This document shows positions 1 through 64,000 of a stretch of DNA of 64,000 bases, one piece after another. The translations under genes and the position numbers were made by a program. The notes under the pieces were generated by a model. The model was not told where the DNA came from. It was given only the letters and a program-made list of their open reading frames with translations, and made no database searches. Origin of the DNA: Saccostrea echinata (Eukaryota). The DNA is taken from contig NW_026889755.1 of NCBI RefSeq assembly GCF_033153115.1, positions 7,316,001 through 7,380,000 on the forward strand. Reading direction: 5' to 3'. Position 1 is the first letter of the stretch. Every line of letters begins with the position of its first letter.

Positions 1-1013
1 ATGTGATTCAGAAGGTTAAAGCGCAAACAGAAAAAGTAAATGTTTAACTCGTACCCTTTAAGTTCTATTCTGGTTGCGAAACTGTGGACCTGAGTAATGA
101 GTGACGTCAGATACGAAACTACGTAGACAATAATGATGACGAGAAACATGACGCTGATTTTTTTGCGCGCTTTTTGTTCCCGATTTTTATCGATAGTTGA
201 GGTATTTTGAGGTGCAATATAGGACTTTCTCACATCGTTTTGTGGGAACTCTACCATTGCAATTTTCTCAACTGTAGAACTTTGCGTTTCTTTGGAGGTG
301 ATATTAGTGTCTACATCCACAATATTACTTGTTCGATTTCGTCTGGTAGGTGATAGTGTTCTATAAATAGTTTTAGTCACTGGAATGTACAGGGCGGTTG
401 TGACGAAAATGTTTATAAAAGACAGTAGCAGCAAAAATCCGAAGTATGGTACCATAACACCTGTTCCATTTGTTCCATCATCGGAATGACAGACAAGAAC
501 AGAGATGTTCCGAGTGACATTCTGATAGTTATCTTCTACAGTTGTGCTATAGAATCCACCAAATTTCAAAACAGGTGATGCATAACCGACCGAAAATAGG
601 AAAATTGCCAGAATAGCAATTCTGCAGGATTTCCTTGACATCTGTTGACTAAAAGGACGACAGATAATTAAATACCTCTGTAATGCAATCGCGAGGATCA
701 GGTGAGCCGAAAATCCCCCGGTCAGTATCAGCAAAAAATAAAGAGTTTTGCATAAGTACACGTTAGGGTAGGTGTAGCGCTGGGTGTTGTCAAGGTGAAA
801 TTGAGTCACATTCGAAATACATCCGGAGAGATCGATAAAAGCCAATATTGGAATGAAATACCGGGTGCCTGTTTTGTCCTTAACGTATTTAGTGTACATC
901 AGAAGAACAAGAGAGTTTCCGAATATTCCAAATGCAGCTTCGATTATGTGTACCATAGTGTTGGGAAGGAGTTGTTCTGAATATTTATCGGACAAAATCT
1001 CTGCATCGGCCAT
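1..1013 (-). CDS. Class A (rhodopsin-like) GPCR, intronless, 3' end outside the window; candidate chemoreceptor
   Basis: Not in the ORF track because the stop lies outside the window. Manual translation from the ATG at 1013 gives MADAEILSDKYSEQLLPNT...FGIFGNSLV...LAFIDL...ALQRYLIICRPF...MFLVIIIVYVVSYLTSL...CLRFNLLNH. It is a clear paralogue of the ORFs at 18.7, 37.5 and 51.4 kb. Confidence 0.9.
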   Translation of the reverse strand, partial: MADAEILSDKYSEQLLPNTMVHIIEAAFGIFGNSLVLLMYTKYVKDKTGTRYFIPILAFIDLSGCISNVTQFHLDNTQRYTYPNVYLCKTLYFLLILTGGFSAHLILAIALQRYLIICRPFSQQMSRKSCRIAILAIFLFSVGYASPVLKFGGFYSTTVEDNYQNVTRNISVLVCHSDDGTNGTGVMVPYFGFLLLLSFINIFVTTALYIPVTKTIYRTLSPTRRNRTSNIVDVDTNITSKETQSSTVEKIAMVEFPQNDVRKSYIAPQNTSTIDKNREQKARKKISVMFLVIIIVYVVSYLTSLITQVHSFATRIELKGYELNIYFFCLRFNLLNH

Positions 1014-1411
1014 ATTCACAAGTGAGGCAAAGAAAATTCACTATAACTATTTTCAACTCCAATATCCAAAGGAAACTATTAGAGAAGATATAAAGAACTG
1101 GAAAACTGCTACTGGGAATAAACACATTACACCAGTGACAGAAATTGTTATGAAAAGATACCAGAAGTGGATGCTTAACACAATGTGGTAATAAGGAAAT
1201 ATGTACTCCAACTCACTTTAGTGCCTCTAAATTTAAATTGTCATAAAGGAGTGAAGGAATAGCATGAATACAACTTACAGAATAATCGTGTATCAAAGAC
1301 GTACTAACACTTCTATTAGTTATACAATGGGACAACATGGGTTACAAAAAACCCCAACATATTATAAATCCACAATCAAAGAATTGCATTTCGGGTTTCA
1401 TTTTTATTATG

Positions 1412-1652
1412 GTCGCCCGCGTGGCCCAGTGGTAGAGCGTCTGACCTAGAGTCGCGGAGTAAGGAGTTGATCATTACGTCGCGGGTTCGAATCCCACTGT
1501 GGGACGTGGAGATCGGTCCTTCGGATGAGACCATATAAACCGAGGTACCGTGTCGCAGTAGGTGCTGGCAAGAAAAAGATCCCTCACTGCTTAATGGCCC
1601 TGAGTGCCGAACATAGGCCAGAATTTGCAGCTCTCCACCGGCAAGTGGTGGC

Positions 1653-1685
<33 letters not shown>

Positions 1686-1713
1686 AGTTTAACAGCAAAC
1701 AAACAAAACAAAA
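1412..1713 (+). mobile_element. tRNA-derived SINE with V-domain-like core, full length
   Basis: Box A TGGCCCAGTGG, box B GGTTCGAATCC, core TCGGATGAGACCATATAAACCGAGG and an (AAAC)n tail. TSD TCATTTTTATTATG(G) at about 1398-1412 and 1714-1728. Confidence 0.85.
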
Positions 1714-1914
1714 TCATTTTTATTATGGAATTTTTAAACGGTGAAGGCGAGGAAGGAATAAGTAAGAGGAAGGAGTATTTCCTCTCAAATACAAAACATC
1801 TAGTTCTCACAATTCCTTGCAGGCTAATAATTCAATAGTTTTTTAGAGAGAATAAACGATTATATAACGTCAGGGAAAAAAAGGGCAGGGGACTTTTAGT
1901 AGGATCTTGGGTAG

Positions 1915-3480
1915 TGTCGTGTCGCCCTATTGGGTGACCGCACTTATCTTGGGAATTTGTCTAGCTCGCTCGCTTGTGAGAGACCCTTATTTATAATGAT
2001 TCTGCTTTTCAGCCACCAGGTCCAGATTAGGTTTGGGTGCACTGTAATAAGGAAAAGCAAAGCGTGGATCAAATTAAAAACGATGTTACTTTATTCACGT
2101 CTCCGAATAGAATGCACAACAAAAAGTCACCAGGCACAATAAAATAAATCATTATGAGTTGCTCGTAGCATTACAAACAAGTGTGCCTTAACCTACCTAA
2201 CATCTGGTGACTCATAGAGTGATTAAACAATATTAAAAGACTCACTCTATATAATAAAAAATCTAGACAATGTAATTTCCAACTGAAATACTAAAGCTCG
2301 TACTTTTGTTTACACTGGATACATTTAAATTTACCTCCCTCGACTGGAGAGTTTGATAATAATAATAGAGCCAAACAAAGAAAGGCATTATATTTCCGGT
2401 ATAAAACCGATAAAAAGTAAAACGTGTCTAACTATAAAACTACACTCTACATAGGACTACAGCTACCAAAATACAAGAAAAATCATAAGAACACACATCA
2501 AATATAAATGCCCTGATCTCAATATAATACTTTTATAATAGATTTCTATTTTAATGAAAGCTCAAATTTTGTAAACTAAAGCTCAAATTTTTGTAAACTC
2601 CAGAAATTAATTGCAAATGTTAATAAATAATTAATTAATCTTTTCTTTATAAGTTCTAGAAAAATAACTTAACCAAATAAAACATTTTTACCATACCTGT
2701 AATAAGGAAAAGCAAAGCGTGGATCAAATTAAAAACGATGTTACTTTATTCACGTCTCCGAATAGAATGGCCGAGTTGCGGCACAATTCCATTCGGAGAC
2801 CCACGCTTGCCGTGAATTATTTTGTCCAATCAAATTAGTTTTTCTTTGTTAATTTGTATCAATAATAGCCAAAATATCGTATTTTGAAAAATCACATGAC
2901 ATGAACTGACCATTACCTGAGTATTTGACCTGCCACTTAACAAGTTAATCCCCTAACAATAGGTTAATGGATTCTACTTCGTTTGATAGTGTTTTTGACA
3001 CTAGATAAAAAAGATAAAAGAACCCATAAATAAATATACAAAAAAAACACATCACCTATCTACAAATTACTGCTGTTCTCTTTTTCCAGCAAAATTACAT
3101 AATTGTATGGCTAAAGGCTTAAACAGTTTACTAATCCCTCATGCCAAATCTTCTGAGTAACACATATTATTTATTTTAGACAATTACCTGTACTTATTTT
3201 TTTCTTCAAAGACATTCCTTCTTTTTCGTCAAATAAAATACTATTACCAAATTTCTATACATATATCTGAAATTGTAACAGGAAATAAAATAAAGACTTT
3301 ACTATATAATTCCTATAAAACGAGAATACCCAAAATGTTATGTTAAAATATCCACATACATTAATCTTAACCCAAATTGAAATATTAATTGACTAAAATT
3401 CAAAGTGAAATTTTATCTTTAATCATAACTGTCCTTTCTGACATATTTCATTTTGTCAAATAAAATCTGCAACATGACTA
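1915..3480 (-). repeat. 3' LTR
   Basis: Direct repeat of 12776-14341 at a constant offset of 10861. I saw no substitutions by eye, apart from the inverted segment 3430-3480. Confidence 0.95.
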
Positions 3481-3491
3481 TTTTCCCCCTT
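3481..3491 (-). promoter_or_regulatory. Polypurine tract (AAGGGGGAAAA)
   Basis: Purine run on the element strand directly abutting the 3' LTR. Confidence 0.85.
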
Positions 3492-4029
3492 GCTACCATT
3501 GCTTTCGTCCCTGAAAGCTCAAATTTTCCTCATGGATAATGAAAAATATTTAATTTGAAAGATATCCAAGGCATCAATTACATACCCTCGACAAAAAAAT
3601 TAATACATTGTTTTTCTTCTTTTTTTGTTTTTTGTTTTATGCAATATATCACATGTTTAAAAACTACAATTAAACCTATGGATAAAAAAATATTTATATA
3701 AAAAAAAAATATATATATACATGTATATACATAAAGGCAATATTGATACCCATATATGTGTTCATTTTGAATCCCTGAGATTTTTCAATACTTTATTACT
3801 TATAAGTGGGAAAAATGAACAAACAAATATCATAGAATAGTCATCCAATATTAAAGAGTAAAAAAACCAATGAGGTCCCTGTAAAAAGAATTCATACAAT
3901 AAATGGAAAAAGGAAAAAAAATTATTGAGTTGTGCGATTCAATGCAATGTTGACAACGGAACATAGAAAAAAATTAAAACCATACAAAAGGAATTGAAAA
4001 TATTGTTAATCTTTTCTGCACTGGGTCAT

Positions 4030-6444
4030 TTAAAGGGTAACCAGCATGTTTTTGTGTGGGTTATTTAGATGGAAAGCATAATTGTTGTGTAATAAGATGA
4101 CATAGGCACTGAATGGTTGTTTTAAAATTCTTTTGAGTTTATGGTGGGTAAATGGGTTGATGGTAATGGTTGATGGAATGGTAATGGTCATGTTGGTTCG
4201 AGTGTCAGTGACTTTGAAATTTGTCCACGTAGCTAATAATTTGCATGATGGAAAAGGAGTAATTGAAATATCTGCAATTTGAGGTGTTGAAATAGTGTAA
4301 TATGAAGGACACAAGGACAATCTAGTTATAAACACCATAACACAATCACCACCTGTAGTTAATTCTAGTGCCAAAATGGATCCTTTGCATGACTTTGATT
4401 TGTACATCCAGTATAAGAGAAGTCCCAAGATGACCAGTACAACTGTACTTAAAATAACTGATGCATGAATCCAAGTAAATTCTGAAAACCAAGTTGAGCT
4501 TATGTCTGTTGGATTAGGAGTTGAAGTTTCAAGTTTTTCATAAATGAAAGAAGGGACTTTGTCAGATGTGGCATTTTGTACTTGTTGTAGAACTAAAAGT
4601 GATGTTGACAGTTTTCTGAATTTCAAGACCAACACAATACAACATCCTAAACACAGTGCTGCAATACTTAAAGCTACATATGTTAAAATGTTGGAAGTAC
4701 CTAACCAATCATCTTGAATATCAATTTTGCCATCTATTAAAGGTTCTGCCAGAGTTTTGAAAATTTTCTCATCCTTTTTGGCTGCTTTAGCAATTTTCTT
4801 TAAACTTAAATGGGCTTTTTGATCATTTACTAATATCTCATTTAAGGAATGATTATAAAATTTCAGTTCAGGAATGGACATATTTATTGGTGTAGGAAAT
4901 AAACTGTCCCCAAACACATGTTCTAATTTAGAATCATCAAAAAATTCTTGTAATAAGGCCAAATTTACAGGATGGATCACTGAAAAATTTGAAGAAGAGT
5001 TGTAACAATCCACTAATCTTGGTGCATAAAACAGAGATTGGGTTGACAATGAGCATCTACAAGGAATATGAATGATGCAAAAAGCACATCCCTTTAAAAC
5101 TTTTTGTTCCTTTGGACAATCTAAGACCAAAGTTGGTGTATTATACAACAAAACTGAGGTTGATGTGATTTCAAAAATGTTTGCTTTCAGTAAAGAAGGA
5201 ATAAATCTAAAGTCACACAATTTTTGAACTTGTTTAACATCATTTGAGTATAAAGCCATTGTACAATCAGGTTCAGTTATAGGGGTCAAGGCCCTATTGG
5301 AATTACATAGTATGGTGGGTCCATGATCACAATTAACTAAATCTTCTGCTGATAACGAGACAAAATAATCATGGTGACTTGTGATTGCAAAATAATCTGG
5401 TGTGGACAGGAGCTGTGTAGCATGCATGTCTGAGGTTACATTGGTTGAGGTAGGAACAGGTAAACTAATGACCTTGAACAATTGTAAAGGTTGTTTCTGT
5501 GTTGAGATGGGAAATTTCACAGTAATGAATAATGATGATTTATCCCTTGCATACAAAAATTTTCCATGAGAATAATAAAATGAATAATCTGTATGAATTA
5601 AATAAAAATTCTTGTATGATTTTCTAAGTTTGAAATTGATATTGGAAATGGCTCTGGTGATTAAAAATTTTGGAATTAAAAATGGAGTTATCTTTCCTTC
5701 TAATAAACTCTGGACTGCAGCTGACAGTTTATCAAACTGGGTTCTCAAAAGAGTAGCTCTGTTAACTTGTGACATTAGAATTTTTGACACATTAACAAAA
5801 GATTTTTCCAAATCATATAATTTGTTATTAAAAGCAGTTGCAATTTTTGAAATGTACTCTGAATTTTCTTTGATACCAGCAGCTAAGTTGTCCATTCTGT
5901 GATTGCTTACAGTAATGAAAGATGACAAATGAGATCCATGTTGTTGCAGTGCTTTTGCAATATTTTCTGTTTTCCTATTTAATGCATTGATGTGTCCAGC
6001 TAAAATATTGACATCATCTATAGTTGCGGTGCCAAAAATACTTTTTGAGAGTGACCCAATAAATGGAAGTAAAGCTCGGAGTTGTCTACCTTGTTTTAAA
6101 ATGTTTGTTTGAGGAACTAAAGTTTTGATTTGGCGCATGGTTTCATTGAAATGAATTAAGGTTTCTTTATGTAATCCCTGGACAAAATTTGCAAGATTGT
6201 TTAACAAAACACATCCTTGTCGAAAAGTATGAACATTGCAAAAAGGTATTCTAGATACATGAATTCTTTTTGGAAGTTTCACATGAAAGGTATGGAGCCA
6301 ATACTCCTGAGATAAAATAATGCTTGATTGTTCTTTAAAAACTACCCCATAATTGATTCTCTGTACGATTTTGTCTTCAGTTTTCTCAGGTCTAGCTTGG
6401 GCTGGAATGGTTATCACAGTCATTACTGCTAACACAAGGAACAT
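4030..6444 (-). CDS. env: Envelope glycoprotein, class I fusion (F-type, similar in layout to baculovirus F and errantivirus Env), 804 aa
   Basis: N-terminal signal peptide, RQLR furin-like site (aa 120-123) followed by the fusion-peptide-like ALLPFIGSLSKSIFG, heptad repeat region, Cys-rich ectodomain with N-glycosylation sequons and hydrophobic TM segments. Lies between pol and the 3' LTR. Confidence 0.88.
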   Translation of the reverse strand: MFLVLAVMTVITIPAQARPEKTEDKIVQRINYGVVFKEQSSIILSQEYWLHTFHVKLPKRIHVSRIPFCNVHTFRQGCVLLNNLANFVQGLHKETLIHFNETMRQIKTLVPQTNILKQGRQLRALLPFIGSLSKSIFGTATIDDVNILAGHINALNRKTENIAKALQQHGSHLSSFITVSNHRMDNLAAGIKENSEYISKIATAFNNKLYDLEKSFVNVSKILMSQVNRATLLRTQFDKLSAAVQSLLEGKITPFLIPKFLITRAISNINFKLRKSYKNFYLIHTDYSFYYSHGKFLYARDKSSLFITVKFPISTQKQPLQLFKVISLPVPTSTNVTSDMHATQLLSTPDYFAITSHHDYFVSLSAEDLVNCDHGPTILCNSNRALTPITEPDCTMALYSNDVKQVQKLCDFRFIPSLLKANIFEITSTSVLLYNTPTLVLDCPKEQKVLKGCAFCIIHIPCRCSLSTQSLFYAPRLVDCYNSSSNFSVIHPVNLALLQEFFDDSKLEHVFGDSLFPTPINMSIPELKFYNHSLNEILVNDQKAHLSLKKIAKAAKKDEKIFKTLAEPLIDGKIDIQDDWLGTSNILTYVALSIAALCLGCCIVLVLKFRKLSTSLLVLQQVQNATSDKVPSFIYEKLETSTPNPTDISSTWFSEFTWIHASVILSTVVLVILGLLLYWMYKSKSCKGSILALELTTGGDCVMVFITRLSLCPSYYTISTPQIADISITPFPSCKLLATWTNFKVTDTRTNMTITIPSTITINPFTHHKLKRILKQPFSAYVILLHNNYAFHLNNPHKNMLVTL

Positions 6445-6470
6445 GGTATTGTGGAATCCCCCAAATTTTC

Positions 6471-6497
6471 CTACAAATATATTTATAGAAAAAAAAT
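6471..6497 (-). promoter_or_regulatory. Putative splice acceptor for a subgenomic env mRNA
   Basis: Element strand reads TTTTTTTTCTATAAATATATTTGTAG|G, ending 26 nt before the env ATG. Confidence 0.55.
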
Positions 6498-6994
6498 TTA
6501 AGGTTGTGGTACATTTGTCATGAAAACAAGAACCGATCGTTATTCGTGTTTTCTAGCACTATAAAAAACTGCAGAGTTAACTACATTGATTATCTGACCA
6601 TACCACAGCAATAATTCTTTTTCTTTATTTATGTGTAAAATTTAAGGTGTTAAATGGTAAGTGAAATTTCTGAATTTTAACTAAACAAAAATGAATGGCT
6701 AGCCATTTATAAGGGGATTTTACTGTTGACCAAATGCAATAACCCATAATAACTTGCAAATACATATCTAAAACATTTAGAAATAAAAATGAGACAAATT
6801 CACTCTATTACCCTTGCTAATTTATGAGTTTTCCATTCACACTTTCTTTATCTAACTTTTCACCTCTAATCAACCTTTTTTCTTTAATAATGCAGGTGCT
6901 TTAAGCTTTGGCATTAACATACTTTATGCAGTACACAAATGTTTTGGCATAAATATTTTTCTTAATGATTTCCTTTGTTAAATGTTAGTACTTC

Positions 6995-9900
6995 TTAATA
7001 TTTTCTCTTAAAACAAGTTTTCCTAATTGTTCCTAATTTTGTGAACTTTTTGTTTATGAGTTCCATAACTTCATCATCAAAACAGTGATCAGGTTCCCAT
7101 GTTTTGGAACCATCCTCCCACTCTACTCTTATTTCTCTTCTTCCATTTTTAAATCTGCCCCTTAGAAACTTTTTAAATTTCCATTTTCTATGTGGATCAT
7201 GTATTTCTTCATCTAACAAGTCTGATTCATCTTCATTCCCTTGACCTTGGTCAATGTTTGCATCATTTGGAACAACTGTTCCTTCACCTTGATCATTACC
7301 TGTATTTGCATCTGTGTCATTTTGAGATTGACCTTGATCATTTTGTACAGTGTCATCATTCTGTCGACCTTGGGGTGGATCAACTGGATCCTGACCTTGA
7401 CCATTCTGAATCTGAATTTGTTGCTCGGGTTGCTCAAAGTTTGGTCTTTCATCTTCATCATAGTAATGTTTTAAGTTTGATGCATTCATCATTGACATGT
7501 GAAGTTTGTTGTCCGATTTTCTCTTCAGTTTATAAGTGAAGTTGGGACCAATTTCAACAATTTCATAAGGTCCCTCAGATTTATCATACAGTTTGCTAGA
7601 TAACCCCTTTGGAACCTTGTTAATTTTTATCAGTACTTGATCGCCAAGTTTGAAATCTGGGATTTTCACATTTAAGTCATGCCTAGTTTTGTTTTGCTCT
7701 TGATGCCATTTTATGTTCTCTTTAGCAATTTCGTCATGGACTTTAAGATTTTCTAGAAACTCATTGATGTAGGCTTTTGTGTCCCTACTCATGTTTTCAA
7801 GTGGTTCTAGCGCAACATCATATGGGAGGCGCATTTCTTCCCCAAACATTAAAAAGAAGGGGGAGAACTCTGTGGAATGCATTGAGGGTGCTTTTCTGTA
7901 AGCCATTAAAATACTTGCAATTAATTTTGGCCAATCATTTTGAGCTTTCCCACAATATGCCCTCAAGGATTGTGCAAGTGTACTGTTTTGTCTTTCCACT
8001 AAGCCATTTGTTTTTGGATGATAAGCTGAAGTTTGATGTTTAGTAATTTCAAAAATTTCACATAATGCCTTTACCAATTTAGACATGAAATTTGTGCCTC
8101 TGTCTGAAACAAGAACTTTTGGAGCACCAAATCGAGAGAAAATTTCTCTGAACAGTACATTTGCAGTTTCCTCTGCTGTTTGAGTTCTCATAGGGAAACC
8201 TTCCACCCATCTAGTGTATGAATCTACACAGAGTAAAATGTGTTCATGTCCCTCTTTTGTTTTGTAAAGGGGACCCAAAATATCAATGTGCCATCGATCA
8301 AATTTGTGCACCATTGGGAGAGGGTTCATTGGAGGTTTTGACGGATTGTAGTCACGTTTTGCGCGTTGACAGCGATCACAAGATTTCACGTATTCGATGA
8401 TGTCACTATGCATACGCGGCCAATAGTATTTGCGGTAGATAGCGGTCCTTACCTTTTCAATGCCTAGATGTCCTCCTCCTGCCAGACTGTCATGATAAGA
8501 CAATAATGCATCTTTTCTAAGCACTTGAGGTAATGCAATTTGCTTGATAAAGTTGAATTCTCCTTGAGGTTTACGACATCTTCTCTGAAACCAGTGATAC
8601 AACACATCCTCTACCATGCTATAATGTTTGGCTTCTGCTATCACTGCATCTCTCGTTTTGACTTCTGCTGGCAATGTTCCATCTTTAAGATATGTATAAA
8701 TATCTTGAAAATCTTGGCACTGGGATTGGAGTTGTCCAATAGTTGCTACATCCAGAGGAATTTGCTGATGTTCTTCAGGTTCATCCTCCTCCTCTATAGC
8801 TAAGGTCTCGGGTTCCTCATTTGCATATGTGAAACTTACCTCTACACAACAAGCTTCTTCTAGGGAATCCTGTTCATCCACTAATGTATCTGGAAGATTC
8901 TCTGTTTGAATACTGACTGAATTTATACTTGGCAACTTTTCTGGGTGTTCGTCTCCCTCATCTTCACTCTCTGTGTCTGAGAAATTAATATTTGAGGTTT
9001 GGCTACCCACGGATCTGACTTGGGTGTCACTTACTTCTAACTGTACTATCTCTGCTTTTTCCTCCTCCAGTGAGTTGTTCGAGTCCTTTTCTGCTGAAAT
9101 TCTGACAATACTTGTTGCTTGTCTTACCCCAGGTTGATATTCTCGTCTACTGAGAGCATCTGCTACTAAATTGCTCTTACCTGGTCTGTGTATGATTTGG
9201 AAGTTGTATTCTTGTAGCTGGAGAGCCCATCTTTCTAAACGACCAGTGTGTTTGGCTGTTTGCAGCCAAACAAGTGCTTTGTGATCAGTAATTACTGTAA
9301 ACCTACTGTGTACCAGATAAGGTCGAAATGCGGCAATGCCTTCCAGCACTGCCAAGCATTCCTTTTCGGTAGTATTGAACTTCCTCTGATCTTGACTGAG
9401 AGACTTACCTCCATAGGATACTACATATTCTCGATTATCATCATCTACTTGGCCCAACACATACCCAATGGCATTGTCAGAGGCGTCACATGTCAGTATG
9501 AAAGATCTAGATGTGTCTGGGTATGACAAAATTGGGGCAGATAATAACTTGTCTTTGAGGGTATCAAAGGCATTTTGGCAAGATTCAGACCATTGAAATT
9601 TTCTCTCTTTACATAACAAGGCATTAAGTGGGGTAGCAATTTTAGCAAAATCTTGGATAAATTTCCGATAATAGTTTGCCATACCCAGAAAACTACGTAC
9701 CTGTTTCTGTGTCTTGGGAATGGGAAACTCACTGACCGCACGGGTCTTGTCAGGGTCTACTTGTACTCCCTTACGTGATATAATGTGCCCTAAGAACTTA
9801 ACTTCTTTGACGGCAAAGTGACATTTTGATGGCTGCAGTTTCAAATTTGCCACTCTCAGACGATCAAACACTTGTTCTAAGTGTTGCAGATGTTCATCAA

Positions 9901-11365
9901 AGGATCGCGAAAAGATTAAAATATCATCCACGTAGACAAGTACCGATTTCCAATTTAACCCTCTCAGCACATTTGACATAAGTGTTTGAAATGAAATGGG
10001 GGAATTAGTAAGGCCAAATGGCATACGTTTCCACTCATACACTCCTTCTCTTGTTATGAAAGCTGCTTTCTCTCTACTTTCCTCATCCAGTTCCATTTGC
10101 CAGAATCCAGACATGAGATCTAAATTAGTAAAATAGTTTGCTCGTGCCTCACCTATAGCATCAAAAACACTTTCCAAATGGGGAAGTGGGAAGGACATGG
10201 GTACTGTAATTTTGTTTAAAGCACGATAATCACAAGCAAACCGAAATTGACCATTCTTTTTCTTTACTAAAACCACTGGCGAATGCCATTCTGAATTTGA
10301 TGGTTGTATAATACCATGATTTAACATTTCTGAAATTTGTTTTTGAATTTCTTTTGAAGCTTGAGATGATGTTCTGTAAAACTGTTGGCGAACAGGCTTT
10401 GAATTTGGTTTTATTTCAATTTTATGTTTGTAAGCACTTGTCCTTCCCAGTTCACTGAGGTCAACAGCAAAGTTACTTCGATGTTTTGCTAAAAATTTCA
10501 GTAAAACCTCTTTTTGATTTGGATCTAAATCGGAATTCTCTAAATCAAATGCAATTTCACTTGGTTTTTGACCTTTGGAATTGTCTGGATTCAACGCACT
10601 GATACTCATTGTCTCATTTTCTAAGGCATACACTTCTCGAGTTTGCACCTCACACACATTAGCTACTACAAAATTCTTTGGTAAGTACACATCCTCAAAT
10701 GTAGGATTAATCAACCTCATAACCACATCATCTCTGATACTTACCAAGCATTTAGCACCAGATAATTGTAAAGATTGCAACTCTTCATGAGGTTCTAACA
10801 GTACTTGCTCACCTAATTTTTGTCTTGAAATATGTACAGGGACATTAATTTCACACCTTTGGGGAATTTTCATAGCACATTTTACACGGGCATACCCATT
10901 GTTGATCGAAATTGAACAAACATTTGCATCACCATTGTGATCTGGAATGTGTAGTGTATTGGTCTCAGAAAACCTAAGAGTTGTGTTGTTTGCACACAAG
11001 AAATCTACTCCTAAAATGAAAGCATGGTGTAAACCATCTACCACATGAACTGAGAAGTTATAATCCTGACCATTGATATCTAACTTCATCTCTAACTTAC
11101 CTGCCACAGGTAACAATTTGCCACTAGCACCCTTAACTGATCGGAAATCAGGTGATGTCAACCTATCATGAGCATAAATAGTCTTTCTAAAGAACTCTAA
11201 ATTCATAATTGTAACAGAAGCACCAGAATCCACTAAAGCACTAGTTTTTCTTCCACCGACTTGCAGTGGAATTGTGTTCTTTGTCATGTGTGCCACTAGA
11301 TTGACTTGTGGCTGGTTGTCATGGTGCCCATCTCTAGAATGTTTTCTAAAGACAGGCGCGCACCC
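6995..11365 (-). CDS. pol: Pol polyprotein (protease, RT, RNase H, integrase, C-terminal chromodomain-like module), in frame with gag
   Basis: Motifs LVDSGAS (PR), YVDD (RT), CDAS (RNase H), H..H..CDRC, IDILGP/SDRG/VERQN (integrase DDE), GPY and VEWEDGSKTWEP. The frame is open from 11365, directly after the gag TAG. The ORF track starts it at a GTG at 11296. Confidence 0.95.
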   Translation of the reverse strand, partial: GCAPVFRKHSRDGHHDNQPQVNLVAHMTKNTIPLQVGGRKTSALVDSGASVTIMNLEFFRKTIYAHDRLTSPDFRSVKGASGKLLPVAGKLEMKLDINGQDYNFSVHVVDGLHHAFILGVDFLCANNTTLRFSETNTLHIPDHNGDANVCSISINNGYARVKCAMKIPQRCEINVPVHISRQKLGEQVLLEPHEELQSLQLSGAKCLVSIRDDVVMRLINPTFEDVYLPKNFVVANVCEVQTREVYALENETMSISALNPDNSKGQKPSEIAFDLENSDLDPNQKEVLLKFLAKHRSNFAVDLSELGRTSAYKHKIEIKPNSKPVRQQFYRTSSQASKEIQKQISEMLNHGIIQPSNSEWHSPVVLVKKKNGQFRFACDYRALNKITVPMSFPLPHLESVFDAIGEARANYFTNLDLMSGFWQMELDEESREKAAFITREGVYEWKRMPFGLTNSPISFQTLMSNVLRGLNWKSVLVYVDDILIFSRSFDEHLQHLEQVFDRLRVANLKLQPSKCHFAVKEVKFLGHIISRKGVQVDPDKTRAVSEFPIPKTQKQVRSFLGMANYYRKFIQDFAKIATPLNALLCKERKFQWSESCQNAFDTLKDKLLSAPILSYPDTSRSFILTCDASDNAIGYVLGQVDDDNREYVVSYGGKSLSQDQRKFNTTEKECLAVLEGIAAFRPYLVHSRFTVITDHKALVWLQTAKHTGRLERWALQLQEYNFQIIHRPGKSNLVADALSRREYQPGVRQATSIVRISAEKDSNNSLEEEKAEIVQLEVSDTQVRSVGSQTSNINFSDTESEDEGDEHPEKLPSINSVSIQTENLPDTLVDEQDSLEEACCVEVSFTYANEEPETLAIEEEDEPEEHQQIPLDVATIGQLQSQCQDFQDIYTYLKDGTLPAEVKTRDAVIAEAKHYSMVEDVLYHWFQRRCRKPQGEFNFIKQIALPQVLRKDALLSYHDSLAGGGHLGIEKVRTAIYRKYYWPRMHSDIIEYVKSCDRCQRAKRDYNPSKPPMNPLPMVHKFDRWHIDILGPLYKTKEGHEHILLCVDSYTRWVEGFPMRTQTAEETANVLFREIFSRFGAPKVLVSDRGTNFMSKLVKALCEIFEITKHQTSAYHPKTNGLVERQNSTLAQSLRAYCGKAQNDWPKLIASILMAYRKAPSMHSTEFSPFFLMFGEEMRLPYDVALEPLENMSRDTKAYINEFLENLKVHDEIAKENIKWHQEQNKTRHDLNVKIPDFKLGDQVLIKINKVPKGLSSKLYDKSEGPYEIVEIGPNFTYKLKRKSDNKLHMSMMNASNLKHYYDEDERPNFEQPEQQIQIQNGQGQDPVDPPQGRQNDDTVQNDQGQSQNDTDANTGNDQGEGTVVPNDANIDQGQGNEDESDLLDEEIHDPHRKWKFKKFLRGRFKNGRREIRVEWEDGSKTWEPDHCFDDEVMELINKKFTKLGTIRKTCFKRKY

Positions 11366-12751
11366 CTATTGTTTACTGTTTTGAAACGAGGAAGTGTGCT
11401 TGTGGTATTTTGAGTGTGTTACTGTGCGTGAACGTTGCTGTAAGTGCTGTGCGTAAGAAGAGCAAGTTTTCTTAAAATGACCCAATTTACCACAAAAATA
11501 ACAGCTTGACATATTAACCTTTTTAGCATTGCAATTGAAAGAATCGCATAACTCACCAGAACAGTTGTGACAGGAACCTCTCCCATTGCTTGGCCTATTC
11601 TGAGGATGTCTGGATCTGGGTCCCTGATATTGTGTCTCCTGTCTAGCCTGCCGTTGGGAATGCTGATAGCCACCATTTCCCTGTTGAAAGCGGTTTCCAC
11701 CATTTCCCTGTTGAAAGCGGTTTCCACCATTTCCTTGTTGGTAAGGCCTACGGGGTCCACCATTATTCCTCCATGGCTGGGACTCTCTCGGTGGGGCCTG
11801 CTGAGAAAATTGGGCATCGTTCACTGACTCCTGTATGGCGTTTATGTCAGTCCTCACTTCCTGTAGAGCATTCAGCAAGGCTAAATTGGTTGAGTCCTGC
11901 ACTGATGAGGTTTTCTGTCTGATTTTGTTGGCAAGTTCGGCTCGGCATGCACAGTTCCTCAGTTGTTCTAAAGAATGAGGGTCATCCTTTACCACATCCG
12001 CACTTATGTCTGGCTTCAGTCCATTAATTATGACTGTAATTAGCCAGTCCTGGTCTACACTTCGGTCATTGGTCATACTAGTCACTCGGTGTATAAAGTC
12101 CTCTACACTTTCTTGGTCCTTTTGTTTAACATCCATCAGTTGTAAATTATGTCTTGAGGACGGCTGGAATCGATTATGTAAGGCCCTGCGAATAGACTCT
12201 AGTGACGATTTTACCGTGCGGTCCAAAGCGTAGAACCAGCTTTCGGCAGCCCCTTCCAGATAAAAGGGGAGGGTGTTGATGGCGACTTCCTCTGTGAGCT
12301 TTTGGAGGTTAATAAAGGTTATGAACTTGTACCACCATTGTACCACAGACACCTTCCCATTGAATTTTTCAAGTCTAACTTTGGGAAAAGATGAGCTTCC
12401 CTGAGAGTTGGTTGTATAATTCCTGTTGGTTAAAGAAGAGGGTGGATCAAAAGTGAGTGGGATTGGGGGTTGTCTGGTTGACACTTCCCTCAACTGTCTC
12501 CTTAGGGATTCAATTTCTTCTTCTTTTTCGTCTAACTCTCGGTTTCTGCGGTCTTGGAGACGTTGTATCTCCTCCTGTTGACTTCGTAACTCTCTCTGTA
12601 ACGAACTCACTTCTTCCTGGTTGTAATCTTCCTCGATGGTGTCGGAGTTCTCCGGTGCTGAAGCATTAGATGGAGCAGGCATTTTGCTGTACTTTCTTAA
12701 GTTATATCGGTGAAAGGCTGTATTTTCTTTCAACTCCACAATATGGTTCAT
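11366..12751 (-). CDS. gag: Gag (coiled coil, capsid, Q/G/N-rich repeats, zinc knuckle)
   Basis: 461-aa ORF just after the PBS. LEKFNG...WW capsid start, QKDQESVEDF major-homology-like motif and CYFCGKLGHFKKTC CCHC knuckle. The ATG at 12682 (MPAPS) has the better Kozak context. Confidence 0.93.
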   Translation of the reverse strand: MNHIVELKENTAFHRYNLRKYSKMPAPSNASAPENSDTIEEDYNQEEVSSLQRELRSQQEEIQRLQDRRNRELDEKEEEIESLRRQLREVSTRQPPIPLTFDPPSSLTNRNYTTNSQGSSSFPKVRLEKFNGKVSVVQWWYKFITFINLQKLTEEVAINTLPFYLEGAAESWFYALDRTVKSSLESIRRALHNRFQPSSRHNLQLMDVKQKDQESVEDFIHRVTSMTNDRSVDQDWLITVIINGLKPDISADVVKDDPHSLEQLRNCACRAELANKIRQKTSSVQDSTNLALLNALQEVRTDINAIQESVNDAQFSQQAPPRESQPWRNNGGPRRPYQQGNGGNRFQQGNGGNRFQQGNGGYQHSQRQARQETQYQGPRSRHPQNRPSNGRGSCHNCSGELCDSFNCNAKKVNMSSCYFCGKLGHFKKTCSSYAQHLQQRSRTVTHSKYHKHTSSFQNSKQ

Positions 12752-12759
12752 CCGGGTTT

Positions 12760-12773
12760 CGGATTCTCCACCA
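12760..12773 (-). promoter_or_regulatory. Primer-binding site, tRNA-Ala-like (TGGTGGAGAATCCG)
   Basis: Starts 2 nt inside the 5' LTR boundary and is complementary to a ...TTCTCCACCA tRNA 3' end, as found in tRNA-Ala. Confidence 0.8.
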
Positions 12774-12775
12774 GT

Positions 12776-14341
12776 TGTCGTGTCGCCCTATTGGGTGACC
12801 GCACTTATCTTGGGAATTTGTCTAGCTCGCTCGCTTGTGAGAGACCCTTATTTATAATGATTCTGCTTTTCAGCCACCAGGTCCAGATTAGGTTTGGGTG
12901 CACTGTAATAAGGAAAAGCAAAGCGTGGATCAAATTAAAAACGATGTTACTTTATTCACGTCTCCGAATAGAATGCACAACAAAAAGTCACCAGGCACAA
13001 TAAAATAAATCATTATGAGTTGCTCGTAGCATTACAAACAAGTGTGCCTTAACCTACCTAACATCTGGTGACTCATAGAGTGATTAAACAATATTAAAAG
13101 ACTCACTCTATATAATAAAAAATCTAGACAATGTAATTTCCAACTGAAATACTAAAGCTCGTACTTTTGTTTACACTGGATACATTTAAATTTACCTCCC
13201 TCGACTGGAGAGTTTGATAATAATAATAGAGCCAAACAAAGAAAGGCATTATATTTCCGGTATAAAACCGATAAAAAGTAAAACGTGTCTAACTATAAAA
13301 CTACACTCTACATAGGACTACAGCTACCAAAATACAAGAAAAATCATAAGAACACACATCAAATATAAATGCCCTGATCTCAATATAATACTTTTATAAT
13401 AGATTTCTATTTTAATGAAAGCTCAAATTTTGTAAACTAAAGCTCAAATTTTTGTAAACTCCAGAAATTAATTGCAAATGTTAATAAATAATTAATTAAT
13501 CTTTTCTTTATAAGTTCTAGAAAAATAACTTAACCAAATAAAACATTTTTACCATACCTGTAATAAGGAAAAGCAAAGCGTGGATCAAATTAAAAACGAT
13601 GTTACTTTATTCACGTCTCCGAATAGAATGGCCGAGTTGCGGCACAATTCCATTCGGAGACCCACGCTTGCCGTGAATTATTTTGTCCAATCAAATTAGT
13701 TTTTCTTTGTTAATTTGTATCAATAATAGCCAAAATATCGTATTTTGAAAAATCACATGACATGAACTGACCATTACCTGAGTATTTGACCTGCCACTTA
13801 ACAAGTTAATCCCCTAACAATAGGTTAATGGATTCTACTTCGTTTGATAGTGTTTTTGACACTAGATAAAAAAGATAAAAGAACCCATAAATAAATATAC
13901 AAAAAAAACACATCACCTATCTACAAATTACTGCTGTTCTCTTTTTCCAGCAAAATTACATAATTGTATGGCTAAAGGCTTAAACAGTTTACTAATCCCT
14001 CATGCCAAATCTTCTGAGTAACACATATTATTTATTTTAGACAATTACCTGTACTTATTTTTTTCTTCAAAGACATTCCTTCTTTTTCGTCAAATAAAAT
14101 ACTATTACCAAATTTCTATACATATATCTGAAATTGTAACAGGAAATAAAATAAAGACTTTACTATATAATTCCTATAAAACGAGAATACCCAAAATGTT
14201 ATGTTAAAATATCCACATACATTAATCTTAACCCAAATTGAAATATTAATTGACTAAAATTCAAAGTGAAATTTTATCTTTAATCATAACTAGTCATGTT
14301 GCAGATTTTATTTGACAAAATGAAATATGTCAGAAAGGACA
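12776..14341 (-). repeat. 5' LTR
   Basis: TGTC...GACA termini. Contains a CCAAT box, an Inr-like CCATTCT (about 13625-13631), and AATAAA in both copies of a 73-bp internal repeat (12903-12975 and 13558-13630). Confidence 0.95.
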
Positions 14342-15973
14342 GTAGCATTAATTGGTATATGCATTTACACCGAAATACTAATGAAAAAAAAACATAATAC
14401 AAGGCATTTTTCCTCTACGTAAAACAGCTGATCTTATAGGCAAGGACGTAATTTCAGTGCAGGAAGGGGAGGGGGCACAACTTATGCAAAGAAAATCCCT
14501 TGACAAGTAAAAAAAAAGGTCACATGCGTCATTTTTGAGGAAGCAATATTGAATAATATATGCTGGCAATTTATTGGGGACACACACCCCAACCAATGTT
14601 TTTACAGATCTTACATTAGCCATTATAATAAGGCACATATAAAAAAAATCACAAAACAGGCACTTTCCTTAGGGTAAAAAGAAACACTAAAAGATATTGC
14701 TGGATATTTCACTGTAGGCAAAAAATTCTATTATCTTTCTAGTATAAATACATATACCAAAAATGTTACACAAGACCCTACTAAAAGTTTAATTTTTCTT
14801 TTGTGACCCCCCCCCCCCCCACAGACTTCCTCGCCTTCACAGTTTTATTATTGTGATTGCTACGCACGCTAACTCGAGAATTTTGCTTACGTTTCACATC
14901 CATTGAATTCAATATAAATGATAATTTGGACATTAAAACTTGTTTGAATGCAAAGAAAAACTCATTAGTAACGGACTAAAAATTTAAAAAAATAACAGTG
15001 TCAAAAAGTAATTTGCTCTTATTTTCAACTCCTTTCATAAGGGGGTAGAAAATTTTATCAATTGAAATCAAGCTTTAAAACATTACCAGATTTTCAAATA
15101 TTCACGGAAATAGATAGATGAATCTCAAGTCTCTCAGTATGTTTAACTAATGCAAAATTGAACATATTGAGGAGGGGATGGTAAAATTGTTATTTCTTAA
15201 AGTTATATTCACAAGGGGACTATCATTGGAAATCGAATGCAGAAAATTTCCGAAAAAGGCATACTGTCAAGTCCTTCAGAATATAACAGAAAAGTCAGTA
15301 ATTCTTATGCTTCTTTTTATTCATAATAGAAAGATAAGTGCAATTGTCCAGCGTCATTCACCAAAGGAGCCAAATGAATGTGGTTCAAACTTCGTTATGT
15401 TGAACTCGATGAGACGGAGAAAAAAACAGAGAGATATCCTAGAGTTCAAGATATTGAGGGTAAAATACTTAAGGAAAAAGTGTTTTGGACTTCAACATCA
15501 TTTTGACATATCTATATCGAAATATCCGTGTTCGAGATAAGGAAGTTCAACTGTATTTTCATAACAAATTGTTGGATCTGCAAGTAGGTATCTAATTATA
15601 GTTCATTAAGATAATAACCAAATGACGAAGATCTCCACTAATATAACAAAATGTAAAGAAAAGTGAGATGACATAATTTTAAGATTTGCATTACAAATTT
15701 GAATCATGTTCCTTTGTTATTTTCTTTCTACAAGAACTAGGGTATACATATATACTTAATAATATTATATTTATGATCGATTTTGGCTAATCATAGTTTA
15801 ATCTCTGAGATGCATTCAGGAAATGTAACCATTTACGCACACAGAAGGCGACGGACTACGATGTTTACCATGCACTGATCATGTGATTTATTATAACACG
15901 TAAAGTAATAAGGAACTTCTTAAATGCATTTTCCTTAAATTGCAAACATCTATACGTACAGTGACATAATGAA

Positions 15974-16151
15974 CATAGGCGTCGGAAGCAAATTGAAAGT
16001 GGGGTGGCTAATTGAAAGTGGGGGGGGGGGGGAGTAAACCAACGGAAAAAGGTAAGCCCCAGTTTTCAATGCCTATATTTTGTCTATTTATGAAAAAAAA
16101 AGTGAGGGGGGGCTAGCCCCCCTCCAGCCCCCCCCGGTTCCGACGCCTATG
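15974..16151. mobile_element. MITE, hAT-like
   Basis: Perfect 14-bp TIR CATAGGCGTCGGAA/TTCCGACGCCTATG, with ATGAA on both sides. Confidence 0.8.
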
Positions 16152-16182
16152 ATGAATGAACTTACGTTTTCTCTAGATGCGC

Positions 16183-16362
16183 ACCGTCACGGTAGCTCAG
16201 TCGGTAGAGCGCTCGCTTCGTGATTGAAAGGTCGTGTGTTCGAATCACGGCCGCGTCTGACCTAAAAAAATAGGTAGCAACTGTTCCTTCGCCAAGCGCA
16301 CGGCACTTTGGAGTGAAAGTTGTGGGTCTTTCGGATGAGACCTTAAGAACCGAGGCATCGCA
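16183..16362 (+). mobile_element. tRNA-derived SINE, 3' truncated
   Basis: Box A TAGCTCAGTCGG, box B TGTTCGAATC, then GGTAGCAACTGTTCCTTCGCCAAGCG and TCGGATGAGACC...AACCGAGG core. No tail. Confidence 0.7.
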
Positions 16363-16624
16363 TTTTTCTTAGGGAAAAGGGAGCAATTATGATTTTTCCA
16401 TTGAAAATGACCCTCTTCTTTAATACAATATAGGGTGCGTTATTTTGTTTTTCAGGGAAGCTTATATCAATTTTTTCATCTATTTTTGGTTAACTCAAAT
16501 TTATTGAGACTAAAAGAAAATCAGTGTCATACCAGTTATGTAAATACATATATTTGGGTAGGAAAGATAAAGTGTTGGGCAGAGCGACCTTCTACCTGTC
16601 TTCTCGTTCTCGATGAGGGCAGAT

Positions 16625-16860
16625 CAAAGGCGGATCCAGCGTCGGCGCCCCCTTCCCCCCTTCCCGTTTGAATTTATTTTTTTTTACATAAAAAAAACAC
16701 CTCTTATTTGTAAGAATTCGTCAGCTTCCGGGGGTTTTGTTCACGGACCCCCACCAGGGCTTTATCCTGGACCCACTGGGGGCTTCAAAGCATCCCCCAG
16801 ACCCCCTGCCTTCTACTGCGCCCTCCTCCCCCATTATGAAATTTCTTGGATCCGCCATTG
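16625..16860. mobile_element. MITE, hAT-like
   Basis: TIR CAAAGGCGGATCCA/TGGATCCGCCATTG; flanks CAGAT/TAGAT. Confidence 0.7.
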
Positions 16861-16999
16861 TAGATCAATTCATCAGCTTTTCGAAAGAAATATAAAATAA
16901 TGCTGTCTATTACTAAAATCTAAATCCAGAATTTTGTTTTATGCATATTTTTTCAAAGTGTTAAGTGTATCCATGGTAAAAAATGTTGATATACACTCA

Positions 17000-17133
17000 T
17001 AACGCACTTTGAAAAAATTTTTCAAAGTGCGTTGATTTTGTCCCAGATTTAACGCACTTTGAAAAATCTTTTCAAAGTGCGTTATTTTTGTCCCAATTTT
17101 AACGCACTTTGAAAAAAAATTTTCAAAGTGCGG
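17000..17133. repeat. Tandem array of about 50-bp units, each holding a palindrome
   Basis: About three copies of AACGCACTTTGAAAA...TTTTCAAAGTGCGTT joined by near-identical linkers. Confidence 0.85.
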
Positions 17134-17534
17134 AATTTTTTCATAGTGCGTTGCCACAAAGCATATCGCCAGAAACGATAATAGCAAGAGTTGTCTCTAC
17201 TTTGTTTTGTATCTATGACAGAAATACCCACTACTATTTTCGCAGACAAAAATGTAAGACTGTTTAGTCAGTGAAGATTTTCATAGTAAATGACAGATAG
17301 AGACTTTATTTGCCAACAACATTGACTTGCATTGTCCCTGTTGGCTAGGGCGACAATATAAACCCAAACAAAATGTCACAATATTTTCCAAGCTAATTAG
17401 GCGGTAGGAACGAGTGGTTAATATGCATATTTATCAAACGTTTGGGAACTATCATCATTTGCCAGTTCGATTATTCTGAAAAAAATAATACCTTTACCAG
17501 AACAAGAATTGAATACTTTATCTGTATTATCATT

Positions 17535-18318
17535 TTTGTGTCACCTGCAGAGCAGAGCGGCACTTAGGGATCACTCTACCCGGCGTCCGTTTGTCTGTCT
17601 TTCCGTCTGTCTAGCTGTCCGTCTGTCACACCTAGTATCTCAAGAACTATAAGAGATATGGACTTGATATTTTGCATATATATTGCTTGGCACTATGGCT
17701 TTTGTGAATTGCTATGGTTACTGACCTCGTGACCCTTGATCTACTTTACAAAAAAGTTAATAGTGCCAATATACAGCATATTTTGGACATTTAAGAGGTA
17801 CGTCTATGCTATTTAGCATGTGCACTGATTGTTCTAAAACATGAAAAACAAGCATTATTATTCACTTGACCCTCACCTTTGACGTTCTTTGCAAAAATTA
17901 CCCCGGACAGTTTAATTTAACTGAAGTCTTTTAATTTTGAGAGGTGGGGTGTTGATAATTAGCATTTATACATGTTTATGAGCTCATGATACTGTACTTT
18001 GAAACTGTATGACATTCAGTTACCACACAAACTGATACGAAAATACATCGAGATCGGTATCCCACAATAGATCGTTTAGACCGACAATTGGAGTAAAGAA
18101 CTTCTTATAATAATTTAAATTTAATTATTCATTTAAGGGTTGGGAATCATATTTTATTTGATTGTCAGATTCTATCGCAGTCTTATACTATGCGTGGATG
18201 CTTCTTTCTGCATGAACTATCATAGTTGTAAATAAATAGCTTCTACACTTAGGTTTATTTACGGCTTTAATGAAGTTGCAAAGTAGGCGACACATGCGTT
18301 CCTTTGAACACTCCAGTT
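17535..18318 (+). mobile_element. Helentron-associated non-autonomous element (HINE-like)
   Basis: T-run, then TGTGTCACCTGC sub-TIR and a GTCT/GTCC microsatellite. The 3' end has the matching GTAGGCGACACA, a short hairpin and TT. Confidence 0.65.
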
Positions 18319-18692
18319 AATTTAGCGGGTGGCATTCCTACTATGTACAAAACATACTTGTCACATTATAACTTTGCTGTCGCCCTTTGAATTAATTTAA
18401 ATGTGCCATAATTTATATATTACTTATGTAAATGAATGAGTTTTCCTTGTAAAACACGCTTGAAATTCAAGTCAATTCAAATAAAACTACACTCCTGTCG
18501 ATTATGATTTTGATTTATTTTGCCAAATGTTCTTAATTTTGAAATACATATAGATATAAACGTAGAGCAGGTGAATATGTAATACAAACTGATCATTAAT
18601 GAATTTAAAATCTTAAAAGTCACACAAAATGTATACTGAAAACAAAATTTTGAATTCACAATTCCATCTGTGTGTAGAATAGGACACAAAAT

Positions 18693-45890: not shown

Positions 45891-47130
45891 AAAATGTTTT
45901 TTCATGTTGACATGTAGTGACATTTATATTTGGTAAAATGATTCTTGCCTTGTTGATGAAAATATTTGTAGTGCCATGTGGTAATCTAGTCCCCATCTTT
46001 TCCAGCTGTGCCTGCTGGTTCTCAGATGTTTTTTATAAAGAATGGTGCAATGTATGGGCCAAAATGCAATGTTGTATATACATAGTTACCAAAAATTTTC
46101 ATCCAGGTTGTTATTCACTGATTTATTACAAATAAGTAGTATATGTTTGTCTCTGTTTAACTTTTGTTCATAAACTGCGGGATTAAGTGAAGCTATATAT
46201 CCTTAAAACTGTTATGAGCATGTGTCAAAATAGTAATGTTGATATTTGTACAGTTCCTGACTAAGTGTCCTAGGGTTAACCATTGCATTTTGTGTTGACT
46301 ACCCTTAGATGGCTAGCCCACATGGGTTGGCGTTTTTTGCAAACTTTGTTTGCTTTTTGTGGGCTTCTGTTTTATTTTTGAACGCCAACTTTTTACTTGT
46401 AATGTATATATGTTTTACAATTTGTTCTGTTATTTCGTACATTATTTTGACATGAAACAGGAGAGATCATTATACAACTTTACTTTGTTATGTAAAAGAA
46501 TATTTGTATAAGGTTTTTAGATCTCCCCATTTATTGTATTGTTAATATTCAATGTCATTTTCAATAAATGACAATTCACACAAATATTGTTTTGTGCTAT
46601 TTTATCCAGGAAGGAAGCTGTAGGTATATTTGGATCTTAATAGTATATGAACATGTATTACATTATACAGCATTATTGTTAAATAATATCATTTATTTAA
46701 TCATTGTGTTTTTGTTGGTAACTAGATATTGTTTTCTTAGATTAAAGTTCACAAACACGTTATATGTAATGTACATTTGGAGTCTCTCGGGGAATTAGCC
46801 GAATCTTTGTAAATTAGCCAATCAGAAGCATGTATTCTTCACGTGACTCAGAATAGCGTCACTTGACTGATTTAGAGGGAAAACAAAAACATTCAGTTAA
46901 TTTACATAAGAAATCACCCCCCCCCCCCCACCTTCCCCAGCTTTCACCACCATTCAATGATTTAACATTTTACGTTTATATAACCTATTTTTAATTTTTG
47001 TTTTTATCTTATTTTTCTCAAACACCATCATTAGGTACATATGATTGGGCTTCTGTTTTATTTTTGAACGCCAACTTTTTGCTTGTAATGTATATATGTT
47101 TTACAATTTGTTCTGTTATTTCGTACATTA

Positions 47131-48195
47131 CGAGGGCCGTTCAAAAATTACGCGGACTCTGTTATTATTTACTCTTACAGACGTCATATAGAATTGAAAT
47201 TTCACAGGAACATATTTCCTAAAGATTCCAATAAATTCTTGGTAAATTTTTTTGATTTTATTTAATATCTCATAAAATTATTGCTGTTTTGATACTGCTG
47301 ATGGTGATGCACGGAGCACGGCAAAAATGTTGAAAAACAAACATGCGGTATCCAAAATTTTATACAGTTATTTTCCATATTTCACGATATTATTCAATAA
47401 TTTTCTCTAAAATTTCTTTTTATTGTTTTATTATTAAGTCTTTAGATTTCTGACTTAGTATTTGAAGTACTAACAGAAATATTGTAATTTTTCTCCGATG
47501 TGACCCCTACGAAATCAACTGCAAATATGACGTTTCGTGATTTGACGGAGCAGCGCACTTTTATCAAATCATGAATCATGCTGGGAAAACGCCAATAGAA
47601 ACCCAAAATAATCCTAATGAAACATGCTGTAAACCAGCGGAATATCCGACACATCTCTACAAAATGTAAAAAAAGAATTTTAGACTGTTAGACCGTAGCC
47701 AAAAGGCAATCCGGGAGGGATGGAAGAAGTTCATCGACAAAACACTGATCTGGACTGTTAAGAATGTAATTGAGATCGACTGACGTTAAACTTGACTTCA
47801 GAAATATCTGCAGTTTTGGGGTTTAACACAAACTAAAACACACAATAATAGTTTTATAGTTTTTAAGCTGAATCGGAAATGGTATATGGATGTTTATTCT
47901 GAGTGGATAAGGTAACCCAAACTATACAATATCAAATACTAAGGGAAAATATTGAGAAAACGAAAGCTCCCATTTTTTTAAACGCCCGAGACGTTGAAGG
48001 TTTAACTGCACCGTGACTTCATTAGATGTCCTGTAAAATCACTAGAAATTGATACCAATTTACAGTATTTTGATATAAAATTTTGATGATCATATATAAA
48101 AAGATTCTTTTATATTATTTATGACTTTTTGCTTGATTATGTCGTCAAATATATTTTCTGTGCAACAAGTCCGCGTAATTTTTGAACGGCCCTCG
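47131..48195 (+). mobile_element. Non-autonomous mariner element inserted in Ngaro repeat B2
   Basis: 28-bp perfect TIR CGAGGGCCGTTCAAAAATTACGCGGACT with a TA TSD. The empty site is visible in B1 (TCGTACATTA|TTTTGACATG). Confidence 0.92.
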
Positions 48196-48688
48196 TATTT
48201 TGACATGAAACAGGAGAGATCATTATACAACTTTACTTTGTTATGTAAAAGAATATTTGTATAAGGTTTTTAGATCTCCCCATTTATTGTATTGTTAATA
48301 TTCATTGTCATTTTCAAAAAATGACAATTCACACAAATATTGTTTTGTGCTATTTTATCCAGGAAGGAAGCTGTAGGTATATTTGGATCTTAATAGTATA
48401 TGAACAACATGTATTACATAAAAACGTTTATAAAATTCCGGGTTCATATAGCCAAGGGGGTTTTCCTTGAGGACAACAGCAATGTAATAACCCCCCTTTT
48501 CATATCCACAGCGTGAAAACGAGAAATATTTTGTTATATCTATATTCCATATAAACTTTTCATACTTTTACGCATTAATACGACACGGTTGTTCTATACT
48601 CGATTGATTTTTTTCTAAATGATTATGTTTAAGCACGCTATGGTGTAGACATGTGAAGGCATAAAAACGGCTCTAACGTATTAATTAA

Positions 48689-49750
48689 AGTGACAGTACG
48701 GCGCATCTCATCAAAAAACCGACAAGATAAAATTTTCCGACAAGATTTGGAATTTTTTTACTACTCATAAATGTATAAACTTTCAGAAAATTACAACTTT
48801 TACAATTAAATAATTTGGATTATTTCATTAAAATTAATAGTTATTTATGGGACGTAAATATATACATCACAACGTGTTCGGGGTTCCACATTCCATGCTA
48901 TGCACGCATGCGTAGTTTTCATAAACAAAACAGCATGGTTAGAGAGGGAAGCCCGGTAGGCCTGCTACATTGACGAAGTCGACCAAAAATAAAATGAAAC
49001 TGAAAATAGAACTTGAAAAAGCACATTTCCTGACTAAAATTTAGTTTGGGGATTAATATAATCACTGGATAAGGAAGAAACGGGAACTCGGCGACACTCA
49101 TGCAGGGCTCTCGAAGGTTTTATTCGACAGGTTTGTTGATACTTGTTATCATTTCTCATTTTTCCATCGCTTTCAACATGTTCAAAGAAAAAAAAATAGT
49201 GTATCTATGATATCTATCATAAATCTATGACTCATAAACATTGTTGCCATTAAAAATGCTAATTTTTTTTAACTGTGCAGAAAAATATAAAATATTTTGT
49301 CTGACATTTGCCGCGATAACGTATGATTAGTTGGTTTTTCCTCTCTCGGACCCCAATACACAAAACGTCAACATTTGTACTTTTAATTCTGTTAAATTCG
49401 CCTGAATGCAGACTAAAATCTTTACGATTATCATTTTAGATTGTTTTATCAGAAAGTTATGATAATTTGTTTTTGAAAATTACTTTTACCTAATATTCAT
49501 TGTAATTGTAAACTCTACAGTGTAGACACGTGCCGTTTAAGAATTCACGTAGTACAAATCAACAGATCTAAGATTGCTCCAGTTCGTACGACCCTTGATT
49601 TTCCGGCAGATTCTAATTACGTTAATTTTGTCTGAGTAGAGAATATTTCTGTTTCTCAAACTGCCTACATCAACTTTATACCTTATTTCTTAATGACATA
49701 TTGGGTAAATTTGAATGAAAAAGCACACAATTTGCAGCCGTACTGTCGCT
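48689..49750. mobile_element. Kolobok-like non-autonomous element
   Basis: TTAA-AGTGACAGTACGGC ... GCCGTACTGTCGCT-TTAA. Confidence 0.7.
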
Positions 49751-50171
49751 TTAAGGAATAACTGTGTAGTTAGTAGAGTATGCCAGGGCATCAGCGATAG
49801 TTGGAAACGTGGGATAATTTGCATAACGGGCGATTTCATTGTGAAATAAAATTGTGAATTTAGATTTCAAAAATGTATACTAATAGATGTAAATTACACG
49901 AGGCCTCACAAGTCAATTTCAATAGTCCCCGCCCACTGACGTCAAACACAAAGAATGAGAATTACATGCATATTAGGCCTCCTTAGAGTTAGACACAAAG
50001 ATAGCCGCACGAGAATTACATGCGTATTAGGCCTTCTTAGCTCCTAACCTTTCGCTTGGCGAAATTTGGATTCCGGTAGAAGGATCAAGAAATCAACTCT
50101 CCAAACTTTTAAAGAGTTATCACAGAGAAAACAAATAGAAATGGAAATATTTACATGTCAACTACTGTTAT

Positions 50172-50694
50172 TATTATACCTCATATAAATAATCACTAGT
50201 AAAATAGAATCTGATTGGCCGAGACAGTCACGTGACCGTCGTGTTTGCCCTGCAACAAAACTTCGCGTTTCACGGTTGTGACGTCACAATGCGGTGACTG
50301 AGACGGTTACTACTGAGTCATTGATTGATTGTGTCGATTCAAACGTGTAAAATATAAATATTTACAAAAGTGTTTTCACGGGTGGGGTTGTATTGTTACT
50401 GGTGTGTAAATAACATAATGTTTTTATGAAGCGGGACTAGTGGTGTAGTTTGGTGTCTGTTTCATATTATTCTTATCAAATGTTTTACTTTATTCATCGG
50501 ATTTTCTTTGTATTTCTTGCATTGTGCTTGATTCGGTATAAAAACAATTTACTGCATGTATGTTCGGGAGACATGAAGATTTCTTCGCCCTTGAAAAATC
50601 ATATTCCCCTTGGGTGTTGCCCTCGGGGAATATGATTTTTCATGGGCGAAGAAATCTTCATGTCACCCTCACTATCATGCAATAAATGTATAAT
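50172..50694. mobile_element. Hairpin-bearing interspersed element (Crypton-like, non-autonomous)
   Basis: ATTATAC...GTATAAT ends, a CTGATTGG motif and a near-perfect inverted repeat of about 40 bp per arm at 50570-50664. Confidence 0.5.
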
Positions 50695-51413
50695 GTTACC
50701 TTTCGGTGCGCTTATGAAAAGTAAAAAAAAACCCTAACATTTGTAACGTATATTAAGCGCAATTTTTTGGTTATTGGAAGAAAAACGACACAGTATTCTT
50801 CAGTAAATTCTCTTCATATACATTGTTACGTAATACATATATTTACCATTAAGTTTGAAGAGATTGAATATGTTTAGCGTAGCATAGCGCGTTACATAAA
50901 AGACCGAGTTTTGAAAAAGATAAACATACTTGATATCATGATGTTTGTGTGGATTATGTCTCAAAGTTTTTCTTATTACATGTATGTGCAAAATATCGAT
51001 TAAGCATTGTTCAACCTATCTTTTAAAAAAGATTAAACCATGTTTTTGTTTGCACTATTTTTAATAAACATGTTCATTTACATTTGCGAGAAAAATCATT
51101 TTTCAAAAATTTCTAAGAGGTTAATAAATATAAGGATTTTGTGCAAAATCCCTTGCCGTAAGCGTTCAACGGTAAAACACCCATGGCTCTATAACCTGGA
51201 TTTTTATACCCATTTTATTACGTTGATGTTGCCCTGCAGGAAATCAGCCTTGGCTCTATGAACATGGGTTGTCTTATATATGGTTTATTACGTTACTGCG
51301 AAAGGATATACATCAGTACATAGAAGTAAAAACATCTATGGGTCAAGTCCTTTTTTTAAAAAATAAAACAATACAAATTTCGTATAGGTTCCATTGTGTA
51401 AGATAAGAAAACA

Positions 51414-52481
51414 TTATCTTCTTAAAATGTTATTACAACAAAATTGTCTAAGTTTATTTCTGAATTTGATGTCAAAAAACCAGTAAACATACGGATTAGC
51501 AATGTGATTCAGAAGATTAAAACGGAGACAAAAAACGTAAATATTCTTTATGTATCCTTTCTTTTCTTCTGTGCTTGCAAAGTTGTAAATGTGTGTTATG
51601 AGTGACGTCAGATACGAAACTACGTAGACAATAATGATGACGAGATACATGACACTAATATTCCTTCTGACTTGTTGTGTAAGACTTCTGGCACTCCTCA
51701 AGGTGTTATTGGATTCGTCATTATTCTGTTGTGAATGTTTCCTTTTCGTATTTTCTCCAATGGTAAACAATTCTATTGACGCGATATTAATGTTGTCTTC
51801 GGGATCATTATATGCCCGATGTCTTCTGGCAGATGAAAATCTTTCATAAATGGTTTTAATCACAGGAATGTAAAGTACTGATATAATTAAAATGTTAATA
51901 AAGCAAAGAAATAGCAAAACCCCTAAGTATGGTAATATAACACTATTAGAACTGTAAGTGCCGTCGTCGGTACGGCAGACAGAGAGATCACCAGTGGCAT
52001 TAAATGATCTGAGTTTATATATTCCATTGAATTTCAAAATTGGAGATGCATAGCCGGCACAAATTACAAATATAATCAGGATTGCAATTCTGCACACTTT
52101 TTGGGACATCTGTTTACCGAACGGACGGCAGATCTTCAAATATCTTTGAAACGCTATTGCAAGGATAATAAGAGCCGAAAATCCTCCGGTGAATATGATT
52201 AAAAAATGCAACGTTTTGCAAAGAAGGGCACTAGGGTAAATGTAGCGCATGGTGTTATCCAAATGATGCTGAGTAACATTTGACACAGTTCCGACAAGAT
52301 CAATAACAGCAAGAACTGGTATGAAATACCGGGATCCCGATTTGTCCTGCACGTATTTTGTGTACATAAAAAAAGCAAGAGCGTTTCCGAAAATCCCAAA
52401 GGCACCTGCAATTAGTTGTACTATTGTGTTTGGCATTAGTTGTTCCGAATATTCTTCGGATAACATCTGTGTATCGACCAT
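51414..52481 (-). CDS. Class A GPCR, intronless, 355 aa; more divergent paralogue
   Basis: GN, LAVID, FQRY and NPYVY motifs; seven hydrophobic segments. Confidence 0.92.
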   Translation of the reverse strand: MVDTQMLSEEYSEQLMPNTIVQLIAGAFGIFGNALAFFMYTKYVQDKSGSRYFIPVLAVIDLVGTVSNVTQHHLDNTMRYIYPSALLCKTLHFLIIFTGGFSALIILAIAFQRYLKICRPFGKQMSQKVCRIAILIIFVICAGYASPILKFNGIYKLRSFNATGDLSVCRTDDGTYSSNSVILPYLGVLLFLCFINILIISVLYIPVIKTIYERFSSARRHRAYNDPEDNINIASIELFTIGENTKRKHSQQNNDESNNTLRSARSLTQQVRRNISVMYLVIIIVYVVSYLTSLITHIYNFASTEEKKGYIKNIYVFCLRFNLLNHIANPYVYWFFDIKFRNKLRQFCCNNILRR

Positions 52482-53681
52482 ATTTAAATTTTAGTAAAGA
52501 AAAAAAAAAGTCACTGGTTTTCTCCACCTATAACTGATTCGTTTAAATTGAAATATTACTAGTTAAATATGACTATTGTCATTTAAATAAAGTTTGTTTC
52601 CTGTAAAATAAATTCTGAGTGGGTTTTTTTATCTATTTTAACAGGGAAGGAAATGCGTTATGAGACTTTATGTCTGAAGTGCTAGGTTCACTTGAGTCAT
52701 AAAATGGGCCATTCCCTGTACCAATGAATTGGTCAAGGCCCTATGTCTCATTTCAAACACCAATATAAAGAAGAGATGTAGCTGTGCTTTCATTTTCTAT
52801 AGCAAAGTTTCCTCTGAGAGTTCAGGTTTTAAATGAACGCTTGGTAAAATTGTGATGTTCTTGACATTTGCAGAGAATGGGTGCTTTTGAGTACCTTCAT
52901 GAAAGAATTAAAATACGATCCCACCACTTGATCCCAAAAATGGTAATAATGTTTTATAATCTTCTAAAGACGTTCTTTCGATATATAAGTACATATTTTG
53001 GATCAGAGGTTGGGGTCTTTACAAATTAATGGAAAAAAACGTTTAACTTTCAGGCATTTTTGAAGAAATTTTCAGGGTTTGGGAGTAATGGTGCAATTCA
53101 TGACGTCATAAAACATGGTCTTGAGAGAAAATAACGCCATTTTCAGTAGATATGCAGTCACCAAAGGCCCAAATTCTTTTCAAATAAAACTGAGCTGTTT
53201 TAATTTTTCAGAAATTCACAGGGCCAAAAAAGGCCTTAAGTGAATCTTGTTCTTTGTAATATTACACAAACAAAGAATTTACGTAGTTAACAGGTCAAAA
53301 AATACGAAGCAGAGAATATAAATTATTACTATTCAATTTTGTCAATGAATGTTAAAATTCTTGTAAAAATTATCATCATACAAATAGAAATCCCCAAAGA
53401 TCAGGTTGAATAATAAATAAAAATTTCGATATTTTTCTTTTAGTTCTTTCAAAATTATTATGAAAATCAATTGCTGGGTCACAGTAAGCTTTTATAAAGC
53501 AATAAACCATTACATTTATTTAAAAATATTAAAGGTCGACTCCCTTTGACAGATATTCAAAAAGATGTCAGGGCTCAAGGCCGTACACAAAGTGTAGAGT
53601 CATTTTGCCCAAAAGTTTGTGCTCTGCTTCAACTTACTAATGGAAAAAAGGTACCTAGAACTTAGGAACTTGAAAGCTCTA

Positions 53682-55880
53682 TTATGTCACCCCGAACGAA
53701 GTGGGGGGACATATGCTATTATACGCATGGAAACATTGTTCACGGACTTTCCCGCAGATAACTTGGGCAATGTTGCTGAAACTTAACATAAAAGATGATG
53801 ACCAGCTGTATTTGTGCGGAAAATGTTTTTCAGTTTCAACATGGCTACCGTTGCCATGGAAACGTACAAAAAGTGAAGAATTTTGTCCTGAAGTCTTCTC
53901 GCTGATCCCTTAGACAATCGTAATGAATCTCCATAGAAATGATAAACAATAATTGTGCGAATCGCACTTAAAATTTTCAAACCACCCACCGTTGCCATGG
54001 AAACAGAAGAAAAGTAAAAACTGCCAAACTTTGATTTTCTCACAAACTGCTCAGACAATTGTTATGAAACTTGTAAGGATTGTTCCTTAAATTCTTTCCA
54101 AGTAATTTCTATTTTAAAAATTAGAATCTTTAAAAACAGTTACCGTAGGAAAGAAAGAAACAGGAAAAAGTTAATATTCACCCAGATGTTTTCCGAGGTG
54201 GCTTGGACAATTGAGATGAAAATTTACAGAAATTATAATTAGACACTCTATTTGTTCAGTCAACATTCAAAAATTTCTAAATGCCTATCGTTGCAATGGA
54301 AACAGGAAAAATGCGGTTTCTTTTAAACATTTTCATTTTTCTCTGTAATTAACAAAGCAAACTTTTCAAAACTTTATTGGTTTAATCCTTTCAATATATC
54401 AAAGTGGCTTCTGCATAAAATGGAATTGATGGTCAGCGGAAGGAAGTCGGGACCACTAATTGATTTTTAACCACCGTACTTTTGTCTTGGAGCGTTCTCA
54501 TAGAACGCTTTATGAAACTTCACAGAAATAAAGGTCAAAACCTACAGTTGTGCGGATAGTTATTAAATTTTCAAAGGATGTTTACTTAAAAACTGAAATA
54601 TTCATGTCTGCAGTTTCTTGATACCAGCGGCCAAAAACGTTGTACAAACGTTTATGCTTGATCTTTTTAAAGCTATAAATTATTCAATTTCTTTGTCTTC
54701 CTATTTTTTTTTCTTTTTTCCCTAATATTCGTAGGGTACGTAAAGGCTAATCTATACAGCTTACCGGTATATACATAACCGGTTTCTTGGTATGATCAAG
54801 AGGAAATAAAATATCTTAGCATTTCCACAAAAAAACGTAGGACCAACGTTTTTTAAGCACTAAGCTATTCATTTTATTTCCATTTAAGTAGTTTACGGGA
54901 AATGAAGCGCATCAATACACATGGAACGAAGTGTAGAGTTAAAACTTCTCTGGTTACAGTGAGGAGACGGAAAACCTTCCTAATGCTATAGAAACGAGTT
55001 TCTGTTAAATAAAAAGGGTCGTATATGGTATATATCTGGTGGTCGTATATGGTATATATCTGGTGGTCGTATATGGTATATATCTGGTGGTCGTATATGG
55101 TATATATCTGGTGGGCGCATTTTATTTTTATTTCCCTGTCAATACACAGATATAAAATTTAGAATGGAAGAAGATCTTAGAGTTTCATAAATAAAATTCA
55201 GTTCCGCCGATGTGATCTGATATTTTGGCAGCATTCAATCTTCTTCTGTCTTGTCTATAGAATATATAATAATTTTATTTACAATTAAATTATCTTTAAA
55301 AAGTAGCGATTGTCAGCTGCATTCATTAGCACTTCACAATTTCTTGTGAATATATTACTGGCATATGAATAATTTCATTCAATGTTAGTTATTAGAATCA
55401 TTAAAATTTAATTTCCACCGTTTTAATTAATTTGAACTGGGATCCGCTCCCGCAGCACGCCTGGAATGTATGTTCATAATTCTGCTAAACTAAGAAAGTT
55501 TACACATACTTTATCTTCTCATAATTTTTTTTAGCCCCTTTCCTATGTAAAATGCCCGATTTGAAGAGGAAAATTCAGGAATTATTTTGCTTCAGTCATG
55601 TTTTGACGTGAACCTTACTTTCTTTAAATTAAGGTCTTCCGTCTTCTACGAAAGATTTCTTTGTTATCCTAGGATATCGGAGAAAAAATTAATAGTTTTA
55701 TTTTACACCAATCAGATTTATCAAAAACAATTTTCTTCCAGACACTACCTTGTAAATCTTGTGTGTGAAGGGAGGATGGTGTCTACTAATATTCACATCT
55801 TTAAGCATTTTACAATGTCACAGCTTATGGTTCAGTGAGAGGTGACATATGGTATTGCTTGCAACAACAAATTTTCTAGT
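53682..55880 (+). mobile_element. HINE-like element with diverged internal repeats
   Basis: TATGTCACC sub-TIR with a local inverted copy (GGGGACATA), internal GTTGCCATGGAAAC units and a 3' GGTGACATA...CTAGT. Confidence 0.6.
55017..55113 (+). repeat. 24-bp perfect tandem repeat, 4 copies
   Basis: GGTCGTATATGGTATATATCTGGT repeated four times. Confidence 0.9.
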
Positions 55881-58306
55881 CCTTTAAATTACTTTAGTTT
55901 TAATATTGGCACTGAATTAAGTCATTTTTTTTTTTACTGTAAACTATGATTATTTTAATAACCAGTTAACTTTTATATGCATGTGAAGAATATGTATATC
56001 ATAATTCTTTAATATGTTATGTTTAGCCGCATTTTATTTCAATGAAAATACAACTAGGGAGTATGCAAAAAGTCAAGGTGGCGATGTGATATACAGTGTA
56101 TCATGCCAGTAATAAGGTGATATACGTTTTTATCATAACCAAAGGGAAGGAAAGGCTAAGGATTCACGAAAGAAATAAAAATTCAGCAGGAACAGAGTCA
56201 ATTGTTTCTACGTGTATATTATTTTCCCTTGGATTGAAATTTCGCACATTCATTGGTTTTAACGAAGCATATGACTGCCGGCTATATTTTTATGTCCGGT
56301 AAGTGACAATATGGATGAGAGTTGCGTCTACATTTCGATATTAGAAAGCATTTATTACGGAAACTTCTTTCCATAGTGCAATGTTTTTTTAAATTAGAGT
56401 AGCTAACCTTTTAAAGAATGACATCAGTTTTGTTTTGATTGCGTCACGTTGAGATTCGTACAAATAAGATTGGAAAAACCTTTTAAATTAGAATCTAAAC
56501 AGAAACAAATTATTTAAAGTAAAGCAAAAGTGCCTCAAAGATTTATCGAAATTGCTTGATGGTTAACTCAGAAGAAACACAGTGCTGACAATAGTACAGA
56601 TGTTGTGACACTTAAATTTCGAATGAAAATTATATGTTGTATTCAATCATTTTGATCATCAATTTTTGCAGGCTCTTTGTACTATGGAGGTAGTAATGGG
56701 TCACACTGTTTAATGCTGTAGACTCTATTGTAGCCTATATATCATTTAAATGCCGTGCCCAAACCCCATCTCCCCCTCTCATCCCTCTAACATGCACACT
56801 TTTTGTTGCAGTATAGTGGAAAGTGCGCCATGTGTCGTATTAAAAAATCAAAACAATTCAGAGGACAGGTACCTGAAGGTATTTAAAAGGACATTTTTTT
56901 TTTGAAAATGTTAATTTCCCGATGAACTATAAATGATTATAAAACATGTATGTGTATTGAAATATATGTAATAAATAGTATCGATATGATCTTCATTACA
57001 AAATCTATAAGGCATGTGATATAAATATCATTTACTTTCTCAGGTGGAGAATAAGATTTATTTCATATCATCTCTTGTAAAAATATTTCATCCGACATGA
57101 AATCCAATAATAACTGGTGTCCATTTACATAACTATCTGAATGAACTGCTACAAGTCCTCATTAATTAACCTTTTCTAGTAAAATATCCAAATATGAAAC
57201 AGATTGTCAGGCTCTGTGGTATAGTTTATTTCAAGTTCACTGGGATAGATCGAGTCGACACATGAATGGAAGTTACTATAATTGTTGATTGGTAATACTT
57301 AATGTCGAGCTGAAGGCCGCAGGAAGTGTCATTTTCTCATATATGTATATATGTTTTTGAATAGATTCTGCTTCATATGAATACAAAAGAAGGTCTACTA
57401 ATAACGGGGTGCATTTGGTACCCATGGGAAATTAACTGTATTTTAGAGAAACTTGGGTTTAATTCTGCAAGTGGTAATTCGACTTATACACACAGTTCCC
57501 TTTAAAAGAGGAAATTAAAAGCCTCTTTCTTTACTATTCGAGCAGTGTACATATTGCTGTTCTGTACATGTTGTCATCAACGACACTATGCCCCTATTCT
57601 GACTGAAAATTTGTCTTCCATCGGAACATATTGTCGCGGGGCTGCAAAATTATACATGTACATATTGTCGCTCCACTGTAAGGCATCCAGTTATATGGAT
57701 GATGATATATGATGATAATGAATATATCGAAAATTATACATTCAGTTTTCCTGAGATCGCTTATATGCTATATGTTAAACTCCAGTGAAGAAGCTGCAAT
57801 GCTATATCTAACATATATATGTACAAATAAAGCCACGAAGAGGATAATGGAACAAATACCCGCTTTCTGTTAAAAAAAGAACTCTCATCATTTTCCGCTC
57901 ACTGATATCAAGTGCACTAAAAGTTTTAACTAATTGAACAATTAGGTTAAAGAGTCACCCAAGAATATTTATAAATTCTATGGAAACTGGTGTAATGAGA
58001 ATTATAAAAACACCAAACCACAATAATTTCGGTATCACACACAAAAATAGAATCCAGATTTATTACTACTCAAGTACTGAATTAACATTCAATATCAAAA
58101 TATATATTGCAAGAAAAAAAAAATTAATTTATTAGAAAAATCCCGATTTCAAGTAACTTTGCTAATCATACTGGTGTTCACTGATCCTTGAGAACAATTC
58201 TCCGACCAAAAAGTTTTCTCTGTACATAATTAGTTGTTTACTTACCTCTCTGACATAGATTCTGTCTGTCTAGCTGTCTGTGTCTCTCCCCCTTTTCACT
58301 CTCATT

Positions 58307-58328
58307 CTCTCTCTCTCTCTCTCTCTCT
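58307..58328 (+). repeat. (CT)n microsatellite
   Basis: Read directly from the sequence. Confidence 0.9.
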
Positions 58329-58389
58329 GCGTGTGTGTTTGTGTTTCAGACTATCTAAAAGACCCTAGTAAATTCCTCAAAACGATATA

Positions 58390-59332
58390 CGAGAGGTGAT
58401 AAAAAAAAAATGACGAACTATCTATGAATAACAATTCAGTTCACTGTTCAGAATGAAATTTAGTACACATATAGTCATAAACATGACCTTTAAAAAGCAT
58501 GTGTGACGTTGCTCCATGTTTATGGCGTCAAAATGTGAAAATGACGTCAATTTTTAGATGATTTGTGAAAAAGAAATTGTTGACTCAGTCGTACTCAAAC
58601 AGTGAACGGCTGAAAAGTTTAACGTAAATATTGGAATATTCTTAGCAGTTATATAATTTTGCACAAGGTTTAGGAAGACAAAAGACTTGCAAAAAGTTCA
58701 ATTAGTAATTGGATGGATTGTTTCAGTGAAGGAATGGAGATGGTTAAAAATGATATTCGTCATGGTAGTCCAGTGAACGTAGGTTGGGAAAAAGACGTGT
58801 CCTCAGTTGAGCAATTTGTAATGAAAGATCGCCAATTTAGAGTTAGAGCAATAGCTGTATATCTTTACAACAAAATAATTCTTAATTCCCCAAAATCTCA
58901 ATATTAAGGAGGTCAGATATGATAAAGAGAAATCACCCATACTTTATCCAAATTGGATGAACGGTGCACCCAAGACAGAGGAGTCGGGTTGTGAAAGACA
59001 CAATACTCAGTCTGGGAAGAGATATCCTAATCAACCCATCCTATTGCCGAGATTTGGCAATTTGTGACAAAATGGACTATTTTTATTGTTAAAAAAATAA
59101 CCTACATGGTGAAAAATATAACACTCGGAAAGGTCTTTGGGCTGCTGTGAACAGTACACTATAGAACATGTCATGTGACCGCCTTGATCACGTGTTTTGT
59201 GCATGGGGAGAACGGTGATATATATGCATTAAAACCGGAGGGGACTATTTAAACTAATAATGAACACTGAAACTTGATTTGATTTCTTTTATGGAGGATC
59301 AATTAGTTAGCGAACTTTTTGATCACCCCTCA
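58390..59332 (+). mobile_element. Degenerate, internally deleted mariner transposon
   Basis: TA-CGAGAGGTGATAAAAA ... TTTTTGATCACCCCTCA-TA. Transposase relic WMDCFSEG...DIRHGSP...DRQFRVRAIA, plus decayed YSPDLA-like and G.YF-like C-terminal motifs. Confidence 0.7.
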
Positions 59333-60194
59333 TACCGGCAAAAAAATTCATCCATTGGTACATATTGTCACCGACGGAATTTGTGCCGAAACTTGTCTTT
59401 TTTCATCCTGCGGAATAGACGACAATTGCTTATATTGTCATCGGCGACATACCGTGAATATTTGCATATAGAGTGAGGGTTGGTATATATTGTTACCGGC
59501 AGCAATATGTACAAACGACATAATGTCTTTGACACGTTCATAGATTCCATTTTTATAAATTACAATACGCAATTTTCGATATTGTAACTCTCCAATGATA
59601 TAGGCGTAAATAGTATTCATATCAGCATGGAAGTGGGAGAGGCTGCCTATGTACACCAACGATGACTAGGATTTTTTAAAATTCCTTTAATGTCATAGAT
59701 AGATTATAAGGTCAAGCAATGATGATTTTGATGAGTTTTACTTTAGACGTTTTACAAAATCTACTTTCAGTTAGGATACCTGAAAACAGAAGAACCGTCA
59801 TGGTTTTCAAAAAGACCCTTCCTTGATTAAACAGACCTTTTTAACAAGTAAGTGGAGTCTTTGAATTTATTATAAGGGAAAGAGTCAGTGTGTCATTCAG
59901 AATGCCGACGTGCAATGACCAGATGCGTTTGCATTTATGAGAGCCTCCTCGTCTCAGTCTTATCCACCGATAATTTCTTTTGTACCGAATTTTTGGTAGA
60001 AAAAATGACGTCTTTACATAAATTTGGTAGTTTTCGAGTTGATGTTTTCATTACGACAAACTGTTAGACCGGCATATCAATGAGGTATCGTATCAAATAT
60101 AAAAAAGTGTCAAACCTGCCGGTTTACAAGGAATAAAACTCCCCTCCTGATGAAAGAGCACACTAAGGGAGATAATCTCGAAACTTGAGTATCT

Positions 60195-60475
60195 GCCGCC
60201 CGCGTCTAGAGTCGGTGAGTAAGGATATGGACCTTACTCACTTGCAGTTTTAAATTCCATTACGGGATCTGAAGACGGGTTCTTCTGATGAGACAGTATA
60301 AACCGAGGTCCCGTGTCGCAGAAGGTGCTGCCATGAAAAATATCGCTCACTGCTCAAAGCCCGTTACTGCCGAGTACAGGTCTAAATTAGCAGCCCTCTC
60401 TATGCAATTGATGGAGTCTCAATATGAGTGAAAAATCCTCGAAGGGACATTAAACAAGAACAAAAACAAACAAAA
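60195..60475 (+). mobile_element. Diverged SINE of the same family as 1412-1713
   Basis: Shares CTAGAGTCG..GAGTAAGGA, GATGAGAC...AAACCGAGGTCCCGTGTCGCAG, ATATGAGTGAAAAAT and the AAAC tail. Confidence 0.8.
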
Positions 60476-61040
60476 TAATTTCGATTGAGATTCAAACTTT
60501 GATTGAAGACCAGCAAAATATTCTTACGACGAAATAAACGACACACATATTCAAGGCAGATGGAATGCAATTTAACTACCTAAATCAATTTTTAAATATT
60601 GGTCAAGAGTTCCTGTAAATATTTATAAAAGTTTTCATTTTAATTTTAGTTTTACACAGTAAAACCTTTTTCTTAAATTCTCAGACACAATGAAGTAATA
60701 TATCGGCTAGTTTTTTTTCAATTATTGCTGAGTATATCCTTGCGTTTGACCTTGACCTTGTTTCTTATTATTTATGTCTTCTGTGAAAATACGTATATTT
60801 TACTGCTAATAATGTTTTTTTCTTTTTTATCTTTTTATTAAGTTAGATGTAAAATATTTTTTTTAAATTGTTGCAGTTCGATCAATATAATCTGGATTTA
60901 GGCATACAGTGCAAGGTTTTAATTATTTGAATTAAAGCCGTCCATAGAAAACTATTTTTCTGCTTAACAATAAATGATAATAAAAATAATATATAAGCAG
61001 TAAACTTTATCATAAATTCATTTTATTGCGTTACTCAATT

Positions 61041-62714
61041 AACTAGATATCATTGAGATGGTGGCCATCTCAAAGGGCCCCGCTTTCAGCAATGAACATG
61101 AAAATGTAAGGTAGCTGAAAAGGGTTTATTTTGACAGGTCCAGCACAATCTCTTGATTAAGCTATATAGCTTGAAATAGCTATATAGCTTTACTAAGCTA
61201 TTCAAAATAGCTTGATAAAGCTATTTATATGCAGGTTTTCACAAAAATGTTATTTGTAAAAAATAGACAGAAAGTCGCAAGTATTTGACTATTCATGTGT
61301 AATATGGGTTATCAAATCAACAACCCAAATCAAAGATAGTTCTAATATTGCAGCATTTGAATACTTTTAAGCAAAAGGCAAATTTCCATTGTTTGGGTAA
61401 CTGTACACTACCTTGTGTGCATTGAGGCATGGATAAGTATGATTACTTCTCATTGTACTGAATTATTACCAATCAATTATCTTGTTGACCATAATTGGCC
61501 TCCTTTATAATTTCATTGAATAAGTAACTGTATCAATTGCTTTATATAGCCCCAAAACTTTTAGAACTTTGAGTACAAAGTCTCTTAAGGAGACACAATT
61601 TGATGAGTGAATTTTACATGCATTATTTTCATAAGAGTTCAAGGTTGAATATCATCACTGCACCAAGGTGCGACTTTTTGTGCATACTTGGAAAATAACA
61701 CATTTGAGGAAAAGTGTGATTAAATAGCTTAATCAAGCTATTCTGAATAGCTTAATAAAGCTATATAGCTAAATCAAGCTATATAGCTTAATCAAGAGAT
61801 TGTGCCGGACCTGTTTGAAGAGGAACATTTGTGTACTATTAAGGGATGTGTTGTTTGAGTCTAAAGGGCTTCTATGTCATCCTTGTTATAATAAAAAATG
61901 GCATAAAAATCACGAGTGCTCCACACCCTCTATCAAAAAGCGTCACAAAAATCACGAATGTTGCATATCCTCTATCAAAATATGGAAGGAAAATCACTAA
62001 TGTTCTGCACCCTAAGTCAATTGGAAAAGTTTGAGGCTGACTGGACTTAAGAAAAAGAAATTATGCACCAAACAAAGATTTTAAACAGAGAGGCTATTTT
62101 TGACCTTGACCTAGAAACTTTGTTCAAGGTCACTGCACATTCTTTGTCCAGTGGCACTCTGTGAGTGAAGTATGAGCCACATTGGACCAAGAAGATATGC
62201 TCCGGACAAGGATTTTTCATATAATTCTGCTATGACCTTGAACTTAGACCTAGAATCATGGTTCAAGGTCACTGCATGCCCTTTACCCAAAGACACTCTG
62301 TGGGTGAAGTATGAGCCAGATTGGGCCAAGGAGAGAGAAGATATGCTCTGGACAAGAATTTAAACAGAGAGGCTATTTTTGACCTTGACCCTTAACCCAG
62401 AAACTTCGTTTAAGGTCACTGCACATCCATTGACCAGTGGCACTCTGTGAGTGAAGTATGAGCCACATTGGACCAAGAAGAGAGAAGATATGCTCCGGAC
62501 AAAGATTTTTCATATAATTCTGCTATGACCTTGACCTTAGACCTAGAAACATGGTTCAAGGTCACTGCACACCCCTTACCCAAAGACACTCTGTGGGTGA
62601 AGTATGAGCCAGATTGGGCCAAGGAGATAGAAGATATGCCCCGGACAAGAGATCTCGGACGGACGGACGGACAGACTGATCACTATAGGGCACCCGCAGA
62701 GCGGGGCCCTAATA
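61041..62714 (-). mobile_element. HINE-like element with tandem repeats and a nested MITE
   Basis: Terminal hairpin TTGAGATGG..CCATCTCAA, AGGGCCCCGC/GCGGGGCCCT sub-TIR and a GGAC microsatellite. Two units of about 280 bp (at 62081 and 62360), each made of two related subunits. Confidence 0.75.
61135..61813. mobile_element. MITE with long TIRs and a 5-bp TSD
   Basis: CAGGTCC.GCACAATCTCTTGATTAAGCTATATAGCTTGA inverted at both ends, with subterminal AAGCTA/TAGCTT repeats. TTTGA at 61130-61134 and 61814-61818. Confidence 0.88.
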
Positions 62715-63195
62715 AGCAGTAGACGACATAGACATATGGAGTATGGGCGAATTTCTGAAATGAGGACCTGTTCAATTTTTAATAAATATGCTCTCTATGT
62801 CTCTTGACTTCTTCCCTCCGGCCATTTACAATAAGTAGTTTTTTTAAGATACAAAACATATTGTATAAAAATTGAAGAGGTAACTGTCAAAAAATATAGA
62901 TATGCATATATGCACATTTTTTTTAAAATTTCAAACTGTTATTCAAATCAATATTTATTTTCTTGAAAGAGTTTGCATAAATTTTTAATGCTTACAAAAG
63001 CTGAAATTTGAATGTTTTATGCAAGTTGTTAATCGAACATATCAATTTTACACTGAAAATGAAAATTAAAAACATTTTTTATAAATACGCACATGTACCA
63101 GGTTATATTTGACGACAACACCCCCTTCTTTCTTCAGAAAATGTAAAATGACACGAAGTTTTTAGGAACTAGCTAGCATTCCACTAAAAAAAAAA

Positions 63196-63345
63196 ATAAC
63201 GTCTTAAAATAACATGGCAATAAAGCAATTCTTGTCAAAATTTCATGGCAAACAACAGTAAATGTATGGGTTAGCAATATGATTCAAAATGTTAAAACGG
63301 AGACATAAGATGTAAATATTTAATTTGTACCCCGTTAGGACCATG
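63196..63345 (-). pseudogene. GPCR pseudogene fragment (TM7 and C-terminus)
   Basis: Reads NIYILCLRFNILNHIANPYIY, with a 1-bp deletion on each side relative to the paralogues. Homology stops abruptly at about 63345. Confidence 0.8.
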
Positions 63346-63352
63346 TCTCATC

Positions 63353-64000
63353 AAGCTGCGTCCACACGGAGTTATTACGGCGTTCAATTTTAAAAATCGC
63401 AGGGGAATTGCACAAATTTCTGTAAAATTTTCACAATGTGAAGATGTCACGGCGTTCCTACGGCGACCCACGCTTTTATACGGCGTTCTCGCACCGTGCT
63501 ACTGCGTTCCCACGGAGATCTCTTCGCGATTGACTGCGCTTCCGCGGAGTTTTCACGGCGTGCTAGGAGTTGTCACCTCGCGTTCACGGGATTCTCACTG
63601 CGCTGGCTGCGTTCATAATACGTTCACAATGCGTTCTTCACCATGGATATATATTTAGAAGGAGTGTAACAACTTTTATTTTAAAGATTCAAGTTACGTA
63701 CATGATGAAAAGAATTCTACTTATGCCAAGAAATATTCTTTAATTAAAATTGATCTATTTGAATAATTTTGTACTAAATTATTTATAGTTTTATTAATTA
63801 AAACCCTTCTTTTTTCAGTTATATCAATTCAGGTGTGTTTTTATCTTTTCTTTGATTTTGTTATGAATGTAAAAAACTAGACACACTGAAAAGTTGTTAT
63901 AAAATTTAAGTAATTCCAATGAAACAACAGAACAAGTTCTGGTGAAATTTTTACTTCCTAATTCTACTCCCATGCTCCTGGTCAGAAGTGCAACAAATAC
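63353..64000. mobile_element. Probable left end of a DNA transposon interrupting the GPCR pseudogene
   Basis: Abrupt GC-rich start AAGCTGCGTCCACACGG with many short CACGGCG/TGCGTTC subterminal repeats. The other end was not seen. Confidence 0.4.

Follow-up and report, generated by a model that had tools for sequence, protein, structure and literature searches.

Results

An LTR pair that differs by a terminal inversion

How the two LTRs of one otherwise uniform retroelement came to differ by an exact inversion of their first 51 bp is the question raised by this locus. The window, the whole 64-kb stretch of oyster DNA analysed here, contains a 12.4-kb gag-pol-env Ty3/gypsy element on the minus strand (1915-14341) with a 4-bp target site duplication (TSD), and this element hosts the flipped end. 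Its features are as follows.

1911..1914, plus strand: left TSD, GTAG
1915..3480, minus strand: 3′ LTR, 1566 bp, ending in ...CGACA
3430..3480, minus strand: initial 51 bp of the 3′ LTR, reading TAGTC...GGACA along the element strand, in inverted orientation with respect to the 5′ LTR and quasi-palindromic from end to end
3481..3494, minus strand: polypurine tract (PPT) region, AGCAAGGGGGAAAA, immediately next to the inverted segment and assigned from its location and purine content
4030..6552, minus strand: env-like frame, 840 aa, unbroken, F-type by homology
6995..11365, minus strand: pol, 1456 aa, unbroken, in the order PR-RT-RH-IN (Pfam)
11366..12787, minus strand: gag frame, stop to stop, with Retrotrans_gag, Ty3_capsid and CCHC, ending with TAG in frame with pol
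12760..12773, minus strand: primer-binding site (PBS), TGGTGGAGAATCCG, 2 nt (AC) past the 5′ LTR, tRNA-Ala-like
12776..14341, minus strand: 5′ LTR, 1566 bp
14291..14341, minus strand: initial 51 bp of the 5′ LTR, starting with TGTCC, the canonical att adjoining the TSD
14342..14345, plus strand: right TSD, GTAG

The preliminary description of this DNA had claimed that 3430-3480 and 14291-14341 are exact reverse complements of each other and that the LTRs are otherwise identical. Both statements were borne out, the former at 51/51 positions and the latter with 0 mismatches over 1515 bp (1915-3429 versus 12776-14290), while the inverted segments compared in direct orientation showed 31 mismatches within 51 bp. 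As also described there, the 5′ LTR carries the canonical TG beside the TSD (TGTCC), whereas the 3′ LTR starts with TA after the PPT (TAGTC) and thus lacks the TG att that a canonical 3′ LTR shares with its 5′ partner. Compared with the 5′ LTR, no bases were gained or lost, and the segment is an exact in-place reverse complement with its length kept, as in a template-switch inversion. The breakpoints are ambiguous by 1 nt, because the first and last bases of the segment pair, and inversion of LTR positions 1-51 or 2-50 yields the same sequence. The earlier placement of one breakpoint exactly at the PPT boundary therefore holds for 1-51 and that of the other exactly at the palindrome centre (CATGACT|AGTTATG) for 2-50, but the two do not hold together. 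The observed structure is real and unusual. The accessible text of the literature searched, which included PMC3601003, PMC8794818, PMC12657518, PMC6238403 and PMC12789967, contained no account of a U3 terminus flipped between two LTRs.

Identity and age of the element

The element has the features by which the available text of PMC13524379 recognizes errantiviruses: unbroken gag-pol-env ORFs, PR-RT-RH-IN, an F-type env by homology, near-identical LTRs, a tRNA PBS, a TSD, and TG...CA outer ends (here TGTC...GACA, flanked by the GTAG TSDs). The Ty3-type gag, the PR-RT-RH-IN order, the F-type env homologues and the tRNA-Ala-like PBS together identify it, as judged from sequence homology, as an F-type errantivirus of molluscs by the operational definition of that study. 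GATTCTCCA is common to the PBS and the Ala tRNA end given for a bivalve errantivirus (PMC13524379 Supplement 1). The env-like protein itself did not match any Pfam family, but generated 89 homologue matches, many annotated PF12259, in which the named members are molluscan and the best named match is Saccostrea cucullata env (93%); Baculo_F was found in both env homologues that were scanned (P0008 and P0059). The nearest named RT is from Pinctada (74%), and in a quick RT tree, from which the reference set of PMC13524379 was absent, the element grouped with three Pinctada proteins (support 100); this nearest clade was compared at the protein level only. A single TAG (11366-11368) parts gag from pol in the same frame, which suggests stop-codon readthrough at this position.

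The absence of differences between the LTRs outside the inversion caps divergence at 0.2%, corresponding to 0.1-0.33 Myr at assumed rates and to no more than about 3 expected substitutions. Self-BLAST of the window detected no further copy or solo LTR of the element, Rfam generated 0 matches over the whole element, and the element env did not match phage records. Inverted arms with 85% identity flank the element (1729-1755 and 14826-14852), and perhaps belong to a small host DNA transposon hosting the insertion.

The inverted segment as a terminal hairpin

The whole 51-mer is an end-to-end quasi-palindrome, a feature absent from the preliminary description. Its self-complementarity score of 43 (top 1%) was reached by 14 of 1516 LTR 51-mers and 19 of 3000 window 51-mers. 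In the sense of the 3′ LTR it folds end to end as RNA (-10.8 kcal/mol, z = -2.4, 3/200 shuffles as good) and as DNA (-5.1, z = -1.7, 11/200 shuffles as good), and the opposite, 5′-type sense folds no better than chance (z = -1.0 for RNA). In longer RNA context the inner stem alone persists, with a pair probability below 0.01 for the end-to-end stem. As the 51-mer folds end to end, both breakpoints mark the base of a terminal hairpin. In the 3′-type orientation, a stem that would expose the PPT was set aside, its pair probability varying with the folded window (0.31, 0.66, absent). A short hairpin of 5-7 bp is present just 5′ of the PPT in each of the three elements with env considered in this study (window 3501-3518, minus strand; L003, 7005-7020; L007, 10124-10137; see below for the latter two).

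The precision of the flip had been attributed to RNase H or integrase acting at the att site, an attribution for which we found no support. The base of the terminal hairpin explains the boundaries without a cut, the 4-bp stagger expected of integrase is not present, and related elements carry a pyrimidine-containing spacer between the purine tract and TG, so that the RNase H nick probably lies upstream of the breakpoint.

LTR starts in related elements

A pol scan of GTDB contigs yielded 79 loci, apparently on eukaryote contigs within MAGs, of which just two (L003 and L007) contain env; neither includes its 5′ LTR start. Env patterns run over the GTDB contigs gave 23 pattern matches, 0 of them confirmed. 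With RT identities to the element of 58% (L003) and 42% (L007), the two are not close relatives. Both have TG directly after the PPT and spacer, and in L003 a G-run and 4 nt precede the TG with the same spacing as in the window element. The 80 nt following the PPT in L007 matched the 5′-type start (6/1000 shuffles) better than the 3′-type start (151/1000), a weak signal among 12 comparisons, and the same comparisons gave a marginally better, non-significant match to the 3′-type start for L003. A 48-nt CA-closed stem at the LTR start of L007 was considered as a parallel and rejected (z = +0.83, 629/1000 shuffles).

From 16 LTR pairs of distant Ty3 elements, two with unclear boundaries (L019 and L072) were dropped, leaving 14 elements of about nine families. 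Both LTR starts were in direct orientation in 14/14. A short CA-closed hairpin at the LTR start was found in nine of the 14 (L041, L048, L053, L057, L058, L059, L076, L077 and L079), running from TG for 18-22 nt, closed by an internal CA and unflipped between the two LTRs; three (L057, L058 and L077) individually beat 95% of shuffles. Fold-back template switching at the U3 end may have generated such hairpins. The TG-starting L003 and L007 and the unflipped distant elements argue, at the level of sequence comparison, for reading the flip as a one-off.

Many animal-type Ty3/gypsy contigs are held by GTDB Sedimenticola MAGs (L001-L005, L007, L009, L011 and L066-L069), two of them with env, and these are apparently host contamination. 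The LTRs of L003 are homologous to those of its sister locus L001, for which no LTR start was assigned.

A proposed template switch during reverse transcription

The 0 differences over 1515 bp of LTR tie the event to insertion, and the flip most likely belongs to retrotransposition. Our preferred explanation, to which we give a probability of roughly 55%, is a double template switch by reverse transcriptase in PPT-primed displacement synthesis, while the cDNA of this copy was being finished. In the available text on yeast Ty3, the PPT primes repeatedly and each new plus strand displaces the one before; the second PPT-primed strand templates the 5′ LTR and the third remains at the 3′ LTR (PMC5371799). 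As the plus strands of the two LTRs come from separate priming rounds, one LTR can change alone. In HIV-1, asymmetric LTRs were reported in 26/88 proviruses, and 24 of these 26 combined an intact 5′ LTR with an altered 3′ LTR; the alterations are deletions and were attributed to reverse transcription in the portion of the report available (PMC9278108).

In the proposed mechanism, a plus strand primed at the PPT, or running through it, must push aside the earlier plus strong-stop strand starting at the 5′ end of the latter, as established for Ty3, and reverse transcriptase would stall at the hairpin base. It would then jump to the displaced strand, where the fold puts position 51 beside position 1, and copy 51 nt backwards, from position 51 to position 1. 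Since the segment is similar to its own complement, the product would re-anneal in register and then be extended into U3. The template strand of the 5′ LTR, from an earlier priming round, would be unaffected, and the cDNA would therefore retain its TG end and integrate with a clean TSD. The heteroduplex in the 3′ LTR would be fixed later by host repair or replication. A flip at the 5′ end alone would lose the att, and would hence seldom be observed. Beyond the quasi-palindromic segment itself, we infer every step of this mechanism, and the flip is most likely a single or rare event in a family whose usual 3′ LTR begins with TG.

Several observations weigh against the template switch. Although the segment is quasi-palindromic, the switch points have no clean flanking inverted repeat and pair poorly (2 of the first 3 outward positions, none beyond), the displaced strand of the model has the orientation that folds poorly alone (z = -0.47 for DNA), and the end-to-end stem is lost in longer RNA context. 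A strong-stop extension of 2 nt, if present as on the PBS side, would add two bases on run-off, and both are absent. The model also borrows PPT recycling from yeast Ty3, a different lineage, and no intermediate of the switch was observed for the oyster element.

The preliminary description had further suggested that progeny of this copy could be integration-defective, which is plausible but uncertain. Judging by the titles of two papers on RSV, the U3 end reportedly does not need CA. According to the available text of PMC5041404, ASLV can still integrate, though aberrantly, when one of its ends is poor.

Alternative explanations

The flip could instead be heritable, with genomic RNA always of the 3′-type and the 5′-LTR template strand flipped in each cycle, such that this oyster errantivirus lineage would build its left integration end by inverting the 51-nt terminal hairpin every time. 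Two routes are conceivable: the template switch described above, moved back by one round of PPT priming and combined with selection of TG-ended products, or a hairpin at the strong-stop 5′ end acting as an inverted att site, with cleavage at GGACA|GT and filling-in by host repair. The sense that folds end to end is indeed the 3′-type, RNA-borne one (z = -2.4 for RNA and -1.7 for DNA, versus -1.0 and -0.5), the segment closes at the hairpin base with CA, the three ORFs are all intact, the LTRs are otherwise identical, and the direction of the flip cannot be read from sequence alone. We nevertheless consider it unlikely, as the accessible literature searched offers no precedent, L003 and L007 have TG after the PPT and no significant terminal hairpin (z = +0.60 and +0.83), 0/14 distant elements are flipped despite their terminal hairpins, and a terminal stem of 3-4 bp is a weak att mimic.

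A microinversion in host replication after insertion, by inter-strand template switching or break repair at the quasi-palindrome and apart from reverse transcription, would also leave an in-place hairpin inversion of the kind documented in the available text of PMC8794818 and PMC8755829. The hairpin by itself could account for both boundaries, and 2 extra complementary bases are present at the junction of the 5′ LTR and host (chance 1 in 16). In primates, 59 definite microinversions, each between inverted repeats, were counted in about 1 Gb of sequence diverged by about 1% (PMC8755829, available text), and those events span 17-33 nt between near-perfect repeats, whereas 49-51 nt are inverted here with no clean repeat. 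At about 6e-6 per substitution, the primate rate being assumed, no more than about 3 expected substitutions predict fewer than 1e-4 events, which makes this route quite improbable. With 0 substitutions in 1515 bp, the flip, which the preliminary description had placed either in retrotransposition or afterwards, stays tied to the former, and later host mutation is disfavoured. An assembly or consensus artefact, at a quasi-palindrome beside a collapsed repeat edge, would suit a self-complementary segment at a repeat boundary known from assembly alone; we regard it as highly improbable, since both junctions are exact to the base, and the 1.5-kb LTRs, the TSDs and the three long ORFs are error-free, which suggests accurate long-read assembly. 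Least probable of all is autointegration, in which the processed U3 end (GGACA-OH) would attack its own LTR about 51 bp inward, followed by repair. The inner junction GGACA|GTT does resemble an att junction, and autointegration yields inversion circles in LTR elements (PMC7197481, available text), but the CA junction lacks the 4-bp duplication or stagger expected from a 4-bp TSD, the PPT-side junction is unlike att, and the end so used would not be free for host integration, yet the 5′ junction is normal.

Other features of the LTR and the window

Each LTR contains an exact 73-nt repeat in two copies 655 bp apart (13558-13630 and 12903-12975 in the 5′ LTR; 2697-2769 and 2042-2114 in the 3′ LTR). 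The repeat starts with CATTC, which we take to be an initiator-like motif, contains AATAAA, and ends with TTACAG. A GTATGG donor comes after copy 1, and the end of copy 2 is an acceptor. The arrangement reads as a putative exon 1/R duplicated around an LTR intron, in which a spliced 5′ end would have been reverse-transcribed, rewriting copy 2. At the equivalent place, L003 (7924-7980) has AATAAA...TTTCAG|GTTAGT, and in L001 (1224-1271) TTTCAG runs straight to the LTR end. No description of such a duplication was found in the literature searched, and it may rival the flipped terminus in interest.

Elsewhere in the window, broken gag-, RT- and tyrosine-recombinase-like frames at 42300-45700 have a DIRS-type look by eye; three frames scanned gave no Pfam match at E 0.001. 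Intronless rhodopsin-family GPCR genes form a dispersed cluster (18693-19805, 37534-38631 and 51414-52490; 7tm_1 in the one scanned), and related DNA occurs both at 1-1036 and at roughly 63240-63350. Tandem repeats lie at 31189-32540, 40869-41290 and 62027-62650, their periods being close to 168, 30 and 146 bp, respectively.

Discussion

If the flip is a one-off, the locus preserves a clean record of template switching at the PPT/U3 junction, consistent with the re-priming known from yeast Ty3, and shows one way in which the two LTRs can differ from birth, which bears on LTR dating and on tools demanding direct TG...CA repeats. If it is heritable, the element would violate the rule of collinear copying, by which the 3′ LTR supplies both U3 ends, and a hairpin flip in every cycle would be a new end-formation step, undescribed for LTR retroelements in the accessible literature searched.

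In the flip-flop termini of parvoviruses and poxviruses, an imperfect terminal hairpin occurs in two complementary orientations and a terminal nicking or resolution enzyme is required. The oyster element encodes no such enzyme. Mollusc F-type errantiviruses, as far as the available text of PMC13524379 goes, are alike in gag-pol-env, F-type env, long near-identical LTRs and tRNA PBS including Ala; no mention of a PPT or polypurine tract was found in that text, and its LTR calling by direct self-BLAST would skip an inverted terminal segment. The asymmetric HIV-1 proviruses share an intact 5′ LTR with an altered 3′ LTR, blamed on reverse transcription, but arose, per the accessible part of PMC9278108, by deletions from upstream through intermolecular plus-strand transfer, whereas the oyster element shows an equal-length in-place inversion. 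PPT recycling in Ty3 supplies repeated priming, strong-stop displacement and separate strands for each LTR, although it is a yeast and not a mollusc system and the available text describes no inversion product (PMC5371799). Template-switch microinversions and hairpin inversions, as given in the available text, produce the same exact in-place reverse complement at a self-complementary site (PMC8755829, PMC8794818); those are made by host polymerase, shorter and bounded by inverted repeats, whereas here a whole imperfect hairpin has been turned over at an LTR terminus.

Follow-up and report, generated by a model that had tools for sequence, protein, structure and literature searches.

Inverted U3 tip of an oyster errantivirus

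An LTR retroelement on the minus strand at positions 1915-14341 of the window (the whole stretch of 64,000 nucleotides analysed here) in Saccostrea echinata carries intact gag, pol and F-type env genes, a PBS, a PPT and a 4-bp TSD (Table 1), and its two LTRs differ by an exact inversion at the tip of U3. We consider it probable that this oyster element is an 'ancient errantivirus' (Ty3/gypsy, F-type env) with a chromodomain-like tail, that it is intact and was inserted very recently, and that it belongs to a lineage which flips the first ~50 nt of U3 in each new copy.

Table 1. Features of the Saccostrea echinata element; positions refer to the window.
Feature	Position	Strand	Remarks
TSD, left copy GTAG	1911..1914	+	4 bp
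3' LTR	1915..3479	-	1565 bp; starts AGTC after PPT, ends GACA
73-nt LTR repeat	2042..2114 and 2697-2769 (3' LTR); 12903-12975 and 13558-13630 (5' LTR)	-	contains AATAAA; terminates in a pyrimidine tract and CAG
U3 tip, internal (AGTC) orientation	3430..3480	-	49 nt between T and A; imperfect hairpin centred on the inversion axis
PPT	3480..3497	-	directly before 3' LTR; conserved in relative L001
env	4030..6444	-	804 aa; signal peptide, furin site RQLR at 120-123, F-type ectodomain
Candidate env splice acceptor	6471..6500	-	last intron base 6471; same junction in the gene model of homologue P0001
pol	6995..11365	-	1456 aa, in frame behind a single TAG; protease, RT, RNase H, integrase (H2C2, rve, SH3), chromodomain-like tail at ~aa 1396-1449
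gag UAG stop and stable RNA stem-loop 3' of it	11320..11368	-	candidate readthrough signal; stop in frame with pol
gag	11366..12682	-	438 aa from ATG; capsid-like domain and CCHC knuckle
Consensus splice donor GTGAGT in gag	11551..11556	-	in frame with the env acceptor
PBS	12756..12773	-	2 nt behind 5' LTR
5' LTR	12776..14341	-	1566 bp; starts TGTCC, ends GACA
U3 tip, external (TGTCC) orientation	14291..14341	-	exact reverse complement of 3430-3480
TSD, right copy GTAG	14342..14345	+	4 bp

The LTR bodies (1915-3430 and 12776-14291) are identical over 1516/1516 bp, while positions 3431-3479 represent the exact reverse complement of 14292-14340. The 5' LTR is the 3' LTR with its first 51 nt, the last PPT base included, reversed and complemented. 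A first-pass annotation of this DNA had reported LTRs without visible substitutions, which holds for the bodies but not for the first 49-51 nt of U3; the inverted tip itself had been overlooked. The TGTCC tip of the 5' LTR lies flush with the perfect TSD, for which lengths of 3-8 were tried with a match at 4 only, and provides the integrated element with TG...CA ends. A 2-bp TSD with an element ending in GT was not favoured, being less parsimonious than a CA end with a 4-bp TSD.

The inverted segment folds as one full-length hairpin in which every pair is centred on the inversion axis. As many centred pairs were obtained in 1 of 1000 shuffles when folded as DNA and in 12 of 1000 as RNA. As DNA the hairpin is weak (-5.1 kcal/mol), and 79 of 1000 shuffles fold as well (11 of 200 in a separate test). 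Both hairpin arms resemble the U5 end (7/9 and 8/12 bases), as expected if the stem is a substrate of integrase; of 12 bases, the U5 end shares 8 with the AGTC tip and 7 with the flipped tip. TGTTG, located 5 nt within the AGTC form, was not favoured as an attachment site: it matches the U5 end at 4/9 bases, and no loose contig end occurs at 3474 among the 24 of 59 listed.

Conservation of the tip in relatives and contigs

The relative L001, which shares 78% of RT and 51% of Env with the element, retains the PPT-T-AGTC start, the hairpin and the far-arm motif GGACAGTTA, of which only GAC is paired in both, while the middle of the tip has diverged and is 4 nt longer. The L001 tip again forms a centred hairpin, and 3 of 1000 shuffles fold equally well. 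This argument for conservation is based on two full tip sequences, those of the element and of L001; the element is the one complete copy carrying both tips, and L001 stops short of any 5' LTR.

Contigs from three of four sequencing runs, belonging to three studies, span the PPT and the tip in the AGTC form. Among the 32 of 99 pieces listed, these cover 3331-3606 in X1 (0 differences), 3377-3529 in X6 (5) and 3424-3526 in X5 (12). The occurrence of AGTC behind the PPT in X1, X5, X6 and L001 indicates that this form is inherited and old, yet the new copy has TGTCC on the outside. In contigs of all four runs a TGTCC tip abuts other sequence (at least six loose ends at 3429-3435 with three or more distinct flanks). 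Contigs with a TGTCC-first tip ahead of LTR sequence occur in X1 and X5 (joints 2114/2118 to 3484). As far as contigs with a TGTCC tip could be followed, they derive from relatives which diverge after 40-55 nt and not from the family of the element, whose own flipped junction (3430 to 3480 on opposite strands) was not found in the contigs of the four runs. The flank ahead of TGTCC is purine-rich in X7 and probably in X1; it could be a PPT, which would make these contigs canonical relatives.

As a control, 60 other loci of at least 4 kb were inspected, and none of their eight complete LTR pairs had an inverted tip. In the distant F-env relatives L006, L009 and L093 the LTR starts with TG after the PPT, so the trait is not universal. 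Searches for further copies with tip patterns returned no loci, and none in two genomes, save one search with three loci which are devoid of gag, pol or env similarity and were taken as chance. A close relative was found neither in viral_contigs by RT or alignment scans, one of which yielded seven loci at 29-41%, nor in genome_contigs by a scan with a single RT. With LTRs from L008 and L009 as queries, G001 and G002 gave back the source contigs only.

Proposed mechanism of the flip and alternative explanations

In the standard cycle both U3 copies derive from a single RNA template, a logic applied likewise to the plant element TARE1 (PMC3701649). Together with the identity of the LTR bodies, this places the origin of the tip difference at or after cDNA synthesis. 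We think it likely that the U3-tip hairpin is flipped during formation of the cDNA ends, giving the CA end which integrase requires. Anatomy, exact inversion and conserved hairpin are directly seen in the DNA; the steps leading to them we infer as follows. The genomic RNA would hold U3 in the AGTC form, so that PPT-primed plus-strand DNA begins with the hairpin sequence. Its 5' end would fold back on itself, ending at GGACA, and the minus strand completing the left LTR would arrive at the foot of the hairpin. Here the minus strand may, though this is less likely than not, become joined to the hairpin 5' end, followed by cleavage by integrase after CA in CA/GT; alternatively, and with slightly more doubt, reverse transcriptase might cross over to the other strand where the quasi-palindrome has its centre of symmetry and copy the tip backwards. 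By either route the transferred strand would end in CA-3', and gap repair would put the TGTCC form into the 5' LTR only. The 3' LTR would retain the AGTC form and hand it to the next RNA, so that the flip would be needed anew in every cycle.

Imperfect terminal hairpins in two inverted-complementary forms, which arise from nicking and copying of a hairpin end, are known as flip/flop termini in parvoviruses and poxviruses; these are DNA viruses, and their nicking enzymes are dedicated to this purpose. We regard this as an analogy only: in the element it is the two LTRs of a single provirus that differ by the flip, which would provide integrase with its attachment site. It is quite possible, if short of probable, that in one clade of mollusc errantiviruses retroviral DNA synthesis depends on an additional, obligatory step. 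The RNA would then hold the left attachment site in reverse, within the far arm of the hairpin that follows the PPT, and this site would become accessible only after the hairpin had been connected to the minus strand and cut open at CA/GT. Each provirus would then be born with non-identical LTRs, and integrase would act on a hairpin end in a manner like flip/flop terminal resolution.

That retroviruses and LTR retrotransposons are inserted with identical LTRs is fundamental to their replication, and both LTR dating and every LTR finder are built on this rule. A lineage flipping its U3 tip in each cycle would, if truly existing, represent a programmed exception to it and suggest that reverse transcriptase or integrase carries out a new kind of reaction at hairpin ends. 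In annotations made so far, the ends and ages of such elements would be wrong and their TSDs overlooked. The inverted tip of the element carries much more weight than its envelope, chromodomain-like tail and long LTRs.

A different and, in our judgement, unlikely explanation is that the family normally integrates with non-canonical AG...CA ends, that the conserved hairpin serves plus-strand priming, RNase H cleavage or RNA stability, and that the element is the by-product of an occasional template-switch inversion before integration. The match of the AGTC tip to the U5 end makes it a possibly usable attachment site, and a flip at a terminal hairpin would automatically bring TG to the end. Non-TG termini amplify well elsewhere, as TA...CA in the tomato copia element TARE1 (PMC3701649) and, according to the accessible part of its description, CG...CG in Troyka (PMC12440569). 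Template switching is treated as a recognised source of microinversions in the accessible part of PMC11566620, and asymmetric LTRs can result from reverse transcription, as deletions in HIV-1 demonstrate (PMC9278108). TARE1 has in common with the element a non-TG start of the 3' LTR inherited through RNA, but every copy of TARE1 shows the change in its two LTRs alike, in line with the standard cycle (PMC3701649), whereas the LTRs of the element differ. Moreover, the single copy sampled would have to be a rare product, the retention of GGACAGTTA in L001 beyond the paired bases is left unexplained, and among the 24 of 59 loose ends listed there is no LTR-body contig whose terminal AGTC tip borders on host sequence instead of the PPT.

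A further possibility, which we judge very improbable, is that a single small inversion arose at the tip of one LTR once the element had been inserted, or that this tip was misassembled. Quasi-palindromes are prone to template switches during replication, and all four runs consist of contigs and not of raw reads. A change in the 3' LTR is nevertheless excluded by the same AGTC form in X1, X5, X6 and L001, and a change in the 5' LTR would have had to fall within the short time that left 1516 bp without substitutions and to stop exactly at the TSD. The flanking inverted repeat of 1 nt is presumably too short for misleading a k-mer assembler.

Placement and coding capacity

The gag gene followed by pol with the domain order protease, RT, RNase H and integrase, as assigned by Pfam, places the element in Ty3/gypsy (Metaviridae), in agreement with a PBS, a PPT, a TSD within the 4-6 bp typical of this family and TG...CA ends. 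Identical direct-repeat LTRs, expected for Metaviridae at insertion, are not present since the first 49-51 nt of U3 are inverted; this does not change the Pol-based placement. The close named Pol homologues are all molluscan. As in ancient errantiviruses (PMC13524379), gag, pol and env lie uninterrupted between the LTRs. An Rfam search returned a single tRNA-like match within 1-17000.

Much of the first-pass annotation was corroborated: three ORFs free of stops on the minus strand, a perfect TSD (GTAG on both sides), PBS and PPT next to the LTRs, and the very recent insertion of an intact Ty3/gypsy element with env into a bivalve genome, with the Env of Saccostrea cucullata as the closest named one (93%). 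The UAG readthrough it had proposed appears likely, given the in-frame stop and the predicted stem-loop (z -3.5; 0 of 200 shuffles fold equally well), and Gag-Pol is probably made in this way. Its chromodomain-like integrase tail found support through homologues, while Pfam gave no direct chromodomain match on Pol of the element: a profile built from 21 Chromo-annotated rows (of 56) matches Pol aa 1396-1449 (E 5e-5), and the tail shares 34% with the chromodomain region of P0141. It appears to be a diverged chromodomain-like domain, as judged from these homologues. The F-type Env was confirmed as described below, and so was, as a sequence ending at 6471, the candidate env splice acceptor; with a matching donor in gag, Env is probably made from spliced RNA. 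The run contigs, from runs of which none is on record as RNA, contain no joint of gag to env by splicing, an absence to which we give no weight.

Envelope and its phylogeny

Model and motifs together revealed an F fold, signal peptide, furin site, fusion peptide and transmembrane anchor in Env. It has two hydrophobic segments (about 584-613 and 655-683) and a conserved C-terminal beta domain of about 120 aa; with this domain of a homologue, all Atlas leads remained under 0.9. Folding from the single sequence was unusable (pLDDT 34), and an AlphaFold model from 87 alignment rows reached a mean pLDDT of 77. With this model Foldseek found F proteins of RSV and hMPV as best matches (RSV F: E 1e-10, but TM merely 0.25-0.40). 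Pfam gave no match on Env of the element itself and detected Baculo_F in the homologue P0008; sequence searches of the PDB returned only weak heptad-repeat matches.

Env identity to the element amounts to 93% in Saccostrea, 62% in a cluster with Crassostrea members, 35-55% in Pinctada, 36-49% in Mytilus and 35-39% in clams, scallops and abalone. In a quick tree of 25 rows (the element and 24 named homologues of 120 listed), the element groups with oysters (support 100), then Pinctada, then a set including Mytilus. The Env tree follows host kinship, and horizontal transfer among marine bivalves, for which the first-pass annotation had suggested that the element may be relevant, is not supported by this comparison. 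That annotation supposed a currently active and possibly infectious lineage. An undescribed, currently infectious lineage passing between bivalve species is most improbable: an Env that is intact and has a signal peptide, a furin site and an F-type fold, and near-identical LTR and env pieces in runs of two or three organism labels (coded, and maybe close kin), would fit this view, but Env identity falls with host distance, the tree places the element among oysters, and elements of this kind are already published, as far as PMC13524379 is accessible.

Comparison with described elements

Statements on PMC13524379 (Chary and Hayashi, eLife 2026) refer to its accessible passages and tables, which describe intact ENV_F Ty3/gypsy elements of bivalves and gastropods. 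All of the 45 Mollusca rows covered (of 46) are ENV_F, a chromodomain is present in 12 of the 19 mollusc rows scored, and many of the bivalve F-env elements have LTRs of 1.3-1.85 kb, with at least 1.3 kb in 8 of the 35 rows covered that give LTR coordinates. An RNase H plus 'mini' domain in the Pol bridge is also described for these elements. These 'ancient errantiviruses' of Mollusca, Annelida and Cnidaria, e.g. Cari_errantivirus_4 of Crassostrea ariakensis and Mare_errantivirus_1 of Mya arenaria, have in common with the element the gag-pol-env order, Ty3/gypsy Pol and F-type Env with furin site, and they carry a chromodomain where the element has a chromodomain-like tail (PMC13524379). Like the element, Cari_errantivirus_4 has LTRs above 1 kb (1541 bp), and the PBS 12-mer of Mare_errantivirus_1 is one base off (PMC13524379). 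The combination of features which the first-pass annotation did not recognise from a named family is hence largely published (F-env, chromodomain and long LTRs), and the described group with the same architecture, which by its own account would remove the novelty, exists except for readthrough, a term absent from the main text of PMC13524379. The words 'target site' are likewise absent there, the passages covered contain no inverted LTR tip, and LTRs were called by self-BLAST (PMC13524379), a method that would overlook a flipped tip. No Saccostrea element occurs in the 45 of 46 mollusc rows, and the sole match to 'Saccostrea' in seven supplements is a screened genome (PMC13524379). With respect to envelope, chromodomain-like tail and long LTRs the element is one more member of this published group; its unusual part is the inverted U3 tip. 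A literature search by titles and abstract openings found no flipped LTR tip; most subscription papers and Repbase lay outside it, and prior mention is possible.

We know of no flipped LTR tip in the Drosophila errantiviruses gypsy, ZAM and Idefix. These elements, infectious between ovarian cells, resemble the element in Ty3/gypsy Pol and baculovirus-F-like Env, but form a separate 'insect' clade in the accessible part of PMC13524379. According to the part of PMC5009743 available, frameshifting between gag and pol is the common mode in animal elements; the element has a candidate UAG readthrough instead. The same source describes an in-frame UAG with a structured 3' stimulator for Moloney MLV (gammaretroviruses), as predicted here. 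The MLV stimulator is a pseudoknot and its Env belongs to an unrelated class, whereas the element has a long predicted stem-loop.

Inversion of the U3 tip between the two LTRs

The LTR bodies of the element (1915-3430 and 12776-14291) were identical in 1516 of 1516 bases, and the match ended there. The next 49 nt of the 3' LTR (3431-3479) and positions 14292-14340 proved to be exact reverse complements of each other. In the orientation of the element, the sequence is PPT-T-AGTC...GGAC-A-GTTA at the 3' LTR and TSD-T-GTCC...GACT-A-GTTA at the 5' LTR; inverting the opening 51 nt of the former reproduced the 5' LTR exactly. The first-pass annotation had described LTRs without substitutions, which held for the 1516 bp but not for the remaining 49 nt, where the tip is inverted. 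As the bodies carry zero substitutions, the insertion can be regarded as very young (divergence below about 0.2% at 95% confidence), in line with the recent insertion proposed there.

Folding of the tip segment revealed a single imperfect hairpin with all pairs centred on the inversion axis. Its energy is modest, equal folding being reached by 79 of 1000 shuffles as DNA and 28 of 1000 as RNA; the centring of its pairs is unusual (matched in 1/1000 and 12/1000, respectively).

Each LTR also contains a 73-nt sequence twice, the two copies being exact and separated by 655 bp (2042-2769 and 12903-13630). A contig of sequencing run X6 jumps backwards by 655 nt at these copies, and in runs X1 and X5 contigs join the tip straight to the repeat; LTR length therefore seems to vary among relatives.

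The tip in related elements

The metagenome locus L001, whose RT and Env are 78% and 51% identical to those of the window element, carries T-AGTC, a diverged middle and GGAC-A-GTTA behind its PPT. Its 55-nt tip again folds into a centred hairpin (3/1000 shuffles as good). Among the contig pieces listed (32 of 99), the AGTC form extended across PPT and tip in runs of three studies (at least 3 of 4 runs), with 0, 5 and 12 differences. Judged from these occurrences, an AGTC tip behind the PPT is old and inherited, whereas the outer end of the new insertion is TGTCC.

No inverted tip was found in the 8 complete LTR pairs among 60 other loci of at least 4 kb, all distant Ty3/gypsy elements (L013, L014, L015, L020, L060, L065, L068 and L078); the tips of L078 differ by 3 nt. 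Three distant F-env relatives (L006, L009, L093) start with TG after the PPT; this start was ambiguous in L092 and unreadable in L007 and L094. Several animal F-env retroelement contigs (L006-L012, L089-L095) occur in two Sedimenticola MAGs, evidently because DNA of the host was binned together with that of the symbiont. Ty3/gypsy contigs are present in many further MAGs listed.

Possible origin of the inversion

Under standard replication the two U3 copies are both made from the 3' U3 of the RNA, as argued for the tomato copia element TARE1 (PMC3701649). The asymmetry must therefore date from the completion of the left cDNA end or from a later point. We tentatively suggest that the minus strand is joined to a hairpin which is then cut after CA. 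The hairpin would form from the plus-strand 5' end, the minus strand would be extended up to a nick at the base of the stem and be joined there, the cut would fall after CA in the conserved CA/GT, and gap repair would yield exactly the observed 5' LTR. In such a joining geometry integrase would act on both stem arms, and the likeness of each arm to the U5 end would thereby be explained. Alternatively, reverse transcriptase might jump at the point of symmetry to the opposite strand, giving an identical sequence; this route appears nearly as likely, and together the two are the favoured reading. Parvovirus and poxvirus genome ends form flip/flop hairpins, and their likeness to this U3 tip is an analogy.

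Slightly less probable again is an occasional flip in a family normally using AG...CA ends. Compared with the U5 end, the AGTC tip agrees in 8 of 12 bases and the flipped tip in 7 of 12 (7 vs 6 over 9 bases), so that the AGTC tip might be usable in integration on its own. Also counting against a regular flip, a single complete copy with both tips was seen, and the family's own flipped junction occurred in no contig among the pieces listed, although short branches easily drop out of contigs. A TGTCC tip adjoined other sequence in 4 of 4 runs and stood ahead of the 73-nt LTR repeat in X1 and X5, but these contigs belong to relatives. Their flank before TGTCC is purine-rich in run X7, probably also in X1, and may be the PPT of a canonical relative. 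A post-insertion event or an assembly error is very improbable.

Coding capacity

Three uninterrupted ORFs, a perfect TSD, a PBS and a PPT, all previously proposed, were confirmed. Pfam domains follow the Ty3/gypsy order: gag, CCHC, protease, RT, RNase H, integrase zinc finger, core and SH3.

Features of the retroelement in window coordinates
Feature	Position	Strand	Description
Retroelement	14341 to 1915	minus	ORFs and LTRs
gag	ATG at 12682	minus	stop-free ORF, 438 aa
pol	in frame after single TAG at 11366-11368	minus	stop-free ORF, 1456 aa
env	6444-4030	minus	stop-free ORF, 804 aa
TSD	flanking TG...CA element ends		GTAG, 4 bp; only length 4 matches among lengths 3-8
PBS	2 nt behind 5' LTR		
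PPT	directly before 3' LTR		

The stem-loop after the gag stop was equalled by 0 of 200 shuffles. In 5 of the 13 other protease-reaching loci, an in-frame zinc knuckle is followed by a single stop (TAG in L006, L007, L008 and L011, TGA in L010), 3 of the five having the same TAG-GGGT context, which suggests that gag-pol stop readthrough may be a clade trait. The integrase tail had no direct Pfam match to a chromodomain; a profile from 21 Chromo-annotated rows of 56 matches it with E 5e-5, and by this comparison the tail is chromodomain-like.

A GTGAGT donor at 11556 lies in frame with an acceptor at 6471. This junction recurs in the gene model annotated for the Env homologue P0001, which as a gene model is weak support. 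The predicted 11557-to-6470 splice would join most of Gag, minus the CCHC knuckle, to Env upstream of its signal peptide. Gag-env fusions are annotated in 11 of 11 long named Env homologues examined, as gene models that may be artefacts. A small stem-loop lies immediately upstream of the PPT in the window (3480-3525) and in L001 (6340-6385), with z about -1.7 and -1.9.

The Env protein

Scoring of 8000 candidates yielded 176 Env homologues, the best from Saccostrea cucullata (93%), which makes an oyster the probable host. Many carry Baculo_F, and the element's own Env had no Pfam match. Its AlphaFold model (87 sequences, mean pLDDT 77) matched the F proteins of RSV and metapneumovirus in the PDB and, in BFVD, F-like glycoproteins, which bears out the F-type assignment made earlier. 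Env also has a signal peptide, two hydrophobic segments and, at 120-123, a furin site; in the sections of PMC13524379 covered here, two membrane segments are mentioned for gB-type Env only. Residues 684-804 (window 4033-4395), behind the hydrophobic segments, form a conserved beta-rich domain of ~120 aa that was modelled with confidence and has no Pfam name; 196 representatives match it at E <=0.001, many being proteins of 750-860 aa that end with this domain.

The second-best BFVD match of the Env model (4030-6444) was A0A145VUZ2, an uncharacterized Abalone herpesvirus protein of near-equal length (801 aa; E 3.5e-25, 830 columns, 16% identity, TM 0.39). This model comparison hints at an F-like protein common to mollusc errantiviruses and a mollusc herpesvirus.

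Relation to published elements

Chary and Hayashi described intact env-bearing Ty3/gypsy elements across animals and favoured vertical descent (PMC13524379). In the parts of their data covered here, all of 45 of 46 mollusc rows examined (36 bivalve, 9 gastropod) are ENV_F, LTRs measure 1.3-1.85 kb in 8 of 35 mollusc rows with LTR coordinates, and a chromodomain is present in 12 of the 19 mollusc elements scored for it. The feature set that the first-pass annotation did not recognise therefore marks a new member of this published kind. A quick Env tree, built with 24 named sequences out of 120 listed homologues, placed the element's Env with Saccostrea (100), next to other oyster sequences (100) and then three Pinctada rows (97), this group lying inside a set with Mytilus (100), separate from clams, scallops and abalone. 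The tree agrees with the vertical descent favoured in PMC13524379, and nothing pointed to the horizontal spread among marine bivalves considered previously. An inverted or hairpin-flipped LTR tip was not found in a full-text literature search, most subscription journals and Repbase being outside its reach. The element is of a known kind, with an apparently undescribed end structure.

Other features of the window

The window contains no N bases. The retroelement is located between two members of a cluster of single-exon rhodopsin-family GPCR paralogues (1-1000, 18693-19805, 37534-38631, 51414-52490; DNA 67-81% alike). A broken tyrosine-recombinase retroelement (DIRS/Ngaro-like) at 42314-45664 comprises a gag-like ORF and RNase H-like and phage-integrase-like pieces (weak Pfam hits). 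tRNA-like sequences at 1415-1505 and 16186-16258, with a related copy near 60206-60481, are probably heads of SINE-like repeats. Three tandem 50-nt units, each with an internal palindrome, occupy 17000-17149.

What the first reader, a model, noticed from the sequence alone, without database searches (positions are those of the whole stretch)
11326..11371. Gammaretrovirus-style stop-codon readthrough signal joining gag and pol in a Ty3/gypsy element
Seen: gag ends CAA-TAG (TAG at 11368-11366) and the same frame stays open into pol (69 nt to the track's GTG start). After the UAG comes an 8-nt G-rich spacer, GGGUGCGC. It is followed by a 13-bp stem, GCCUGUCUUUAGA/UCUAGAGAUGGGC (three G-U pairs, loop AAACAU); an alternative GGUGC/GCACC pairing is possible. 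Established: MuLV-type readthrough uses UAG-G, an 8-nt spacer and an RNA structure, while most Ty3/gypsy elements use frameshifting or a single ORF. Inference: Gag-Pol is made by programmed readthrough, so the TAG is not a disabling mutation.
Basis: partly seen in the sequence, partly recalled or inferred. Interest (0 to 1): 0.72.

Follow-up and report, generated by a model that had tools for sequence, protein, structure and literature searches.

The report
Hairpin-driven stop readthrough in oyster errantivirus
An intact envelope-carrying retrovirus-like element, likely from an oyster, separates its capsid and enzyme genes by one UAG stop followed 8 bases later by a hairpin that is conserved across its whole lineage, so ribosomes likely read through this stop at a low rate, a strategy known from mouse leukaemia virus that likely arose independently here.

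Summary
Confirmed and extended. The window holds an intact Ty3/gypsy element with an F-type env. Its 1,516-nt LTR cores are identical and it has a 4-bp target duplication. The host is likely an oyster. gag ends at TAG 11368-11366 and pol follows in frame. All 11 near-identical copies keep the TAG and stem. In 17 families (protease identity 20-95%, median 37%) the stop is always TAG, and in 16 a stem of at least 8 bp starts exactly at +9. Paired changes preserve the stem, silent positions are fixed, and stem lengths differ by whole codons. Four families lack any ATG before the protease. A close sister lineage lost stop, stem and env together. Another lineage has UGA-C instead. Readthrough is the best explanation (about 0.85) but was not measured. 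'Gammaretrovirus-style' holds for the stop context and spacer length. The structure is a plain hairpin, with no conserved pseudoknot, and the RT is Ty3-like, so the likeness is probably convergent. Gag-pol readthrough is known from a few fungal retrotransposons; I found no report of this structured UAG signal in animal gypsy elements. Also found: a splice giving an in-frame Gag-Env mRNA, and an odd inverted left end.

The parts
12776..14341 (-). 5' LTR: core 12776-14291 plus a 51-nt terminal piece (14291-14341) that is an inverted copy of 3430-3480; TSD at 14342-14345 and 1911-1914
   Evidence: 1516 nt identical to the 3' LTR core; 4-bp target duplication flanks TG...CA ends
12756..12773 (-). 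primer-binding-site-like sequence starting TGG, 2 nt after the 5' LTR; priming tRNA not identified
   Evidence: sequence; PBS role inferred from position
11366..12751 (-). gag, first ATG 12751, 461 codons, ending in the TAG; CCHC zinc knuckle at about 11459-11506
   Evidence: Pfam Retrotrans_gag E 4.5e-8, zf-CCHC E 0.0017
11551..11557 (-). splice donor G|GTGAGT inside gag (exon ends 11557, phase 1), upstream of the CCHC knuckle and 188 nt before the TAG
   Evidence: joint 11557/6470 with GT..AG ends in one contig of run X3, RNA status a guess; phase
11366..11368 (-). gag UAG stop, the proposed readthrough codon (context CAA-UAG-GGG)
11358..11365 (-). 8-nt spacer
   Evidence: stem start fixed at +9 across families
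11326..11357 (-). 13-14 bp hairpin (arms 11357-11345 and 11338-11326)
6995..11365 (-). pol in frame with gag: protease, RT, RNase H, integrase (Ty3/gypsy order), ends TAA
4030..6470 (-). env, F-type class I fusion protein; splice acceptor at 6471/6470 (phase 1); open frame stop to stop 4030-6552
3481..3490 (-). polypurine tract
   Evidence: sequence; role inferred from position
1915..3480 (-). 3' LTR (core 1915-3430) with the 51-nt PPT-proximal piece 3430-3480

Best explanation
The UAG between the in-frame gag and pol genes is a conserved stop that ribosomes likely read through a few percent of the time, likely helped by its GG-rich 3' context and by a hairpin starting 8 nt downstream, so that one genomic RNA would make much Gag and little Gag-Pol. 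Shown: frame, conservation, position and base-pair covariation. Inferred: the hairpin sits at the ribosome's mRNA entry channel while UAG is in the A site and favours a near-cognate tRNA (Gln, as in MuLV, by analogy) over eRF1; the Gag-Pol fusion is then cut by its own protease. A third product, Gag(-NC)-Env, is predicted from an in-frame splice that skips the knuckle, the stop and pol.
For: 11 of 11 near-identical copies keep TAG and stem. In 17 families found by protein similarity the in-frame stop is TAG 17/17, and 15/17 hexanucleotides fit the type III class as defined in PMC13517186. A contiguous stem of at least 8 bp starts at +9 in 16/17 (shuffle p <= 0.05 each). The mean best stem is 10.0 bp at +9 against 3.4-5.0 at offsets +1..+8 and +15..+25. 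In 8 equal-length families 96% of cells pair and 4 of 13 pairs change on both sides; 0/500 shuffles reach this, and slid registers give 27-51%. Constraint is on RNA: +9 is G in 17/17 while that codon encodes six different residues, Pro is CCT in 16/17 against 19/69 in this pol, and the 3' arm swaps Gly and Arg codons while keeping the pair. Stem span is 31, 37, 40 or 76 nt (20/20 equal mod 3), so the frame runs through the stem. No in-frame ATG precedes the protease in 4/17 families. A sister lineage 92% identical over 4.2 kb has a fused gag-pol ORF and a broken stem. Out of sample, all 5 in-clade loci with the junction have an in-frame stop after the knuckle: 3 TAG with a stem at +9 and 2 TGA-C, a second known leaky context. 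A short degenerate pattern found 29 sites in the genome against 0 for the reversed control.
Against: No readthrough was measured; there is no peptide, ribosome or reporter evidence. This copy has an in-frame ATG 27 codons after the stop, as do 13/17 families at varying positions. Gag-less relatives in the same clade start pol at an ATG, so free Pol is possible in this lineage. The single-ORF sister has LTR pairs 99.3-99.6% alike in two copies, and P0076, P0083 and P0102 also look fused, so the stop is dispensable in some branches. Covariation in the short-stem group is weaker (2 of 10 pairs, 142/500 shuffles). The four basal pairs barely vary and are uninformative. Families are related, so counts overstate independence. 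Stems are weak in L245 (z -0.8) and L072 (z -1.5) and absent in L249.
Confidence: 0.85

Rival explanations
1. Pol is made separately from its own AUG (reinitiation, internal entry or a subgenomic RNA), and the hairpin serves that or another role such as packaging.
For: In-frame ATG at codon 27 here and somewhere in 13/17 families. Three gag-less, ATG-started pol elements nest in the same clade.
Against: No ATG in 4/17 families; the others lie at codons 3-85 with no fixed place. The stem tracks the stop, not the ATG, the knuckle (6-35 codons away) or the protease (43-106 codons). Stem length changes only by whole codons upstream of the ATG. The sister that fused the frames lost the stem.
Confidence: 0.07
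2. The TAG|G is a splice acceptor, and a spliced RNA joins gag to pol without the stop.
For: TAG-G matches an acceptor consensus (recalled) and is invariant in the 17-family set. The element does splice from a donor inside gag.
Against: That donor is phase 1 (19 of 20 donor-like hits within 400 nt in 20 rows) while TAG|G is phase 0, so the join would be out of frame with pol. The base before the TAG is A in 14/17 and there is no pyrimidine tract (U+C 0.28-0.67). Two in-clade loci have TGA instead.
Confidence: 0.03
3. A-to-I editing turns the stop into a Trp codon in a fraction of RNAs, as in hepatitis delta virus (recalled).
For: Both UAG and UGA become UGG on editing. In this copy the UAG can be paired in the longer MFE fold.
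Against: The conserved duplex starts 9 nt downstream and leaves the stop outside it. One contig spanning 11305-11532 lists no change at the stop, but contigs drop rare variants, so this is weak.
Confidence: 0.03
4. The TAG is a disabling mutation and the hairpin is chance.
For: Three decayed copies carry a sense codon at this place (L014, L032, L036), and single-ORF relatives exist.
Against: TAG is shared by 11/11 young copies with distinct target sites and by families down to 20% protease identity. LTR cores are identical here and at C25. Terminal stops of pol and env in the same families vary among TAA, TAG and TGA.
Confidence: 0.01

Closest known systems
Gammaretroviral (MoMLV) gag-pol readthrough signal, Beier-Grimm type III
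   Same: In-frame gag-UAG-pol with the stop between zinc knuckle and protease motif. Hexanucleotide UAGGGA in 12/17 families, UAGGGG in 3/17 including this copy. 8-nt spacer with G1, G2 and a structure starting at G9 (PMC3159437 passages; PMC13517186 passages and section 2).
   Different: Simple hairpin with loops as short as 3-4 nt and no conserved second stem, against an H-type pseudoknot. The spacer lacks the MoMLV G5/U6/C7/A8 pattern; C at +6 (16/17) is conserved instead. The RT is far closer to Ty3 (E 1.5e-86) than to p80 retroviral RTs (E 1.3e-30).
Stem-loop-stimulated readthrough of alphaviruses, coltivirus, furo/pomoviruses and Drosophila kelch
   Same: Stem-loop 8-9 nt after the stop, supported by compensatory changes; long-loop versions exist, as in family L052 (about 50-nt loop) (PMC3159437 passages).
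   Different: Those use UGA-C (type II); this clade mostly uses UAG-G, although one branch has UGA-C.
Fungal retrotransposons with a gag-pol stop: Tj1, Tosmo1-3, Tcry1 (Ty3/gypsy); Tca2, VdLTRE5 (copia)
   Same: A single in-frame stop separates gag and pol; in Tj1 it is needed for transposition (PMC4600332, bioRxiv 10.1101/2022.12.06.519325, PMC3441728; passages).
   Different: The passages read describe UGA with a short sequence context and no conserved hairpin or env; hosts are fungi.
'Ancient errantiviruses' with F-type env in molluscs (PMC13524379)
   Same: LTR-gag-pol-env-LTR Ty3/gypsy with an F-type env, multi-copy, in bivalves; the supplement lists such elements in Crassostrea and clams.
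   Different: The main text has no occurrence of read-through, frameshift or splic-; Saccostrea is absent from the main text and supplement file 1. Membership of a named clade of that paper was not tested.

Membership tests
Ty3/gypsy (Metaviridae) LTR retroelement | LTRs with target duplication, gag, and pol in PR-RT-RH-IN order | tested here: met
Ty3/gypsy (Metaviridae) LTR retroelement | RT closer to Ty3 than to retroviral RTs | tested here: met
   Ty3-G E 1.5e-86; p80 RTs E 1.3e-30; sits among gypsy-like elements in trees
Errantivirus in the wide sense (env-carrying Ty3/gypsy) | third ORF encoding an F-type or gB-type fusion protein | tested here: met
   No Pfam hit for this env itself; 5 of 5 homologues scanned hit Baculo_F; model pLDDT 78.9, best Foldseek hits RSV F, E 1.5e-10 but TM only 0.23
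Errantivirus in the wide sense (env-carrying Ty3/gypsy) | placement in a named clade (A1-A11) of PMC13524379 | not testable with these tools
   reference sequences not obtained
Errantivirus in the wide sense (env-carrying Ty3/gypsy) | infectious particles | not testable with these tools
   none
Gammaretrovirus | retroviral RT lineage | tested here: not met
Gammaretroviral readthrough signal | UAG with type III hexanucleotide | tested here: met
   15 of 17 families, including this copy
Gammaretroviral readthrough signal | 8-nt spacer, structure beginning at G9 | tested here: met
Gammaretroviral readthrough signal | H-type pseudoknot | tested here: not met
   loop-to-tail pairing 2 bp in this copy, 2-7 bp and not conserved in 20 rows; only 40 nt of tail examined; no Rfam match
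Gammaretroviral readthrough signal | conserved spacer G5, U6, C7, A8 | tested here: not met
   column counts against PMC13517186 passage
Programmed readthrough site | measured in-frame product beyond the stop | not testable with these tools
   needs a reporter, ribosome profiling or mass spectrometry

The most novel reading that the evidence does not exclude
A whole ancient clade of animal env-carrying Ty3/gypsy elements independently evolved a gammaretrovirus-like UAG readthrough switch built from a plain hairpin. It runs a three-way programme from one RNA: stop for Gag, read through for Gag-Pol, and splice out of late gag for a Gag-Env fusion in which Env's signal peptide would tether or release a capsid-domain protein at the membrane. 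Readthrough and env travel together, and both are lost when lineages revert to intracellular life.
Probability: 0.4. Interest if true: 0.8.

Novelty: new variant of a known kind. Interest (0 to 1): 0.64.

Why it matters
Experimentally shown readthrough in animal viruses is limited to four genera (PMC13517186), and why a structure 8 nt after a stop works is still open. This clade offers about 20 natural, alignable variants of a minimal UAG + 8 nt + hairpin signal. They include short, long and bulged stems, a switch to UGA-C, and a stop-less sister, so spacer and stem rules can be tested directly. It also shows convergence on the MuLV solution in a separate virus family. Practically, gene callers split these elements at the stop or call them broken, though they are intact and recently mobile in a shellfish genome.

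Tried and rejected
Viral-contig scan with the protease alignment: 163 pattern matches, no relative. The RT scan gave 80 distant loci; three served as outgroup, and the 'caulimovirus' label is my inference. Single-sequence fold of env failed (pLDDT 33); sequence and profile searches of env against PDB gave only coiled-coil-type hits. Rfam: nothing over 1800-14500. Sequencing runs: no RNA holder listed; three small-share runs, contigs only, RNA a guess. Uncovered parts say nothing, and one search showed no joint. The two tRNA calls in the window are not amber suppressors; the genome was not searched for one. The careful mixture tree did not finish; quick trees are reported. Alignment A4 had wrong coordinates and was discarded. 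Conserved pseudoknot and conserved spacer pairing rejected. Earlier scan findings: none. L314's in-frame stop was disregarded (no knuckle, RT 47%). Gao et al. 2003 (PMC1370496) could not be read.
Full report
OBSERVATION. The downstream hairpin is the minimum-energy fold, with z from -3.7 to -5.2 and 0 of 200 shuffles as stable.

THE ELEMENT. LTR cores at 1915-3430 and 12776-14291 are identical over 1,516 nt, with a 4-bp target duplication. Pfam gives Gag with a zinc knuckle and Pol with protease, RT, RNase H and integrase in Ty3/gypsy order. The RT matches Ty3-G at E 1.5e-86 and p80 retroviral RTs at E 1.3e-30. A third ORF (4030-6552) has no Pfam hit of its own. It has 140 homologues among 8,000 scored candidates; the best is 93% identical and named from Saccostrea cucullata, hence the inferred oyster host. 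Five of five homologues scanned hit Baculo_F. A model from a 78-sequence alignment (pLDDT 78.9) best matches RSV F (E 1.5e-10, low TM). This is the env-carrying Ty3/gypsy type described for bivalves in PMC13524379.

COPIES. A DNA search found 17 matches. The 11 at 98-100% identity all carry the TAG and an identical stem; four of them are tandem LTR-gag fragments. Of the other six, three have TAG, one decayed copy has a sense codon, and two do not cover the stop. Two more decayed copies of other families also carry a sense codon (L032, L036).

DIVERGED FAMILIES. From I took one copy per family in which a gag-side frame of more than 50 codons ends at an in-frame stop less than 130 codons before the protease motif: 17 families, 13 from this genome and 4 from metagenome contigs. 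Left out were near-duplicates, decayed copies without a readable motif, L072 (frameshifted), and elements without such a stop (treated below). The presence of a stop is thus selected; its identity and the following bases are not. Protease identity runs from 20% to 95%, median 37%. The stop is TAG in 17/17. Column counts after it: +1 G 16, +2 G 16, +3 purine 17, +6 C 16, +9 G 17, +10 C 17, +11 C 17, +12 T 16; -1 is A in 14. A contiguous stem of 8-14 bp starts at +9 in 16/17 (p <= 0.05 against shuffles of the 3' part). L070 has 4 bp, then a bulge (z -2.6). The mean best stem is 10.0 bp at +9 and 3.4-5.0 at offsets outside the stem.

COVARIATION. Eight families with a 40-nt span align without gaps. 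There 96% of cells pair, 4 of 13 pairs change on both sides and 6 on one side; 0/500 shuffles reach the paired fraction or score, and slid registers give 27-51%. Eight with a 31-nt span give 94% and 2 of 10 pairs, a weaker result. Two rows in each set came from the pattern search, which fixes the outer pairs, and relatedness inflates such counts. The constraint acts on RNA. The codon ending at +9 encodes six different residues but always ends in G. The Pro codon is CCT in 16/17 against 19/69 in this pol. The 3' arm alternates Gly and Arg codons that both pair with U. The catalytic Asp codon, as a control, splits 7/10, although the motif's Gly is GGT in 14/17. Stem spans differ only by multiples of three (20/20), and the other two frames hold 1-13 stops over the same linker. 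No conserved second stem was found within 40 nt, so the signal is a hairpin, not a pseudoknot.

NATURAL EXPERIMENTS. In RT-RNase H trees all stop-plus-stem elements fall in one clade (SH-aLRT 100, 89 and 97; quick trees, no bootstrap). Elements outside it have overlapping or single ORFs. In one search the label needs three changes, compatible with one gain and two losses. One loss is a sister of L215, 92% identical over 4.2 kb. It has a fused 1,645-codon ORF, a disrupted stem (65% identity in the 75 columns from the stop, the lowest bin, though the gag side is only 69-80%) and no env beyond a 33-residue trace. The other is a group of gag-less elements with ATG-started pol. Env was detected in 10 of 11 stop-plus-stem loci fetched far enough besides this copy (not in L217). 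An out-of-sample test used 79 host-like contigs binned in bacterial MAGs. Of these, 28 lacked the protease motif, 15 were single ORFs, 26 were in another frame or decayed, 4 ran to the edge, and 6 had an in-frame stop. Five of the six lie in the clade with the knuckle just upstream: three TAG with a stem at +9 (z -3.3, -3.5, -0.8) and two sister loci with TGA-C and no such stem. A swap between two known leaky-stop classes at the same site fits readthrough well.

MECHANISM. Shown: geometry and conservation. From the literature: in MoMLV, readthrough of a few percent needs UAG, an 8-nt spacer and a structure from G9, and an 8-nt spacer places a structure at the mRNA entry channel (PMC3159437, PMC13517186). 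Inferred: the same happens here with a hairpin, setting the Gag to Gag-Pol ratio (0.85). Rivals are separate initiation of Pol (0.07), splicing to TAG|G (0.03), editing (0.03) and dead copy (0.01).

ENV EXPRESSION. One contig from run X3 (RNA status a guess) joins 11557 to 6470 with GT..AG ends. Both sites are phase 1, so 410 codons of the gag frame continue into env just before its hydrophobic leader. A phase-1 donor-like site lies 98-194 nt before the TAG in 17 of 20 rows. Six NCBI gene models from Saccostrea, Mytilus, Pinctada and Haliotis, picked because they were long or had a Gag domain, show the same gag-to-env join. This donor cannot feed pol in frame through TAG|G.

PRIOR KNOWLEDGE. 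An in-frame gag-pol stop is known in fungal retrotransposons: Tj1, Tosmo1-3 and Tcry1 with UGA, and the copia elements Tca2 and VdLTRE5. It is called very rare (PMC3441728). Nine full-text searches gave no paper describing a UAG-plus-hairpin signal in animal gypsy elements. The library is partial, Repbase was not searchable, and the 2003 survey by Gao et al. was seen only as a citation, so earlier mention cannot be excluded. What I read: PMC13524379, passages, part 1 of one results section and a term search of supplement file 1 (other supplements not read); PMC13517186, abstract, passages and part 1 of section 2; passages only of PMC3159437, PMC4600332, bioRxiv 10.1101/2022.12.06.519325, PMC8278194, PMC8310308, PMC12440569, PMC6317226, PMC3441728 and PMC5009743.

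VERDICT. Real and under selection across an old lineage; most likely programmed readthrough. It is a new variant of a known kind: it likely works like the MuLV signal but is not a member of that class of structure or of that virus family. Interest 0.64.

Noticed in passing
window 14291-14341 versus 3430-3480: The left end of the provirus is an inverted copy of the ~51 nt that follow the polypurine tract, so the terminal TG comes from an internal CA. Seen in 6 of 8 left ends examined in this family (not at C38; C17 not found) and in the C7 family, each with a 4-bp target duplication where both ends were checked. The inner junction varies and in two copies leads into unrelated DNA. Not seen in five other elements of the clade. 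My guess is that integrase uses an inward-facing internal site and host repair rejoins the flipped piece. One search found no paper. Possibly more novel than the readthrough.
   Followed up: partly
window 11557 to 6470: Splice from late gag to env giving an in-frame Gag(-NC)-Env reading frame; donor conserved across families, same join in six mollusc gene models. One search showed no paper on it in titles or abstract starts.
   Followed up: partly
L205-L208, L220 (G000 C1:49.31 Mb, C47:5.20 Mb, C14:7.27 Mb): Gag-less LTR elements. The two mapped in full (7-8 kb, LTRs 99.9% alike) hold one intact ATG-started pol and no gag or env. They nest in the same clade, with similar proteins in other data sets (P0062, P0074, P0075), and likely borrow Gag in trans.
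   Followed up: partly
L219, L222, L224, L225: Single-ORF, env-less sister of L215 with young LTRs; how it limits Pol is unknown.
   Followed up: partly
L242-L243 (G000 C25:8.95-8.97 Mb): Tandem array of four ~3-kb LTR-gag units of this family, each cut 28 codons into pol.
   Followed up: no
L052/L215: Long-loop version of the stem (about 50-nt loop); here the spacer can also pair 8 bp with the downstream tail, a possible alternative state.
   Followed up: partly
L244-L322: Many bacterial MAG contigs in the genome collection carry intact animal-type gypsy elements, some with env, most likely host contamination.
   Followed up: no
window 1415-1505 and 16186-16258: Two tRNA-like sequences (Leu, Thr) close to the element's ends; may be tRNA-derived repeats.
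   Followed up: no
window 2042-2114, 2697-2769 and the matching places in the 5' LTR: Exact 73-nt direct repeat, 655 nt apart, inside each LTR.
   Followed up: no

Follow-up and report, generated by a model that had tools for sequence, protein, structure and literature searches.

The foamy virus LTR contains a splice donor, and U1 binding controls the choice between its 5' and 3' poly(A) sites (PMC3694450). There a single poly(A) signal follows the donor, RNA structure acts as the switch, and the available text describes no LTR acceptor or duplicated exon, unlike the LTRs analysed here. In split-intron retroviral vectors (Ismail et al. 2000, as presented in PMC3182074), an intron is built when reverse transcription transfers a splice site from one LTR to the other; according to the accessible part of that source they are engineered, one-way and self-inactivating, whereas the element described below is natural and would restore its layout in every cycle. 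Penelope-like elements keep a spliceosomal intron just after the start site, and its loss lowers expression, but they are not LTR/integrase elements, and no retention mechanism based on a duplicated exon is given in the consulted sections of PMC2377424. An HTLV-1 LTR-derived segment in vectors is spliced from a donor and an acceptor within it; in the portion of 10.1101/2023.01.28.526022 available to us this is a hybrid vector promoter with no exon duplication and no rebuilding. Ty3/gypsy elements with an F-type env occur in Mollusca (the "ancient errantiviruses" of Chary and Hayashi, PMC13524379) and share the gag-pol-env order, the F-type fusogen, the primer-binding site (PBS) and the LTRs with our element; the string "splic" is absent from the main text as available, which describes neither a duplicated exon nor an inverted left end, and the family studied here may be listed in the supplements. 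The word "intron" is also absent from the available text of PMC6238403. Neither a duplicated-exon LTR intron nor an inverted LTR left end was found in the literature searched, outside which lie subscription papers, Repbase notes and supplements.

An env-bearing Ty3/gypsy element in the window

The window is a stretch of 64,000 nucleotides from Saccostrea echinata. To judge from its sequence, it contains an intact-looking, env-bearing Ty3/gypsy element (Table 1). The order of gag followed by pol as PR-RT-RH-IN, the PBS after the 5' LTR, the polypurine tract before the 3' LTR and the 4-bp target duplication (4-6 bp expected) are those of Ty3/gypsy elements (Metaviridae). The LTRs are not direct repeats throughout, in that their first ~55 bp are inverted, which is a departure in end structure and not in RT lineage. 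The two LTRs are identical over 1516 bp and the family is therefore young; about 25 near-full matches of the LTR are present in the genome. The nearest named Pol relatives come from bivalves (72% and 64% over RT-RH). The top Atlas matches of the env product are Baculo_F clusters (0.91-0.94), and Pfam and PDB sequence searches with it returned no significant match. An env ORF with an F-type or gB-type fusogen is the operational definition of an errantivirus in the available text of PMC13524379, and the element has such an ORF. Membership of Troyka was rejected, the ends here being TG..CA with a 4-bp duplication versus CG..CG with a 3-bp duplication in the accessible text of PMC12440569, and a second RNase H in pol was rejected as Pfam finds one.

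Within gag, a 27-bp tandem repeat at 11670-11750 codes for a Gly/Gln/Asn-rich stretch, and an acceptor-like pyrimidine tract with CAG lies at 3880-3900, in the 3' untranslated region before the polypurine tract. In most copies (L003, L004, L007, L010, L011, L018, L027 and L045 examined) the PBS is missing 8 nt when set against what appears to be the tRNA end. It has been rewritten in different ways in the window copy and in L045, which suggests bulged primer pairing.

Table 1. Positions in the window of the element and of its parts, in element order
Feature	Positions	Strand	Remarks
Left 4-bp target-site duplication CTAC	14342..14345	-	same as 1911-1914
Element span	14341-1915	-	flanked by CTAC target-site duplication
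Flipped left end, reverse complement of X	14291..14341	-	TGTCC start; 4 nt shorter than full X at the junction
5' LTR, U3 remainder	13631..14290	-	holds reversed CCAAT box 13687-13691
5' LTR, copy 1 (E1), predicted first exon	13558..13630	-	Inr at start; AATAAA 13611-13606; donor CAG|GTATGG
5' LTR, predicted 655-nt GT..AG intron	12903..13557	-	last 73 nt are copy 2; putatively spliced
5' LTR, copy 2 (E2)	12903..12975	-	branch-like TTAAT/TTGAT, pyrimidine tract, acceptor CAG
5' LTR, U5	12776..12902	-	terminal CGACA
Primer-binding site TGGTGGAGAATCCG	12760..12773	-	preceded by AC spacer; presumably complementary to tRNA-Ala
gag ORF	11366..12787	-	473 aa, stop to stop
Splice donor within gag for env mRNA, CTG|GTGAGT	11551..11559	-	one contig
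pol ORF, PR-RT-RH-IN	6995..11365	-	1456 aa; D-D-E visible
env ORF, F-type fusogen	4030..6552	-	840 codons; acceptor AG 6472-6471; own ATG 6444
Polypurine tract	3485..3494	-	before 3' LTR
Segment X, first part of 3' LTR	3430..3484	-	55 nt, AAAAT..GGACA, quasi-palindrome
3' LTR, U3 remainder	2770..3429	-	
3' LTR, copy 1	2697..2769	-	donor adjoins its end
3' LTR, spacer, predicted retained intron body	2115..2696	-	
3' LTR, copy 2	2042..2114	-	AATAAA 2095-2090; RNA 3' end predicted inside
3' LTR, U5	1915..2041	-	terminal CGACA
Right 4-bp target-site duplication CTAC	1911..1914	-	pairs with 14342-14345

A twice-stored putative first exon and a candidate rebuilt intron

Each LTR of the window element holds two copies of a 73-bp segment with a spacing of 655, and all four copies are identical; a perfect repeat of this length is far beyond chance. 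The initial annotation had described this duplication as an exon bounded by splice signals, and the layout is exactly as described there. On the minus strand, copy 1 starts with CATTCT after GGC (Inr-like CCATTC, with the A at 13629), carries AATAAA at copy positions 20-25 and ends at the donor-like CAG|GTATGG, while copy 2 ends at the acceptor-like CTTTGCTTTTCCTTATTACAG|TGCACC. Deletion of 13557-12903 leaves one copy joined to U5, as had been claimed. The CCAAT box reported upstream of copy 1 is present at -61, but it is reversed on the element strand (ATTGG; plus-strand position 13687).

We consider it probable, on comparative evidence from sequence, that the LTR is spliced at the 5' end of the RNA and that the intron is rebuilt in each cycle. 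Transcription would start at copy 1, and the cap-proximal donor would join copy 1 to U5 at the RNA 5' end. In the 3' LTR the donor, 48 nt downstream of the copy 1 poly(A) signal, would likely restrain that signal; the RNA would be cleaved within copy 2, ahead of the acceptor, which would thereby be lost while the spacer stays. Minus strong-stop DNA, consisting of U5 and the spliced exon, would then jump to copy 2 at the 3' end, restoring the order U3-copy1-spacer-copy2-U5 and overwriting copy 2 with copy 1 every time. Spacer-less LTRs would result if the strong-stop DNA jumped to copy 1 instead, or if the RNA 3' end were spliced. The sequence offers nothing to explain why the same donor and acceptor would act at the 5' LTR and not at the 3' LTR.

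An RT search yielded 41 related elements, 31 of them in the clade, meaning that they fall in a well-supported clade or are joined to it by LTR similarity, and 10 in an outgroup with 46-50% RT identity. The tree omits C25b (no RT) and C8_92 (short match). Among the 27 in-clade elements that remain when four loci with no LTR pair (C76_55, C18_71, C5_83 and C8_92) are omitted, 20 have an internal LTR duplication of 44-84 bp, two (C44_56 and C29_57) are exact spacer-less derivatives in both LTRs, and five lack the duplication, which is found in 0 of the 10 outgroup elements. The layout spans four deep lineages of the tree and is the same in related families despite different sequences. The duplications comprise 15 repeat types, which are not independent and represent 4-5 lineages, with copy-to-copy spacings from 231 to 1520 nt. 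Searches of viral contigs found no relatives of the element. Metagenome contigs gave eight relative loci; of the three examined, only L242 extends to the polypurine tract and X, and none has a full LTR. One locus, L133-L135 (G000:C1:19572400-19600400), consists of two full elements in tandem with the middle LTR common to both.

The comparative test proposed in the initial annotation was whether the repeat ends of relatives match a donor and an acceptor, and they do so in all 15 types. Copy 1 runs into AG|GT and copy 2 has a final AG in 15/15, with the repeat end placed at AG after inspection of the sequences; for background, AG|GTV occurs at 18 of 11418 positions in the spacers. Identity between the copies stops exactly at AG in nine types and extends 2-4 nt into the common GT in six. 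The signals of a U2 intron (GT donor, pyrimidine tract and AG acceptor) are present throughout, with a pyrimidine share of 0.59-0.94 and a branch-like motif in 7/15. AATAAA lies within the repeat in 12 types and only just before copy 2 in two; copy 1 of C22_67 has a variant of it. The position just before copy 2 is characteristic of a TATA-box lineage (L148-L149, L178-L179, L144-L145 and L152-L153), so that the spacer-less LTR of C29_57 has no poly(A) signal there; env is absent in some members of this lineage and present in C33_57. The occurrence of a cap-derived G before copy 2 (5/15 types) was too weak and was set aside.

The two copies also change together, as the same test predicted: within an LTR their identity is 95-100%, against a median of 51% from one type to another. 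Four LTRs of the window family (L019, L020, L024 and L026) have a private change common to both copies, L016 and L018 have a change in one copy only, and the remaining 17 of 23 LTRs are invariant in the copies. Four diagnostic sites in the C63 family change as a set: C63_58 is A/A, C30_57 is B/B, and C40_57 has a third state, C/C, in both copies; C5_58 is a B/A hybrid with a mosaic spacer. Replacement of a block bordered by the start site and the splice junction is what the transfer of spliced strong-stop DNA would predict. We infer that the flow is from copy 1 to copy 2, against which stand the mosaic spacer of C5_58 and the one-copy changes in L016 and L018. C16_58 and C61_58 have lost the spacer exactly in their 5' LTR alone, and the same exact loss is seen in a 3' LTR (L234) and in L029 and L036. 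Such spacer-less LTRs are predicted by a jump to copy 1 and would arise equally by recombination between the copies.

RNA data were available as assembled contigs of four runs guessed to be RNA. In these contigs spliced copy1-U5 is indistinguishable from genomic copy2-U5 owing to the duplication, and the lack of a listed 13558/12902 joint speaks neither for nor against splicing. One contig of run X2 contains a gag-to-env splice with canonical GT..AG ends, in frame, joining about 11556-11557 to 6469-6470, evidence that the family gives rise to spliced transcripts in that run. This is the sole splice observed and it uses the gag donor, not the LTR donor. The gag donor lies late in gag, in the zinc-finger region, and since it is in frame with env a Gag-Env fusion is predicted, besides the product of env's own ATG. 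In two runs, contigs span U3-copy1-spacer with no splice, as expected of the predicted RNA 3' end but also of DNA or read-through. Coverage of the spacer by contigs is likewise what would be seen if transcription started at copy 1 and the genome RNA stayed unspliced, with copy1-spacer-copy2 acting as one long R, as in HTLV or foamy viruses, and with the splice serving a minor mRNA only. We regard this as unlikely: a long R leaves no way for copy 2 to follow copy 1 within limits set by the start site and the splice junction, and there is no triplicated LTR among the LTRs read.

The position of the start site bears on a further alternative, in which transcription starts at copy 2 as an ordinary R, and copy 1 is an old duplication, homogenised by gene conversion or template slips, whose donor does no more than keep the upstream poly(A) signal silent. 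The junctions of many truncated left ends fall at copy 2 or shortly before it, as a start at copy 2 would also lead one to expect, and copy 2 and U5 are contiguous in the DNA, making splicing unnecessary. Against it, an Inr-like hexamer is found at the copy 1 start in 14/15 types and is complete at copy 1 only in eight. A reversed CCAAT box lies at -47 to -64 upstream of copy 1 in eight types and TATAAA at about -30 in two; CCAAT or TATA motifs thus precede copy 1 in 10/15 types and copy 2 in 0/15. Gene conversion would not halt at Inr and AG in every family, and the conserved acceptor would be left unexplained. A start at copy 2 is accordingly very improbable in our estimation.

Inverted left ends and X-X palindromes

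Canonical retroviral integration is two-ended, with TG..CA ends and 3' processing. The window element has a DDE integrase, a 4-bp target duplication and TG..CA outer ends in common with this scheme, but its left end is an inverted 55-nt piece at a variable junction and not the cDNA's own start, and its LTR starts differ. Read as its reverse complement, 14341-14291 of the 5' LTR matches most of the 3' LTR segment 3484-3430, here called X, a feature absent from the initial annotation.

The inverted X is enclosed by the target duplication in 7/7 two-LTR or tandem elements and in 11/11 solo or truncated copies with both ends matched. X joins U3 bluntly in L003, L019 and L028; elsewhere the X junction is accompanied by deletions of a few to about 1400 bp, by fusion to an X that was retained, either together with the polypurine tract or lacking it (L005, L016, L029 and L040), or by about 845 bp of filler (L046/L045). 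The 5' LTR of L018 has foreign DNA at its left end and no X in the 4 kb examined. In the latter two loci, foreign LTR-like DNA stands in place of the 5' LTR or ahead of it, stopping just short of the PBS or U3 (L046:9787 to L045:631; L018:1-1500), and is possibly another family's strong-stop DNA. Head-to-head X-X palindromes of ~100 bp were read at 11 loci, with an exact 4-bp duplication in nine and 3 of 4 positions in two, and L094 is a single X with a target duplication. The distant C9/C63 lineage, with a different X, has blunt flips and truncations too, and its C9 family has six X-X palindromes, three with exact duplications. No opposite-strand X pairs occur among 17/17 matches of a non-flipping family, and no U5-U5 palindrome was found in 40 scored of 74 candidates. 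In the tandem array L042-L043 (G000:C25:8954536-8968188), units of LTR, PBS and gag with a 3024-bp period share one target duplication, with the flipped X first.

Opposite-strand joints of X to the copy 2 start are present in two public runs, so the flip is not an assembly error. An assembly artefact is further contradicted by the unique flanks, and the other dismissive reading, that a separate miniature DNA transposon accounts for the X-X palindromes, as their ~100-bp MITE-like hairpins and TG..CA ends might suggest, conflicts with each palindrome matching the LTR start of its own family (in two families), having the element's 4-bp duplication and a different centre; both are highly improbable. 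MITE membership, which would imply copies of one master with a common centre, moved by a DNA transposase, was rejected because the centre varies from locus to locus and the arms correspond to the LTR start of whichever family they match.

We lean towards a hairpin model, which we infer from the structure of X and of its joints, in which integrase treats an X hairpin as the left end of the element and the product is sealed by host end-joining. The displaced start of the plus strand would fold as the X hairpin, presenting an att end; integrase would cut X after CA and join the hairpin to the target; repair would copy the hairpin open, and end-joining would link X to the left end of the long DNA, whatever its form. 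An X-X palindrome would arise from two X hairpins. X folds end-to-end in 6/7 families (including L242, a separate metagenome record) compared to 15/249 control windows, the exception being C25b, whose best fold is not end-to-end. The z-scores range from -1.2 to -3.5, the weakest being that of the window family (z -1.2, no better than shuffles). When X of C9 or of C63 is folded, its final CA is base-paired and 4 nt protrude as a 5' overhang, which resembles an att end. At the X position of some relatives that do not flip there is a shorter hairpin (TATCA..TGATA), a possible precursor of the X hairpin.

The weak hairpin of the window family speaks for a flip with no hairpin, which we think possible but doubtful. 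Here integrase would nick a duplex, inward-pointing att site 55 bp inside the finished cDNA end, or RT would invert X by fold-back template switching before integration. The nick, which predicts the same products, is the main rival of the hairpin model. Quasi-palindromes invite template switches, and X is a quasi-palindrome; template switching alone, however, gives no X-X pairs with target duplications, no filler DNA and no blunt joins. In the loci read the flipped X never has the polypurine tract on its own side and is never longer than 55 nt, which argues that no cut is made at the internal X in the 3' LTR, and end-to-end pairing is kept across very different X sequences. Both observations favour the hairpin model. 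Snap-back hairpin transfer of the minus strand was rejected, as its predicted junction was not seen.

On balance we narrowly favour the combined view that this clade rewrote both ends of the LTR cycle. An intron would be kept by storing the first exon twice and rebuilt at first-strand transfer, and in a subclade the left att end would be a 55-nt single-stranded hairpin cut off the plus strand, so that each insertion would pass through a double-strand break inside the element and shed ~100-bp palindromic mini-insertions throughout the genome of the host. The clade appears to break two expectations, namely that retroelements lose introns and that their LTRs are identical. If the rebuilt intron is true, an element borne by cDNA gains a spliced 5' end, and a spliced 5' end likely aids export, poly(A) choice and escape from the silencing of intronless RNA. 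The flipped left end, likely an undescribed integration route, implies an integrase substrate and a host-repair step that were not found described in the literature searched. It would also explain ~100-bp palindromes that annotation would likely label MITEs, and LTR finders requiring TG..CA direct repeats would likely mis-cut these elements.

Other features of the window

Three single-exon ORFs of rhodopsin-family GPCRs lie at 18693-19805, 37534-38631 and 51414-52490, and the resemblance of 1-839 to 18796-19601 suggests a fourth GPCR copy at the window edge. An ORF on the plus strand (44954-45664) has a weak tyrosine-recombinase match (E 0.007) and is possibly a DIRS- or Crypton-like fragment. 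ARAGORN makes tRNA-like calls at 1415-1505 and 16186-16258, probably tRNA-derived repeats. At 16999-17149 there is a 50-bp tandem repeat with self-complementary units, and a similar motif is present in L244.
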